A stretch of DNA of 64,000 nucleotides from an uncultured Prolixibacteraceae bacterium (GCA_964642545.1 CAZXQU010000002.1:27321-91320); one strand, 5' to 3'; counted from the first letter of the stretch, positions 1 through 64,000 are shown. Notes: generated by a model not told the origin, from the letters alone. Numbers and translations are program-made.

Positions 1-2
1 AA

Positions 3-764
3 TCGACCATTGCCGAATCCTTCCGCTCCATACGTACCAACCTGACCTACCTGTTGCAGGGAAAAGAGAAACAGGTAATCCTTGTCACCTCCGACATGGT
101 AAGTGCCGGTAAGACCTTCTGCTCAATCAACCTGGCTTCCGTATTTGCTCTTTACGGCAAGAAGACTTTGTTGATGGGATTCGACCTGAGAAAGCCCAAA
201 ATATATCAGGACTTCGGACTAACAAACACGGAAGGGATCAGTTCATACCTCATCAATAAAAGCACCCTGGAAGACACCATCCAGGCTTCCGGCATTGAAA
301 ATTTTGATATCATCATGGCAGGGCCGGTACCACCGAACCCAGCTGAGTTGATCGCTTCGGAAAAGTGTACCGAACTGTTTACACGTTTGAAAGAGATGTA
401 TGACTACATCATCATCGACACACCCCCTGTTGGCCTGGTTACTGATGCGTTCCTCCTGATGAAACATGCCGACGCAAACCTCTTCCTGGTGCGCCAGAAC
501 TACACACATAAAAAGATCTTCTCATCCATTATCAAAGATATGGAGACACGGAATATTCCCAACCTGGCAATTATGATCAACGACGTCAAACTGAGCGGAA
601 ACTCATATGGCTATGGATACGGATATGGGTATGGATACGGATATGGGTATGGATATGGGTATGGATATGGCTACGGATATGGTCACGGATACGGTTATGG
701 GTACTATTCCGACGATAAGGATACAAAGAAAAAATCCGTGTTGCAACGCCTCTTCAGTAAATAG
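3..764 (+). CDS. wzc: BY-kinase (Wzc-like polysaccharide co-polymerase tyrosine autokinase), C-terminal part; 5' end lies outside the window
   Basis: Frame is open from base 3 (STIAESFRSIRTNL). Walker A SAGKT, Walker A' FDLRKP, Walker B IIIDTPP and a C-terminal Tyr cluster are present. Confidence 0.9.
   Translation, partial: STIAESFRSIRTNLTYLLQGKEKQVILVTSDMVSAGKTFCSINLASVFALYGKKTLLMGFDLRKPKIYQDFGLTNTEGISSYLINKSTLEDTIQASGIENFDIIMAGPVPPNPAELIASEKCTELFTRLKEMYDYIIIDTPPVGLVTDAFLLMKHADANLFLVRQNYTHKKIFSSIIKDMETRNIPNLAIMINDVKLSGNSYGYGYGYGYGYGYGYGYGYGYGYGYGHGYGYGYYSDDKDTKKKSVLQRLFSK
606..707 (+). repeat. Coding (Tyr-Gly)n repeat forming the BY-kinase tyrosine cluster
   Basis: TAY-GGN hexamers read (YG)13-HG-(YG)2-YY, 17 Tyr in total. 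Confidence 0.95.
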
Positions 765-851
765 GAATCACCACTCGTTTCCCACAATAAATCGAAGAAA
801 AAAGAGTTAATCTGAATATTCTTTTTCTTTGACAATTAATCGATACCCTTC

Positions 852-3185
852 ATGAAGATACTACATTACTTTTTCGTGCTGTTATCCCTCTTTTCGTTCA
901 CAATTTCGGGCATTGCACAGGAAACCCCTATTGGCCTCTGGAGAGATCAGTTACCCTATTATCAGGTAATTTCAGTAACTGAAGCCGGCAACTATATTTA
1001 CGCTGCTACCCCTTATGCAATTTTCTATCTCGACAGAGATAACAACAGTGTTCAGCGAATGTCCAAAATTAACGGACTCTCAGATATTGGCATCACCTCC
1101 ATCGAATACAATAAGAAGACAAACACTATTGTTCTATCTTACGCCAACGCCAACATAGATCTCATCAGCAATCTGATGGTTACCAATATTTCAGATATCA
1201 AACGCAAGCAGATTCTTGGCAATAAAACCATCAACAGCATCTATTGCTATGATAAATACGCTTACCTCGCCTGTGGGTTTGGAATTGTGGTTCTTGATTT
1301 GGAAAAAGAGGAGATTAAGGACACATACTATATCGGTCCAAACGGAAGCCCGATCAACGTATTATCCATTACTTCCGACAATACAGATACCATCTGGGCA
1401 GCCACCGAACTCGGAATATACAAGGCATCTATCAAAGATCCCAACCTGGTGAATTTTGCCGCCTGGCAACTGGACAACCAGATGGATCCAATGTTGCGCT
1501 ACAACACCATAACCGCAATTGGAGAGAAAGTTTTCGTAAACAAGTCACACACCACACCAAACCACGACACAATTTACATTCACAGCCAGGGGAACTGGAC
1601 TTCATGGTTTCCCGGACAGAGCAATACAATTAAAAAACTCCGTTCTACGGACAACAGGTTGATCATTGCATACAACTATTATGTATATGCGTATGACCAG
1701 GCGTTGGAGCCTGTTTACAGCATCTGGAACTATTTTCCCGGATCCCCATATCCTCTCGATGCGATACAGGGTGCCGGCAACTGGCTATGGATTGGCGACC
1801 TCTACGCTGGAATGGTTTCATATAGTATCAGTGAAAATTATTTCCAGGGATATGATCTGGGCGGTCCGCTTACTGCCAACTCATTCAGCATGACTGCCCT
1901 AGGGGATAATCTTTTAATTGCTGCAGGAGGAAGAGATGGGTCTTACGTGCCAACCTACAATGCTGGGCAAGTCTATAAGTTCGACAACACCAACTGGACC
2001 AATTACTCTGGATGGATTATCCCACAAATGGCCGGTATTAATGATCTGGTGACAGTCGCTGTTGATCCGCTGGATCCAAACAGGTTCTATGCCGGATCAT
2101 GGGGAAGAGGGTTGCTGGAAATTTATGGGAATGAATACGTGAATCGTTATGGAACATGGAATAGTACCCTGGGTCACCATTCAGCCTCCGATACAGCCGA
2201 TATCCGGGTGGGGGGTACAGCTTTTGATAACAATGGTAACCTCTGGGTCTCCACTTCCCATACCAACAGCTGCCTCTCCCTGAAACGTGGTAATGACTGG
2301 AAAGGATTTACAATCTCCGAAGTACAGGAGTCGGATCTTGGGCAGATGATTATCGACCGGTACAACCAGAAATGGATCGTAATGCGGTATGGCAATATGA
2401 ATCCAAACTCTCTGCTGGTCTTCACCGATAATGGAACGCCGGATAACCCGACTGACGACATGGTCAAAAAACTTAACTCCTCAGAGGGACATGGAAATAT
2501 ACCCGGAACCATTGTGTATGCCATCGCGGAAGATATGGATGGCGAAGTGTGGATCGGGACTGAAAACGGAGTCTCCGTGTTTTATACACCGGAAAACATC
2601 TTCACAGGAGGAAACTACGATGCCCAGAAGATCCTTGTCGAATATGGCGGATATTACCAATACCTCCTGGAGAATGAGATCGTTACTGCCATTGCTGTAG
2701 ACGGCTCCAACCGGAAATGGATCGGAACAGACCGCAGTGGAGTGTTTCTCTTTTCGGCTGACGGAACTTCTGAAATTCATCACTTCACCGAAGATAACAG
2801 TCCCCTCTTTTCAAACAGGATCACAAGTTTGGCGATCAACGCAAACGGGGATGTATTCATGGGAACCGACAAAGGGGTGATCTCCTACCGTGGAAGCGCT
2901 ACTGAAGGGATAGAAAAGATGGACGATGTGCATGCATTTCCGAATCCAGTGAAGGACGGGTATTCCGGAATTATCGGAATCAAAGGACTGGTTACCAATG
3001 CCCAGGTCAGAATTACCGACATCAGCGGGGCTGTTGTCCACTCCACCAAAGCAGAGGGAGGCCAGGCTATATGGGATGGGACAAACCTGAATGGGAAACG
3101 GGTTAAATCGGGCGTTTATCTGGTATTTGCCAGCGACGAGACAGGGAAGGAGAAAGTGGTGACAAAAATCATCATCGTCAACTGA
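852..3185 (+). CDS. porZ: PorZ-like T9SS beta-propeller protein with C-terminal T9SS domain
   Basis: Signal peptide, propeller repeats (WIGT, AIAVDGSNRKWIGT), C-terminal FPNPV...WDG...SGVYLV; lies directly upstream of recO as is usual in Bacteroidota. Confidence 0.85.
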   Translation: MKILHYFFVLLSLFSFTISGIAQETPIGLWRDQLPYYQVISVTEAGNYIYAATPYAIFYLDRDNNSVQRMSKINGLSDIGITSIEYNKKTNTIVLSYANANIDLISNLMVTNISDIKRKQILGNKTINSIYCYDKYAYLACGFGIVVLDLEKEEIKDTYYIGPNGSPINVLSITSDNTDTIWAATELGIYKASIKDPNLVNFAAWQLDNQMDPMLRYNTITAIGEKVFVNKSHTTPNHDTIYIHSQGNWTSWFPGQSNTIKKLRSTDNRLIIAYNYYVYAYDQALEPVYSIWNYFPGSPYPLDAIQGAGNWLWIGDLYAGMVSYSISENYFQGYDLGGPLTANSFSMTALGDNLLIAAGGRDGSYVPTYNAGQVYKFDNTNWTNYSGWIIPQMAGINDLVTVAVDPLDPNRFYAGSWGRGLLEIYGNEYVNRYGTWNSTLGHHSASDTADIRVGGTAFDNNGNLWVSTSHTNSCLSLKRGNDWKGFTISEVQESDLGQMIIDRYNQKWIVMRYGNMNPNSLLVFTDNGTPDNPTDDMVKKLNSSEGHGNIPGTIVYAIAEDMDGEVWIGTENGVSVFYTPENIFTGGNYDAQKILVEYGGYYQYLLENEIVTAIAVDGSNRKWIGTDRSGVFLFSADGTSEIHHFTEDNSPLFSNRITSLAINANGDVFMGTDKGVISYRGSATEGIEKMDDVHAFPNPVKDGYSGIIGIKGLVTNAQVRITDISGAVVHSTKAEGGQAIWDGTNLNGKRVKSGVYLVFASDETGKEKVVTKIIIVN

Positions 3186-3910
3186 TGCTTCATAAAACCC
3201 GGGGAATTGTTCTCCATTCATTCAAATACTCTGAATCCAGCCTGATTGTTAAAGCTTATACCGAAGCATTCGGCTTACAATCCTATATGCTGAAAGGAAT
3301 CCGAAGCCAGAAAGCAAAGACCAAACCGGCCCTGTTTCAACCCTTGACCCTTCTTGACCTGGTGGTTTACCATAAGGAGAAAAGCTCCCTACATCCGGTA
3401 AAAGAGGTTCAGCTAGCAATACCTACCCATTCAACCGGATCAAATATCCGAAAGAGTTCAATTGCCCTGTTTCTGGCAGAACTCATCTACCGGTCAATCC
3501 GTGAAGAGGAGGCAAATACCTCCCTTTTTACTTTTCTATGGAATGGCTTCATTCAACTTGAAGAAACGGAAGAACATGTAGCCAATTTTCACCTTCTCTT
3601 CTCGATAAAACTTTGCCGGTTTCTTGGATTTCAACCCCAGGAAAACCATAGCGAATACAATCGTTTTTTTCATTTACGGGAAGGTTCTTTTCACCCTCTT
3701 TACTCATCTGCCGAGGATTGTTTGGATGAAGAACAAAGTGCATTGTTCTTTCAACTTATACAAACCGAATTGAATCAGCTCTCATCCCTTTCAATACCTC
3801 CGCAAATCCGGTCCGTCATCCTGGATAAGGTACTCCTTTACTATCGGGTCCATCTAACCGGATTCAGCGAGATCCGCTCGCGCGAAGTCTTGCGTACAGT
3901 ACTCTCCTGA
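3185..3910 (+). CDS. recO: DNA repair protein RecO
   Basis: N-terminal [19 protein letters not shown]...FQPL OB-fold; FLGFQP; typical length. Confidence 0.92.
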
Positions 3911-3933
3911 AGTTACGATTCATCCCTTTTCCA

Positions 3934-3941
3934 TATCTTTG
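3934..3941 (+). promoter_or_regulatory. Bacteroidota primary-sigma -7 box for lysS
   Basis: TATCTTTG matches TAnnTTTG, 15 bp before ATG 3957. Confidence 0.6.
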
Positions 3942-3956
3942 CACAAAATTTACTAC

Positions 3957-5474
3957 ATGGAACATTCATTGTCAGAACAGGAACAAATCCGAAGGGATTC
4001 TTTACACGAACTTGTAGCCCTGGGCATCAACCCATATCCACCAGAAACCTTTGAGGTGAATACCTCAGCAGCTAGTATCAAGCAGAATTTTCCTGAAGAC
4101 AATACCTTATACCAGGATATCAGTATCGCCGGACGAATCATGAGCCGCAGAATCATGGGCGCCGCATCTTTCGCTGAAATTCAGGACGAAACCGGGCGGA
4201 TTCAGATCTATGTCAAACGGGATGATATCTGTCCTGAGGAAGATAAAACCCTTTACAATACAGTGTTCAAACGACATCTCGACATCGGAGATATCATTGG
4301 GATTACCGGATACGTTTTTATCACAAAAATGGGCGAGATCACCATTCATGTCTCCTCACTGAAGCTCCTGTGCAAATCACTGAAGCCACTTCCGATCGTT
4401 AAGGAGAAAGAGGATACGGTTTTCGATGCATTTACTGATCCTGAACAACGGTTCCGTCAACGGTATGTCGACCTGATTGTAAATCCCCATGTTCGGGAAG
4501 TATTTATCAAGCGTTCCTTGCTGGTCAACTCCATGCGCAATTTTCTCAACGCCAATCACTACCTGGAAGTTGAAACTCCCATCCTTCAACCGTTATATGG
4601 AGGAGCTGCAGCCAGACCATTCAAGACCCACCATAACTCCCTCGACATGACCATCTATCTAAGGATCGCTAACGAGCTTTACCTGAAACGGCTCATCATT
4701 GGCGGTTATCCGGGAGTTTATGAATTTTCAAAAGACTTCAGGAATGAAGGCATGGACCGGTTCCACAATCCTGAATTTACCCAGATGGAACTCTATGTAG
4801 CATATAAGGATTACCTCTGGATGATGGACCTTGTTGAAGAGATGGTGGAAAAGATTGCCTTGGACCTGCATGGCAAGACCGAGGTACAAGTTGGCGATAA
4901 CCTGATCGATTTCAAGCGTCCCTGGAAACGATTTACCATGTATGAAGCCATCCATCACTATACCGGTATCGATATCTCGGGAATGGATGAGGAGGCATTA
5001 CGCAAAACCGCAAAAGAGTTACATGTAGCCATTGATACTACCATGGCAAAAGGGAAAATAATTGATGAAATTTTTGGCGGGAAGTGCGAACCAAACCTGA
5101 TTCAACCCACCTTCATCACAGACTATCCCATTGAGATGTCTCCTCTGGCAAAGAAACACCGTACTCAGGAAGGCCTGGTAGAACGCTTCGAAGCAATATG
5201 TAACGGCAAAGAATTGTGCAACGCTTTCTCCGAATTAAACGACCCGATTGATCAGCGGGAACGTTTTGAAGCCCAGCTGGAATTAGGCAAACGAGGCGAT
5301 ACCGAATCGATGGTACTGGATGAAGATTTCCTGAAATCACTTGAGTATGGGATGCCTCCCACAGCAGGCCTCGGTATTGGGATCGACCGGCTGACCATGA
5401 TCATGACCAACCAGCCCTCAATCCAGGATGTCCTGTTTTTCCCGCAGATGCGACCCGACAAACGGACTATCTGA
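3957..5474 (+). CDS. lysS: Lysine--tRNA ligase (class II)
   Basis: [37 protein letters not shown] and [16 protein letters not shown] motifs. ATG 3957 preferred over TTG 3939, which overlaps the promoter box. Confidence 0.97.
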
Positions 5475-7545
5475 TCAACACCATCCGTTTCGACTGCAAT
5501 CCTTCGCCTGTCTTTAGGATATAAATATATACCCCGTTGGGGAGTTGTTTCCCGGTATGATCCTTCCCATCCCACGAAACAGAATAATACCCGCTCTGCA
5601 CATATCTATCAAGAATTGTGACAACCCGGTTCCCAAGGAGATCGAAAATCTCGATGCTGGTCTCTCCACTTGTGGTCAGGGTATAGGGAATGGTCGTGAT
5701 GCCTATTACGGGATTGGGATAATTCTGACCCAAACGGCCCGAATTCCCAGCAATAGTCTCCCGGATGCCAGTGAGGAGGCTATCGTTCACCGCAATGATA
5801 ACCCGAACAGTTCCAACTGTTGTTGAAACCTCCAGTGTATCCAGTTCATATCCGGTAAACTGGTCGAGCAACGGCAAATCAATCCTGACGCGAAGTTGCG
5901 TAGTGTCGTTTGCATTGAGAAAATATGGTGTTGAAGGGACAGTTCCGATATACCACGCAAACCCAGGATTAAAGCCTTCATTCTGGATATTTGTCACCGA
6001 AATATTCTCTCCGGTAAAATTGTTCAAAACAGTAAATTTCCCCTCCAAACACTCTTCCGGTGTGTTGAACTTCAACGTCTCAGGGATAGCTGTGATATTG
6101 GTATACACCGTATTGAATTCAAATGGATCGGGCTCACCGATGTATGGTGCGGAGGCATGACGACCCGAATTATCAGCAGCGGTTATGTAATACTCTATCG
6201 TATTCTCGCCAGGTTGATTTGGAATGACACCAGAGTATAAACTCCCCGATGTATTTTGCATACTGGTAATCATCCAGATTCCATTATTTACCCGGTAGTG
6301 AATCAGCACCGAATCGTTGATTACCGTTGTATCGCTACAAACTATCAACTCGGCATTAAGGAGATAATCTTCTTCACAAGGATGGTCTCCATAAAGAGGG
6401 TAGTGCCGGACGAAGAGCATTCCCAGGTCAGCAATCCCTTTGGTACGGCAGTGTAATGCATCTGTCGATGCCCAAGGTTCGGAAGGTAATCCAATAAATC
6501 CAAGCACCTCATAGCCGGGCATAGCTGCCTGGTAGACGGCGAGTGCACTATCATCCCAGGTATTGTTCATGATGGGAACCAGCACTTTCCTGTTCAGAAT
6601 CAATGAATTTGTATAGGGTTGATTATTGGGAGTGTAAGCCCGGTAAACTTTATAATTGTATCCATAAGCACAGGGAGTCCCGGCCCAATATGCAGCAGCT
6701 TGTTCAATTAGATTATACTGAGGATGTGCAGGGGGCACTGATCTTACCAGAATTTTATCCGGAGCAAGAAACTTCGCCCAGCAGTCGATGTGATCAATAT
6801 AGGTTCCATTGGGATCAGCCCTTACGTGATACGTCTCTATTCCAAGGTAATTCAATACTTTTTCTGCAACTTGCTCATGGGTCTGCGTCGGATTTTCTTC
6901 CCATACCAATTCGGTGGAGGCTGAATTGCCATAGCCATCCGTCATGTAGTTGCCCCCTGTATGGATCAGGTTCATGCCAAACCATGGGATTCCCAACATA
7001 TTGGCAACCTTCTTCGGAACTTCATCATCCAACGGTCGTGGGCGGTTATATGGAAAATCTACGATCCCGATATTGTCGGAACTGTCCGACTCAAACCAGG
7101 GGCCATAATCCCGTGTCCAGTAAGAGTCGGTACCAGCGATTAGGAAGTTGCAATGACTGGTATCGACACCGTTGGAAATATATTGGCTGGTAACTGTATT
7201 TTGCTGTGAAATGCTGTTGACCAACGTGGTAACCATGATTTCGCCTTCCGCCATCTCTTTGATCAGTGCAATCGGGATGCCAAATGGATATCGAACCAAC
7301 ACGCCATGCATGTGGTCGAACTCAGCAATATTCCGAATCGGGGCAGAAGGTGGATCGGTTTCCACAAATGCCAGACCGATTTCATCGAGCCGCGTCAACT
7401 CATCTGGTGTAAGCCAATGAGTTAATTTTTGGGGAGTATCGGGTGCATCCTGAGCAAAAGTCAGAGTTGGAAGAATTACTGTTAGAATAGAGGCTATCAA
7501 AGTCAGGAATAGAACTCCCCGGCAGTCGAGATGTCGGATAATCAT
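5467..7545 (-). CDS. Secreted agmatine/peptidylarginine deiminase family protein with Ig-like and T9SS C-terminal domains
   Basis: WTRDYGP, GGN, HID and LHC pentein motifs; signal peptide; C-terminal QNYPNP...WDG...GVYIY. Confidence 0.85.
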
Positions 7546-7576
7546 GATGATTTCGGGTTTTTGGTGAAACTCGCAG

Positions 7577-7584
7577 CAAAGATA
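7577..7584 (-). promoter_or_regulatory. -7 box for the deiminase gene
   Basis: CAAAGATA on + reads TATCTTTG on -. Confidence 0.55.
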
Positions 7585-7699
7585 CTCGTTTCAGGTAAAA
7601 TTCAAACAGTGCTTGTAAGCGGTTTATGATCCTGAATGACAATAATTTATCCGGTAGTAACTTCTTCGCTTACGGTTGGGAAAACGATAAGAAAGCTCT

Positions 7700-7707
7700 T
7701 AATTTTG
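7700..7707 (+). promoter_or_regulatory. -7 box for the CDF transporter
   Basis: TAATTTTG, 10 bp before ATG 7718. Confidence 0.5.
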
Positions 7708-7717
7708 CTGTAAAGTC

Positions 7718-8578
7718 ATGAATATGAACAAGAAGGTGGCTGTTGCCCGTCTCTCCATCATCTCCAACTCCTTGCTGATCGTCTTGAAACTGGTAGTTGG
7801 AATGATCAGCGGTTCGGTGAGTATCATTTCCGAAGCGATTCACTCTTTCATGGACCTGCTAGCTGCCATCATCGCATTTTTATCAGTCCGGATCTCAGAC
7901 CGTCCTGCTGATTCGAAACACCCGTATGGTCATGGGAAATTTGAAAACATTTCAGGAGTTGTTGAAGCCGTTCTCATATTTGTAGCCGCCTTCTGGATCA
8001 TCTATGAGGCGGTACAAAGGATCATCCATCCCGAACCCATCGATTCCATCTGGATAGGAGTCGTTGTAATGTCTGTTTCGGCAATTGTCAATATCATTGT
8101 ATCCCGCAAATTATATAAAGTCGCCCGCGAAACTGATTCCATCGCTCTGGAGGCAGATGCACTTCATCTGAAAACTGATGTCTACACCTCTCTCGGCGTA
8201 GCTATCGGACTAGCCCTTATCTGGATTACCGGATATCATTTCCTTGATCCTGTAGTGGCTTTTCTGGTTGCTCTTTTGATATTGAAGGAGTCATACCACT
8301 TATTCCGAAAAGCTTATGGGCCATTGCTTGATGTCGCATTGCCTGAAGAGGATATTGAAGCGATCCGTCAAGTTATCAACAATAATTGTGAGGGGAAAAT
8401 CAATTACCATAATTTGCGCACCCGAAAAGCCGGGAACTTCAGATATGTTGATTTTCATCTCAACCTGCCAAGGAACATGACTGTAAAAGAAGCACATGAC
8501 CTCTGCGATTTTATTGAGCAGGATGTCAAAACCTTGTTCCTTGAAACGGAAGTGACGATTCACGTCGAATATATCTGA
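7718..8578 (+). CDS. Cation diffusion facilitator (FieF-like) metal transporter
   Basis: HSFMD, HPYGHGKFE and HLKTD motifs; six TM helices; C-terminal AHDLCD...IHVE. Confidence 0.93.
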   Translation: MNMNKKVAVARLSIISNSLLIVLKLVVGMISGSVSIISEAIHSFMDLLAAIIAFLSVRISDRPADSKHPYGHGKFENISGVVEAVLIFVAAFWIIYEAVQRIIHPEPIDSIWIGVVVMSVSAIVNIIVSRKLYKVARETDSIALEADALHLKTDVYTSLGVAIGLALIWITGYHFLDPVVAFLVALLILKESYHLFRKAYGPLLDVALPEEDIEAIRQVINNNCEGKINYHNLRTRKAGNFRYVDFHLNLPRNMTVKEAHDLCDFIEQDVKTLFLETEVTIHVEYI

Positions 8579-8724
8579 GAAAATCCTCTCTACCGGTACT
8601 TTTTCCACTTAGTCAACGTTTGAAATTGGGACCAGACTAATTAACAATTCGTTGTTAATCAAAAGTAAAGCATGGTCAATTCTAGTGACCATATTGGTCT
8701 ATTTTTGTACAAGTCTGGTGTAGT

Positions 8725-10401
8725 ATGTACTCCAAAATCCCCTTTCTGATGAAACAGGTTAGATATTTGCTTCTTTTCATTATACTTTTTCCAACCCTGG
8801 TAAGGGCTCAGGATACTGCGTTATCCGATTCTACTTCTGCATTTATTCTGATCGAGGATGATCCGGTTGCCGCTATACTTGATTCTCTTTCACTGCTTAC
8901 AATTTTCGAGGGGAATGGTTATGGGAAAGGGCACTCTGTGAGAGACTATTCCTCTTCAGATATTCCCTATTTCCCGGATTCTATTATCCGTGAAAATATT
9001 TTAGCAATGAATGATCAAACACCATTCGAATACATATACAACAACCAGGTAAAGCAATTCATTGAATTATATGCGTATAAAAAGAGGGAATTGACAGCAC
9101 GTATCCTTGGCCTGGCTGAACTCTATTTTCCCCTCTTTGAAGAGCAACTCGATTTGCGCAATATGCCTTTGGAGTTAAAATACCTTGCCGTGATTGAATC
9201 GGCTCTCAACCCTACAGCCAATTCCAGGGCTGGAGCCAAAGGCCTATGGCAGTTCATGTATGGTACCGGGAAAGTCTATGGATTGAAAGTCACTTCGCTG
9301 GTTGATGACCGGTTTGACCCCTATAAATCCACCATTGCAGCCTGTGAACACCTCCAGGACCTCTATGACATTTATGGGAACTGGTCACTTGCACTTGCTG
9401 CCTACAACTCGGGTGCAGGTAACGTAAACAAAGCCATCCGTCGTTCGGGTGGTCACAAAAATTTCTGGGTGATCTATCCGTACCTTCCCAGGGAGACCCG
9501 TTCCTATGTGCCAGCCTTCATTGCAGCCAGTTACGTACTAATGCATGCTGATGATTACAAAATAGGTGCAATCCTTCCGACAGTCCTGCATTATGAGATT
9601 GATACCGTTACCATCAAAGATATTCTTACCCTGGACCAGATTTCAGAAATCCTGCATATTCCAAAGGATGAGATCGCCTTTCTCAATCCGGCTTACAAGC
9701 AGGGAATTATTCCTGCCTCGGCTGAAAATCCATACTTCCTCCGGCTCCGAAAAAAGGATGTGGGAGATTTTATCACTAATGAATCAAACATTTACGCCTA
9801 CGAAACGAAACTGGCAAAGGAACGTAATTCTCTCGAAAAAATCGTCGAAGAGAGTAAGCGATCCACCCAATATTATATCGTTAAGAGTGGGGACAACCTC
9901 GGCGCTATAGCATCCAGGCACAACATGTCAGTATCACAGCTCAAGAGCATGAACAATCTGCGCTCCAACACCATTCATCCGCGACAAAGACTGATTGTTT
10001 ACAACGGTTCTGGTCCGATGCCATCTTCCAGCTCAACGTATACCAGTAATACCCCAACGCCAACTCCTTCGCCTTCCTTCCATACAGTGAAAAGTGGTGA
10101 AAGCCTTGGGTTGATTGCCGGAAAATATGGCTGTTCTGTTAGCCAGCTGATGAGCTGGAACAACCTCTCAAAATCTACCATCTATGCTGGTCAGAAATTG
10201 AAGGTTAACGGATCCAAATCTTCGGGCAGCACCTCATCAGGCAGTGGATCCAAATATACTTACTACACCATCAAATCGGGAGATAACCTCTGGGATCTCG
10301 CACAAAAATACAACTGTACCGTGAGTGCGATCAAATCGCTGAACAATATCAAGAATGCAAACAGGTTACGGCCCGGGCAAAAGATCAAGATTCCGAAGTA
10401 A
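8725..10401 (+). CDS. mltD: MltD-like lytic transglycosylase with three LysM domains
   Basis: LAVIES, GLWQF, AAYNSG and ETRSYVP motifs; three LysM repeats (VKSGDNL, VKSGESL, IKSGDNL). Confidence 0.92.
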   Translation: MYSKIPFLMKQVRYLLLFIILFPTLVRAQDTALSDSTSAFILIEDDPVAAILDSLSLLTIFEGNGYGKGHSVRDYSSSDIPYFPDSIIRENILAMNDQTPFEYIYNNQVKQFIELYAYKKRELTARILGLAELYFPLFEEQLDLRNMPLELKYLAVIESALNPTANSRAGAKGLWQFMYGTGKVYGLKVTSLVDDRFDPYKSTIAACEHLQDLYDIYGNWSLALAAYNSGAGNVNKAIRRSGGHKNFWVIYPYLPRETRSYVPAFIAASYVLMHADDYKIGAILPTVLHYEIDTVTIKDILTLDQISEILHIPKDEIAFLNPAYKQGIIPASAENPYFLRLRKKDVGDFITNESNIYAYETKLAKERNSLEKIVEESKRSTQYYIVKSGDNLGAIASRHNMSVSQLKSMNNLRSNTIHPRQRLIVYNGSGPMPSSSSTYTSNTPTPTPSPSFHTVKSGESLGLIAGKYGCSVSQLMSWNNLSKSTIYAGQKLKVNGSKSSGSTSSGSGSKYTYYTIKSGDNLWDLAQKYNCTVSAIKSLNNIKNANRLRPGQKIKIPK

Positions 10402-10529
10402 TTACATATCTTTGAGTCGATTGTGTCTCATTGTAATCAAGACATATACCCATTTGAAGCTTTTCTGATCTGTTTGTATATTTGATTCCTTCAACGCCAT
10501 TTTATGCAATGGAATAAATTGGAATCATC

Positions 10530-11543
10530 ATGAAACAAGCTGTTTATTTAGGAAAAATTTGTATCGTATTTTCCATTCTCACACTAGCACTTGCCTCCTG
10601 TACAAAAGAGACCCACTACATCCCTGTTCAATCAGGGGACACCCTTCCACTTGGGGATCAGGATCTCCCATACCACTGGAAAACATGGATGGGCCATGTG
10701 CCTGATTCTTTTTATCTCTCTCAGATCACAATTCCCGGAACCCATGATGCCGGGGCCGATAAGCATACCTCCGATGTAGGATGGCCGGAATGGCATTATG
10801 TCATCTGCCAGGACTTCGACATACCCAACCAGATGAACCTGGGAGTCAGGTGGTTTGATATTCGGCTCAAGTGTCACGATGGGGGAGATCTCTCAGTCCA
10901 TCATTCCAGTTACTACCTCCATAAGAATTTTGATGATGTGGTCATGTATGCCAAAAATTTTCTGAAGGATCATCCCAAAGAGACAATCATTCTGATGATC
11001 AAGCAGGAATCCTCCAATGTAAGTGAAGAAACGTTCGGACAAGCAGTCTACTCCCGATTTGAAAAGCATGGACTAGAACATTTTTTCCTGGAAGACAAAA
11101 TGCCTCCACTGGGAGAAGTCAGGGGAAAGATCTACATCATCAGAAGATTCCATAACAAACTGGGAAAACCTTGCGGGACATTTGTCTGGTGGAATGAAAA
11201 TACCAAAGGCTCCTACCATCATTATGGTAATATCGGTATCTATGCCCAGGACCATTACAGCCTCCACACCGTTTCAACTGATACAAAATACAATGAAGTG
11301 GTATCGACCATCAAAAAGGCCCACGATAACACAAACCTCAACATCTTCTACCTGAATTTTGTGAGTGGGGAAAGGGTGCCCGATGAAACCCTCTGGACAA
11401 CTGCCAATGAAATAAATTACCGGGTGGAAGATTACCTGGATGGTCATGCTAAACATTGGCACCACTGTGGGGTGATCATGATCAATTTTGCAGGAGGCGG
11501 GGATGACGACCATAACCGGAGAGCCTGCATGTTATCAGCCTGA
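10530..11543 (+). CDS. Phosphatidylinositol-specific phospholipase C X-domain lipoprotein; C-terminus possibly truncated
   Basis: Lipobox LASC; IPGTHD, GVRWFDIR, HPKETI and LGEVRGKI motifs. Confidence 0.8.
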   Translation: MKQAVYLGKICIVFSILTLALASCTKETHYIPVQSGDTLPLGDQDLPYHWKTWMGHVPDSFYLSQITIPGTHDAGADKHTSDVGWPEWHYVICQDFDIPNQMNLGVRWFDIRLKCHDGGDLSVHHSSYYLHKNFDDVVMYAKNFLKDHPKETIILMIKQESSNVSEETFGQAVYSRFEKHGLEHFFLEDKMPPLGEVRGKIYIIRRFHNKLGKPCGTFVWWNENTKGSYHHYGNIGIYAQDHYSLHTVSTDTKYNEVVSTIKKAHDNTNLNIFYLNFVSGERVPDETLWTTANEINYRVEDYLDGHAKHWHHCGVIMINFAGGGDDDHNRRACMLSA

Positions 11544-11973
11544 ACGCCACCCCATAAAAAAATCCTGCTGATGTTATGGCTTTGCAGGTCATCACGCAGG
11601 AACTGGAACAACCTGCTCCCGATACCAATCTGTTGCCAGGTATCAGCCACCGATGGAGCCATTGTGCAGTCGGTCTCCCTGTTTAATGTCAGCCCGTACG
11701 ATTCAAACCGTACACGATCATGCTCTATGTGACCCTTTTTAATAATTGTATATCCTGCAATGGCCGAAGTCTCTTCATCAATGGCCAGATAACCGGTGTA
11801 ACCGTCAGCAGTCCATACAAATCATATATTGACTCGTAGTCAAAGGGATGCGGCTGGAATCGCCGTTTAGAATCAGTACTTAAGTTTTGCAGAAAGCCTG
11901 ACAGTGACTCATAATCTACTGCAACAATCTTTCTGAGAAGAATCCTTTTCCCCTTTTTGATCTGAACAAACAT
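11518..11973 (-). pseudogene. GNAT acetyltransferase with a frameshift near 11810 and a truncated 3' end
   Basis: One frame reads ...KRRFQPHPFDYESIYDLYG. A second frame continues DGYTGYLAID...DCTMAPSVADTWQQIGIGS...LWGGVQADNMQAL and then runs into PLC antisense sequence. Confidence 0.7.
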
Positions 11974-12023
11974 AGTTCTCTTCTAGTTGTCGTTGAACAA
12001 AACTACGAACATTTTCGTAACAC

Positions 12024-12055
12024 TTGCCCGGATGCCTTAATGCCTCCGCGCCTCT
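12024..12055. repeat. Four degenerate 8-bp tandem units (nnGCCnnn)
   Basis: TTGCCCGG ATGCCTTA ATGCCTCC GCGCCTCT. Confidence 0.4.
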
Positions 12056-12124
12056 ATTTCGTTCTCCCTTCTTTTTCAAGGCTATAAAAATATTTAAAAA
12101 AATTTGGTGAATTGAATTTTTTTG

Positions 12125-12184
12125 TAATTTTGACTACTTGGTTAAACTAATTGATTAATCCATCCAGTTAAATCATATGGTTAA
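12125..12184 (+). promoter_or_regulatory. -7 box followed by a putative TetR operator array
   Basis: TAATTTTG at 12125; TTAA recurs at 12142, 12155, 12168 and 12181 (exact 13-bp period), running across the tetR start codon. Confidence 0.6.
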
Positions 12185-12830
12185 TATCCAGCAAGGCACC
12201 GAAGAGAAAATCCTGGAAGCTGCGAAAAAGGTGTTTCACAGAAAAGGGTTTGAAGGAGCACGGATGCAGGAGATAGCAGATGAGGCAGGTATTAACAAAG
12301 CGTTACTTCATTACTATTTCCGAAGTAAGGAAAATCTTTTTGAAGCGGTATTTAAAGATGCATTCTACAAACTTATGGGCCGGGCAAAGACGGTGTTTTT
12401 TTCTGACAAACCATTGAAGGAGAAGATCCAGGAATTTTTATCCCACTACCTGGATGTCCTCAGTGAAAATTCCTACATACCCTGGTTTATCCTGAACGGA
12501 ATGTATGAACGGCCGGATGTATTGAAAGCCATATACGAGAAAGCAGAAATTAGTCCGCCCCAACTGATGGAGCAACTTCGCAGTCAAATCCAGAATGAAT
12601 ATGGGTCGTCCGTAAACCCTTTCCATATCTGGCTCAACGTTCTTTCCCTCTCGATTTTTCCAGTGATAGCCAAACCGTTGATCAGGGAGCTATTCCAATT
12701 GCCGGAAGAGGCTTACTGCCAAATCCTGGAACAACGTAAAACCGAGGTTCCTAATTTTATTACAAATGCCCTGAAAGGTTATGAGAATCGTGATGATCAA
12801 AATCATAAAGATACCATACATAATACTTAG
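12177..12830 (+). CDS. TetR/AcrR family transcriptional regulator
   Basis: HTH ARMQEIADEAGINKALLHYYFRSKENLF. Confidence 0.95.
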   Translation: MVNIQQGTEEKILEAAKKVFHRKGFEGARMQEIADEAGINKALLHYYFRSKENLFEAVFKDAFYKLMGRAKTVFFSDKPLKEKIQEFLSHYLDVLSENSYIPWFILNGMYERPDVLKAIYEKAEISPPQLMEQLRSQIQNEYGSSVNPFHIWLNVLSLSIFPVIAKPLIRELFQLPEEAYCQILEQRKTEVPNFITNALKGYENRDDQNHKDTIHNT

Positions 12831-12834
12831 TCCG

Positions 12835-14139
12835 ATGAAGAAAACAGCAAAAACAATATCCCGTATCACTGTTGGTTTCCTTCTCCTGGTGACATCTGCC
12901 AGCATCTCTCTGCAGGCACAGGATACGATCACTCTTGATCACTGCTACCAATTGGCAGAACAAAACTATCCTCTTGCCAAACAGATCGATCTTTTGGCGG
13001 GTAGTAATGGCTTGAAAATAAAGAACCTAAATAAAAACTGGCTTCCTACTGTCAACCTTAACGGACAAGTTTCCTATCAGTCGGATGTCACCAAAGTGGA
13101 GATTGTGCTTCCGGCAGGACTTCCAGCACTCGACATGCCCGAATTGAGCAAAGACTGGTACAAAGCAACACTTGATATAGGTCAGACCATCTGGGACGGG
13201 AATGTGACAAGCTACCAGAAAAAGCTTGAAACGATGAATCTTGAGGTTGACCAAACCAGCGTTAAGGCCGATCTTTACAAACTGAAAGAGCAGGTCAACC
13301 AGTTTTACTTTTCCATTATCCTGTTAAATCAAAATGAAGAGTTGTTGCTCAGCTCGAAAGAACAGCTTGAAGAGAAACTGAAAGAGGTAAAAGCGGGCAT
13401 CGAATTTGGTGCTGTCCTGCAATCCACTGCTGATGCTTTAGAGGCAGAATTGATCGGACTCGGTCAGCGGATTACCGAAACCCGGGCAGATAGGAGCGGA
13501 CTTTTTCACATGCTATCGATACTCCTTTCCGTTGAAATTCCGGAAAATACGACACTACTGATGCCGGATCCAAACATTTCCAATTACACTTATCAGAATA
13601 AGCGTCTTGAAAATGATGTGTTTGAGCTTCAACGAAGCAAGCTGGATTTGATGCAGAGTATGGTTACCACCCAATGGAATCCGAAATTCTTCGCCTTCGG
13701 CCAGGCCGGGATTGGAAGGCCCGCACTGAATATGCTTTCCGACAGTTTCGACCCCTTCTATCTTGTAGGCATCAAACTCAACTGGCATATTCTGAACTGG
13801 AACGCCAACAAAAACGAAAAAAAGATCCTTGGCATCCAATCTGACATCATCCTTACCCAACAGGCTTCCTTTGACAAGAACCTCCAGATCCAGGCAGAAA
13901 AAAATCTGACAGAGATCCTGAAAACACTTGATGTGATCAAGCAGGATCACCAAATTATCGCTCTCCGGCAAAAGATTACCCAATCTGCCTCCTCGCAACT
14001 CGATAATGGGGTAATTACCTCCAGCGATTATGTAACGCGGCTGACTGAAGAGAGACAGGCCAAACTTAGTTATGAGATTCACTGGGTGCAACTTGTTAAA
14101 GCCAAGTTGGCCTACCTGTATGACCAGGGAAAACTTTAA
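12835..14139 (+). CDS. TolC family outer membrane efflux protein
   Basis: Signal peptide from ATG 12835; LAEQNYP, WLPTVNLNGQ, QTIWDG and NGVITSSDY; operon context. Confidence 0.88.
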   Translation: MKKTAKTISRITVGFLLLVTSASISLQAQDTITLDHCYQLAEQNYPLAKQIDLLAGSNGLKIKNLNKNWLPTVNLNGQVSYQSDVTKVEIVLPAGLPALDMPELSKDWYKATLDIGQTIWDGNVTSYQKKLETMNLEVDQTSVKADLYKLKEQVNQFYFSIILLNQNEELLLSSKEQLEEKLKEVKAGIEFGAVLQSTADALEAELIGLGQRITETRADRSGLFHMLSILLSVEIPENTTLLMPDPNISNYTYQNKRLENDVFELQRSKLDLMQSMVTTQWNPKFFAFGQAGIGRPALNMLSDSFDPFYLVGIKLNWHILNWNANKNEKKILGIQSDIILTQQASFDKNLQIQAEKNLTEILKTLDVIKQDHQIIALRQKITQSASSQLDNGVITSSDYVTRLTEERQAKLSYEIHWVQLVKAKLAYLYDQGKL

Positions 14140-14166
14140 AACTATAGAAACATCAACGAGCACCAT

Positions 14167-15057
14167 ATGAAAACACAAAACTACCTGTTTATCCTTTTAT
14201 CTCTCCTCCTGGGAGCATGTTCCGATAAGGGTGATCAACCAGATGCCTGGGGCACTTTCGAAGCAACGGAAATCACTGTTTCAGCGATGGCCAATGGTAA
14301 ACTTCTTCAGTTCAATGTCGAGGAGGGTCAGTTTTTGGATTCCGGCCAGATGATCGGCTTTGTTGACACCACCGACCTCTACCTGAAGAAGCTTCAGGCC
14401 ATATATCAACGAAATGCAACGGCTTCAAGGAAAAGCGATCTGCAGGCACAGATCGCCATTCAAGAGCAAAACAGGACGAATCTCCTGATCGATAAAAACC
14501 GGGTGGAGAACTTGTTAAAAGCTGGCGCCGCTACCCAGAAACAGATGGATGACATCAACGCAGGTCTCAATATGATTGACAGGCAGATTGCAGCTGTTCA
14601 AAGCCAATTCGGTGGACTGGCCGACCAGATCAAAAGTATAAGCCAGCAAATTGCTCAGCTTGAAGAGGCCACCCGGAATGCCTACATCATCAATCCGGTT
14701 TCAGGAACCGTGCTGGTGAAATTCGCCGAGCCAGATGAAGTAGCGGCCTTCGGGAAACCGCTATACAAGATTGCAGACCTCCGGGAGATGACGCTGCGTG
14801 TATACATCAGCGGATCTCAACTACCCAATGTAATTATCGGGCAAGAGGTCTCTGTCATGTATGACAAGAATGAAAAAGAAAACATAACCACCAACGGTGT
14901 TGTAAGCTGGGTTTCGCCCACAGCTGAATTTACTCCCAAAACGATCCAGACAAAAGAGGAGCGTGTAAATCTGGTTTATGCTGTAAAGGTGAGAGTGAAA
15001 AACGATGGCAGTATGAAAATTGGCATGCCAGGAGAGATCAAATTAATAAATCCGTAA
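14167..15057 (+). CDS. HlyD/YbhG-like periplasmic adaptor lipoprotein
   Basis: Lipobox LGAC; GTFEATE, AEFTPKTIQTKEER and KIGMPGE. Confidence 0.92.
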   Translation: MKTQNYLFILLSLLLGACSDKGDQPDAWGTFEATEITVSAMANGKLLQFNVEEGQFLDSGQMIGFVDTTDLYLKKLQAIYQRNATASRKSDLQAQIAIQEQNRTNLLIDKNRVENLLKAGAATQKQMDDINAGLNMIDRQIAAVQSQFGGLADQIKSISQQIAQLEEATRNAYIINPVSGTVLVKFAEPDEVAAFGKPLYKIADLREMTLRVYISGSQLPNVIIGQEVSVMYDKNEKENITTNGVVSWVSPTAEFTPKTIQTKEERVNLVYAVKVRVKNDGSMKIGMPGEIKLINP

Positions 15058-15108
15058 TTTCATCCCCTTTTAAAAGACAAGCCTAATCACAAACCTAAAC
15101 CAAAACCT

Positions 15109-15570
15109 ATGAAACAAGTTATCATTTCTATCTTTTCTATGCTGGTACTGCTGCTTGGAACAGGCGCCAACCTGGTCGCCCAAACCTACCAGGCCGACGA
15201 TATCGTGGGCAAGTGGCTGAACGAAGAGGGGACTGCACAAGTCGAGATTTTCAAGATCGGGAGTCAGTTTTACGGAAAGATCGTATGGCTGGAAACACCG
15301 AATGATTCCATTACCGGACTGCCTCGCACCGACAAGGAAAATCCCGATCAGGAATTAAAGACTAAACCTCTTCTCGGACTGGTTAACCTGAAAGGATTTG
15401 TTTTTGACGGGGATGATGAATGGGAAGATGGTACGATCTACGATCCGAAAAACGGGAAGACCTACAGTTGTAAAATAGAATTCGATAATCCGGAAAAGCT
15501 TAAGATTCGTGGATATATTGGGATCTCCCTTCTGGGCCGCACAACCTATTGGACCCCGGTTAAAGAATAA
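15109..15570 (+). CDS. DUF2147 domain secreted protein
   Basis: IVGKW, GKIVWL, WEDGTIYDPKNGKTYSC and RGYIGISLLGRTTYW. Confidence 0.88.
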   Translation: MKQVIISIFSMLVLLLGTGANLVAQTYQADDIVGKWLNEEGTAQVEIFKIGSQFYGKIVWLETPNDSITGLPRTDKENPDQELKTKPLLGLVNLKGFVFDGDDEWEDGTIYDPKNGKTYSCKIEFDNPEKLKIRGYIGISLLGRTTYWTPVKE

Positions 15571-15605
15571 TCTGCGAAAATCCGTAACATCCGAGACATC
15601 AGCGT
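15570..15605. repeat. Four degenerate 9-bp tandem units
   Basis: ATCTGCGAA AATCCGTAA CATCCGAGA CATCAGCGT. Confidence 0.4.
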
Positions 15606-15640
15606 GCCTTTCCAATAGGACTCGGATAAAATAAAAAACG

Positions 15641-16564
15641 ATGACTATTTCGGTTGACGTGCGAAATCTCTCGAAGAACTACGGCGATGTGGACGCGCTG
15701 AAAGAGATCTCCTTTTCGGTGAGAAAGGGAGAGCTCTTCGGTTTTATTGGTCCGGATGGTGCAGGAAAGACTACCCTTTTCCGGATCCTTGCCACCCTTC
15801 TTCTCGCCAATTCAGGCTCTGCGATGGTAGAAGGTTTTGACGTGGTGAAGGAGTACAGGAAGATCAGGCAGATCATCGGATACATGCCGGGTAAATTCTC
15901 CCTCTACCAGGATCTCACAGTAGAGGAAAACCTCCGTTTCTTTGCGACTATCTTCGGCACCACGATTGAGGAAAATTATGATCTTGTGAAGGAAATTTAC
16001 AGTCAGATCGAACCATTTAAAACCCGAAAAGCAGGACAACTATCGGGAGGCATGAAGCAGAAACTTGCCCTTTCCTGTGCCTTGATCCATAAGCCGGAGG
16101 TTCTTTTTCTGGATGAACCTACCACCGGAGTGGATGCCGTTTCACGTCAGGAGTTCTGGGAAATGCTCAAACGGCTGAAAGATCAGGGAATTACTATTCT
16201 GGTCTCCACTCCCTATATGGATGAAGCCAGCTTGTGCGACCGGGTTGCTCTTATCCAGGATGGATCTATCATGCAGATCAGTACTCCTGAGGAAGTAGTA
16301 GATGCCTACCCCATGGGTCTTTTCTCAGTGACGACAACCGACATTTATCAATTACTGCACGATCTACAAAAACTGCCACAGGCCCATAGTGTTTTCGCTT
16401 TTGGTCAGGCTGCTCATTTGTCGTATGTGAAAGGGAAATTGACTACTGAGGAGGTAATGGAATTTCTTCAGGAAAGCGGGCATAAGAATGTGCATATTGA
16501 AGAAATTAAGCCAACAATTGAGGATTGTTTTATGGAGTTGATGGAGAATGCAAAAGGAACCTGA
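15641..16564 (+). CDS. ABC-2 type exporter ATP-binding protein
   Basis: GPDGAGKT, LSGGMKQK and FLDEPT. Confidence 0.95.
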   Translation: MTISVDVRNLSKNYGDVDALKEISFSVRKGELFGFIGPDGAGKTTLFRILATLLLANSGSAMVEGFDVVKEYRKIRQIIGYMPGKFSLYQDLTVEENLRFFATIFGTTIEENYDLVKEIYSQIEPFKTRKAGQLSGGMKQKLALSCALIHKPEVLFLDEPTTGVDAVSRQEFWEMLKRLKDQGITILVSTPYMDEASLCDRVALIQDGSIMQISTPEEVVDAYPMGLFSVTTTDIYQLLHDLQKLPQAHSVFAFGQAAHLSYVKGKLTTEEVMEFLQESGHKNVHIEEIKPTIEDCFMELMENAKGT

Positions 16565-17300
16565 AAATATCATCGTCGTTAAAGACCTCGTCAAGAAGTT
16601 TGGGAGCTTTGTGGCGAATGACCATTTGACTTTTGAGGTGAAGAGGGGCGAGATATTCGGGTTCCTTGGAGCAAATGGTGCCGGAAAAACGACCGCTATC
16701 CGGATCCTTTGCGGACTCTCCTTCCCTACTTCAGGAGAATTGTCGGTTGCCGGATTCAACGTTTACACACAACGAGAAAAGATCAAGCAGAACATTGGCT
16801 ACATGAGCCAGAAATTTTCCCTCTATGACGATCTTACCACCTTTGAGAATATCCGGTTTTACGCGGCTATTTATGGGTTATCCAAAAAAGAGATTGACCT
16901 GCGAGCCGGCATCCTGATGAAGAAACTTGATCTGGAAGAGGCCCGCAACAGCCTCATCCGGGATATCCCTTTGGGATGGAAGCAAAAACTGGCTTTTTCA
17001 GTGGCTATCATTCATGATCCGAAAATCGTATTCCTGGATGAACCTACCGGGGGGGTCGATCCTATAACACGACGCCAGTTCTGGGATATGATTTATGAAG
17101 CAGCCCGCAACGGCATCACGGTATTTGTAACGACACACTATATGGATGAAGCCGAATATTGCGACCGGTTATCAATAATGGTCGATGGACGGATTGCAGC
17201 CTTGAATACTCCATTGGCCTTACGTGAACAGTACCATGCGAAAAATATGAACGAGGTCTTCCTGAAGTTAGCCAGGGTCCAAAAAGCAGCGGAGGCATGA
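16548..17300 (+). CDS. ABC-2 type exporter ATP-binding protein (second NBD)
   Basis: GANGAGKT, PLGWKQK and FLDEPT; YbhF-like pair with the previous gene. Confidence 0.95.
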   Translation: MQKEPENIIVVKDLVKKFGSFVANDHLTFEVKRGEIFGFLGANGAGKTTAIRILCGLSFPTSGELSVAGFNVYTQREKIKQNIGYMSQKFSLYDDLTTFENIRFYAAIYGLSKKEIDLRAGILMKKLDLEEARNSLIRDIPLGWKQKLAFSVAIIHDPKIVFLDEPTGGVDPITRRQFWDMIYEAARNGITVFVTTHYMDEAEYCDRLSIMVDGRIAALNTPLALREQYHAKNMNEVFLKLARVQKAAEA

Positions 17301-18400
17301 AGCGATTCTGGGGATTTGTTGTAAAAGAGTTTCTGCATATCTTCAGGGATTACAGAACCCTGCTAATCCTTTTTGGCATGCCGGTAGTACAATTGATCCT
17401 CTTTGGTTTTGTGATTACAAACGAAATCAAAGATGCCCGTTTTGCCGTTCTGGATCTCTCCAGGGATGAGGTCACCCGTCAAATCACCGAAAAGATTACC
17501 TCTTCAGGGTACTTCCGGCTCGATCGCAACCTCCATACCTACAGTGAAATCGAGGGTGCCTTCCGAGAAGGGGACATTCGGTTGGTTGTGGTATTTGAAC
17601 CCGATTTCGCTCAACGGCTGGAGAGAGAAAAGGTGGCTCATGTCCAGCTGATTGGTGATGCCTCGGATCCAAATACAGCCAGTATTCTGGTAAGCTATGC
17701 CTCGGGAATTTTGAATAATTACCTGTTTGCTATGAACTCAGAGGCCATTCCGTTGCAGATCCATCCTGAGACACGGATGATGTATAACCAGGAACTTCGA
17801 GGGGTTTTTATGTTCGTTCCTGGCCTGATGGCCATGTTGCTGATGCTCATCTCGGCACTGATGACTTCACTCTCTATTACGAAGGAGAAAGAACTCGGAA
17901 CCATGGAGCTGCTGTTGGCCTCTCCGCTAAGACCCTTGCAGATTGTGGTAGGAAAAGTATTCCCCTATGTCTTCCTGGCGTTCCTTAATGCCTGCATTAT
18001 CATCCTTTTGGGATGGGCCGTTTTCGGTGTTCCGGTGCGCGGTAGTGTCGGACTTTTACTTTTTGAGAGCTTTCTTTTCATCACCGTTGCTCTTTCACTC
18101 GGAATTCTAATATCATGTATCACCAACAGCCAGCAACTTGCCATGATGATCTCCCTGGTTGCCTTGCTTTTGCCAACGGTACTTCTCAGTGGATTCATTT
18201 TCCCCGTTGAAAACATGCCCATGGTGCTTCAATGGTTTTGTCACATCATGCCCCCCATGTACTTTATCACAATTATCAAAAGCATCATGTTGAAAGGGAA
18301 CGGACTCTTTTTCGTATGGAAAGAGACGTTGATCCTTTTTGGGTTTACCTTTTTCTTTATCCTTATGAGTATTAAAAAATTCAGCATCCGGCTGAGCTGA
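17297..18400 (+). CDS. ABC-2 exporter permease (YbhS-like)
   Basis: KEFLHIFRD, KEKELGTME and LLSGFIFP; multi-TM. Confidence 0.92.
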   Translation: MKRFWGFVVKEFLHIFRDYRTLLILFGMPVVQLILFGFVITNEIKDARFAVLDLSRDEVTRQITEKITSSGYFRLDRNLHTYSEIEGAFREGDIRLVVVFEPDFAQRLEREKVAHVQLIGDASDPNTASILVSYASGILNNYLFAMNSEAIPLQIHPETRMMYNQELRGVFMFVPGLMAMLLMLISALMTSLSITKEKELGTMELLLASPLRPLQIVVGKVFPYVFLAFLNACIIILLGWAVFGVPVRGSVGLLLFESFLFITVALSLGILISCITNSQQLAMMISLVALLLPTVLLSGFIFPVENMPMVLQWFCHIMPPMYFITIIKSIMLKGNGLFFVWKETLILFGFTFFFILMSIKKFSIRLS

Positions 18401-18402
18401 TT

Positions 18403-19521
18403 ATGAGAACGATATTCTATATCATACAGAAAGAGTTCATCCAGGTGTTCAGAAACAAGCGGATGTTGCCAATTATTTTTGTGGTTCCCATTGTTCAGCT
18501 GTTGATCCTTGTCAATGCGGCTACGTTTGAAATGAAGCAGATCGACATGGCCGTGGTGGATCTGGATCTCACTAGCTCTTCGCGCCAGCTTACCAGTAAA
18601 TTTCAGGGTTCGCCATTTTACCGGATTACAAGCGCTCCTTTCTCTTACAGTGAAGCCTTTGTTCTGATGCAAAAGGGAGATGTGGATGTGATTTTGCAAA
18701 TACCTCGTGGATTTGAAAAAGATCTCGTCAAAGAGAAAAACACCCAGGTTCAGTTAATTGTAGATGCGATCAACGGCGCCTCAGCCGGATTGATTAACGC
18801 CTACTCCACCAACATTATCCTGGATTTCAACCGTGAAGTTCTGATTGAGTGGCTGAATCCTGCTGAGATGGGAAACATCCGTAGAATTGTTACCGAGACC
18901 AGTTACTGGTACAATCCCAAACTCAACTATACAACCTATATGGTACCTGGGATCCTGGTTCTTCTGGTAACCATCATAGGCTTGCTCCTCTCCGGGATGA
19001 ATATTGTAAGGGAGAAAGAGATCGGAACAATTGAACAGATCAATGTGACCCCAATAAGAAAGATAGAATTCATTGCAGGGAAACTGATCCCGTTCTGGAT
19101 CATAGCCATGTTTGAACTGGCATTCGGACTTGTAATCGGAAAATTACTTTTCAATATTCCGATCGAAGGGAGCTTATGGCTGATCTTTCTTTCGGCAGGT
19201 GTCTATCTTTTTGTAATTTTAGGTTTTGGATTGCTGATCTCTACAATGACGAATACACAACAGCAATCGATGCTCGTATCGTTCTTTTTCATGGTGGTCT
19301 TTATTCTGATGAGTGGGTTATTCACATCAATTGAGAGCATGCCTCTCTGGGCTCAACGTGTGGATCTGATAAATCCTCTCGCATATTTCATCAAGATCAT
19401 GCGAATGGTGATGCTGAAAGGTTCCTCTTTTGCTGATATCAGCAAACTCTTTTACAGCCTTGTTGGTTATGCCGTTTTGATCATCAGTCTGGCTATCTGG
19501 AGATATCGGAAAGTAGCTTAA
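18403..19521 (+). CDS. ABC-2 exporter permease (YbhR-like)
   Basis: KEFIQVFR, REKEIGTIEQ and MSGLFT; multi-TM. Confidence 0.92.
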   Translation: MRTIFYIIQKEFIQVFRNKRMLPIIFVVPIVQLLILVNAATFEMKQIDMAVVDLDLTSSSRQLTSKFQGSPFYRITSAPFSYSEAFVLMQKGDVDVILQIPRGFEKDLVKEKNTQVQLIVDAINGASAGLINAYSTNIILDFNREVLIEWLNPAEMGNIRRIVTETSYWYNPKLNYTTYMVPGILVLLVTIIGLLLSGMNIVREKEIGTIEQINVTPIRKIEFIAGKLIPFWIIAMFELAFGLVIGKLLFNIPIEGSLWLIFLSAGVYLFVILGFGLLISTMTNTQQQSMLVSFFFMVVFILMSGLFTSIESMPLWAQRVDLINPLAYFIKIMRMVMLKGSSFADISKLFYSLVGYAVLIISLAIWRYRKVA

Positions 19522-19573
19522 ACCCCAATATATCAACTGGATTCGATATAGTAAATGGTTCCTTGGCATTGCT

Positions 19574-20956
19574 TTGATCATCCTTGCAACATTGATCATG
19601 GCTGTTGCATTCGCCCTCTATATCTCCCCGAAAGAGGAGGTGCCTAAAGGGGCTATTCAGTACATCAAAGATCGTGGTCAACTGGTGGCTGTTCTTGAAC
19701 CAAATACCCTGAATTATTTCATTTACAAAGGAGAGGCTTTTGGTTTCGGGTTGACCATGTTGCAAGAGTTCAGCAAGTACCTGGATGTTCCACTTAAGAT
19801 TATTGCATGCAACACCATCTCACAAGCCTACTACTATCTTGATTATCATGTGGCCGACATCATGGCCTATAACCTTCCTGTAACCCGTCTGGGGAAAAAC
19901 CTGGCTCAGTTTTCCTCTCCACTGTTTGAAACAACCCTTGTACTTGTTCAGCGCTCACCTCAGGCGGTAAAAAAAGATACGGGTTATACTTTTATTGCAT
20001 CACTGAAAGAGCTGAAAGATGATACCGTTGTTGTCCAGAGGAATAAGTTTCTTCAGCCTCTTTATAACAAGTTTCTTTCGAAAGCAGGAGGGGACGTTTA
20101 CCTGAAGGAGGTTTCTGCTTCTCAAGAAGAGCTTTTCAGGATGGTTTCGGAAGATTCAATCCGCTACACCCTTTGCCCCGCAAACCTGGCTGGGGTCCTG
20201 AGACAAGCTTTCAGCAATACGGATATCACCTTACAGGCAACAAAGAGTTACCCGATAGCCTGGGCATTGAACCACTCTTCTGATTCGTTGCTTGCGATCC
20301 TGGATTTCTGGCTTGATTCCATTGCCAGCAAACGGTTACTAAATAATGCCTACCGGCAGGTCTACCATAATCCACGGGTAGTTAACCATTTCAGAAGCGA
20401 TTATTTTTCTCTTATGAATTCCCGAATCTCTCCCTGGGATGAACAGCTTCAGCAATACAGCAGTCTCTTTTGGTGGGATTGGCGATTGATTGCTTCTTTG
20501 ATGTATACCGAATCCAATTTCATTCCCGGATTGACTTCACACAAGAACGCGTATGGCCTGATGCAGATGATTCCCGGAACAGCAGAGATTTATGGATTGG
20601 ATACAGCATCCAGTGCTTCCTATCAAATCATGGCCGGGGTAAAGTACCTCAAATGGATCGATCGTCAGTTACCTCCCGAGATCAGGGATCCCCGAGAGAG
20701 GGCCAGTTTCACGCTGGCTGCATATAATGTAGGGATAGGCCGGGTTCTATCTCTCCGGAAAAAAGCAAAAGAGTTCGGCAAAGATCCGAATAAGTGGCAC
20801 GGGAATGTTGAGTACTATCTTCTCAGGCGTTCTGATTCAGATCCTTACGGACATGCAGACACCCTTCGCGAGTTTCCTGTGAACTATTCGATGGATGGTT
20901 ATGTGGATAGAATCATCAACCGTTATTACCACTACCTGAACCTTGTTCACGATTGA
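19574..20956 (+). CDS. MltF-like lytic transglycosylase (solute-binding domain plus SLT domain); start uncertain
   Basis: NYFIYKGEAFGF solute-binding segment; DWRLIASLMYTESNF, GLMQM and LAAYNVG. Confidence 0.85.
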   Translation: MIILATLIMAVAFALYISPKEEVPKGAIQYIKDRGQLVAVLEPNTLNYFIYKGEAFGFGLTMLQEFSKYLDVPLKIIACNTISQAYYYLDYHVADIMAYNLPVTRLGKNLAQFSSPLFETTLVLVQRSPQAVKKDTGYTFIASLKELKDDTVVVQRNKFLQPLYNKFLSKAGGDVYLKEVSASQEELFRMVSEDSIRYTLCPANLAGVLRQAFSNTDITLQATKSYPIAWALNHSSDSLLAILDFWLDSIASKRLLNNAYRQVYHNPRVVNHFRSDYFSLMNSRISPWDEQLQQYSSLFWWDWRLIASLMYTESNFIPGLTSHKNAYGLMQMIPGTAEIYGLDTASSASYQIMAGVKYLKWIDRQLPPEIRDPRERASFTLAAYNVGIGRVLSLRKKAKEFGKDPNKWHGNVEYYLLRRSDSDPYGHADTLREFPVNYSMDGYVDRIINRYYHYLNLVHD

Positions 20957-21956
20957 TGTCATTCAGGAAAAATTTGCAGATCTCCCGGATTGACTGTTCC
21001 GGGGTGATGAAGTCCATGCCAATCCATTCCCGAATCTTCGCATTGGTATAGGTATATACCTGCGAAGTAGTCGTAGCCATTTCACGGGTGACTTCCGGTT
21101 TCGAACGTGTGATTAAGCTTCGTATGGCCTCAGCCCTCCAGGCTATCTGAGTCATGGATGGTGGCACATTAACAGTGGGAGCCGGCTTGTCCAGGTAGGT
21201 TGCCATCAGAGTAAACAGCTGCTGATAAGATAGATTGTCGGCCGAAACAATAAACCGTTCACCAAATGCATTTTTCTGCATCACCCCGATCATGGCCCGG
21301 GATACATCACGGGCATCCACATACCCGTTGACACCCCTGGTATAGTATTTCAATCCTTTATAGACCAATCGGAACAAACCTGAATTATCGTCCCAGAAAC
21401 CAGGCCCTAGTATGACAGAAGGGTTGACAATCACCGCATTCAACCCTTCTGCAACTCCTCTCCAAACTTCCTGCTCGGCACCGTATTTACTTTGTGAGTA
21501 GACCGAATTCTTTTTGGAAGGGACCCAAAAGGTATCCTCATTGCACACGCCGTCATTCTCGGCCCTTCCAAGTGTTGCTACTGAGCTTACATAGCAGAAT
21601 TTGGCCACATTTCTTTCAAGTGCAAGGTTCACAAGATTTGCTGTGCCTCCGATATTCACTTTCAGCATCTGTTTGTGATCCTTTGGAAAAAAGGAGACGA
21701 TTGCCCCCGAATGGTAAATCTCAGAAACATCATCCAAAGTCTTCTCCATTGCCCCATTATCAAGTAAATCAGCTTCTGCCCATTCTATTTTGGAAAAGAG
21801 TTCATCGGGATTATCCGAATAGTAAGAAAATACTTTTCTTACCATCTCTTTCTTGGTTGCATTCCGGAAAATTGCCCTGACCGGCTGATCCAGCTTCACA
21901 AGATCAAATAATAAGTGTGAACCAAGTAGGCCTGTTCCGCCTGTTACGAGAATCAT
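20916..21956 (-). CDS. NAD-dependent epimerase/dehydratase (extended SDR)
   Basis: MILVTGGTGLLG, YSQSK and VNPSVILG. Start moved to ATG 21956. Confidence 0.9.
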   Translation of the reverse strand: MILVTGGTGLLGSHLLFDLVKLDQPVRAIFRNATKKEMVRKVFSYYSDNPDELFSKIEWAEADLLDNGAMEKTLDDVSEIYHSGAIVSFFPKDHKQMLKVNIGGTANLVNLALERNVAKFCYVSSVATLGRAENDGVCNEDTFWVPSKKNSVYSQSKYGAEQEVWRGVAEGLNAVIVNPSVILGPGFWDDNSGLFRLVYKGLKYYTRGVNGYVDARDVSRAMIGVMQKNAFGERFIVSADNLSYQQLFTLMATYLDKPAPTVNVPPSMTQIAWRAEAIRSLITRSKPEVTREMATTTSQVYTYTNAKIREWIGMDFITPEQSIREICKFFLNDINREQGSGSGNNG

Positions 21957-22075
21957 AGGAGTTGAATTTCGGGCAAAAGTATTGAAAAATGCCGGTACCA
22001 TAGCAAGTAATGGCAGGTTCTGTTGTCTAATTTGGATATTATTCCCATTTTTGCACTTCATAAAAAACCAAAACC

Positions 22076-22663
22076 ATGATCAAGAAATTTTTACCTCTCC
22101 TTTTCATCGCCCTGATGTTTGCTTTTTCATGCAACCAGGTAACAAAAGAGACCGCAGAAGATGTTACCAATGACACCGTTATGCTTGCTGTTGCAACGTT
22201 CGATACTGCTGCTTCCTATTATGTCGACCAACCCGTGTGGATCGAAGGAACCGTTTACCACACCTGCAAGCATGGTGGAAAACGCATGTTTCTTGTTGAC
22301 GGAAACGACAGTGTAATGGTGGAAGTTACTACCGGCCCTGATATTGTGATGTTTGATGAAGCGTTGGTTGGGAGCCGTGTAAGTATTCTTGGGATCCTGA
22401 AAGAAGAACGGATTGATGAGAAATACCTCAACGAATGGGAAGCCGAAGTGAAGGCACCTGCGGAGAATCATGATGCGGGTCTTCATGAAGGTACCAAAGG
22501 TCACGAGGACCAGCCTGAAGAAGCCAAGCTTGAACAGATCAATGCGTTACGCGATCAGTTGAAAGATAGTGGTAGTGATCACTTGTCGTTCTTCTCTATC
22601 GAAGCCATTTCGTTTGAAGAGATCCCGGTAGTGGAAGAAGAAATTATTGTAGAAGAAGAATAG
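22076..22663 (+). CDS. Hypothetical lipoprotein, possibly OB-fold
   Basis: Lipobox AFSC; IEGTVYHTCKHGGKRMFL; acidic tail. Confidence 0.7.
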   Translation: MIKKFLPLLFIALMFAFSCNQVTKETAEDVTNDTVMLAVATFDTAASYYVDQPVWIEGTVYHTCKHGGKRMFLVDGNDSVMVEVTTGPDIVMFDEALVGSRVSILGILKEERIDEKYLNEWEAEVKAPAENHDAGLHEGTKGHEDQPEEAKLEQINALRDQLKDSGSDHLSFFSIEAISFEEIPVVEEEIIVEEE

Positions 22664-22682
22664 ATAAGCACAAGAAAAATCT

Positions 22683-22751
22683 TCACCACGAAGGCACTAA
22701 GACACAAAGGAAATCAATTGTGGCCTTCGTGCCTTTGTGTCTTTGTGGTGA
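22683..22751. repeat. Imperfect inverted repeat built from 8-bp CACnAAGn units (REP-like hairpin)
   Basis: Left arm CACCACGAAGGCACTAAGACACAAAGG; right arm reverse-complements to CACCACAAAGACACAAAGGCACGAAGG; 13-nt loop. Confidence 0.8.
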
Positions 22752-22765
22752 TCACATACTAACTC

Positions 22766-23332
22766 ATGAAGACAAAGACCCTGCGACGCTGGAACAACGC
22801 ACTGCACCGTGATATCGGGTACCTGGCTGTCGGCCTCACCATCATTTATGCACTCTCTGGGATAGTTATGAACCATTTCAAATCAGGCGACTTCCAGCAT
22901 CCTGATTATGGAAAGAGATACGAAGACCTCAAGGTGCAATTGCCTTCCAATGGTATTGCTGATAAAACATATGCACTTTCAATCCTGAAGCAGATTGACG
23001 TAGAAGATGAGTATAAGAGCCATGTTGGTGGGAAAGGCTATGTCCAGATCTTCTTCAACAATGGCTCCGTCTACATAGACCTGACTAACGGAGATGCTCA
23101 GGTGGAAAAGAAAACTCCCCGTTATATACTGAAAGAGTTTAACCTGCTGCACTACAACAATATCAAGAAATGGTTTACCTGGTTCTCTGATATTTATGCC
23201 GCGTCCCTGATCATTCTTGCCATCACAGGCCTTTTCATCCTACGGGGTAGAAATGGTATTTTGAAACGTGGCGCCTGGCTCACTGCCGCCGGTATCCTTA
23301 TTCCGGTGGTTATCATTCTGATTTACGCCTGA
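22766..23332 (+). CDS. PepSY-associated TM helix domain protein
   Basis: LHRDIGY...SGIVMNH; LLHYN...WFSD; three TM segments. Confidence 0.85.
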   Translation: MKTKTLRRWNNALHRDIGYLAVGLTIIYALSGIVMNHFKSGDFQHPDYGKRYEDLKVQLPSNGIADKTYALSILKQIDVEDEYKSHVGGKGYVQIFFNNGSVYIDLTNGDAQVEKKTPRYILKEFNLLHYNNIKKWFTWFSDIYAASLIILAITGLFILRGRNGILKRGAWLTAAGILIPVVIILIYA

Positions 23333-23352
23333 CGACTGGATGCCAGATATTG

Positions 23353-23372
23353 AGACGTGGCATGCCCTGTCT
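23353..23372. repeat. Short REP-like palindrome
   Basis: AGAC-GT-GGCATGCC-CT-GTCT. Confidence 0.45.
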
Positions 23373-23443
23373 TTGTGGGGTAAAAATTTTTACGATTTTT
23401 CTTGACTTCTGCAAAATAATGTACTATTATTGTAGAATAATTT

Positions 23444-23462
23444 TGATATCATTTTGATATCA
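23444..23462 (+). promoter_or_regulatory. Tandem palindromic TGATATCA boxes, putative ribbon-helix-helix operator
   Basis: TGATATCA at 23444 and 23455 (11-bp spacing), 14 bp upstream of the SPFH gene; the operon encodes an RHH protein. Confidence 0.65.
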
Positions 23463-23476
23463 CAAACTTTAAACAA

Positions 23477-24346
23477 ATGGAAAAAGAAAAACTTACCTCT
23501 CCCATTTCAGGGTATCTGGGAGTGATCAGCCTGGTGGTACTGATTACGCTGGCTGTATTTGATTTTGCGATTTACACAAATCAAATCTGGGCAATTGTTT
23601 TAGGGCTCATCTGTATTGCTGTGGCGATTTTTATCATCCCTGGATTTCTTGTGATCAATCCGAATGAATCGGCCGTTCTGGTTCTTTTCGGTGCCTACAA
23701 GGGAACGCTGAAAAGAAATGGCTTCTTCTGGTTGAATCCATTTTTTGTCAGGAAGAAGATCTCCCTCCGAGCCCGTAACCTCAACAGTGACCCTATCAAG
23801 GTGAACGACAAAATTGGTAATCCGATCATGATCGGGGTAGTACTTGTATGGCAGGTGAAAAACACCTATAAAGCAGCTTTCGAGGTGGATGATTACACCC
23901 ACTTCGTGGAAATTCAGAGTGAAGCTGCCATCCGGAAACTCGCTGGCCATTATCCCTATGACAATTTTGAAGATGACCATGCTGAGATCACCCTCCGTTC
24001 CGGTGGGGAAGACGTTAACCAGCAACTGGAGGAGGAACTTACCCAACGTCTGGCAATTGCTGGAATTTATGTAATTGAAGCCCGAATCAGTTACCTGGCT
24101 TATGCCTCGGAAATCGCTGGTGCCATGTTGCGCCGTCAGCAAGCAACTGCTATTGTTGCAGCCCGCCATAAGATCGTGGAAGGCGCTGTATTAATGGTTG
24201 AAATGGCTCTCGACCAACTCAGCAAGAAAAAAGTGGTTGAACTCGATGAAGATAAAAAGGCCGTTATGGTTAGCAACCTGATGGTAGTACTTTGTTCCGA
24301 TAAGGATGCTACACCCGTATTAAATACAGGAACCCTTCATCAATAA
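23477..24346 (+). CDS. SPFH/Band 7 domain membrane protein
   Basis: Two N-terminal TM helices; KVNDKIGNPI, YPYD and LAYASEIAGAMLRRQQA. Confidence 0.92.
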   Translation: MEKEKLTSPISGYLGVISLVVLITLAVFDFAIYTNQIWAIVLGLICIAVAIFIIPGFLVINPNESAVLVLFGAYKGTLKRNGFFWLNPFFVRKKISLRARNLNSDPIKVNDKIGNPIMIGVVLVWQVKNTYKAAFEVDDYTHFVEIQSEAAIRKLAGHYPYDNFEDDHAEITLRSGGEDVNQQLEEELTQRLAIAGIYVIEARISYLAYASEIAGAMLRRQQATAIVAARHKIVEGAVLMVEMALDQLSKKKVVELDEDKKAVMVSNLMVVLCSDKDATPVLNTGTLHQ

Positions 24347-24353
24347 AACCTTT

Positions 24354-24539
24354 ATGTCGAAGAAAAAAGTATTCATGCTTCGACTCGACCCGGAGGTCTA
24401 TGCCACCCTCGAAAAGTGGGCGGCAGACGAGTTCCGGAGTGTGAACGGCCAGGTGGAATGGATCCTCGACATAGCCTTAAAAGACCATGGCAGATCACCA
24501 AAAAAAAACCACAAACATGATATTCAGAAAAAGACATAA
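24354..24539 (+). CDS. Arc-like ribbon-helix-helix DNA-binding protein
   Basis: KVFMLRLDP...KWAADEFRSVNGQVEWIL. Confidence 0.85.
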   Translation: MSKKKVFMLRLDPEVYATLEKWAADEFRSVNGQVEWILDIALKDHGRSPKKNHKHDIQKKT

Positions 24540-25041
24540 TCTGGAACCCGACCGACCCATTCTTAAACTTGAAATGGGCCCTGCCGACTTGATACTGGAG
24601 ATTCTAGCAATTGTCAGCATACTCTGTTTTATCGGATTCACTCTTTATTACAGCTCCAGGCTCCCCGAAGCCGTCCCTACCCATTTCAATGCCAGTGGAG
24701 AACCGGATGATTATGGCAGCAAAGCCACCCTTTGGATGCTGCCGGTCGTCGCTATCGTTATTTACACGATCCTAACACTTATAGGAAGGATTCCTGAGAA
24801 ATTTAATTATCCGGTGAGCATAACCCCGGCCAATGCACGAAGAGAGTATACTCTTAGGACAAGGCTTCTTCGATACCTAAAGCTGGCACTTATTCTGATG
24901 TTCTTTTTAATCAGTTATAAAACAGTAATGGTTGCCCTGGGAAGTTCAGGAGGATTGGGCATTTGGTTCCTGCCGGTATTCATTGGCGTGATAGTAGGTC
25001 CCGTCATCATTTACTACATCCTGGCTTCCCAGAATAGATAA
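24517..25041 (+). CDS. DUF1648 (SdpI-like) membrane protein
   Basis: LPEAVPTHFNASGEPDDYGSK and FNYPV; four TM segments. Start moved to ATG 24517. Confidence 0.85.
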   Translation: MIFRKRHNLEPDRPILKLEMGPADLILEILAIVSILCFIGFTLYYSSRLPEAVPTHFNASGEPDDYGSKATLWMLPVVAIVIYTILTLIGRIPEKFNYPVSITPANARREYTLRTRLLRYLKLALILMFFLISYKTVMVALGSSGGLGIWFLPVFIGVIVGPVIIYYILASQNR

Positions 25042-25055
25042 ATGAATACTATATT

Positions 25056-25826
25056 ATGGATATCCACTACGTTCTGGACAACCTTGAGGATCTTATAGCA
25101 AAGGGAACAGTGAAAGGCCTTTTCAACCCTCCAGCTGATCCTGACATGATCAATCATGTAGAGAGAGCCTTCGATATCACACTCCCTGAATCATATAAAT
25201 CCTTCTTACAACGATTCAACGGTGGGTTGATTGCTGGCCCCAAACTCAACAAATTGGTTGCAGATGGTGATATTGAAACGGTCAAGTGGAACAGTTTTAA
25301 TTTCTTTAGTCTGTGGGAACTGATTAGCCACTATGAGGATTGCCGCGATAAGGACTGGAAGATTTATGATTTTAAAGGACCTTACCCATATATCCCATTT
25401 GCATCCACAGCCATCAATGAATTGATCGTCTTTGTGAATGTAGGATATGGTCAGCCTGAGTCTCCCATATTTGACGCCTTTCATGAAGAACCTGCGAATA
25501 GCTGGGGTGTACTAGCTTCCAATTTCACAGAATTTCTCGGACAATATATCGAAAATAAAGGAGAGCCTGAAACTATTGGAAAAACAGCTCCGGCAACAGC
25601 AGAAGAGCTGTGCTGGACACCAACTCTCATAGAACAAAAAGGTCTTGAAAAGCCTAAAGCCGTTATCAGACGGATGACCGCCTACATTGCTATTTATCCG
25701 AACGACTATTCCGCGTATCAGAACCGTAGCAGAGCTCTTCTTGAATCAGGCAGAATAGAAGAGGCAAGAGCAGACCTCAGTAAGGCAATTGAACTCAATC
25801 CCACTATTCGCGAACCATTGCCCTAG
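25056..25826 (+). CDS. SMI1/KNR4 (SUKH) family protein with C-terminal TPR
   Basis: PPA...VERAFDITLPESYKSFLQRFNGG, LASNFTEFL; TPR AYQNRS...ARADLSKAIELNP. Confidence 0.8.
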   Translation: MDIHYVLDNLEDLIAKGTVKGLFNPPADPDMINHVERAFDITLPESYKSFLQRFNGGLIAGPKLNKLVADGDIETVKWNSFNFFSLWELISHYEDCRDKDWKIYDFKGPYPYIPFASTAINELIVFVNVGYGQPESPIFDAFHEEPANSWGVLASNFTEFLGQYIENKGEPETIGKTAPATAEELCWTPTLIEQKGLEKPKAVIRRMTAYIAIYPNDYSAYQNRSRALLESGRIEEARADLSKAIELNPTIREPLP

Positions 25827-25863
25827 GAGATAATATATCCCATCTGAAAGCCATTATTTCCAA

Positions 25864-27492
25864 TCATTTGTTATAAAGGAATCGTTTAATCTTTTGGGTA
25901 GGGGTTTTCTGGAAAGGTTCAGACTGATTTTCAACAGATTGTACTTTGGAGAACTTGTTAACCCTGGAGTTGATATACTCTTTCAACTCGATCTTTAACT
26001 CGTCAGTCTTGTGTTCTACATAAGAAGTGACCTCCTGTTTCATGTGAAGGTATTTCTCTTCAATCTCAGCACTGTTGAAATGAACCAGTGCAACCAACTT
26101 CCCTTTTTGTTCAATCACCAGGGATTCTAAAACATGTTTGAAATTATTGATAACTGATTCGATCTCTTCCGGATAAATATTCTCTCCTCCCGAACCAAGG
26201 ATTGTATTTTTCATCCTCCCCTGGATAAAAAGGTATCCATCTTTGTCAAATATTCCCAAATCTCCTGTTTTCAACCAACCATCCGGAGTGATTATCTCTG
26301 CTGTCATCTCCGGTTCCTTGTAGTAACCGAGCATTACATTCGCTCCTTTAGCCCAGATTTCACCCTCCCCTGTCTTGGGGTCAGGGTCATGGATCTTTAG
26401 CGTAACCTCTTCCAAAGCAGGGCCGGTCGATTGAAGCCGTGTACCAGAGGGGCTACATCCGGCGAGTAAGGGTGAGGTTTCGGTGAGTCCATAACCGATC
26501 GCATAAGGGAACCGGGCTTCGATCAGAAATTTTTCAATGGTCGAACTCAGTTTTGCGCCGCCAATTCCATAGAACCGCAACTCCCCCCCAAAGGTCTCGA
26601 GCAACTTCTTTCCTGCTGCCCTGTTCAGGATTTTTCGAACCGGAGGGATGCTATACAATATTCGCACAATTCGCTTATCGGTAAATGCAGGCTTGATCCT
26701 ATTCCGGTAGATCTTTTCAATAATCATTGGAACCGTAAGCATAAAGGTTGGTTTCACCTCCTTTAAGGCTGGCAGGAGAATGGCAGGGGTTGGCAGTCCG
26801 CCAAGATAGTAAACACATGCGCCATTGATCATTGGAAGGATCAGGCCTATGGTATTCTCATACGAATGCGATAATGGCAATACGGAAAGAAAACGGTCGG
26901 TTTCATAGATGGGAATAATTTTGCTTCCCTTCAGCGCTGTGAAACAAATATTCTTGTGCGAGAGCATGACCCCTTTTGATTTCCCGGTTGTCCCTGAAGT
27001 ATAGATAATCGCCGCCAGATCATTCTCCCTGACATCGTAACTCTTCAAAAAAACCTTCCCGGCGCTGTCAGTTGACGAGGGATTGGTTACTCCATACTCG
27101 AGGAGATTTTCAAGCACGATTCGGTATGGAAGGATCTTGTCCAACGACGGGCTGAGTTTTGATTTCAGTCCGGATGAATAAAAAATTGCCCGGGACTCAG
27201 AATGGACGATAATATTTTCTACCTCCGATTCATGAAAATCAGGGAGAATGGGAACCGCCACAGCACCTATAAACGTTATAGCATAATAACAGATGGCCCA
27301 ATTGGGGGAACTAGAAGCCAAAATGGCAACCTTGTCACCATGGCTGATCCCGAGGGACTCTAGATGCCTGATTACTCTGGCTATCTGCTCCTCCAGTTCC
27401 TTGTAAGTAATTGGTGGCTTTCCGACAAGTGCTAGTGCCGGGCGCTGTCCGAAGTTCCGGACGGTTTCTGAAAACAACCCTGGAAGTGTCAT
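25864..27492 (-). CDS. Long-chain acyl-CoA synthetase (FadD-like)
   Basis: YTSGTTGKSKG, GYGLTETSP, WLKTGDLG and GENIYPEEIE. Confidence 0.9.
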   Translation of the reverse strand: MTLPGLFSETVRNFGQRPALALVGKPPITYKELEEQIARVIRHLESLGISHGDKVAILASSSPNWAICYYAITFIGAVAVPILPDFHESEVENIIVHSESRAIFYSSGLKSKLSPSLDKILPYRIVLENLLEYGVTNPSSTDSAGKVFLKSYDVRENDLAAIIYTSGTTGKSKGVMLSHKNICFTALKGSKIIPIYETDRFLSVLPLSHSYENTIGLILPMINGACVYYLGGLPTPAILLPALKEVKPTFMLTVPMIIEKIYRNRIKPAFTDKRIVRILYSIPPVRKILNRAAGKKLLETFGGELRFYGIGGAKLSSTIEKFLIEARFPYAIGYGLTETSPLLAGCSPSGTRLQSTGPALEEVTLKIHDPDPKTGEGEIWAKGANVMLGYYKEPEMTAEIITPDGWLKTGDLGIFDKDGYLFIQGRMKNTILGSGGENIYPEEIESVINNFKHVLESLVIEQKGKLVALVHFNSAEIEEKYLHMKQEVTSYVEHKTDELKIELKEYINSRVNKFSKVQSVENQSEPFQKTPTQKIKRFLYNK

Positions 27493-27564
27493 GGGATGAT
27501 GTTAGGAATGGGTTTGCAAAGATACGCAATAAAATAAGTATTTTTACACGTATTACCCCAAACT

Positions 27565-28254
27565 ATGAACCTTGCCAGCCAGATAGTCGATTACCTCTTT
27601 TCACTAAAGCTTGAACTCCGGTTGCCTAAAGGAATCAAAGTTATGAATCCCTATTTGGAACCTGCTATCAGGGAGATCGTAACTCAATTTTATCAAAAGT
27701 ACTATCGGGGAAACCAGCCTCGAAAAATAATCTTAGCAATCAATCCCGGCAGGTTGGGAGCCGGTGCGACAGGAATTCCTTTTACAGACACAAAACGGCT
27801 GAAGGATAGTTGCATGATAAAATCCACCATCCCGGAGACACATGAACCCTCTTCCGTATTTGTCTATGAAGTAATCAATGCCTTCGGAGGTCCCGAAAAA
27901 TTCTACAATGAGTTCTTTATTGGATCTGTCTCTCCTCTTGGCTTTCTGAAAAAGAATGAAAAAGGAAATTGGGTCAACTTTAATTACTATGATGAGGCAG
28001 GTTTTATGAAACTCGTCACCCCTTTTATTAATTCAGAGCTTCACCGCCTATTATCTATATCACTGAAACGAACAACATGTATTTGCTGGGGGACCGGAAA
28101 AAATTACACCTACCTGAAAAACCTGAACGCTGAACAAAACTTCTTCCAGCAGATCATCCCGCTTGAACATCCAAGGTATATCATGCAATACAAATCAAAA
28201 CAGAAGGAAAAGTATATCGAGAAATATTTAGCAACATTTAGATCGATCACATGA
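27565..28254 (+). CDS. DUF4918 / SMUG2-like uracil-DNA glycosylase superfamily protein
   Basis: INPGRLGAGATGIPFTD, HEPSS, NFNYYD and LEHPRYIMQY. Confidence 0.85.
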   Translation: MNLASQIVDYLFSLKLELRLPKGIKVMNPYLEPAIREIVTQFYQKYYRGNQPRKIILAINPGRLGAGATGIPFTDTKRLKDSCMIKSTIPETHEPSSVFVYEVINAFGGPEKFYNEFFIGSVSPLGFLKKNEKGNWVNFNYYDEAGFMKLVTPFINSELHRLLSISLKRTTCICWGTGKNYTYLKNLNAEQNFFQQIIPLEHPRYIMQYKSKQKEKYIEKYLATFRSIT

Positions 28255-30629
28255 AATCAACATCCCATACTCCTCTTGTTACATGGCCAAGCTATTTGGC
28301 TATTTGGCTCCGCCGAGCTGCGCTTCGCTCCGGTTGTCTATTTTTCCCTCTTATAACCTTCTCCCAAACCCCTGATTCCAATTCCCTCACCCGCTATGTC
28401 AACCCTTTTATCGGTACACAGGAGATGGGACATACTTTCCCAGGCGCTGTTGTTCCCTTCGGATTTGTCCAACTGAGCCCCGACACCGACACTATCCCTT
28501 TTTCCATTGACGGAAAATACAATCCGGATGTTTACCGCTATTGTGCCGGTTACCAATACGATGATCCAACCATCGTTGGTTTCAGCCACACCCATTTCAG
28601 TGGAACGGGCCACTCCGACCTGGGTGATATCCTCCTGATGCCAACAGTTGGCACCCTTCAACTCAATCCGGGGGAGTCAGATAATCCGGCATCCGGGTAC
28701 AGATCATCTTACAGAAAAGAGACTGAAAAGGCTTCTCCTGGCTATTACCGTGTTCACCTTGACGAACCTGATGTAGAAGCAGAACTGACAGCTACCATCC
28801 GTTGTGGGTTTCATCGCTACACTTTCCCCAAGAGTGACAGTGCGCATATTATCCTCGACCTGGATCATGGGATTTACAATTACGACGACAAAGTGCGGTG
28901 GGCCTACATCCGGGTAGTAAATGATTCCCTTGTAACAGGATACCGGATCACCAGCGGCTGGGGTCGAACCCGTTATATCTACTTCGCGATGGCTTTCTCG
29001 AAATCATTTAAAAGCTATGGCTTCCGTGATGAAGATCCCCTTAGTTACAAAGGCTTCTGGAGGAAATTCGACCAGCAGGAGAACTTTCCCGAGCTGGCAG
29101 GAAAAAAACTTAAAGCACATTTCGATTTTTCAACTTTTGCAAATGAACAAATTAAGGTTAAAGTTGGGTTGTCGGCGGTCTCTATGGAAGGAGCGATGAA
29201 AAATATGAAAAAAGAGCTTCCAGGATGGGATTTCGATATGGCGGTAACAGAGGCGAACGAAGCCTGGGAAGCGGAGTTGCAACGAATCAGAATTCAGGCT
29301 TCCGAGGATCGGAAGGTGATATTTTATACTTCTCTCTATCACGCTCTGATTCACCCCTCAATATACCAGGATGTTAACGGGGCATACAGGGGAATTGACA
29401 CCGATGTTCATCAGGCATATGGATTCACGAATTATACGGTCTTCTCCCTCTGGGACACCTACCGTGCCCTTCATCCTTTTCTCACGCTGATGTATCCTGC
29501 CCGCACCTCCGATATGGTCAACTCCATGCTGGCCCATTTTGATCAGAGCCCGGAAAAGATGTTGCCGGTGTGGTCTCATCACGGCAATGAAAACTGGTGC
29601 ATGATTGGTTACCATAGTGTTCCTGTAATTGCTGATGCTCTGGTGAAAGGAATCCGGGGCTTTGATGCTTCCAGAGCATTGAAAGCTTCAATCACAACAG
29701 CAACCAATAAGCATTATACAGGTGTTGCCGACTATATGGAACTTGGATTCGTTCCGGAAGACCGGGTCCAAAATTCGGCCTCTATCACACTGGAATATGC
29801 CTACGACGACTTCGCTTTGGCCCAACTTGCTGATGCCGTGTCGGAAAAGTCTTTGCTCACCGACATGGTAAAACTCTATGCAAGGGGAAAGGGGGAACTG
29901 TTCCTGAAACGATCCGAAAATTTCAGGAATCTTTTTGATACGACCACAGGTTTCGTCAGGCCCCGGAATGCCGATGGATCGTGGAAGGAGCCATTTGACC
30001 CGCTCAATACCCATGGCGAGGGCTTCATCGAAGGAAACTCCTGGAATTATTCCTTCTACGTCCCGCAGGATGTTCCCCGAATGATTCAGTTAATGGGAGG
30101 CGAAGAAAAATTCATCCGCCGGCTCGATTCCCTTTTTACCATGCATCTTGATGATGCACATTTTGCCGAAACCGAAGATGTGACGAGGGTTGGCCTGATT
30201 GGGAATTATGTTCATGGAAATGAGCCCAGTCACCATGTACCCTATCTCTATAACTGGACCTCCCAACCCTGGAAAACACAGGAGCGGGTAAAGCAAATCT
30301 GCCAAACGATGTATCGCAATGAACCCGACGGGCTCTGTGGCAACGACGACTGTGGGCAGATGAGCGCCTGGTATGTTTTCTCTGTACTCGGATTCTATCC
30401 GGTTTGCCCGGGTACCACGCAATACGCCATTGGGTGTCCCCAGGTAAGCGAAGCTGAAATCTCTTTTGGAAAAGGGAAAAAATTGACCATCAAGCTAAAT
30501 CGCCAAAAGGAGGAGGATCTCTACATCCAGTCTGTCTCATTGAATGGTGAAATCCTGACGGTGCCCTTTCTTGAACATGCCGACCTGATTAAGGGAGGTG
30601 AACTGATCTTCAATATGGGGTCAAAATAA
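28251..30629 (+). CDS. GH92 family alpha-mannosidase
   Basis: YVNPFIGT, GFSHTHFSGTG, SLWDTYR, EGNSW, HGNEPSHH and GNDDCGQMSAWY. Confidence 0.95.
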   Translation: MKSTSHTPLVTWPSYLAIWLRRAALRSGCLFFPLITFSQTPDSNSLTRYVNPFIGTQEMGHTFPGAVVPFGFVQLSPDTDTIPFSIDGKYNPDVYRYCAGYQYDDPTIVGFSHTHFSGTGHSDLGDILLMPTVGTLQLNPGESDNPASGYRSSYRKETEKASPGYYRVHLDEPDVEAELTATIRCGFHRYTFPKSDSAHIILDLDHGIYNYDDKVRWAYIRVVNDSLVTGYRITSGWGRTRYIYFAMAFSKSFKSYGFRDEDPLSYKGFWRKFDQQENFPELAGKKLKAHFDFSTFANEQIKVKVGLSAVSMEGAMKNMKKELPGWDFDMAVTEANEAWEAELQRIRIQASEDRKVIFYTSLYHALIHPSIYQDVNGAYRGIDTDVHQAYGFTNYTVFSLWDTYRALHPFLTLMYPARTSDMVNSMLAHFDQSPEKMLPVWSHHGNENWCMIGYHSVPVIADALVKGIRGFDASRALKASITTATNKHYTGVADYMELGFVPEDRVQNSASITLEYAYDDFALAQLADAVSEKSLLTDMVKLYARGKGELFLKRSENFRNLFDTTTGFVRPRNADGSWKEPFDPLNTHGEGFIEGNSWNYSFYVPQDVPRMIQLMGGEEKFIRRLDSLFTMHLDDAHFAETEDVTRVGLIGNYVHGNEPSHHVPYLYNWTSQPWKTQERVKQICQTMYRNEPDGLCGNDDCGQMSAWYVFSVLGFYPVCPGTTQYAIGCPQVSEAEISFGKGKKLTIKLNRQKEEDLYIQSVSLNGEILTVPFLEHADLIKGGELIFNMGSK

Positions 30630-30709
30630 ACCGTACCTTTGCAGAAATAACTAAACATTTCGATTATCTATCTCGAAAATCTGGCCAACAACCCTTTAAT
30701 TCACTGATT

Positions 30710-32389
30710 ATGAAACACTTGTTTGTTATACTTTCCGTTTTTATTTTTGCGTTCACTGTGTTTGCCCAGGAGCAAAAGCATGTTGTTTTTCTTACAGATA
30801 AGGACAACAACCCTTATTCTCTCTCTGACCCCGGGGCATTTCTGACTCAGCGATCACTTGATCGCAGGACAAATGCCAACATCTCACTCGATACAAAAGA
30901 CCTTCCCGTTACCCCTTCATATGTTGATCAAATTGCGGTAACCGGGGCTACGGTTGTATATTCCTTGAAATGGTTTAACGCTGTGGTTGTCAATACCAAT
31001 GACCAAGCCGTATTGGATGCTATCGCTGCCCTTCCTTTTGTTGACCATATTGATCAGGTACTGTCCAAAAGTCCCGGACAAGCTTCCGGAGGCTCGGGTG
31101 TAAATAAGAATGATGAAATCCCTCCATATACAATAACGAAACCGGTTTCTGCTATTTCAACAAAATCGACCGGCAGCCTGGATTATGGCCAGTCATATAA
31201 CCAAACGCATATGCTTTCACTCGACGGCCTGCACGATCTTGGCTACACCGGAGAGGGTATGATGATTGCTATCCTGGATGCCGGTTTTTATCATGTGGAC
31301 CAGATCTCGGCTTTTGACAGCCTGTGGCTCAACAACCAGATCCTTGGAACCCGCGATTTCAACCAACCCGGCAACAATGTATTTGGCGATGACATGCATT
31401 CTCATGGTATGATGGTTCTCTCGACAATTGGAGCTAACCTCCCTGGGGAGATGATTGGTACGGCACCTCATGCCTCATTTTGGCTTATCCGCACAGAAGT
31501 TGGTGACTATGAAGCGCTCATAGAGGAGTACAACTGGGATGCGGGAGCTGAATTTGCCGACAGTGTTGGTGCCGATGTGATCAATTCATCGCTCGGATAT
31601 ACCACATTCGACAATCCTGTTTATGATCATACTTATGCTGACATGGATGGCAATACGACCCCGATTACACGTGCAGCCGATCTGGCAACCAGTCGCGGCA
31701 TGATGATCGTAAACAGTGCCGGTAACTCCGGTGGATCTTCCTGGCAATATATCGGTGCACCGGCCGATGGCGACAGTGTATTCTCCATAGGAGCGGTGAA
31801 TGCGGCGGGGATGTATGCCTCTTTCAGCTCAACCGGCCCCACCTCCGACGGCAGAATCAAACCTGATGTTACGGCTCAGGGACAGGGTGCAGCAATCATT
31901 GATTCATGGGGTGGCGTCAGCCAGGGAAGCGGTACATCGTTTTCTTCGCCTATCATGGCGGGCGCCTTGGCTTGCTTATGGCAGTCGGCGCCCCAATCTA
32001 CAGCTCAGGAACTCCGCGATGCCGTCAGGAATACAGCTTCACAGGCAACTACTCCCGATATGCTTTATGGTTATGGAATCCCCAATATGATGAATGCCAT
32101 GCTTGTTTTTACAGCAGCTCCGGTAATGATTGAAAAGGAACAAACATTTTTACTTTTCCCAATCCCTTTCACCTCTTCTCCGTGGTTAAAATGTAACCTG
32201 AAGAGCGAAGAACTTGCATCTGTGGAGATTCTTTCCATCACCGGACAGCTGATAAGCAAACGCAGCTGCTTGATGAATCTCTCATCAACCCTTTTACTGA
32301 GCGATTTTGATCCGCTGTCAACCGGTATTTATATCGTTCGCATTATCAGTGCTTCCGGACAACAGGTTCTCAGGGCTGTAAAGCAGTAG
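30710..32389 (+). CDS. S8 subtilisin-like serine peptidase with T9SS C-terminal domain
   Basis: Catalytic triad ILDAG, HG and GTSFSSP; SAGNSG; C-terminal TGIYIV. TACCTTTG box at 30634. Confidence 0.92.
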
Positions 32390-32424
32390 TTTGTTTTTTC
32401 ATAATTTTGCGAAAACTCTTTAGC

Positions 32425-33705
32425 ATGAACTTCATTGAAGAACTACGCTGGCGTGGAATGATCCACGACATAACGCCGGGAACAGAGGAGCAACTGACAA
32501 AAGAGATGACCTGTGCCTATATCGGGTTTGATCCTACTTCCGATTCACTTCATATCGGGAACCTCGCCACCATCATGATGCTGGTTCACCTGCAACGGTC
32601 AGGGCACAAGCCCTTTGCTTTGGTTGGAGGTGCGACAGGAATGATTGGAGATCCTTCCGGAAAATCCGAAGAGCGTGTTCTTCTCAATGAAAACACATTG
32701 CGATATAATCAGCGATGCATCCAACGTCAATTGGAGAATTTCCTCGATTTCGATAAAGGGGAGAATTCTGCCGAGATGGTTAACAATTTCGACTGGACCA
32801 GCCAGTTTGGGTTTCTTGATTTTCTCAGGGATGTAGGAAAGCACATCACCGTCAATTATATGGTGGCGAAAGACTCAGTGAAAAACCGGATGGAATCTGG
32901 CTCCGGGATCTCATTTACCGAATTTTCATACCAGCTTGTGCAGGGTAACGATTTCTGCTGGCTCTATGAAAACAAGGAGGTGAAACTTCAGATGGGAGGA
33001 TCTGACCAGTGGGGAAATATCCTTACCGGAACCGAACTCATTCGACGTAAATTAGGTGGTGATGCCTTTGCCCTAACATGTCCTCTGATAACAAAAGCCG
33101 ATGGTGGAAAATTCGGAAAGACCGAAGAGGGGAACATCTGGCTCGATCCGGCAAAAACCTCACCCTATAAATTCTACCAGTTCTGGCTGAATACGTCGGA
33201 TGAAGATGCCGCCCAATATGTCAAAAAGTTCACCCTGCTCACCCGGGAGGAGATTGATTTGTTAGTCAAAGAACATCAACTGGCTCCCCATAACAGAATT
33301 CTCCAGAAAGCACTCGCAAAAGAGATTACCATCAGGGTGCACTCAGAAGCTGACTATATGGCTGCCCTCGAAGCCTCTGAGATCCTGTTTGGGAAAGGCA
33401 CCACGGAAACACTCAGTAAACTTCCTGTCTATATGCTTCTCTCTGTGTTTGAAGGAGTTCCACAAAGCGAAATAGCGAAAAGCGAAATAGCGAAATCCAT
33501 TCCTGTGGTTGAGTTTCTCACCGATTTTACAACAATCTTTTCATCGAAAGGGGAAGCCCGCAGAATGCTGAAGGATAAGGGCCTCTCCATCAACAAACAA
33601 AAGGTGACGGAAGAGTACGTAGTTGGGTTAACTGACTTATTGCAGGAGACGTACATCCTCGTGCAGAAAGGAAAGAAAAACTATTTCCTGGTGAAGGTAA
33701 CCTGA
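32425..33705 (+). CDS. tyrS: Tyrosine--tRNA ligase
   Basis: [19 protein letters not shown] and KFGKT; S4 domain. ATG 32425 follows a TAATTTTG box at 32402. Confidence 0.97.
33466..33496 (+). repeat. AGCGAAA(T) tandem repeat inside tyrS
   Basis: AGCGAAAT AGCGAAA AGCGAAAT AGCGAAAT encodes [11 protein letters not shown]. Confidence 0.8.
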
Positions 33706-33750
33706 TAACTCAGCAATTACTGATCGCAAAGATGTTGGAATAACTGGTCG

Positions 33751-34542
33751 TCACGAAAATTTCAACATCAGGATATATCCTACCCGAACGGCTTCGCCAT
33801 CCTGTTTCCCGGGCTTCCACCTCGGCATCGATTCAATCCCACGGATAGCCTCTTCACCACATCCATTACCCATTTCCCGAACCAATTTTACATTGGAAAC
33901 AGAACCATCTTCTTCAACGACAAAATGAACAAACAGGCTTGTATTTTGGATCGATCCATCAAGATTGGATGGACAAGAGATATTCTCAGCCAAAAATTTA
34001 CTCAATGCTTCATCTCCCCCAGGAAATGCCGGCGATTCTTCCACTGTGTTATAAATCTGATCTTTTGGGGAAGGAAGATATTGAACAGCTGTTCTGTCTA
34101 TCTTTTGTTCCTCTTTCTGCATCATCTCTGCCTGTGCAATCTGCAGGTTCCGTTGCCGGACCATATAGTTGATGACCGTTCCAATCCCAATCAGGATCAG
34201 GATGGAAGCTGCAACACCCAGGGTGGTCCAGATTTTCCGCGAAGCAAACCAGCTCTCTTTACTAACACGTTCATCGATTCTTTCATTCGTCTCTTCCCCT
34301 GATCTGCCTGAACCTGTCTCTTCTATTTTCCTTGTGATCCGGTCTTTAAGTTCAAGAATACTTTCACTCAGCATTTCCCCTGAATGATCTGCCATATACA
34401 ACTTGATGCCCTCAACAGCCGCTTCACACAACTCACAGTCGGCCAAATGAGCCTCTGTCAATGCCAGCATATCGAAACTAAGACCCCTACTCAGGTATTG
34501 CAGGATCGTCTCCCCTGTCAGGCAATTATCGTTCGTTGACAT
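33751..34542 (-). CDS. Putative anti-sigma factor: zinc-binding ZAS motif, one TM helix and a TonB C-terminal domain
   Basis: HLADCELC; TM LGVAASILILIGIG; PAFPGG...FVVEEDGSV...MPRWKPGKQDG. Confidence 0.8.
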   Translation of the reverse strand: MSTNDNCLTGETILQYLSRGLSFDMLALTEAHLADCELCEAAVEGIKLYMADHSGEMLSESILELKDRITRKIEETGSGRSGEETNERIDERVSKESWFASRKIWTTLGVAASILILIGIGTVINYMVRQRNLQIAQAEMMQKEEQKIDRTAVQYLPSPKDQIYNTVEESPAFPGGDEALSKFLAENISCPSNLDGSIQNTSLFVHFVVEEDGSVSNVKLVREMGNGCGEEAIRGIESMPRWKPGKQDGEAVRVGYILMLKFS

Positions 34543-35125
34543 CTTCTAACATGATTTTTAAGTTACGCTTCCCATTTTGAATATAACTCTTCACTTTGTC
34601 GTATAAATATCCTGTATGATCCACAATCTCCTGATACGAATAGTCCTCAAAATAGAATAATACAATGCAAATTCTCTGCTCCTCTTTTAACCGGTCAATT
34701 GACTGACGAAGCCCCTTTTCAGAGGCCGCTTGTAAGGAGGCGTCAACAGGATACTTTCTGTCAGGAAATTCCATAATTTCCGCTTCAAGTTCCCTCGTTT
34801 TGTTCGCTTTGTACCTTGCTTCCGTCCCCTCATGCCTCAGGATAAGCAGGCAATAATTTTTTGAGATGGTATAGAGCCAGTTTTTTGCATTGCGGATTTC
34901 CTGGTTTGTAGGGTAAGTAAGAAGTTTCTCAAAGATACTCATAACGGCATCTTTCGCTTTTTCTTCATCTTTTAGGTATTTGAAGCAGACTCCAAAAACG
35001 AGATGACGAAAATGAAGAAACAACTCCGTAGCGGTTGCTTTATCACGGTAAATCAGGTATCTCCTGATCAGTTCCTCATCTGAAATCAACGATTTATTCA
35101 GTTCGCCGGAGAGGTTGTGAGTCAT
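34526..35125 (-). CDS. ECF sigma-70 factor
   Basis: DEELI, AKDAVMSIFEK, KNWLYTISKN and SYQEI...VKSYIQNGKRNLK. Confidence 0.93.
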   Translation of the reverse strand: MTHNLSGELNKSLISDEELIRRYLIYRDKATATELFLHFRHLVFGVCFKYLKDEEKAKDAVMSIFEKLLTYPTNQEIRNAKNWLYTISKNYCLLILRHEGTEARYKANKTRELEAEIMEFPDRKYPVDASLQAASEKGLRQSIDRLKEEQRICIVLFYFEDYSYQEIVDHTGYLYDKVKSYIQNGKRNLKIMLEDVNER

Positions 35126-35152
35126 CAGGTTGAATAGAAACGAAAGATGTAT

Positions 35153-36844
35153 TTATTCCACAAACTGTTTTGCGTAGTACTTAGCCGTGAGTTTTTCTCC
35201 GGTTGCCTTTTCAATCATGTCATTCCAGTAATATTTGGAACCCATCGTAAAGACATTGGCTTTCAGGTAATCCCCAACTTCTTTGTTGTTAACAAAGCTC
35301 TGGAATTTGTAATCATCCGATTGGAGAATAGTTGCAACTATGTAATAATAGAGTTGTGATGCCAATAGCTCTCCTAAAAGATAGTTGTGGTAATAGCAGG
35401 GGAAGAGCGCCATATGGATCTTGGTAGCCCAATCAGGTTCATTGCGATCGGGTGGGCGTTTCATTAGTTGATACTCTTCAACAAGGTCCCACCACAACGT
35501 ATTCAGGTCCTGCTCCGGATCTTCGTACATCGCTTTTTCAAAACGGTACATGACCTGCGACCAGCGGGAGAATACAAGTTGCTCCAGTCGAAGAGTTTTG
35601 AAACAGTTATCGGCAATCTTCATCTTCTCCTCATCACTGATTCCCACCATATCGTGCAGCCACTGGGGGCTGGAAGCCTGCCTGCCGAATAGCATGGCAA
35701 TGGCTTCAGTTGTAAAGGTGTGAGCAGGTTCCCGGAGGATGAACGGAAGCGAGTGATCGATGTTGTAATCGTATACCGCATGGCCATACTCATGCAGCAT
35801 CGTATTCATCCAATAGGAGTTAGGCTTGATGTTGCAGAGTACCCTCACATCTTCCAGTTTGTCAATGTTGATACAGAAGGCATGTTGATTTTTACCCTCC
35901 TTTTCTTTCAAGTCACTATTTTTCAACATCTCATCAATCGGCAGTCCGATGCCATAGTAATAGGCTGCAGTGAGAGATTCCAGGTCTTTATCAGCATAAT
36001 ACGAAGAGAGGTCGACATCATAGATCCGCGGTGCCTCCTGGAAAAATCGGTTCTGGTAGTTCCATGGCATCAGGTCATCCTTGCTTTTAAGATTATAGTA
36101 ATTGACAAAATAGTTGTCGATATCATCTTTAACTTCAGCATAAACTCCCTTGGTAAGGGTGTCAAGTTCATTGAACAGATCGGTAATCACCCGTGGATCC
36201 TGTTCGCCGAGAATGAGCTGCATCTGGTGGTAATTCTTAAATCCCATATCCTTGGCCACCTCATTGCGCAGGATAACCAGTTTGATCACATCGTCGGCCA
36301 CTACCCGCCCAATCTTCTTCTGGGCCATCCATACTTGTTTCTGTTTGTTTACATCCTTTGAATTTCTGAGAATTTCCTCTACATCATTGTCCGTCAGCTC
36401 TTTTCTGTTAACCTGAGTTCTGAAGATGGAAAATTCCCGCTCAATTTTGGTCTCCATCTTTACAATTTCATTCAGCTTCGATGTATCAGCCTTTGCCATT
36501 AAAAACTGGTTGTACAAGAGGTCCAGTTGGCGAGAAAGAAGGGTGTCATTCACCAATCCTGATACTTTGATCTTCTGGAGGGTTTCCAATGCTAATGTAT
36601 CCGAATAGATCTCAACCATTTTCAGCTGAAGTTCCTGGGCTTTGTTGAAATCCTCTTCAGATCCGGTGATTGCAGCTTGCCAATAGGCAAGGTTGGTCTC
36701 CTTCGACAGGGGGATTACGACTGAATCGTGCTTCTTAATAAAATCAACCAGTTCCTCTTTCATCTGTTTTTGTTTTGTCTGGCATCCGGCTAAAAATCCA
36801 ATTGCCAGAACCGCTAAAAAAATTTTGTTTAACCTCTTCATCAT
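35153..36844 (-). CDS. M2/M3-like (gluzincin) metallopeptidase lipoprotein
   Basis: Lipobox LAGC; HEYGH, downstream TEAIA and YYHNY. Confidence 0.85.
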   Translation of the reverse strand: MMKRLNKIFLAVLAIGFLAGCQTKQKQMKEELVDFIKKHDSVVIPLSKETNLAYWQAAITGSEEDFNKAQELQLKMVEIYSDTLALETLQKIKVSGLVNDTLLSRQLDLLYNQFLMAKADTSKLNEIVKMETKIEREFSIFRTQVNRKELTDNDVEEILRNSKDVNKQKQVWMAQKKIGRVVADDVIKLVILRNEVAKDMGFKNYHQMQLILGEQDPRVITDLFNELDTLTKGVYAEVKDDIDNYFVNYYNLKSKDDLMPWNYQNRFFQEAPRIYDVDLSSYYADKDLESLTAAYYYGIGLPIDEMLKNSDLKEKEGKNQHAFCINIDKLEDVRVLCNIKPNSYWMNTMLHEYGHAVYDYNIDHSLPFILREPAHTFTTEAIAMLFGRQASSPQWLHDMVGISDEEKMKIADNCFKTLRLEQLVFSRWSQVMYRFEKAMYEDPEQDLNTLWWDLVEEYQLMKRPPDRNEPDWATKIHMALFPCYYHNYLLGELLASQLYYYIVATILQSDDYKFQSFVNNKEVGDYLKANVFTMGSKYYWNDMIEKATGEKLTAKYYAKQFVE

Positions 36845-36853
36845 CTGATTATT

Positions 36854-36960
36854 ATTCGCTGTTCGCTTTTCGTTATTCGCTTTTCGCTATTTTCCTTCTC
36901 CCTAATTTCCTATTTTCCTATTTTCCTACTTCCCTACTCCTCTACTCCCCTACCTTCCAA
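36854..36960. repeat. Composite tandem repeat: five heptamers (nTTCGCT) then nine octamers (nTTTCCTA-like)
   Basis: ATTCGCT GTTCGCT TTTCGTT ATTCGCT TTTCGCT, then ATTTTCCT TCTCCCTA ATTTCCTA TTTTCCTA TTTTCCTA CTTCCCTA CTCCTCTA CTCCCCTA CCTTCCAA. Confidence 0.85.
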
Positions 36961-36961
36961 C

Positions 36962-38488
36962 TTATACTTCCCTCTCCCACTTCGCACCCTCTTTGGTATC
37001 TTTCACTACAATGCCCAGTTTCCCCAGCTCATCCCTGATCCGGTCGGAACCGCTCCAATCCTTTCGTGAACGGGCATCTTGCCGTAGTTGGATGATCAAC
37101 TTCATCAGGCCCTCAACGCTCTCTGATTGATCTTCGGAAGACTCATCCTCAAGAGCCAGAATGTCTGTAACGAAAGTGTTAAAAAGGCCTTGCAATTGGG
37201 TTAACTCTTCGTTTGTCAGGGTCTCTTTACCCTCCTTGACAGCATTGATGATCCTGACCGCTTCAAAGAGATTGGCAATCACCATCGGACTGTTGAAGTC
37301 GTCGTTCATGGCGGCGTAGCAGCTGGCAGTGAGATTCGTGATCCGTGATCCGTGATCCGTGATGTCGGATGCCGGATGCCGGATGCCGGATGCCGGATCC
37401 TGCTGCCGACTGCCAACTGCCGACTGAAGATCTTTTAATGTTCCCCAGGCTGACATCAGTTTTTTCAATCCTTTCTCCGCTGCCTGTAAGGCTTCATTGG
37501 AGAAATCGAGGGTGCTGCGGTAATGAGCCATCAGGATGAAGAATCGAATGGTCATTGGACTATATGCTTGCTCAAGAAGGGGGTTGTTCCCACTGAAAAA
37601 CTCCTCAAGTGTAACGGAGTTACCGAGGGATTTACCCATCTTCTGCCCGTTGATAGTGATCATGTTGTTATGTAACCAATATTTTACTGCATCTTTCCCG
37701 TTTGCGATCCTCGACTGTGCGATTTCGCATTCGTGATGCGGGAAGAGCAGGTCCATGCCGCCTCCGTGGATGTCGAATTGTTCCCCTAAATACCTCGTTC
37801 CCATAGCCGAACACTCCAGGTGCCAACCAGGGAAGCCATCGCTCCAGGGAGAGGGCCAGCGCATGATGTGTTCGGGTTGAGCCTTTTTCCAAAGTGCAAA
37901 ATCGGCCGGATTACGTTTTTCTTCCTGTCCATCAAGTTGTCGGGTGTTAGAGATTAGGTCTTCCAGCTTCCTTCCCGATAATTTTCCGTACTGGTGAGAT
38001 TTGTTGTACTTCTCTATGTCAAAATAGACCGACCCATTGTTGATGTAAGCAAATTCGGCATCCAGAATTTTCTTTATCATTTCAACCTGCTCGATGATAT
38101 GCCCTGATGCCCTGGGTTCGATGCTTGGCTGAAGTACGTTTAGCATGGTCATAAAGCGATGGTACCTGTCTGTGTAATATTGTACCACTTCCATCGGCTC
38201 CACCTGATCCAACTTTGCTTTTTTCGCTATTTTATCTTCCCCTTCATCAAGGTCCTGCTCCAGGTGGCCAACATCTGTAATATTCCTCACATACCTCACC
38301 TTGTACCCAAGGTGTTTCAGGTATCGGAACACCAGGTCGAATGTGATGGCCGGACGAGCATGGCCAAGGTGGGGATCACCATAGACTGTAGGACCGCAAA
38401 CATACATCCCAACAAAGGGTTCCTTCAATGGGATAAAGAGTTCCTTCTCACGGCTCAATGTGTTGTAAACAGAAAGGTTATGCTCCAT
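36962..38488 (-). CDS. cysS: Cysteine--tRNA ligase with a repeat-derived in-frame segment
   Basis: [23 protein letters not shown] and KMGKS. TAACTTTG box on - at 38507-38514. Confidence 0.97.
37333..37423 (-). repeat. Thirteen tandem heptamers inside cysS
   Basis: On +: GATTCGT (GATCCGT)3 GATGTCG (GATGCCG)4 GATCCTG CTGCCGA CTGCCAA CTGCCGA. Confidence 0.92.
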
Positions 38489-38588
38489 GGATCAGCGAAT
38501 TCGCAACAAAGTTAAGAAATTAAAACTTGCTAAAAGATTAACAATAAACTTCCTACTTTTGCAAACGAAACCAACAATTCTTCAACAG

Positions 38589-39536
38589 ATGGAAAAAATT
38601 CTGGTCATTGGATGTTCAGGACAAATTGGTTCTGAACTAACCCTTGAACTACGTAAAATGTATGGCGACAGCAACGTCGTTGCTACGGATATCCGACCTG
38701 CTCCAGCCGATATTCTGGAGAGTGGTCCGTTCGAGATCCTTGATGTACTGGATGCAGGAAAACTTCAGTTGATCTGCGAGCATGAAAAGATCACCCAGGT
38801 ATATCACCTGGCGGCCATCCTCTCAGGCAACGCCGAAAAACGCCCTATGCCCTCCTGGGATATCAACATGCGCAGCCTCTTCAATGTACTGGAGATCGGA
38901 AAAGCACTAAAAATTAAAAAAATATTCTGGCCAAGCTCCATCGCAGTTTTTGGTCCAACGACTCCCCGGATGAATACCCCTCAGTATACCATCATGGAGC
39001 CGAATACAGTTTACGGCATCAGTAAGCTTGCTGGCGAGCGATGGATTGAATATTACTACCAGAAGTATGGTATAGATACACGTAGCTTGCGCTATCCCGG
39101 ACTGATCAGCTACAAGACGGAAGCCGGTGGCGGCACAACTGACTATGCGGTGGAGATCTTCTATGATGCCATCAGGAAAGGAAACTATAAATGCTTCCTG
39201 AGCAGCGAAACGGCTCTTCCGATGATGTTCATGCCCGATGCTATCAAAGCAACCATTGATGTGATGGAAGCTGAGGCATCAAAGCTAAGCCTGCGGTCAA
39301 GCTATAATGTTGCCGGAATCTGCTTTACCCCGCATACCCTGGCCAATGAGATCAAAAATCATATCCCCGGTTTTGAGATCACCTACAAACCCGATTTTCG
39401 CCAGGCGATTGCCGACTCGTGGCCCGATTGTATTGACGACAGTGTAGCACAAAAAGATTGGGGTCTTACCTATGAATACAATCTGCCCCGCATGACGCAG
39501 GTGATGATTGATGAGATCAAGAAGAAATTAGTTTAA
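38589..39536 (+). CDS. tdh: L-threonine 3-dehydrogenase (SDR type)
   Basis: GCSGQIG, HLAAILS, PSSIAVFG, YGISK and GGGTTDY. ATG 38589 follows TACTTTTG at 38554. Confidence 0.85.
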   Translation: MEKILVIGCSGQIGSELTLELRKMYGDSNVVATDIRPAPADILESGPFEILDVLDAGKLQLICEHEKITQVYHLAAILSGNAEKRPMPSWDINMRSLFNVLEIGKALKIKKIFWPSSIAVFGPTTPRMNTPQYTIMEPNTVYGISKLAGERWIEYYYQKYGIDTRSLRYPGLISYKTEAGGGTTDYAVEIFYDAIRKGNYKCFLSSETALPMMFMPDAIKATIDVMEAEASKLSLRSSYNVAGICFTPHTLANEIKNHIPGFEITYKPDFRQAIADSWPDCIDDSVAQKDWGLTYEYNLPRMTQVMIDEIKKKLV

Positions 39537-40356
39537 ACGCCTCCTTCATCCGAACCCCTTTATCCGTCTGTTCAACAGTACAGCATTCGTTGTTGATGTC
39601 GTGTTCGAAAAAGAGGATATATCCCTTTTCAGCAGCCTCATTCATGAACTTCTCCTTCTCTTCCAGTGTAATCAGTGGCCGGGTGTCGTAACTCATCACA
39701 TAGGGTAATGGAATATGAGCGGTGGAGGGAAGCAGATCAGCCATGTATACAATGGTCTTGCCGTTGTATTGAATGAAAGGAATCACCTGTCCGTTGGTAT
39801 GTCCATGAAACAGACGTACCGAAATTCCAGGGATGATCTCACTATCCTCGTCAATCAATTTCAACGTTCCTTTTTCTTTGATCGGCAGAATGTTCTCTTT
39901 TAGGAATGAGGCCTTTTCGCGGTTGTTCGGGTTGGTTGCCCATTCCCATTGCTGATGACTCGTCCAGTAAGTGGCATTGGGAAAAGTTGGAATGTAATCC
40001 GTTTTATCTTCATTCCAACGTATCGCTCCACCGGCATGGTCGAAATGAAGGTGGGTAAGGATAACATCTGTGATGTCGTTTACGGTAAAGCCAACTTTAG
40101 CCAATGATCCGTCGAGGGTATTCTCTCCGTTCAGAAAATAATGCCCGAGGAATTTCTGGGATTGCTTATCACCTATTCCACAGTCGATCAAAACCTTCCT
40201 GTCGCCTGTATCAATCAGCAGGCAGCGCATCGACCAGTTGCAGAGGTTGTTCTCGTCGCACGGGTATAATTTACTCCACATCACCTTGGGAACCACGCCA
40301 AACATGGCACCGCCGTCAAGCTTCAGGTTTCCGGTATTGATAGCATATAGTTTCAT
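39517..40356 (-). CDS. MBL-fold metallo-hydrolase (YtnP-like)
   Basis: LDGGAMFGVVPK, THLHFDHAGG, GHT and FEHD. Confidence 0.9.
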   Translation of the reverse strand: MKLYAINTGNLKLDGGAMFGVVPKVMWSKLYPCDENNLCNWSMRCLLIDTGDRKVLIDCGIGDKQSQKFLGHYFLNGENTLDGSLAKVGFTVNDITDVILTHLHFDHAGGAIRWNEDKTDYIPTFPNATYWTSHQQWEWATNPNNREKASFLKENILPIKEKGTLKLIDEDSEIIPGISVRLFHGHTNGQVIPFIQYNGKTIVYMADLLPSTAHIPLPYVMSYDTRPLITLEEKEKFMNEAAEKGYILFFEHDINNECCTVEQTDKGVRMKEAFKLISS

Positions 40357-40359
40357 AAA

Positions 40360-40406
40360 AAGTCAGAAGTTAGAAGGTAGAAGTACGAAGTATTCACTAT
40401 TTCGCT
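40360..40406. repeat. Heptamer tandem repeat in the spacer between the buk-like and MBL genes
   Basis: AAGTCAG AAGTTAG AAGGTAG AAGTACG AAGTATT, followed by TTCACTATTTCGCT. Confidence 0.7.
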
Positions 40407-41478
40407 ACTTATATTCAGAGATCTCGATCTCGCCCCTGATCAAACGAAGGGCACTGGCGGCCATGGCCTGGATCTCATTGTCGCCGGGGAAGATGATAAC
40501 CTGCCCTAGACAGTCGACATGGTCGCGAATGTTCTTGACTACGAATTCGGAATGAGCCAGGTCGCCAGTTAGGAGGATTGCATCCACCTTGCCCTTCAGG
40601 GCAACAAACATTTCACCAATTGACTTTGACACCTGGTATGCCATCGCTTCAATGATAAGCCTCGCCTGTGTGTCACCATTATTGATCCTGTTTTCAATCT
40701 CAGTGATATCAGTGGTGCCGAGGTGGGCATTGATCCCCCCTTGGTGAGTAAGCAAAGCGAAAATTTCCTCCTTTGTTTTTTCCCCTTCGAAGCACATCTT
40801 CACAACATCACCGAGCGGAAGGCTACCGCAGCGGATCATTGAGAAGGGACCATCGCCCTCAAAACCCTGGTTAACATCGATTACCTTCCCTTTGCAGTGG
40901 GCACCAACGGTGGTCCCGTTACCCATATGGGCGACGATAAGGTTCATTTCATTGTAATTCTTCTTGAGGCTATCGGCGTAGATCTTGGCAACGGCTTTTT
41001 GATTGAGAGCATGGAATACTGACTTTCGCTCCAGTCCTGGAGCGCCGGTGATCCGGGCAATGTCCTGCATCTCATCCACGGTTGTTGGGTGGGCAATCAG
41101 CGCATGGGCTCCCTCCATTTCAGCAGCCACTGCATCTGCCACCAGTCCGCCTATATTGATGATATCAATGCCGATTGGACTGTTCATCAGATCGTAACGT
41201 AGCGATTCATTGACTTCGTAAATCCCGGAATGCACCGGTTTGATTAATCCGCCTCGTGCGATGACAATTTTTACAGTACTATAGTCGAAATTGTTATTCT
41301 GCAACTCTTTGAAAACTACATCACGCCTGAATTCGACCTGATCGTAAACGGTTTTAAACTGGCTGAGTTCTTTCGCAGAGTGTCTTCTGTTGTTGATATA
41401 AAGCAACTGAAAATTTTCAAAAACAGCTATCTGTGTTACCTTGTCCTTCGGATTGACAACCAAAATATTGAAGGTCAT
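40405..41478 (-). CDS. buk: Butyrate kinase-like protein with divergent nucleotide-binding motifs
   Basis: ARGGLIKP, FHALNQKAVA, VGAH and AMAYQVSKSIG retained; the NPGSTSTK motif reads NPKDKVTQ. Confidence 0.8.
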   Translation of the reverse strand: MTFNILVVNPKDKVTQIAVFENFQLLYINNRRHSAKELSQFKTVYDQVEFRRDVVFKELQNNNFDYSTVKIVIARGGLIKPVHSGIYEVNESLRYDLMNSPIGIDIINIGGLVADAVAAEMEGAHALIAHPTTVDEMQDIARITGAPGLERKSVFHALNQKAVAKIYADSLKKNYNEMNLIVAHMGNGTTVGAHCKGKVIDVNQGFEGDGPFSMIRCGSLPLGDVVKMCFEGEKTKEEIFALLTHQGGINAHLGTTDITEIENRINNGDTQARLIIEAMAYQVSKSIGEMFVALKGKVDAILLTGDLAHSEFVVKNIRDHVDCLGQVIIFPGDNEIQAMAASALRLIRGEIEISEYK

Positions 41479-41496
41479 AATTCCATGTTTTAAGGG

Positions 41497-44400
41497 TTAC
41501 ATACTTCTTCTGTACTGTCCGCCCACATCAAATAATGCGTGTGTGATCTGACCGATGGAGCAGATTTTAGAGGCTTCCATCAAACTCTCAAAGATATTTA
41601 AATTCTGAGTGGTTCTGTGTTGCAAATCCTGCAATGCAACTGCCGATTCCTTTTCCCATGTCTTATGAAGTTGCTTCAGCATATCGATCTGATACTGCTT
41701 CTCCTCTTCTGTTGACCGGATAACCTCTCCAGGTAATACAGTCGGAGACCCTTTGCTGGAAAGAAAGGTGTTTACACCCATGATCGGCAGCTTTCCCGAA
41801 TTTTTCATCATCTCGTAATAGAGAGACTCTTCCTGGATCTTACTGCGCTGGTACATGGTCTCCATGGCACCCAGCACACCGCCTCTTTCCGATATCCTTT
41901 CAAATTCAAGCATCACTGCCTCTTCAACCAGCTCTGTCAGCTCTTCAATAATAAATGATCCCTGAAGAGTGTTCTGGTTTTTTGCCAGGCCAAGTTCGTG
42001 GTTGATAATCATCTGGATAGCCATTGCCCGGCGTACCGATTCTTCGGTAGGTGTGGTGATAGCCTCATCATACGCATTGGTATGCAACGAGTTGCAATTG
42101 TCATAAATAGCATACAATGCTTGCAGAGTTGTCCGGATGTCGTTGAAGTCGATCTCCTGGGCATGCAGTGATCTCCCGGATGTCTGAATATGATATTTCA
42201 GCATCTGTGAACGAGCGTTTGCTTTGTAGCGGTATTTCATCGCCTTGGCCCAGATAAGTCGGGCCACTCTTCCGATCACTGAATATTCGGGATCAAGCCC
42301 GTTAGAGAAGAAGAAAGAGAGGTTTGGGGCAAACTTATTTACATCCATCCCCCGCGAAGCGTAATATTCCACATAGGTAAACCCATTGGAGAGGGTGAGC
42401 GCCAACTGCGTGATCGGGTTCGCTCCCGCCTCGGCAATGTGGTATCCGGAAATGGAGACAGAATAGAAATTCCTGACGTTTGTATAAATGAAGTAATCCT
42501 GAATATCCCCCATCATCTTCAGGGCAAAATCGGTGGAGAAGATGCAGGTGTTTTGTGCCTGATCCTCTTTCAGGATATCAGCCTGTATGGTTCCCCGTAC
42601 CTGCGACAAAGTCTCCTGCTTAATTTTCGCATACACCTCCTGTGGCAACACCATGTCGCCCGTCACGCCCAGTAGCAACAAACCAAGTCCGTTATTCCCC
42701 TTTGGCAATTTTCCCTGGTAGGAAGGACGTTTTGTTCCTTTCTTCCGGTAGATTGCCTGGATCTTTTTCGCGACCTCCTCTTCCAGGCCATGTTCGAGGA
42801 TATATTTCTCACATTGCTGATCGATGGCGGTATTCATGAAATATCCAACCATCGTGGGTGCCGGCCCATTGATCGTCATGGAAACCGAAGTGTTTGGATC
42901 AAGCAGATCGAGCCCGGAATAAAGTTTTTTAGAGTCGTCTAAACAGGCAATAGAGACGCCTGAGTTGCCGATTTTCCCATAAATATCAGGCCGCATGCCA
43001 GGGTCAAATCCATAGAGTGTGACAGAGTCGTAAGCTGTAGAGAGGCGAATAAAAGGCATCCCGTGTGAGACGTAATGGAACCGTTTGTTGGTCCGCTCAG
43101 GCCCACCTTCTCCGGCAAACATCCGGGTGGGGTCTTCGCTGGTCCGTTTAAAGGGAAAGACACCTGCAGCATACGGAAATTCGCCTGGCACATTCTCGCG
43201 AAGATTCCAATTCAGAATATCTCCCCATCCTTTGTATTTTGGAAGGGAGATCTTGGGAATCCGGAGGTGGGAGAGCGACTCGGTATGGGTCTCCACTTTG
43301 ATCTCCTTGTCGCGTACTTTGTATACAAATGTCTCTTCCTGTAAACTCCGGATTTTCCCGGGCCAGTTCTTTAGAATTTGCTGGTTGGCAGGATCAAGGT
43401 CTTTCTTTGTTTGCTCGTAAATTTTCTCAAGTTCAGTGATAGCTGCCTGTTGCCTTACTGAATTTTCCGGAGACGGCAGGGTCTCAGGATTTCGGAATGT
43501 CTCCAGTGTTTCGTGGATAGCATAGAGCCGCTGAGCAACCTTGGCCTGTTCCTGCGACCATTGGTTATATCCCCTGACTGCCTCAGCGATTTCTGCCATG
43601 TAGCGGGTTCGGGAGGGAGGAATAATAAATATTTTCTCCTCCATCTCATCTTTCCCGATAAAATGGCTTGGGAATGATACGCCTGTCTTCTCTTTGATCG
43701 CTGAGATGATTGCCTGGTATAGTTTGTTTACTCCGGGGTCGTTGAACTGGGAGGCAACGGTTCCGTATACCGGCATCAAGTCAAGGTCGTCGTGGAAACG
43801 GTTGTGGTTCCTTTGGTATTGTTTTTTCACATCCCGTAAGGCATCCAGCGCTCCCCGCTTGTCAAATTTGTTGATGGCGATCAGGTCGGCAAAGTCAAGC
43901 ATGTCGATCTTTTCGAGCTGACTGGCAGCCCCGAATTCGGGGGTCATCACATAGAGTGTCAGGTCGCTGTGGTCGACGATCTCGGTGTCGGACTGACCGA
44001 TCCCTGAAGTCTCCACGATGATCAGGTCAAAGCCGGCTGCTTTGGTGATCGTAATGGCATCCTTCACATATTTTGAGAGAGCCAGGTTGGACTGCCGGGT
44101 GGCAAGAGAACGCATATAAACCCGTGGGTCGCTGATAGCATTCATCCGGATCCGGTCGCCCAGCAATGCTCCTCCGGTCTTTCTCTTGGTAGGATCAACC
44201 GAAATAATCGCGATATTTTTATCGGGAAGGTCATTTATATAGCGCCTAACAATTTCATCTACCAGGCTCGATTTCCCTGAACCTCCGGTTCCTGTAATTC
44301 CTAGGATAGGAACCTTATTCTTTTTTGCTTTGGCTTCCAGCTTTTGCAAAAATGGACGAGCCCCTTCCGGATCATTTTCGGCCAGCGTAATCAGTCGCGA

Positions 44401-44898
44401 TATCAGGGACTGACCACTGGCCTGTATATCATCGAAATCAATTTTCTCCAGGTTGTTCAGTGGAAAATCACATCGTTCCAGCACATCGTTGATCATACCC
44501 TGCAGGCTCAACTCCCTGCCGTCATCCGGTGAGTAGATTCTGGTGATTCCGTATTCCTGAAGCTCTCTGATCTCTTCCGGAAGAATGACGCCACCTCCAC
44601 CTCCGAAGATCTTGATATGTCCGCATCCCGCTTCGTGCAGGAGATCGTACATGTACTTGAAAAACTCCATATGGCCTCCCTGGTAGGAGGTAATCGCCAC
44701 CGCATGTGCATCTTCCTGGATGGCACAATCGACGATCTCCTGCACGGAGCGGTTGTGTCCGAGATGAATCACCTCCGCCCCGCTTGCCTGCAAGATCCTG
44801 CGCATGATATTAATCGCTGCATCGTGGCCATCAAACAAGGATGCTGCCGTAACAATGCGAACGTGGTTGTTCGGTTTATACGGTTTGGGTATTTTCAT
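41497..44898 (-). CDS. icmF: Fused isobutyryl-CoA mutase / MeaI GTPase (B12-dependent)
   Basis: N-terminal FDGHD cobalamin-binding motif, GTGGSGKSS GTPase, mutase RMFAGEG...[11 protein letters not shown]; 1133 aa. Confidence 0.93.
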
Positions 44899-44912
44899 TG
44901 AATCAGCGAAAC

Positions 44913-46055
44913 TTAATCGTTCATGATAGCCCGTGAGATGATAATCTGCTGTATCTCACTGGTTCCTTCGTAGATCTGTGTCAGTTTGGCTTCACGCATG
45001 AGGCGTTCAACGTGATATTCCTTTACATAACCGTATCCTCCAAGAATCTGAACTGCTTCAGTGGTAACATACATGGCGGTTTCGGCTGCCCAGTATTTTG
45101 CCATGGCACTTGCAGTTCCATAAGGCTGTTTCTGGTCTTTTAACCAGGCCGCTTTCAACGTAAAATATCGAGCAGCTTCAATCCGGGTATGCATCTCCGC
45201 CAATTTAAACCCAATAGCCTGGTGATTGATGATTTCCGTGCCAAAAGCTTTCCGCTCCTTCGCATATTGAAGGGCACGTTCATAGGCTCCCTGAGCTATT
45301 CCCAACGCCTGAGAAGCAATTCCGATTCTACCTCCTTCAAGAGTTTTCATGGCCGCTTTGAAGCCAAAGCCATCCTCGCCAATCCGGTTCTCCTTCGGAA
45401 CTTTCACATCATTAAACATGACTGAATGGGTATCAGAACTTCTCATGCCCATCTTATCTTCATGCGGACCAAGTGTGATGCCTGGAGTATCCTTCTCAAC
45501 AATCAGCGCATTGATGCCTTTATGCTTTTTCTCGGGATGTGTTTGTGCTATCAAAATATAGGTCGAAGCGCAATTTGCATTGGTGATCCAATTTTTTGTT
45601 CCGTTCACCAAATAGTGATCTCCCATATCAATGGCCGTAGTACGCTGGGAAGTTGCATCAGACCCTGCATCCGGCTCAGATAGTAAAAATGCACCCAACT
45701 TTTCACCCCGGGCAAGTGGTTTGAGGTACTTCTCCTTTTGTGCTTCATTTCCAAACTCTTCAAGTTCATAGCAAACCAGCGAGTTATTCACGGAAACGAT
45801 GACAGATGTTGAGGAGTCGACTTTCGATAACTCCTCCATGGCGAGGACGTAGGAGATGGTGTCCATCCCTCCTCCGTCGTACTTGGGATCTACGGTCATG
45901 CCCATGAAGCCAAGTTCGGTTAGTGCTTTAACGTGCTGGGTAGGGAATTCGCAAGTTGCATCGCGTTCCAAAACGTCTTTGATCAGCTCCCGCTGGGCAT
46001 AGTCCCTGGCAGCCTGCTGGATCATCTTTTGCTCTTCAGTAAATTCAAAATTCAT
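44913..46055 (-). CDS. Short/branched-chain acyl-CoA dehydrogenase
   Basis: [25 protein letters not shown] and [10 protein letters not shown]. Confidence 0.93.
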
Positions 46056-46136
46056 TGGATCAGAAATTTAAAATTAGTGTCTTTCAAAAATACATGTTTT
46101 CTTCGAACAAAAAAAGATGCAAGAAGAATATTCAAC

Positions 46137-46167
46137 AAAAGAAAAAACCCGCCAGAGGCGGGCTTTT
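46137..46167 (-). terminator. Intrinsic terminator downstream of the Pat-like gene
   Basis: On -: CCCGCC-TCT-GGCGGG hairpin followed by TTTTTTCTTTT. Confidence 0.8.
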
Positions 46168-46189
46168 CTACCTCGGCTAACCGAAGTAT

Positions 46190-48886
46190 TCATGAAAGAA
46201 ATTTCTCGACTTCTACAAGATCGTCATTCTCCCCCTTTTTTATCTTGAATTGGCGACTTCTGAAAACAGAGATCATTCGGGTATTATCAGCCGTGGTTTG
46301 TGCATATATTCGGGTTAGATTCCACTTGCCTGCTATATCCAAACAATAATCTGTGATAATGTTTCCCAAATCCCTGTTCTGCCATGCATCAATGATGAGA
46401 ATGGCATATTCGACAGCTTCATGGTCCGGATCTGCAATCAATCGGCCAACACCAACGAGTTTCCTTTCCTCACCTTCCCGAGTTTCTGCAACAATCGCCA
46501 ATTCCCGATCGTAATCAATATAACAATATCGTGTAGCTACATCGTGTGTTTCCCAATGAAAAAAATATCTGAATCTGGAGTAAAGGGCCTCTTTAGAACA
46601 ATTTCCAAGCATCTCAAGCCATAGCGGTTCATCCTCTGGTTTAATCGGTCGTAAGAGAAGATCGGTTCCGTCCTGCAATTTTACATGTTTCACATATTTC
46701 TCAGGGTAGGGATGAAGTGCCAGATGATGATATTCAGGTAACGAAAGTGAAAGTATCGGTTCATCAATAACAATCCGCGCATCCACCGCTATCGCGCTTG
46801 TTTCTGTGATAATAAGCGGATTGATGTCAAGTTCTTTAATCTCCGGATAATCCGCAGCAAAATATGATAACCTAATCATCACATCTATCAGTTTATCAAT
46901 GTTCTTTGGTTTTGAACCTCTATATCCTTCCAGGAGGGGAAATATTTTCAACGACTCTAGCATATGCCTTGTAAGAGCCTCATTTAGTGGAGGGAGCCCA
47001 AGAACTTTATCCCCGAAAAGTTCTGCATATATGCCCCCCATCCCAACCATAATGATTGTTCCGAAAACCTTGTCTTTTTTGATTCCCAAAATCAATTCAA
47101 CCGCCCCTTTCTGATCAATCATCGGTTGTATCGTGACTCCATCAACAATGGCATCAGGTAATTTTTCCTTCGCCGATGATATGATTTGCAGAAATCCTTC
47201 TCTGACCATCTGTTCATTCTGTACATTGAGCAAAACTCCTCCAACGTCAGATTTATGCGTAATTTGTTCAGAAATAATCTTTAACACAACAGGAAAGCCA
47301 ATTTGTCTGGCAATACTAGCAGCTTCGTCGGGATTTAAAGCAACGATAGGTTCTGTTGTACTAATCCCGTATGTTCCAATAATTTGTTTGCTTAATCTCT
47401 CTGAAAGAACAGGCCCTTGGTCTTTGATTGTCTCTAAAAACCTGCTATGCAACTCTTCTCTGTTGATAGAAAATTCTACAGGGACATCCCTGGGTGTTTC
47501 ATAAAGTGTTTTAAGGTTTCTTGAATAGGCAACCAGGATCATGAAAGCACGAATGGCCTCTTCGGGTGTGGAAAAGGAAGGGATTCCCAGCTCTGTAAGA
47601 ATTTCAACTCCCTGGCGCATGATCTGTCCTCCAATCCATGCAGCCAAAATTGGTTTCTTTGAATAAGCAGTCAGGGAACCTATTTCCTTTGCGATAGCAA
47701 TAGGGTTAGTCATTGCCTGAGGTGTCATGATAACCAGGACAGCATCTACGTTAGGATCTTCGAGTACACATTTTGTTGCTTTGGAGACCCGTTTTGACCT
47801 GGCATCCCCAAGTACATCCACAGGGTTAGCATGCGACCAGAATGCGGGTAGACATTCATTCAACTTTGCAATGGTTTCTGCTGATAATACAGCCAACTCT
47901 CCATTTAGCGAGATCAGGGCATCTGTAGCCATCACTCCAGGACCTCCTGCATTGGTAACGATTCCCAATCGCGATCCATGAGGGAATTTACTTCTTCCAA
48001 GCAACTCGGCTACATTGAAAATATCTCCGATCTCATATACACGTGCCAATCCTGCTCGTTGAAATGCGGCATCATACACTGCATCTTCCGAAGCCATGGC
48101 CCCAGTATGGGAAGCGGCAACCTGGGCCGACTCGGGATAACGGCCTGCCTTAAAAACAATGATTGGTTTTGTTCTTGCAAAAGCCCGTGCAGCTGTCATG
48201 AATTTGCGGGACTCAACAATCGATTCTATATAAAGAATGATGCAATGAGTATTTTCATCTTCCCCGAAATAATCTATTAAATCTGCAAACTCAATATCAA
48301 GGGCATTCCCAATAGAGACAAAATAAGAAAAGCCGATTCTCCCCTCCAGCGCCCAGTCCAATACCGAGCTACACAGAGCGCCGGATTGGGAAATAAACGC
48401 AATGTTCCCGGATTTAGGTAAGGAGTGGGCAAAACTTGCATTCATTCTATGCTCGGGGACGATCACCCCCAGGCAATTCGGACCAAGTAGGCGCATTCCA
48501 TGATGCTTAGCGATTTCCTTACGGATCTCTTCTTCCAGCCTGCTACCCTCCGTCCCCGTCTCCTTAAAACCGGCCGACATGATGATCACTCCGTGGATCC
48601 CAGCTTCGCCGCATCGTTTAACATGTTGCGGGACATCCTCTGCAGCAGAGCATATAATAGCAAGATCGGGAACCCTTGGCAAACTCAAAACATCAGGGTA
48701 GCAGGCAATCCCCATAATGGCTTCAAAATCCGGATTCACCGGATAGACAACTCCCCGATATCCTCCCCCTACCAGGTTGATTAAAACTTTCCCGCTTACA
48801 CTGTTTGGATTTGAACTAATCCCGATCAGTGCAATCCGTTCAGGATGAAATATGGAATCTAACCTGTGAACATCCATCATTGACAA
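46190..48886 (-). CDS. NDP-forming acyl-CoA synthetase-like / GNAT fusion (Pat/Pka-type protein lysine acetyltransferase)
   Basis: GPNCLG, SQSGA, SHTGA, NAGGPGV, ATP-grasp HKSDVGGV and ELDINPL; C-terminal GNAT RPIKPED...IDYDRE. Confidence 0.88.
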   Translation of the reverse strand: MSMMDVHRLDSIFHPERIALIGISSNPNSVSGKVLINLVGGGYRGVVYPVNPDFEAIMGIACYPDVLSLPRVPDLAIICSAAEDVPQHVKRCGEAGIHGVIIMSAGFKETGTEGSRLEEEIRKEIAKHHGMRLLGPNCLGVIVPEHRMNASFAHSLPKSGNIAFISQSGALCSSVLDWALEGRIGFSYFVSIGNALDIEFADLIDYFGEDENTHCIILYIESIVESRKFMTAARAFARTKPIIVFKAGRYPESAQVAASHTGAMASEDAVYDAAFQRAGLARVYEIGDIFNVAELLGRSKFPHGSRLGIVTNAGGPGVMATDALISLNGELAVLSAETIAKLNECLPAFWSHANPVDVLGDARSKRVSKATKCVLEDPNVDAVLVIMTPQAMTNPIAIAKEIGSLTAYSKKPILAAWIGGQIMRQGVEILTELGIPSFSTPEEAIRAFMILVAYSRNLKTLYETPRDVPVEFSINREELHSRFLETIKDQGPVLSERLSKQIIGTYGISTTEPIVALNPDEAASIARQIGFPVVLKIISEQITHKSDVGGVLLNVQNEQMVREGFLQIISSAKEKLPDAIVDGVTIQPMIDQKGAVELILGIKKDKVFGTIIMVGMGGIYAELFGDKVLGLPPLNEALTRHMLESLKIFPLLEGYRGSKPKNIDKLIDVMIRLSYFAADYPEIKELDINPLIITETSAIAVDARIVIDEPILSLSLPEYHHLALHPYPEKYVKHVKLQDGTDLLLRPIKPEDEPLWLEMLGNCSKEALYSRFRYFFHWETHDVATRYCYIDYDRELAIVAETREGEERKLVGVGRLIADPDHEAVEYAILIIDAWQNRDLGNIITDYCLDIAGKWNLTRIYAQTTADNTRMISVFRSRQFKIKKGENDDLVEVEKFLS

Positions 48887-48966
48887 AGGATATAAAGGTT
48901 GTAAAGGTAAAGATTTTAGGAGGGTTTTAAGAATTTTCTTATTATTGCCTGTTAATTAATAAACAG

Positions 48967-50292
48967 ATGGCTATGAAAAAACTTCTACTGACACTATTTG
49001 TCGCCTCATCAATGATTCCATCACTGTTTGCACAAACAGACGGCGAAAAAAAACCTGCATTTGGAATCAACTTTTCGGGATTTGTTAAAACAGATATATT
49101 TTTTGACTCCCGCCAGGTTGTTACAGCCCGTGAGGGTCATTTCCTGCTTTACCCCGAAAATGAAAAGCTGGATGCCGACGGGAATGATATCAATGCCAAG
49201 TGGAATTCCAACATCCTCGCAATTCAGACCCGGCTGGCAGGTTCAATCTGGGGGCCTGATGTACTCGGTGCCAAAACCTCTGCCTATATTGAAGGTGAAT
49301 TTTTTGGAAATATCAACCCGAATATCAACACCTTCCGACTCCGACATGCTTTCATTAAATTAAATTGGAAATCAACAGAACTTCTGACCGGACAAACGTG
49401 GCATCCGATGTTTTCTACTGACTGCTTCCCCGGTACTGTTTCATTCAACACGGGGGCGCCATTCGTCGTCTTCTCACGAAACCCGCAAATCAGGGTTACT
49501 CAGAAAGTCTGGAAGCTTCAATTCCAACTAGCAGCTCTCTCTCAGGTCGATTTTACCAGTACTGGTCCGGACGGTCCAAGCCCGAAATATTTGAGAAATT
49601 CTGTATTACCTGAACTTGATTTCCAAATCCAATACAAGACAGCCAATAAAGAAACCGGAACAGAATTTGTTGTTGGCGCCGGAATCGATTTCCTGATGCT
49701 GACACCAAGATTATCTACTTCGGTTACACTATCACTTGCTTATGACACCGTGATAAATGGGATCGTTAATCATGTGAATGCGGTTACCAAGGAGTATAAA
49801 ACCACTACGAAAAAAACCAGCTTCGCTTACAATTTCTACACAAAATTAAAACTGCGTCCTGTTACAATAAAACTGGCAGCTCAATATGGTGCTGACAATT
49901 ACTCATTTACAATGTTAGGGGGCTATGTTGTCAGAAGCATTACCGATATTTCCAAAGGATATGTTGATTACGCAAACGTCCGTTCATGCGCAGTTTGGGG
50001 TGAGGTGCACACAAACGGAAAACACTGGCAAACAGGTGTGTTTGGGGCTTATGCAAAAAACCTCGGTGTGGGTGAAAAAGTACTTCCGATTTACTATTCG
50101 AGAGGATCGAACATCGATTACATCTGGCGTATTTCACCCAGGTTGGTTTACAGTATTCAAAAATTCAGGGTAGCACTGGAACTGGAATATACTGTAGCAG
50201 GATATGGAACAACAACTCTACAAGGTTATGTCTCCGATCCTAAAGCAGTTGGAAATCTGAGGACGCTGCTGGCGTTCTTTTACTTCTTTTAA
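48967..50292 (+). CDS. Outer membrane beta-barrel protein (DcaP-like porin)
   Basis: Signal peptide; SGFVKTD, YIEGEF, RLRHAF, GQTW and RNPQIR; C-terminal Phe. Confidence 0.75.
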   Translation: MAMKKLLLTLFVASSMIPSLFAQTDGEKKPAFGINFSGFVKTDIFFDSRQVVTAREGHFLLYPENEKLDADGNDINAKWNSNILAIQTRLAGSIWGPDVLGAKTSAYIEGEFFGNINPNINTFRLRHAFIKLNWKSTELLTGQTWHPMFSTDCFPGTVSFNTGAPFVVFSRNPQIRVTQKVWKLQFQLAALSQVDFTSTGPDGPSPKYLRNSVLPELDFQIQYKTANKETGTEFVVGAGIDFLMLTPRLSTSVTLSLAYDTVINGIVNHVNAVTKEYKTTTKKTSFAYNFYTKLKLRPVTIKLAAQYGADNYSFTMLGGYVVRSITDISKGYVDYANVRSCAVWGEVHTNGKHWQTGVFGAYAKNLGVGEKVLPIYYSRGSNIDYIWRISPRLVYSIQKFRVALELEYTVAGYGTTTLQGYVSDPKAVGNLRTLLAFFYFF

Positions 50293-50373
50293 CGATAGGG
50301 GATACGGGATATGCGACAAGATCAAAGGATCCCAGATTCCCTATCGCGGATCTCGTATCCCGGATCTCGTATC
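50293..50373. repeat. Imperfect inverted repeat of heptamer-like units between convergent genes
   Basis: GATAGGG GATACGG GATATGC on the left; TCGCGGA TCTCGTA TCCCGGA TCTCGTA TC on the right. Confidence 0.6.
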
Positions 50374-50873
50374 TATTTAGTATACTTTTTTGGATCTGTT
50401 GCTTTAACATTCCACATCCTCAGGAACGTCACTACTTTCGTCGTGTCATATCCCTTTTCCGTACAATGCTCCAGGATGCCCGAGTCCTGGATATGAATCT
50501 GCTTCCCGGTTCCGTCAAGAATTACAAATACTGGGAACCCAAACCGGTTGGGAAAACCATATTCCTCCAACAAAGCATAATCCCGTTCATCCTTTTTGCC
50601 GGGTACATTTGCCAATACATAGATGTAATCGGCTGTCACCAATGAATCGACCTGAGGAGATCCCTCCACCAACTTATGGAACCGGATGCACCAGGGGCAC
50701 CAGTTACCCCCGAACTGCACCAGTACATGCTTGTTCTCGGCTTGTGCAAGCATGACAGCGGCTTTCAGGTCAGCACGAACATTGGCATCCGGATTATACG
50801 GACCAGTCCGCTCCTGGGAAAAGGCATGAATCGTCATCCATGCCAAAACAACAACACCCATTAAACTTTTCAT
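50373..50873 (-). CDS. Exported thioredoxin-fold protein
   Basis: Signal peptide; GGNWCPWC; FGFPVFVILD. Confidence 0.85.
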   Translation of the reverse strand: MKSLMGVVVLAWMTIHAFSQERTGPYNPDANVRADLKAAVMLAQAENKHVLVQFGGNWCPWCIRFHKLVEGSPQVDSLVTADYIYVLANVPGKKDERDYALLEEYGFPNRFGFPVFVILDGTGKQIHIQDSGILEHCTEKGYDTTKVVTFLRMWNVKATDPKKYTK

Positions 50874-50879
50874 TTGTAA

Positions 50880-52127
50880 CTACATCCCGTACATATCAAT
50901 GATCTCCTGCTTGCTCTTGCCAAGGATGTCGTATTTTTTCCCAACCTTGGTAAAGGCATCCAGCGCCTTCTCGAGATGATGGATCTCATGTCCTGCCGAA
51001 ATTTGCGTACGAATTCGTGCCTGACCCTGTGGAACAACCGGGAAGAAGAAACCGATCGCATAGACACCCTCTTCGTAAAGTCCGCGTGATACATCCTGCG
51101 ACAATTTCGCATTGAACAGCATCACTGGTACAATTGGCGTATCACCATCCTTGAGAACGAAACCGGCTTCGGTTAATCCTTTTCTCCAGAATTCCGTGTT
51201 TTTCTCAAGTTTGTCACGACGTTCCGTATTGGCAGTAAGAATCTCCAAAACCTTAATTACTCCAGCAACTACCGGGGGAGCAATGGTGTTGGAAAAGAGG
51301 TAAGGACGGGCTTTCTGACGACACATCTCTACCAGCTCTTTGCGGCCTGAGACACATCCGCCAGAGGCTCCGCCAAGTCCTTTGCCAAAGGTAGTAGTGA
51401 TGATATCAACCTTGTCCATCACACCATATTTTTCATGCGTTCCCCGGCCAGTCTTTCCAATGAAACCACTCGCATGTGATTCATCAACAAATAGCAGCGC
51501 ATCATACTTTTCGCACAAGGCCGCCATCTCATCCAGCTTTGCCGTGTCACCATCCATGGAGAAAACCCCATCGGTGATGACCATCTTCAGCCTGCGATCG
51601 TGATGCAACTGAAGCTTGCTCTCGAGATGCGCCATATCGGAGTGCTTGAAGGTATCATGCATGGCGCTGCATAGCCTGATACCGTCGATGATGGAAGCAT
51701 GTACAAGCCTGTCGGAGATCATGACATCATCCTTGGTGAGTACTGCCTCAAATACACCCGCGTTGGCATCCATGCAAGATGGGAACAGGATGGTATCCTC
51801 TGTTCCAAGAAACTCGGAAACCATTTTCTCAAGTTGGCGGTGAATATCCTGTGTCCCACAGATAAACCTTACGGATGACATCCCGTAACCATGGGAATCC
51901 AGCCCTTCGTGGGCAGCTTTCACAACATCGGGGTGGCTGGAAAGGCCAAGGTAATTGTTGGCACAGATGTTAATTACTTTTTTCAAAGAAGCTCCCGAAG
52001 GAAATTCCACTTCGATATCGGCAGCCTGGGGAGAGTGAATATACCTCTCCATCTTGAAAAGACCTGCATCCTGAAGGCCGGTGAGGATGTTACTATACAT
52101 CCCGCGTGTTTTGTCTGAATAAGCCAT
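50880..52127 (-). CDS. PLP-dependent alpha-oxoamine synthase, Kbl-like paralog 2
   Basis: [32 protein letters not shown] (PLP Lys) and RPYLFSN. Confidence 0.88.
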   Translation of the reverse strand: MAYSDKTRGMYSNILTGLQDAGLFKMERYIHSPQAADIEVEFPSGASLKKVINICANNYLGLSSHPDVVKAAHEGLDSHGYGMSSVRFICGTQDIHRQLEKMVSEFLGTEDTILFPSCMDANAGVFEAVLTKDDVMISDRLVHASIIDGIRLCSAMHDTFKHSDMAHLESKLQLHHDRRLKMVITDGVFSMDGDTAKLDEMAALCEKYDALLFVDESHASGFIGKTGRGTHEKYGVMDKVDIITTTFGKGLGGASGGCVSGRKELVEMCRQKARPYLFSNTIAPPVVAGVIKVLEILTANTERRDKLEKNTEFWRKGLTEAGFVLKDGDTPIVPVMLFNAKLSQDVSRGLYEEGVYAIGFFFPVVPQGQARIRTQISAGHEIHHLEKALDAFTKVGKKYDILGKSKQEIIDMYGM

Positions 52128-52145
52128 TGTATTAGTTCTTTATAG

Positions 52146-52388
52146 TTAACCGATATACTCCTTTACCAGGATACAGATTTTATTGACCGAATCAAAGGCT
52201 TCAGGTGTTGCTTTGTCGTCGGGGATGGAGATATTGTATTTGTTCTCCAGAAATCTCTTCAACGAAACCATTGAGAATGAATCAACAATACCACCTGATA
52301 TCAGGGGGGTGTCGTAGGTTACTTCCGAATCGTCTTCAACATACTCTTCGATAATGTATTCTCTTACAACTTCTAACATTTCTTCCAT
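52146..52388 (-). CDS. Stand-alone acyl/peptidyl carrier protein
   Basis: 80 aa, acidic; GIVDS(37)F phosphopantetheine site; FDSVNKI helix. Confidence 0.9.
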   Translation of the reverse strand: MEEMLEVVREYIIEEYVEDDSEVTYDTPLISGGIVDSFSMVSLKRFLENKYNISIPDDKATPEAFDSVNKICILVKEYIG

Positions 52389-52433
52389 GGTGTTTTCTTT
52401 TTTAAGTTCAGTTTATACTATATGTTAATTGTA

Positions 52434-54137
52434 CTAATCATCTTCCAGCGTCGATGTATCCCCGATCTCCTCTCCCCACTCCTTCGCATGTAGTATACGT
52501 CGCATAATCTTGCCACTTCGGGTTTTGGGAAGCGAATCTACAAATTCAATCTCCTGTGGCATCGCCAGGGGAGAGAGTTTTTTTCGGACGAAATTCATGA
52601 TCTGCAGGTCAAGTTCTTTGCTTGCCGTGAAGCCAGGCTTTAGGGTAACAAAAGCTTTCACTACTTCCATATTCACAAAATCGGGTTTGGCCACTACCGC
52701 CGATTCAGCTACCGCTTCATGTTCCAGCAATGCCGATTCCACTTCAAACGGGCTAACCAGGTGGCCTCCGGTGTTGATCACATCGTCGTCGCGACCCACA
52801 AACCAGAAATATCCTTCGCTGTCGATAGAGGAGCGATCACCAGGGATATACCATCCGTTGATAAATTTTTTCTGATAGGTCTCTTCGTTGTTCCAATAAG
52901 TTCGCATCAAGGATGGCCACCCCGGTTTGATGGCGATCAGCCCCATCTTCCCGCTCTCGTTGAACGGTTCATGCGTGTCGGGATCCACCACTGTTGCCAG
53001 GATTCCCGGAAATCCTTTCCCCATTGAGCCAGGTTTGATCTTCATATCAGGAAAGTTGGTGATCACCATACATCCGGTCTCTGTTTGCCAGTATGTATCC
53101 AGGAAGGGTTTCCCAAAGACTTTTTCCGACCAGATGACTGCTTCCGAATTCAACGGTTCCCCTACTGAAGCCAGATGGCGAAGGGAGGAAAGGTCATACT
53201 TCTTCACCACATCGTCCCCGGCCTTCATCAAAGATCGGATTGCGGTTGGCGCCGAATACCACACAGTGATTCTATGCTTTTCAATAAATCGATACCAATT
53301 GTCGGCCGAAAAACCAGCATCAAGCACGCACTGCGTAACGCCATTGCTGAATGCGCCAATAATGCCATAGGAAGTGCCTGTCACCCATCCCGGGTCGGCA
53401 GTACACCAGTAAATGTCGTCGTCATGCAGGTCGAGAACCCACTTGGCAGTTAGGTATTGTGCGATTAGAGAGGCATGAACATGTTTCACACCTTTCGGCT
53501 GACCAGTAGTGCCGGAGGTGTAATGTAAAACAGAAGGTGATTCGGCATAGGTAGGGAAAATCTCAAATTTATCCACTTTCGGAGCCTCCTCCAGATTAAA
53601 AGCAACCTCTTTATCCATTAAAGGCTTTGCCGGATCCTGATCCACAATAATAATATGTTCCAACCATGGCATCTTGTCGAGGATTTTTCGAACCTTCGGA
53701 GCATGTTTTTTCTGTGTGATGATGGCTTTCGTTTGCGCATTTTCCAGCCTGATAAACAACGATTCATCGCCAAAAGCAGAAAAGAGCGGTTGCGCGATGG
53801 CTCCGATCTTTAATACGCCCAGGAAACCGAGATAGAGTTCGGGAATTTTATCCATAAAGAGGCAAACCCGGTCTTCATTTTTTATTCCCAATGATCGGAG
53901 AAAATCCCCGATCGTGTTACTGGCCAGGCGGATATCATTATAAGTATATCGTTTCTCATTACCTGTTGATCCTTCCCAGATCAGTGCGAGTTTATCTGCT
54001 TTCCCCATCTTACAAATCCGGTCAGTACAGTACCAGCCAATGTTGATTGGGTCACCCTTGGTATATCCGAGTTCGTTCTCCGAGATCTTCCAGTCGAAAT
54101 TTTTTACACGTTCATCATATGATCCGATATGCGACAT
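52434..54137 (-). CDS. AMP-forming acetate/short-chain acyl ligase (AcsA-like)
   Basis: YTSGTTGQPKG, ADPGWVTG, SVGEP, YWQTETG and LPKTRSGKIMRR. Confidence 0.9.
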   Translation of the reverse strand: MSHIGSYDERVKNFDWKISENELGYTKGDPINIGWYCTDRICKMGKADKLALIWEGSTGNEKRYTYNDIRLASNTIGDFLRSLGIKNEDRVCLFMDKIPELYLGFLGVLKIGAIAQPLFSAFGDESLFIRLENAQTKAIITQKKHAPKVRKILDKMPWLEHIIIVDQDPAKPLMDKEVAFNLEEAPKVDKFEIFPTYAESPSVLHYTSGTTGQPKGVKHVHASLIAQYLTAKWVLDLHDDDIYWCTADPGWVTGTSYGIIGAFSNGVTQCVLDAGFSADNWYRFIEKHRITVWYSAPTAIRSLMKAGDDVVKKYDLSSLRHLASVGEPLNSEAVIWSEKVFGKPFLDTYWQTETGCMVITNFPDMKIKPGSMGKGFPGILATVVDPDTHEPFNESGKMGLIAIKPGWPSLMRTYWNNEETYQKKFINGWYIPGDRSSIDSEGYFWFVGRDDDVINTGGHLVSPFEVESALLEHEAVAESAVVAKPDFVNMEVVKAFVTLKPGFTASKELDLQIMNFVRKKLSPLAMPQEIEFVDSLPKTRSGKIMRRILHAKEWGEEIGDTSTLEDD

Positions 54138-54187
54138 AATGTTTAAAAGTTAGTTTATCGTTACTGTTTTGAATGTATTTAAATACT

Positions 54188-54268
54188 GCTTGCTTTTCGT
54201 TTCTCGCTATTCGCATTCAAATTTCCTAATTTCCTACTGACTGACTCCCTTCATCACCCCATCACCTC
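54188..54268. repeat. Composite heptamer + octamer repeat overlapping the acpS 3' end
   Basis: GCTTGCT TTTCGTT TCTCGCT ATTCGCA, then (ATTTCCTA)2, then ATCACCCC ATCACCTC. Confidence 0.65.
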
Positions 54269-54638
54269 TTTCCACAACCACCACTGCCGTAGCTATCTCT
54301 TTTAGATGCGATAAAGATACGTGGATTTTCGAAATCGATTCCTGCTCGCACCACTCCTTTGCCTTTCCGTATACATTGATTTCAGGCTTCCCCAGCTCAT
54401 CGTGTGTCACTTCGATGTCGGCAAACCGAATGCCAAAACGCCACCCTGTTCCAATCGCTTTCAGGAACGCCTCTTTCGCCGAAAAACGGGCAGCATAGTG
54501 CTGGTGTTTATGCTTCATCGATTCACAATATTCGATCTCGTGCCCCGTAAATATCTTTTCCCGGAAGCCGATATCCCGCTCCATAACTTTGTGGATCCTT
54601 TCCACCTCAATGATATCTGTTCCTAATCCAAAAATCAA
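54234..54638 (-). CDS. acpS: Holo-ACP synthase (AcpS-type phosphopantetheinyl transferase)
   Basis: [25 protein letters not shown] and VSLSH. TTG start overlaps the kbl stop codon. Confidence 0.93.
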
Positions 54639-55834
54639 ATCGCTCGGAGTTTTTTTCCAACCTTGGTAAATTTTTCAATGGCAAACCGGATCTGTTCCGT
54701 GGAGTGTGCGGCACTGACCTGTACGCGAATCCTCGACTTTCCTTTGGGCACTATGGGATAGTAAAAGCCAATCACATAAATCCCCTCTTCCAGCAGTTCG
54801 TTGGCAAAATCCTGGGAGAGTTGGGCATCGTTTGGCAGGTGTCCGAATAGGATTGGTGTGATAGGATGAATCCCGGGAACAATCCTGAAACCGGCATCTT
54901 CCATGCCCTTCCGAAACATCCTGGTATTCTCAAACAGCTTGTCGCGTAACTCCGTTGTTTCCGACAACATGTTGATCACCTCCAGTGTAGCGCCTGCAAT
55001 GGCAGGTGCCAGGGAATTTGAGAAGAGGTATGGCCGGGAGCGTTGCCTCAGCAGCTCGACGATCTCTTTTTTGCCCGAGATACATCCTCCGGATGCACCT
55101 CCCAATGCTTTTCCGAAAGTGGTCGAAATGATGTCAACACGGTCCATGCAGTTGCAATATTCATGGGTTCCCCGGCCATTGACACCCACGAATCCTGTTG
55201 CATGTGAATCATCAACCATCACAATGGCATCGTACTTCTCGGCCAGGTCACAAATTTTATCCACCTGTGCAATGATCCCATCCATCGAAAAAACTCCGTC
55301 GGTGACAATCAATTTAAACCTGGCAGCCCCGGCCTGCTGGAGAACCTCTTCCAGATCCTCCATGTCGTTATTCTTATACCGGAATCGCTGAGCTTTGCAA
55401 AGCCTCACACCATCGATGATAGAAGCATGGTTCAGCTCGTCAGAGATCAAAGCATCCTGTTCGCTGAGAAGGGGTTCAAAAACCCCGCCATTGGCATCAA
55501 AAGCAGAAGAGTAAAGGATCGTATCTTCCATCCCCAGGAACTCGCTCAACCTTGCTTCAAGGTCTTTGTGAACCTTTTGTGTGCCGCAGATAAACCGGAC
55601 CGACGCCATCCCATAACCATACTTAAAAAAAGTGTAGTTAGCTGCCGCCATCACCCTGGGATCGGAACAGAGCCCGAGGTAATTGTTGGCACAGAAATTC
55701 AGCACATCCAATCCCCTCATCGTCTTGATCTGAACCCCCTGGGGAGTCATCAGAATCCGCTCATTCTTAAAGAGTCCCTCTTCATGGATGGTATCAAGTT
55801 GCTGCTGCAAAAACTCCTTAAAGTTTCCGTACAT
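54635..55834 (-). CDS. kbl: Glycine C-acetyltransferase (2-amino-3-ketobutyrate CoA ligase)
   Basis: [34 protein letters not shown] and [11 protein letters not shown]. Start moved to ATG 55834. Confidence 0.9.
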
Positions 55835-55867
55835 AAATGTTAAAAATTTCACAGGATTTCTGGAAGG

Positions 55868-55875
55868 CAAAGGTA
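55868..55875 (-). promoter_or_regulatory. -7 box heading the kbl-acpS-acs-ACP operon
   Basis: CAAAGGTA on + reads TACCTTTG on -. Confidence 0.55.
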
Positions 55876-55936
55876 GAAAAAATCATCTTACTTCCGTATT
55901 CTCCTTATCTTTATATCCTTCAAAAACCTCACATGT

Positions 55937-56398
55937 ATGAAAAATCTATTTCTTAAATCAATGGCGCTCCTTTTTGGGATTGTCGTAATTGCATCCTGTA
56001 GTAAAAAAGAATCTACCGATCCTCCAAAAGAACCTGATTTCCCTCAACTCATCGGAACCTGGCAGGGAACAACCTGGCAGCAGTATCCCATTGAGATCTC
56101 TGTGATCAACGTAGAAGGTGTGCTATACCTCTCGTCCTATTCCTTTGCGGTCACCAGGCAAGAAGGGGGCAGTTTTGATTCGGCAAATTACCAGATGTCA
56201 ATATCAACAGGTATTGTGCCAGTTCTTAACAAGCAGTTTTCGCTTCAGTTGCTGAGTATGGCCTCTTCCTATACGAACGACTCACTTACAGGCACATTCG
56301 ATACCGGGGAGATGATCCTCACTGGCTCGATCAAGGCTGAGTTCCAGAGTGGAATTGTTGAAGGTAATTATTCCGCTATAAAAAAACCTGCTAACTAA
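55937..56398 (+). CDS. Hypothetical lipoprotein
   Basis: Lipobox IASC followed by SKKES; LIGTWQG suggests a small beta-barrel. Confidence 0.7.
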   Translation: MKNLFLKSMALLFGIVVIASCSKKESTDPPKEPDFPQLIGTWQGTTWQQYPIEISVINVEGVLYLSSYSFAVTRQEGGSFDSANYQMSISTGIVPVLNKQFSLQLLSMASSYTNDSLTGTFDTGEMILTGSIKAEFQSGIVEGNYSAIKKPAN

Positions 56399-56416
56399 TC
56401 TGCCAAAAATTTCTTA

Positions 56417-57559
56417 ATGGAAAACTTCACTTCTTATAACCCAACAACTGTTCACTTTGGGAAGGGTGTTCTTATACATCTCGGCCAAACGCTCTCTCAA
56501 TACGGGACAAGGGTCTTGCTGGTTTACGGGCAGTCTTCAATTAAAAAATCCGGACTGTACGACAGGGTAATGGCCGACCTGAAAAAAGCGGGTCTGACTG
56601 TATTTGAATACGCCGGAATTCGAAGCAACCCGATCATTGAAGATGTGGAAGCCGCAGCTGAAGCAGGGCGTAAAAACAGTGTCGATATGGTTTTAGCTGT
56701 CGGAGGTGGCAGTGTGATTGATTCGGCGAAAGTCATTGCTCTCACAATCCCCGTCAGCCACCCAGCCTGGGATTTCTTTATTGGAAAGGCCACTCCAACG
56801 GCAGCACTTCCGATCATCACGGTATTAACCCTGGCTGCCACTGGTTCAGAGATGAATCCATTTTCTGTAATCTCAAACCAAAAGGCCAAAATGAAAGCAG
56901 CAGTTAGCTCTCCTCTGGCCTTCCCAAAGCACTCTTTTCTTGATCCCGAACTGACGATATCGGTTCCCCGGAATTATACCGCATTTGGAATTGCCGACCT
57001 GATAGCCCATTGCATGGAAGCCTGGTTTGGGGCCGGTGATTGCCCTATGAGCGACAAGCTCGTTCTGAGCATTATCAGAGAAGCGATAGAGGCAGGACCT
57101 CTCTTGCTGAACAACCTTCAAAACTATGATCTCCGAGCCCGCATCATGTATGCAGCCACACTTGCCTTAAACGGAATTACCATGCAGGGAAAAACCTCCG
57201 GCGACTGGGGAGTTCATGCATCAGGTCATATCCTGTCACTCCTTTATGATGTCCCTCATGGTGCATCCCTTACTATCGTTTACCCTGCCTGGATGCGCCT
57301 CTTTAAAGATCAAGTTGGATCGCGGATTGCGGATCTCGGATCAGCCATGTTCAATGAATCTCTCACTGTTGAGCAATCTATTGGTCGGATTGAAGACTTT
57401 TTCCTCTCCCTGGATTGTCCGGTAAAACTCCGTGACTTGAATGTCAAAAATCATTCGGTGAAAGACATTGTTGAGGCAATGGAGATCGGGAAAGTCAATG
57501 GAATGAACATGAAATTTAAGGAAGGCGATTACCTGAGGTTAGTGGAGATGTTCTACTAA
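56417..57559 (+). CDS. Iron-containing alcohol dehydrogenase (BdhA/YqhD-like)
   Basis: NPTTVHFG, GGGSVIDSAK and TGSEMN; metal ligands D..AH, H and PHG. Confidence 0.92.
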   Translation: MENFTSYNPTTVHFGKGVLIHLGQTLSQYGTRVLLVYGQSSIKKSGLYDRVMADLKKAGLTVFEYAGIRSNPIIEDVEAAAEAGRKNSVDMVLAVGGGSVIDSAKVIALTIPVSHPAWDFFIGKATPTAALPIITVLTLAATGSEMNPFSVISNQKAKMKAAVSSPLAFPKHSFLDPELTISVPRNYTAFGIADLIAHCMEAWFGAGDCPMSDKLVLSIIREAIEAGPLLLNNLQNYDLRARIMYAATLALNGITMQGKTSGDWGVHASGHILSLLYDVPHGASLTIVYPAWMRLFKDQVGSRIADLGSAMFNESLTVEQSIGRIEDFFLSLDCPVKLRDLNVKNHSVKDIVEAMEIGKVNGMNMKFKEGDYLRLVEMFY

Positions 57560-57560
57560 A

Positions 57561-58805
57561 TTACTTAAGCGCCCGCAGGTTGAGTCTTCGTAACAGGGGC
57601 GCCCTCTTAGCTATAATCCCAACAACAACCAGCGTCATCGATCCACCAAAAATAACCGAAGGGATCAACCCCATCACCTTGGCTGCTAATCCTGACTCAA
57701 ATGAGCCTATTTCATTAGATGAGCCAATAAAAATGCTGTTGACAGAGGCCACCCGGCCTCTCATCTCGTCAGGAGTAAGCAGTTGGAGGGTTGTAGCACG
57801 GATGATTACACTGATATTATCGAAAAGGCCGCTGAGGCAAAGCAAAAACAATGAGAGGTAAAAGTTTTTGGAGATGGCAAAACAGATGATGCTGAGTCCG
57901 AACCCCGCTATCGATATAAACAGCCACTTCCCGGCATTCGCGGCAGGAGGCCTGTAAGCCAGGAGGATCGACATCAGAACGGCTCCTACCATCGGCGCAG
58001 CCCTGAGAAATCCCAAACCCTGAGGACCTACAAATAAAATCTCTGCAGCGAAAATTGGAAGCATTGCAACAGCCCCGCCGAAAAGCACTGCAAACATATC
58101 AAGAGACATTGTGCCCAACAAAATCTGGTTTCTGAATACAAACTTTAGTCCCGAAGAGAGCCGCTGCCTGATTGTTTCGGTCAGGACCACCTGCGGATTC
58201 TGGTAACGTTTCACAAAAAAAAGTAGACTCAATGCCACGATAACAAAAAACAGCACAACGATATAGGCCACCTGAACCCCAAAAAAGCCGTAAATCATTC
58301 CTCCCAACGCCGGACCCGAGATAGCTGCAATATGCCAAACAGTGCTGTTCCAGGTAGAGGAGTTGGTGTAGAGATGCCTCGGAACCATCTGAGCCATCAG
58401 CGCTATAGTTGAAGGGTAGAGGAAGGCCCGCACGACCCCGGTAAGGGCAACAACCAGGTAGATTGGGAAAACACCCAGCGTCAGGAATGACATCAGCTCT
58501 TTGTAGCTGAATGCAAACAACATAAGAGTCCCCACCAGGAATAACAAGGAAAACCAGGTGATGATCCGTTGTCGGTTATACTTGTCGGCAATATGCCCCG
58601 AATAGAGAGCTACCGAGATAAATGGCAGTGCCTCCGCCAGTCCGATCAGTCCAAGGGCAAGCGGATCATGGGTCAATTCGTACATCTGCCAACCCACAAT
58701 AAGTCCCTGCATCTGAAATGCAATCGTAATAAAAAAACGGTAACTGATAAATAGGCGAAAGTCCCTGACTTTCAGGACGGCATATGCATCATGTTTGGGT
58801 TCCAA
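57561..58805 (-). CDS. MFS transporter (EntS/H+ antiporter-like)
   Basis: About 12 TM segments; GHIADKYNR, LDMFAVLFGG and PDEMRGRV. Confidence 0.9.
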   Translation of the reverse strand: MEPKHDAYAVLKVRDFRLFISYRFFITIAFQMQGLIVGWQMYELTHDPLALGLIGLAEALPFISVALYSGHIADKYNRQRIITWFSLLFLVGTLMLFAFSYKELMSFLTLGVFPIYLVVALTGVVRAFLYPSTIALMAQMVPRHLYTNSSTWNSTVWHIAAISGPALGGMIYGFFGVQVAYIVVLFFVIVALSLLFFVKRYQNPQVVLTETIRQRLSSGLKFVFRNQILLGTMSLDMFAVLFGGAVAMLPIFAAEILFVGPQGLGFLRAAPMVGAVLMSILLAYRPPAANAGKWLFISIAGFGLSIICFAISKNFYLSLFLLCLSGLFDNISVIIRATTLQLLTPDEMRGRVASVNSIFIGSSNEIGSFESGLAAKVMGLIPSVIFGGSMTLVVVGIIAKRAPLLRRLNLRALK

Positions 58806-58809
58806 CGGT

Positions 58810-60945
58810 TTAATCCTCGTCCTGCTCCTCTTCTTCGTAAGCTTTCAGGAGTTTATCCTGAACATCAGCAGGGACCTGCACATACTCGGCAAACTTCATG
58901 TCGTAGGTAGCCCGTCCGCTGGTCAGCGAGCTGAGGGCAGTAGAGTATCGGTTCATTTCAGCAAGAGGGACTTTGGCTTTGATTTTCTGGTAGTTTCCTT
59001 CGCTGTCCATCCCCATGATCAGGGCGCGACGCCCCTGCAAGTCGGTCATCACCTCACCCATCTTCTCTTCCGGAACGATCACCTCCACATCATAAATCGG
59101 TTCAAGGATCTTTGGTCCGGCATTTTTAAAGGCTTCCTTGAAGGCATTTCTTCCGGCAAGCTTGAAAGAGATCTCGTTTGAATCAACCGGGTGCATCTTC
59201 CCGTCATAAATATTGAAAATGATATCACGGGCATAGGATCCTGTAAGTGGGCCCTCTTCCATCTTCTCCATGACACCTTTGAGGATAGCCGGCATAAATC
59301 GCGAATCAATGGCACCACCAACGACACAGGTGTGCATAATAAGTTTGCCGCCCCACTCCAGTTCAATGGTATCACGTCCGCGGATCGGGAATTCAGTCTG
59401 GTCGGCCATCCCCTCCTTGTATGGCTGGATCATCATGTGAACCTCACCAAACTGTCCGGAGCCACCTGATTGTTTCTTATGGCGATAGGTTGCTTTTGCT
59501 GATTTGGTAATCGTCTCCCTATAGGCTATTCTTGGTGCCAGATACTCGATGGGAATCTTCTCAATATTTTCAATAAGCCATTTCACCAAGTTGAGATGAA
59601 GCTCTCCCTGTCCTTGAAGAATCAATTGTTTCAACTCTTTTGAGAAGCCGAAAAGCAGCGTTGGATCCATCTTGGCAAGCTCATTCAGGGTAGCACCCAT
59701 TTTCTCGTCATCGTTGGTACTTTTTGCTTTTACTGCAACCCGGAACTTTGGATTTGGATAGGTCGTGGGTTCAATGATATCATCCGGATTCTTTAATGAA
59801 TTCAGGGTATTATTGGTGAATGCGGCTTTCAGTTTAATGGTTGCACCGATGTCGCCAGCAACAAATTTTTCCACTTTATCCCGGTTCTTCCCGTTGATCA
59901 CAAAAAGCTGAGTAATCCGCTCTTTCGAGTTCCGGTTGCCATTCACCATGTCCTGGCTCTCTGTAACCTCACCGCCATAAACCTTGAAATAGGAAATCTC
60001 GCCAAGATGAGTCTCAATGGCAGTCTTGAAAATATAGAGGGAAGTAGGATCGGACACCTTGCAGGTAAGAACTTTTCCTTCCTTCGTTTTAACGCCCGGC
60101 ATCTCGTTCGGAGCAGGCACCGCATTGGCAATAAATTCGAGAAGCCTGCTAACACCAATGTCGTGCTTGGAACTGACGCACATCACCGGGAAAATTGAAC
60201 GTGTGGAAAGGCCCATCTGCAGTGCTTTGTTGATCTGCTCTTCGGTAAGAGTGCCTTTATCGAAAAACTCCTCCATGAGGGCTTCATCCTTGGATGCCAA
60301 CTCTTCAATCAACGCAGAATTCATCTCCTCAGCCTTGTCTTTTTCTTCAGCAGGAATGTCAAGGATCTCAGCTTTTCCTCCACCCTGAGGATACTTATAG
60401 AGCTTCATCTTCAGAAGATCGATAATGGAATTGAATCCGTTCCCCTGGTTTACCGGATATTGAATAACCGTCACAAAGTTTCCAAACTGCTGCTTCATCT
60501 GACGAACAGTCTCATCAAAATTGGAAAGTTCAACATCAAGGTGGTTTGCAACAAATACTACCGGTTTCTCCATGCTGTTTGCGTACCTCCACGTGATCTC
60601 TGTCCCAACTTCGACCCCATTCTGGGCATTCACCACCATCAAAGCTGTATCTACAACCCTGAGTGACGAGATTACCTCTCCAATAAAATCATCAAAACCG
60701 GGTGTGTCAATGATATTAATCTTCTTGTTTTCAAAAAGTGTGTATAAGATTGAAGCAGAAACCGAATTCTGTCTTTCCAGCTCAATCGGACGATAGTCTG
60801 ATACTGTATTCTTGTCATCCACACTTCCTCTGCGATTGATCACACCGCCTTCAAAAATCATCGCCTCAGCAAGGGTAGTTTTGCCTGATTTAGCACCGCC
60901 AATCAGCGCAATGTTCCGGATCTCATTCGTCTGAAATACCTTCAT
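58810..60945 (-). CDS. fusA2: Elongation factor G paralog (EF-G2 type)
   Basis: Five-domain EF-G layout (GQGELHL, YRETI, HKKQSGGSGQ, ILEPI); divergent G motifs GGAKSGKTT, DTPGFDDF and NHLD. TAACTTTG box on - at 61001-61008. Confidence 0.9.
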   Translation of the reverse strand: MKVFQTNEIRNIALIGGAKSGKTTLAEAMIFEGGVINRRGSVDDKNTVSDYRPIELERQNSVSASILYTLFENKKINIIDTPGFDDFIGEVISSLRVVDTALMVVNAQNGVEVGTEITWRYANSMEKPVVFVANHLDVELSNFDETVRQMKQQFGNFVTVIQYPVNQGNGFNSIIDLLKMKLYKYPQGGGKAEILDIPAEEKDKAEEMNSALIEELASKDEALMEEFFDKGTLTEEQINKALQMGLSTRSIFPVMCVSSKHDIGVSRLLEFIANAVPAPNEMPGVKTKEGKVLTCKVSDPTSLYIFKTAIETHLGEISYFKVYGGEVTESQDMVNGNRNSKERITQLFVINGKNRDKVEKFVAGDIGATIKLKAAFTNNTLNSLKNPDDIIEPTTYPNPKFRVAVKAKSTNDDEKMGATLNELAKMDPTLLFGFSKELKQLILQGQGELHLNLVKWLIENIEKIPIEYLAPRIAYRETITKSAKATYRHKKQSGGSGQFGEVHMMIQPYKEGMADQTEFPIRGRDTIELEWGGKLIMHTCVVGGAIDSRFMPAILKGVMEKMEEGPLTGSYARDIIFNIYDGKMHPVDSNEISFKLAGRNAFKEAFKNAGPKILEPIYDVEVIVPEEKMGEVMTDLQGRRALIMGMDSEGNYQKIKAKVPLAEMNRYSTALSSLTSGRATYDMKFAEYVQVPADVQDKLLKAYEEEEQDED

Positions 60946-61026
60946 GGTAATGAATAAATTTACGTATGTACTTGATTAATATTAATTTCGAAAAGGGGTA
61001 CAAAGTTACAAGGATAAATTTAAATT

Positions 61027-62004
61027 TCAAAGGATTCTCTCTTTCAACATCTCCCATGTTGCAACTGGCATCTTGGCGCCGAGTTCCTCAATGATATGTC
61101 CAGCCAGAAGAGCCCCGGCTTCCCCGCACTTCACAAGTGGCCAACCCAGGGAGTGGCCATAGAGGAACCCTGCTGCATAGAGGTCGCCGGCACCAGTGGT
61201 ATCAATGGGATTCACCTGGATAATGCCAATTTCAGTGACCACCTCCTGCGACTTCACCATGGATCCGTTGCTGCCGGTTTTCACAACTGCAACTTCACAA
61301 AATTGCGCAATGTGATGCAAAGCCTTCTCAGGTTCATACCCTGTAAATGCTTTTGCTTCCTCCTCATTGGCAAATACAATATCAACGTGTTTCTTCACGA
61401 TTTCTTCCAGAAATTCCAGATTCGCCTCCACCACATTATAACTGGACAGGTCGAGAGATACCAGTAATCCATTTTTCTTGGCCAGCTCAACTGCAGCTCT
61501 GATCAGGTCATGATTTTGTACCAGGTAACCCTCGATGTGGAGGTAGTCATAATTGGGAAAGATGCCGGATGCCAGATGCCGGATGCCGGATGCCGAAAGT
61601 TCGATGGCTGCTCCAAGATAGGTAGCAAATGTGCGCTCTGAGTCCGGAGTGATGAGGGTGATGGCTCGTCCGGTATCGGTATCGCTCTGAATAAGAAAAG
61701 GTGTTACCCCTGCATCACGCATATCTTTCTCAAAGGATTTACCAAATTCGTCCCGGCCAATTACTCCGATATATCCGGTAGGTGCGCCCAGCATTCCCAA
61801 ACCATGAATGGTGTTAGCGGAAGATCCTCCTGCTGCCAGGCTGTATGGCACATCTTTCAGCGCCATCAATATTTCATCACTTCGTTCTCTGTTAACCAGT
61901 TGCATACTGCCTTTAGGCAGGTTGAGCTGCTCCAGAAGGGTTTCATCCTCAATCCGGATTAAAATATCAACAAGTGCATTCCCAATGCCGAGAATTTTCT
62001 TCAT
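61027..62004 (-). CDS. PfkB family adenosine/carbohydrate kinase
   Basis: GIGNALVD, GGSSANT, FANEEEA and DTTGAGD. Start moved to ATG 62004. Confidence 0.92.
   Translation of the reverse strand: MKKILGIGNALVDILIRIEDETLLEQLNLPKGSMQLVNRERSDEILMALKDVPYSLAAGGSSANTIHGLGMLGAPTGYIGVIGRDEFGKSFEKDMRDAGVTPFLIQSDTDTGRAITLITPDSERTFATYLGAAIELSASGIRHLASGIFPNYDYLHIEGYLVQNHDLIRAAVELAKKNGLLVSLDLSSYNVVEANLEFLEEIVKKHVDIVFANEEEAKAFTGYEPEKALHHIAQFCEVAVVKTGSNGSMVKSQEVVTEIGIIQVNPIDTTGAGDLYAAGFLYGHSLGWPLVKCGEAGALLAGHIIEELGAKMPVATWEMLKERIL
61561..61595 (-). repeat. Five GATGCCG/A heptamers inside the PfkB kinase gene
   Basis: GATGCCG GATGCCA GATGCCG GATGCCG GATGCCG encodes SASGIRHLASGI. Confidence 0.9.
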
Positions 62005-62114
62005 TTTGTACTTTTTTTGCAAATGTAGGCATTCACGGGACATCGCAAAAAGTTTGGTTCAGTTGAAATAAAGAGAGGATTTTTTCGTACTTATTTGGAC
62101 TATGTATTAATAAC

Positions 62115-63047
62115 ATGATTAAAAGACTCATCTATAGTTTCCCTTTACTTTTGTTATCCCTTTCGGGATGCGCACAGAATCAGACAAATATCGAAATGGC
62201 TAACAAGAAACTAACGCCTGAAGAAGAACATGTGATTCTTTATAAAGGCACGGAGAGACCCTATTCTGGAACCTATTATAACTTCTTTCAAAGAGGGTCA
62301 TACATTTGTAAATTATGTGAGGCTCCCTTGTACGAATCCACGGCAAAATTTGATGCCGGTTGTGGTTGGCCTTCGTTTGATGATGAAATCCCCGGTGCTG
62401 TTAAACACCAACTGGATGCAGATGGACACCGGACTGAGATTCTCTGTGCAAGTTGCAGAGCACATCTTGGACACGTATTTGAAGGCGAGGGGTTCACTTC
62501 AAAAAATACGCGTCATTGTGTCAACTCCATATCGATAGTGTTTGTTCCCGAAAAAAATATTGGGTTAACCGACACGGCAATTTTTGCAGGAGGCTGCTTC
62601 TGGGGGGTTGAATATTATCTGCAGAAGGCTTCGGGCGTCATGTCAGTTGAGTCGGGGTACATTGGTGGGAATGTTGAAAATCCCACCTACCAAGAGGTTT
62701 GCTCAGGCACCACCGGTCATTATGAAGCAGTCGAAGTGACCTTCGATCCTTCACGGATCAGTTTTGAGGAATTGACAAAACTCTTTTTCGAGATTCATGA
62801 TCCTACGCAATATAACCATCAGGGTCCTGATGTAGGAGAGCAATACCGGTCTGCAGTTTTTGTCCGAAATGAAGATCAAAAAGAGATCACTGAAAAACTC
62901 ATTGGGATTCTGAAAGAGAAAGGGTTTAAGGTTGTCACCGAGGTCAAGCCGGCATCAGCATTTTATAAAGCAGAGAACTACCACCAGGACTTTTACGAAC
63001 ACAAAGGCTCCACGCCCTATTGTCACGGCTATACCAAGAGGTTCTAG
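62115..63047 (+). CDS. msrAB: Bifunctional methionine sulfoxide reductase MsrB-MsrA, predicted lipoprotein
   Basis: Lipobox LSGC; MsrB GTERP, CGWPSF, HLGHVF and RHCVNS; MsrA GGCFWG and AENYHQ. Confidence 0.93.
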   Translation: MIKRLIYSFPLLLLSLSGCAQNQTNIEMANKKLTPEEEHVILYKGTERPYSGTYYNFFQRGSYICKLCEAPLYESTAKFDAGCGWPSFDDEIPGAVKHQLDADGHRTEILCASCRAHLGHVFEGEGFTSKNTRHCVNSISIVFVPEKNIGLTDTAIFAGGCFWGVEYYLQKASGVMSVESGYIGGNVENPTYQEVCSGTTGHYEAVEVTFDPSRISFEELTKLFFEIHDPTQYNHQGPDVGEQYRSAVFVRNEDQKEITEKLIGILKEKGFKVVTEVKPASAFYKAENYHQDFYEHKGSTPYCHGYTKRF

Positions 63048-63100
63048 AAACAAAGATTGAAAAAATAACCTGTTATTGCTACTTTTCATAATTTTGAAGA

Positions 63101-63697
63101 GTGGCTTCAGATCCCCATACCAATATCCCGGCCCGGTTCAAAACCTGGAACTTCCCTCTGATCATGCAGGGATGGATTTTTTTCCTGGTAATTCTCTTTT
63201 TTCAATTGATCTGGGAAAATTTTGAAAACGAAATTGATACGTTCCCACCTCTTGCCTTCATCAGTGATTCGATTGGAGGTTTCTTGCTGACTATCACCCC
63301 AAAAATAGTCAATCCCTTTGTTGAAGGCGATATTATCCAGGATGGCACTAGTCTGATCCTGCCAAACGGGCTGTATATAAATTATTTTTTTTCTCTCTCT
63401 GGGGTTAAGCAGATGTGTCTGGTAATCAGCCTGATCGTTATTGCCCAGGGAGCCTGGAAGAAAAAGGCATGGTTTATCCCTTTCGCCCTTATAATTATCC
63501 AGATCACTGTTCTTGTCCGATTTTTCGTATTAACTCTCAATTGTACGGCTTACCCCGAACGGTTGAATCTGTTGAAAAATGTTTTCTTTGCGCCTCTTTT
63601 CTATTTTGAAATACTGATAATATGGATGGTCTGGGTACTGCTTATTGCAAAAACTGCCAGCCTGAGAAATTATAATTCGTCCAGCAAAAAGAGTTAA
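63101..63697 (+). CDS. Exosortase/archaeosortase-like membrane protein, apparently lacking the catalytic Cys
   Basis: Multi-TM; SGVKQM...GAWKKKAWFIP...VR pattern resembles Bacteroidota exosortase-family proteins. Confidence 0.55.
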   Translation: MASDPHTNIPARFKTWNFPLIMQGWIFFLVILFFQLIWENFENEIDTFPPLAFISDSIGGFLLTITPKIVNPFVEGDIIQDGTSLILPNGLYINYFFSLSGVKQMCLVISLIVIAQGAWKKKAWFIPFALIIIQITVLVRFFVLTLNCTAYPERLNLLKNVFFAPLFYFEILIIWMVWVLLIAKTASLRNYNSSSKKS

Positions 63698-63999
63698 TTA
63701 CCGGCACTCCGTAGCTGTGGCACCTTGATTTTGTCATCTTTCGACAAACCGGATAACACTTCGATTTTAATTCCATCCGATAATCCGGTTTTTATCATCC
63801 GCTTTTCATACTGTTGTGGGCCAACTTCCACCTCCACAAACGTTGAATCATTTTCAAACTGTAACAGGCTCTCATTGATCGCCATCACCTCGTTTGCCCG
63901 CTGGAGCACGATGTCGGCATTGGCACTGTATCCGGCCCGGATGAACTGGTCGGTTTTCAAATCTACATCAGCTTTGATTTCAAACTGTACAGCACCGTT
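63694..63999 (-). CDS. Efflux periplasmic adaptor (MacA/HlyD-like), C-terminal part; continues beyond the window
   Basis: Frame open to the window edge: GAVQFEIKA...IRAGYSANA...IKTGLSDGIKIEVLSGL. Confidence 0.85.
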   Translation of the reverse strand, partial: NGAVQFEIKADVDLKTDQFIRAGYSANADIVLQRANEVMAINESLLQFENDSTFVEVEVGPQQYEKRMIKTGLSDGIKIEVLSGLSKDDKIKVPQLRSAGN

Positions 64000-64000
64000 T

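Follow-up and report, generated by a model that had tools for sequence, protein, structure and literature searches.

Introduction

Glycine C-acetyltransferase (2-amino-3-ketobutyrate CoA ligase, Kbl) classically works with free CoA, without the help of a carrier protein, ligase or phosphopantetheinyl transferase (PPTase). In the window, which is the whole 64,000-nucleotide stretch of DNA from an uncultured Prolixibacteraceae bacterium analysed here, two Kbl-type enzymes are encoded together with all three, and this raises the question of whether the second of them, Kbl2, works with an acetyl group bound to a carrier protein. Here we describe a conserved module of five genes, encoding Kbl1, an AcpS-type PPTase, an AcsA-type AMP-forming ligase, an 80-aa carrier protein and Kbl2, in which the C2 unit is probably borne by a private carrier protein in place of the coenzyme A of the textbook pathway. 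No publication describing the module was found in the literature.

Locus organization

The cluster comprises six minus-strand ORFs at 50373-55870 (Table 1), separated, from Kbl1 to the thioredoxin-like gene, by intergenic gaps of -4, 96, 45, 18 and 6 bp. Between 50373 and 55936 the minus strand has a single intergenic TANNTTTG, the -7 box at 55868-55875. Because this box overlaps the TTG taken as the Kbl1 start in the ORF listing, the ATG at 55834 is the most likely start of the gene. The initial annotation had described six co-oriented genes with these gaps, a set of protein motifs and a single upstream -7 box, all of which are present in the ORF coordinates and translations. It had also noted that fab, PKS and NRPS genes are missing nearby, and no such domains were found among the ORFs scanned over 28251-63697.

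Table 1. Features of the module and its surroundings, in coordinates of the window.
Feature	Position	Strand	Basis or remark
-7 promoter box, Bacteroidetes-type, TACCTTTG	55868..55875	(-)	upstream of Kbl1
Kbl1, canonical-type glycine C-acetyltransferase (2-amino-3-ketobutyrate CoA ligase)	54635..55834 (listed ORF to 55870)	(-)	TIGR01822
AcpS-type 4'-phosphopantetheinyl transferase	54234..54638	(-)	TIGR00516
AcsA-type AMP-forming ligase, proposed acetate:[carrier protein] ligase	52434..54137	(-)	NF003313, pocket motifs, clade
Dedicated carrier protein, 80 aa, Ser37 in GIVDSFSMVSL	52146..52388	(-)	invariant D36/S37
Kbl2, Kbl-type alpha-oxoamine synthase with carrier-linked signature	50880..52127	(-)	TIGR01822, cavity residues, synteny
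Exported thioredoxin-like protein (CPWC)	50373..50873	(-)	Thioredoxin_7; co-oriented, 6 bp after Kbl2
Porin-like outer-membrane protein	48967..50292	(+)	without family match; recurrent module neighbour
Pat-like protein: ADP-forming acyl-CoA synthetase-like region fused to GNAT domain	46190..48886	(-)	domain matches
SDR-type L-threonine 3-dehydrogenase	38487..39536	(+)	similarity to L034:9721-10689; 11 kb off module

Conservation of the gene order

The co-occurrence of an acs-like ligase, a carrier and a Kbl-like enzyme, for which a neighbourhood search had been suggested, was recovered in both search directions, and since the gene arrangement recurs in 160 fetched loci it is far beyond chance. 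These loci comprise 80 from species genomes of several phyla, obtained by a carrier-side search, and 80 from metagenomes, obtained by a ligase-side search; on the carrier side, 72 loci had room for the ligase upstream. On the carrier side, the ligase gene lies directly upstream of the carrier gene in 65/72 loci, a Kbl2-type enzyme is encoded directly downstream in 71/73, and AcpS adjoins the ligase in 55/66. On the ligase side, 56/61 loci have the carrier after the ligase, and in 43/46 the next gene after the carrier is Kbl2-like. In 34/44 loci the gene for a second alpha-oxoamine synthase (AOS) lies no more than 7 kb from that of the carrier. At least 581 species-genome loci have the carrier, and the gene set is almost unchanged across hundreds of uncultured anaerobic bacteria, with identities across phyla of 74-93% for the ligase and 76-96% for Kbl2.

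At related loci the ligase gene ends where the carrier gene starts, in the same frame. Ligase-carrier fusions were predicted (P0129; P0133, with 6 members on 5 contigs; and the partial P0132), as were AcpS-carrier fusions (P0135, P0138 and P0139). The fusions are known as predicted proteins only, none of the 80 metagenome loci fetched with P0133 (0/80) showing a fusion at the DNA level.

Carrier protein and AcpS

The GIVDS motif is present in the translation of the carrier gene, and D36 and S37 are invariant. No Pfam family matched the protein at E <= 0.001 and no NCBIfam model matched over its cut-off, the best being the ornithine-lipid ACP NF052616 (62.4 bits, cut-off 130). Its identity as the housekeeping AcpP was rejected, given a TIGR00517 score of 28.6 bits (cut-off 70.45) and the lack of a PF00550 match; two other carriers in the host genome do match PF00550. 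The PPTase of the module scores 107.1 bits with TIGR00516 (cut-off 59.8) and is the only AcpS-type match over the cut-off in the genome. That it accompanies the module is supported by the adjacency and the predicted fusions given above.

A separate Sfp-type PPTase is also encoded in the host genome. The presence of this enzyme and of two ordinary PF00550 carriers elsewhere may be counted in favour of the module's independence from housekeeping functions.

Alpha-oxoamine synthases

Both AOS proteins exceed the cut-off of 493 bits of the Kbl equivalog TIGR01822 (Kbl family, TIGR01822/NF005394), Kbl1 with 627.8 bits and Kbl2 with 567.8 bits. Judged by these scores alone Kbl2 would be an ordinary Kbl, which counts against a role for the carrier. 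The residues of the glycine/2-amino-3-oxobutanoate cavity of CnKBL listed in PMC9814548 (N52, V81, H138, H215, L274, F275 and R370), together with K246 and S187, are all kept in Kbl2, where the equivalents are N57, V86, H143, H218, L277, F278, R373, K249 (aligned with the PLP lysine) and S190. The cavity residues are likewise kept in 49/49 Kbl2 relatives, which favours glycine, one of the amino acids proposed at the outset, as the substrate.

Kbl2 departs from classical Kbl beside the catalytic His, where V142 replaces the conserved Asn in 63/63 and 49/49 Kbl2 sequences (112/112). C118, D194, R/K140 and M/L119 are likewise fixed in Kbl2 sequences; the protein of the window has V142, C118, M119, R140 and D194, and a 14-residue C-terminal tail that also sets it apart from classical Kbl. 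Kbl1 keeps the Asn before the catalytic His as well as F124, and Asn and Phe are also retained in paralogs encoded away from the carrier. For Kbl2, a thioester partner other than CoA is suggested by the replacement of Asn by Val at 142 and by the obligate neighbourhood of the carrier gene.

The ligase

Against the acetate--CoA ligase model NF003313 (PRK04319) the ligase scores 754.8 bits, narrowly over the cut-off of 729, and against TIGR02188 it scores 514 bits, below the cut-off of 725. It aligns over its full length, with 565 bits, to PDB 9g79, which we take to be the Bacillus subtilis-type acetyl-CoA synthetase AcsA, and the acetate-pocket and adenylation motifs are kept. PGWVTGT, SVGEPLN and TYWQTETG occur in its translation, and WVTG, SVGEP, YWQTE and SGKIMRR, the motif of the catalytic Lys, line up with their counterparts in solved Acs chains; the acetate-pocket residues are Val, Thr, Val and Trp in the numbering of S. 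enterica Acs. An acetate uptake transporter (NF038013, 262 bits) adjoins the module in 22/80 loci. The transporter and the kept pocket residues uphold the view that the acid is acetate-sized.

Unlike AcsA of the Bacillus subtilis type, the ligases of the cluster group apart, in a clade of their own that goes with the carrier gene, with 128/128 carrier-followed ligases in one clade (support 0.78) and 11/11 other-group ligases outside it. At 41 positions they differ consistently, and their NF003313 scores are 755-772 bits versus 800-903 bits for the six other PRK04319-type ligases in the phylum sample. The predicted ligase-carrier fusions are an indirect pointer to a ligase that may acylate the carrier rather than CoA.

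Proposed pathway

In our view the module is fairly likely to be a version of the threonine dehydrogenase/Kbl pathway that depends on a carrier protein. AcpS would convert the 80-aa protein into the holo carrier at Ser37, and the ligase would adenylate acetate and thioesterify it onto the phosphopantetheine arm, giving acetyl-S-carrier. Kbl2, pairing an unchanged glycine/2-amino-3-oxobutanoate cavity with altered residues beside the catalytic His, would then catalyse the reversible reaction of acetyl-S-carrier and glycine to 2-amino-3-oxobutanoate and holo-carrier. The threonine dehydrogenase at 38487-39536 would join this keto acid to threonine, and Kbl1 would be an ordinary CoA-dependent paralog.

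The candidate threonine dehydrogenase matches L034:9721-10689 with 342 bits and 49% identity, and the latter scores 398 bits to solved L-threonine dehydrogenases. Genes for the SDR-type enzyme are adjacent to the module in 8/80 and 4/80 loci of two locus sets and occur in 37/43 cluster genomes versus 45/121 of the phylum sample; three further cluster genomes have a Zn-type threonine dehydrogenase. Acetate-pocket residues, acetate transporters and threonine dehydrogenases thus point to acetate, glycine and threonine as the probable compounds. Since ThrC is present in the host genome (it was found in G000 and G153), the module is no replacement for threonine synthesis here.

The initial annotation, which had proposed this kind of cooperation, stands in part. 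Strict two-sided synteny, a single ligase clade and predicted ligase-carrier fusions support the ligase, carrier and Kbl2 working together, and AcpS, an acetate-sized acid and glycine are retained, while the thioredoxin-like gene is not part of the core. As to direction, we lean slightly towards acetate consumption (uptake, acetyl-carrier, condensation with glycine) over threonine degradation, in which the ligase would run in reverse from acetyl-carrier to acetate and ATP. A physiological rationale for a carrier in place of CoA is not evident, and this is counted against the carrier-dependent pathway.

More tentatively, and in our estimate rather doubtfully, the module may serve as a reversible CoA-independent acetyl shuttle that would let anaerobes conserve energy by means of a carrier protein. 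Threonine would be oxidized to 2-amino-3-oxobutanoate, Kbl2 would cleave this onto the private carrier, and the AMP-forming ligase would run in reverse, from acetyl-carrier, AMP and PPi to acetate and ATP. If this is true, energy-starved anaerobes would have a novel type of substrate-level phosphorylation that is kept separate from acetyl-CoA. In a still more unusual variant, acetate could pass from the carrier to CoA by way of a glycine adduct, through Kbl2 and the co-transcribed Kbl1 of the CoA type; such a relay, if true, would stand in for the canonical Acs that most cluster genomes are without.

Alternative explanations and known systems

An ordinary CoA metabolism with a bystander carrier is unlikely, in our judgement, to account for the module. 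Here the ligase would be the cell's acetyl-CoA synthetase, both Kbl proteins would use acetyl-CoA and the carrier would serve another purpose, e.g. regulation or other acyl transfer. The model scores of the ligase and of both AOS proteins agree with it, as does the presence of a Pat-like acetyltransferase and acetate transporters, typical Acs companions, next to the module. In the host genome no canonical Acs exceeded the cut-off; one did so in 8/43 cluster genomes (none in 34/43 other cluster genomes) versus 110/121 of the phylum sample, a comparison confounded by lifestyle, phylum and MAG completeness. Because canonical Acs is scarce in cluster genomes, the acetyl-CoA synthetase of the cell might be none other than the cluster ligase. 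An Arg is retained in this ligase where S. enterica Acs has R584, which we take to be a contact of the CoA 3'-phosphate; with this residue and its passing of the acetate--CoA ligase model, the enzyme may still use CoA, and both points count against the carrier-dependent pathway. Against a bystander role, however, the carrier gene stands between ligase and Kbl2 in nearly every locus in both search directions, ligase-carrier fusions are predicted, the carrier-followed ligases form their own clade, and Kbl2 has an invariant signature by the catalytic His that is absent from CoA-type paralogs. G153 and G257, moreover, carry a long canonical Acs besides the cluster ligase, which may be counted for independence from housekeeping functions.

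Aminoketone natural products are usually made with a dedicated carrier in combination with an AOS. A pathway to a specialised metabolite or a signal, with another short acid (e.g. propionate) or small amino acid and a free aminoketone as product (aminoacetone-type or a pyrazine precursor), would fit this logic and the changed residues around the active site of Kbl2, and seems quite improbable to us. 2-Amino-3-oxobutanoate does decarboxylate to aminoacetone, which forms pyrazines, according to PMC9814548. Yet the seven Kbl residues of the glycine/threonine cavity do not vary, the ligase retains the acetate-limiting Trp and its Val/Thr/Val pocket, and neither tailoring nor PKS or NRPS genes occur among the ORFs scanned. 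The very high cross-phylum identities and the number of species-genome loci look like core metabolism, and the recurrent neighbours are threonine dehydrogenase and acetate transporters.

Among known systems, Tdh-Kbl threonine cleavage (L-threonine 3-dehydrogenase with glycine C-acetyltransferase; Kbl structures 1FC4 and 7BXP) resembles the module in TIGR01822 scores, PLP lysine and cavity residues, and by a threonine dehydrogenase in the genome that is sometimes adjacent. The closest system is AasR-AcpR-SPT of sphingolipid synthesis in Rhodobacteria (Caulobacter crescentus CC_1165/CC_1163/CC_1162; PMC9386255). In both, an ANL-family ligase labelled acyl-CoA synthetase, a dedicated small carrier and an AOS are encoded together, and in the module these genes are also co-inherited. 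As a precedent for the proposed pathway, experiments there showed that AasR transfers acyl groups to AcpR alone and not to CoA, and that SPT has a preference for acyl-AcpR (PMC9386255). The module differs in its AcsA-type ligase with an acetate-sized, not long-chain, pocket, its Kbl-type AOS (glycine, C2) instead of SPT (serine, C16), its carrier below every known ACP model cut-off, the AcpS that travels along, and its hosts, which are uncultured anaerobes of other phyla. SulA, the cysteate acyl-ACP transferase of Alistipes finegoldii, is a second precedent, a Bacteroidetes AOS that uses acyl-ACP thioesters and acyl-CoA poorly (PMC9304779), but it takes long-chain acyl groups from housekeeping ACP, with cysteate, and is SPT-like, not Kbl-like.

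Identity as an SPT with a long-chain ligase was rejected on model scores and the Acs pocket. Initiation of a lipid (a sphingoid base, capnine or a related long-chain base), in the manner of AasR-AcpR-SPT or SulA, is very improbable: it would share the ligase, dedicated carrier and AOS logic of the system described in PMC9386255, and Bacteroidetes do make sphingolipids and sulfonolipids (PMC9304779), but SPT models fall far below their cut-offs (NF047600, 318-326 bits versus 640; NF047603, about 236 bits versus 670), the ligase is Acs-type with a small pocket, not FadD-type, and genes for a reductase, an N-acyltransferase or other lipid functions do not recur in the neighbourhood.

Neighbouring genes

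The thioredoxin-like protein has NWCPWC after a signal-peptide-like N-terminus, and an RNA-library contig spans the junction of its gene with Kbl2. It had been counted as a member of the pathway; with a gene within 7 kb in 17/44 loci it is a frequent neighbour, not core. The porin-like protein, without a Pfam or NCBIfam match, is likewise encoded within 7 kb in 17/44 loci, including loci labelled Aminicenantes.

Pat regulates Acs by lysine acetylation. The Pat-like protein, whose gene lies within 7 kb in 8/44 loci, is by analogy a candidate regulator of the ligase through such modification, and the C-terminal PKTRSGKIMRR of the ligase, with the acetylatable lysine, is kept.

Gene order and annotation

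The module consists of two alpha-oxoamine synthases (AOS), Kbl1 and Kbl2, together with AcpS, an AcsA-type ligase and an 80-aa carrier protein. In the window these genes form a co-oriented run with a thioredoxin-like gene, and the ORF coordinates reproduce the intergenic gaps of -4, 96, 45, 18 and 6 bp reported in the initial annotation. The motifs that it had listed (GIVDS, WVT, SVGE, WQTE and CPWC) are all present in the translations and, in agreement with it, a scan of ORFs from 28 to 64 kb of the window found no fab, PKS or NRPS genes. It had also counted the thioredoxin-like gene as part of the module, and this membership is not supported.

Features of the module and its surroundings in the window
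Feature	Position	Strand	Basis
SDR-type threonine dehydrogenase	38487-39536	+	Sequence comparison
Fermentation-gene run	40405-46055	-	
Pat-like fusion	46190-48886		
441-aa protein	48967-50292	+	
Thioredoxin-like	50373-50873	-	ORF listing
Kbl2	50880-52127	-	ORF listing; TIGR01822, 567.8 bits
Carrier protein (80 aa)	52146-52388	-	ORF listing; below every NCBIfam cut-off
Ligase	52434-54137	-	ORF listing; NF003313, 754.8 bits
AcpS	54234-54638	-	ORF listing; above the TIGR00516 cut-off
Kbl1	54635-55870	-	ORF listing; TIGR01822, 627.8 bits
-7 box TACCTTTG	55868-55875	-	Sequence scan
Lipoprotein-like ORF and iron-containing alcohol dehydrogenase	55937-57559	+	

Both AOS exceed the cut-off (493) of the Kbl equivalog model TIGR01822. 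The ligase passes NF003313 (PRK04319-type acetate--CoA ligase, cut-off 729) narrowly and does not reach the cut-off of TIGR02188. The carrier protein matched no Pfam family, its top NCBIfam match being the ornithine-lipid carrier model with 62 bits against a cut-off of 130. Under automatic annotation three of the components are labelled acetyl-CoA synthetase, acyl carrier protein and Kbl, which hides the module from metabolic reconstructions.

The -7 box overlaps the TTG picked by the ORF finder, and the true start of Kbl1 is therefore probably the ATG at 55834. The element TANNTTTG was counted 59 times on both strands of the whole window, against 40.3 expected (sd 6.2), a count reached by none of 100 shuffles; the excess fits a Bacteroidetes-type promoter vocabulary. 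Sigma-70 promoters and terminators were scanned as well and returned counts at shuffle level, a type of scan that is uninformative for the host phylum. Four lake-water RNA-library runs yielded short contigs, at least 99% identical, on the thioredoxin-like gene, Kbl2, carrier, ligase and Kbl1, with one contig crossing the Kbl2/carrier junction and one the thioredoxin/Kbl2 junction; as these libraries may contain DNA, they give a weak hint of expression and say nothing firm on a single transcript, and gaps in their coverage carry no meaning.

Conservation of the module

Comparative genomics gives good support to the core claim of the initial annotation, a putative two-carbon Kbl reaction served by a private carrier protein. 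Close homologs of the carrier were found in only two further genomes of a 401-genome phylum sample, both of which encode ligase-carrier-Kbl2 and a second Kbl. At least 7998 metagenome protein clusters, among 8000 candidates listed, match the carrier at E <= 1e-5, and at least 581 carrier loci were confirmed in a collection with one genome per species. By record title, the hosts of the best 80 of these loci are Bacteroidales/Bacteroidetes, Aminicenantes, Delongbacteria, Zixibacteria, KSB1 and Acidobacteria MAGs.

Synteny was scored over the same 80 species-genome loci, with denominators that include only the loci with sufficient flank. The ligase lies immediately upstream of the carrier in 65/72 and a Kbl2-type gene (>70% identical) immediately downstream in 71/73; AcpS adjoins the ligase in 55/66, and a second AOS occurs within 7 kb in 34/44. 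Several of the misses are genes shifted by an insertion and not absent. In an independent sample of metagenome contig loci, retrieved via the ligase with the predicted fusion protein P0133 as query, the ligase is followed by the carrier in 56/61 and the carrier by a Kbl2-like gene in 43/46. The association of ligase, carrier and Kbl-like gene is recovered from the carrier side as well as from the ligase side. Ligases below about 55% identity (L204, L209 and L212) lack the carrier. A tree built from 150 ligases places the 128 carrier-followed ones together in one clade (SH-like support 0.78), to which none of the 11 ligases from other groups belongs.

Proposed loading of the carrier protein

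The ligase aligns over its full length to the solved acetyl-CoA synthetase 9g79 (565 bits) and retains the acetate-pocket motifs WVTG, SVGEP and the second Trp of WWQTE (here YWQTE), as well as the C-terminal SGKIMRR lysine motif. We take the roles of these pocket residues and their S. enterica Acs numbering to be those given in the S. enterica Acs literature. Comparison of the ligase clades for determinants of CoA versus carrier use gave 41 clade-specific positions. The most suggestive is Leu460 of the ligase, where long Acs has Arg, but it is not exclusive: the six other PRK04319-type ligases have Met.

An unbiased clustering of all ORFs from the 80 species-genome loci was used as a census of neighbours. 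Besides the module itself, an unassigned porin-like protein ranked first (24 loci), followed by an acetate uptake transporter (22/80 loci; NF038013, 262 bits, cut-off 50). Pat proteins are known regulators of Acs, and a Pat-like fusion of an ADP-forming synthetase and a GNAT domain lies within 7 kb in 8/44 loci, including the window. Together, the pocket motifs, the neighbouring transporter and the Pat-like fusion make acetate the best candidate for the acid loaded by the ligase; propionate may be the acid instead.

Longer proteins containing the carrier were searched for and their sequences inspected. Clean in-frame ligase-carrier proteins were predicted in P0129 (664 aa), P0133 (659 aa, 6 members on 5 contigs) and the partial P0132, and AcpS-carrier fusions in P0135, P0138 and P0139, all six from high-GC relatives. 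P0134, a predicted carrier-AOS protein, has a doubtful linker, and P0124 was rejected as a frameshift artefact. At the DNA level, a ligase-carrier fusion was found in 0/80 P0133-related metagenome loci; the ligase stop and the carrier share a frame in 17/80, and in L136, L138 and L199 the carrier ATG follows directly after the ligase stop in the same frame. The predicted fusions and the abutting same-frame genes provide Rosetta-stone-type evidence that ligase and PPTase would act on the carrier. An AlphaFold2 model of P0133, built on a 37-row alignment, had a mean pLDDT of 75 and a pTM of 0.67; residues 449-570 of the ligase C-terminal domain were at pLDDT <50 and the placement of the carrier domain was unreadable.

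The module AcpS is the only AcpS-type match over cut-off in the host genome. Apart from the module, this genome encodes an Sfp-type PPTase of 217 aa and a pair of ordinary carriers that match PF00550. Among seven sampled genomes of the same order, none had AcpS and none had a carrier match closer than E = 5e-7. Two AcpS matches occur in genome G153, whose family usually has this enzyme. AcpS is present in 220/401 genomes of the phylum sample, so the AcpS family itself is not specific to the module.

Predicted chemistry of Kbl2

The solved enzymes closest to Kbl2 are Kbl (467 bits to 7bxp, CnKBL). The cavity of CnKBL is described as N52, V81, H138, H215, L274, F275 and R370, with Schiff-base K246 and S187 (PMC9814548). 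Once the chain numbering is corrected for its +4 offset, every one of these residues is identical in Kbl2, and they are invariant in 49/49 carrier-adjacent metagenome relatives. On this identity and invariance, the predicted chemistry of Kbl2 is glycine + acetyl-thioester <-> 2-amino-3-oxobutanoate. The carrier-adjacent clade is set apart by a fixed signature at other positions, a pattern compatible with a switch of thioester partner while the amino-acid chemistry stays the same.

Residues distinguishing carrier-adjacent Kbl2 from its paralogs
Kbl2 position	Carrier-adjacent clade	Paralogs
118	Cys	Ala in Kbl1 clade
119	Met or Leu	Phe in other paralogs
140	Arg or Lys	Glu in Kbl1 clade
142 (preceding catalytic His)	Val (63/63 and 49/49)	Asn in 29/29 Kbl1-type, 11/11 third-group, 4/4 further paralogs and CnKBL
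194	Asp	Ile in Kbl1 clade
C-terminus	Conserved 14-residue tail	Absent in Kbl1 clade; mostly present in third group

The Kbl2 clade resembles the Kbl1 clade in net charge and pI, which gives no sign of an electropositive landing pad. Complex prediction for the Kbl2 dimer with the carrier, run without controls, scored 0.02 and 0.14 against a mark of 0.32 and speaks neither for nor against binding.

Loci mostly labelled Delongbacteria (L068, L072, L075, L077, L085, L092 and L099) carry a third Kbl paralog directly after Kbl2. It is about 60% identical to both window paralogs, shares the C-terminal tail of Kbl2 and keeps Asn142 and Phe119. A 1254-aa protein with a Ser/Thr kinase domain occurs in L068, where it is the immediate next gene, and in six other loci.

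Comparison with known systems

By enzyme family, the module corresponds to Tdh-Kbl plus AcsA. The closest system by logic is AasR-AcpR-SPT, in which the 'acyl-CoA synthetase' was shown to acylate only its carrier and the AOS to prefer the acyl-carrier (PMC9386255). The chain length and AOS type that define that family are not those of the module, which by analogy would work like the family without being a member of it. SulA demonstrates that a Bacteroidetes AOS is able to prefer acyl-ACP (PMC9304779). In the searchable literature (main texts), no description was found of an acetate-loading ligase that works with its own carrier protein and a Kbl-type enzyme. If acetyl is held on the private carrier, this would be the first two-carbon, Kbl-type carrier-dependent alpha-oxoamine chemistry, and models of acetate, glycine and threonine flux in the hosts would change. 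These host groups are dominant in anoxic sediments, lakes and digesters, settings whose carbon flow is driven by the turnover of acetate and amino acids.

Metabolic role and direction

Canonical long Acs (TIGR02188 over cut-off) is present in 8/43 cluster-bearing genomes (G401-G443), with one more split by a stop, and in 110/121 genomes of the phylum sample; none was found in the host genome. Lifestyle, phylum and MAG completeness all confound the apparent inverse relation between module and canonical Acs. The rarity of canonical Acs in cluster genomes leaves room for two further readings. The cluster ligase may double as the acetate activator of the cell, although G153 and a second genome, G257, hold both canonical Acs and the cluster ligase. 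More speculatively, the two Kbl paralogs might relay acetyl from the carrier to CoA. As a general replacement for threonine synthesis the module was rejected, ThrC being over cut-off in the host genome and in G153.

The module may also be linked to threonine metabolism. An SDR-type protein with 398 bits to solved L-threonine dehydrogenases adjoins it in 8/80 species-genome loci and the same type is adjacent in four metagenome loci; the window encodes one as well, and G153 has a Zn-type Tdh-like gene, below the family cut-off, upstream of AcpS. The SDR type occurs in 37/43 cluster genomes against 45/121 phylum-sample genomes, and the Zn type in 3/5 tested cluster genomes without the SDR type; this enrichment is an indication only, because related genomes are not independent and the cluster genomes span several phyla. 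In G257 (locus L020, 99% complete), where the module is present, neither a ThrC over cut-off (best 67 bits) nor an acetate kinase was found; among the host genome, G153 and G257, ThrC is missing in G257 only, and the module might be important there for the metabolism of threonine or acetate.

The direction of the module is undecided, and we lean only slightly towards acetate consumption rather than threonine breakdown. Tdh and Kbl are classically catabolic, and an AMP-forming Acs runs backwards in Syntrophus aciditrophicus, both of which speak for threonine breakdown. On the same side stand the presence of ThrC and a fermentative neighbourhood with butyrate kinase, a fused IcmF-like mutase, acyl-CoA dehydrogenase and peptidases; if acetyl is indeed held on the private carrier, the module run in reverse could reveal a new energy-conserving reaction. 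Acetate consumption is favoured by the AMP-forming ligase, the uptake-type transporter, the porin and the Pat-like regulator. It is also favoured by the general logic of a private carrier, which ties its substrate to a single fate (PMC9386255).

The fermentation-gene run lies directly downstream of the Pat-like gene and encodes butyrate kinase (TIGR02707, 412 bits), a 1133-aa fused B12-binding/MeaB/mutase protein (IcmF-like) and the acyl-CoA dehydrogenase, which recurs near the module in close relatives. The 441-aa protein has a signal-peptide-like start and no Pfam or NCBIfam match. Its homologs accompany the module in loci of Bacteroidales and also, with 46-48% identity and often next to the Pat-like gene, in Aminicenantes-labelled loci; the protein is a candidate for an uncharacterised small-acid porin. 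Divergent from the module promoter lies a lipoprotein-like ORF of 153 aa that matches no family, together with an iron-containing alcohol dehydrogenase whose homologs occur near the module in 10/80 loci.
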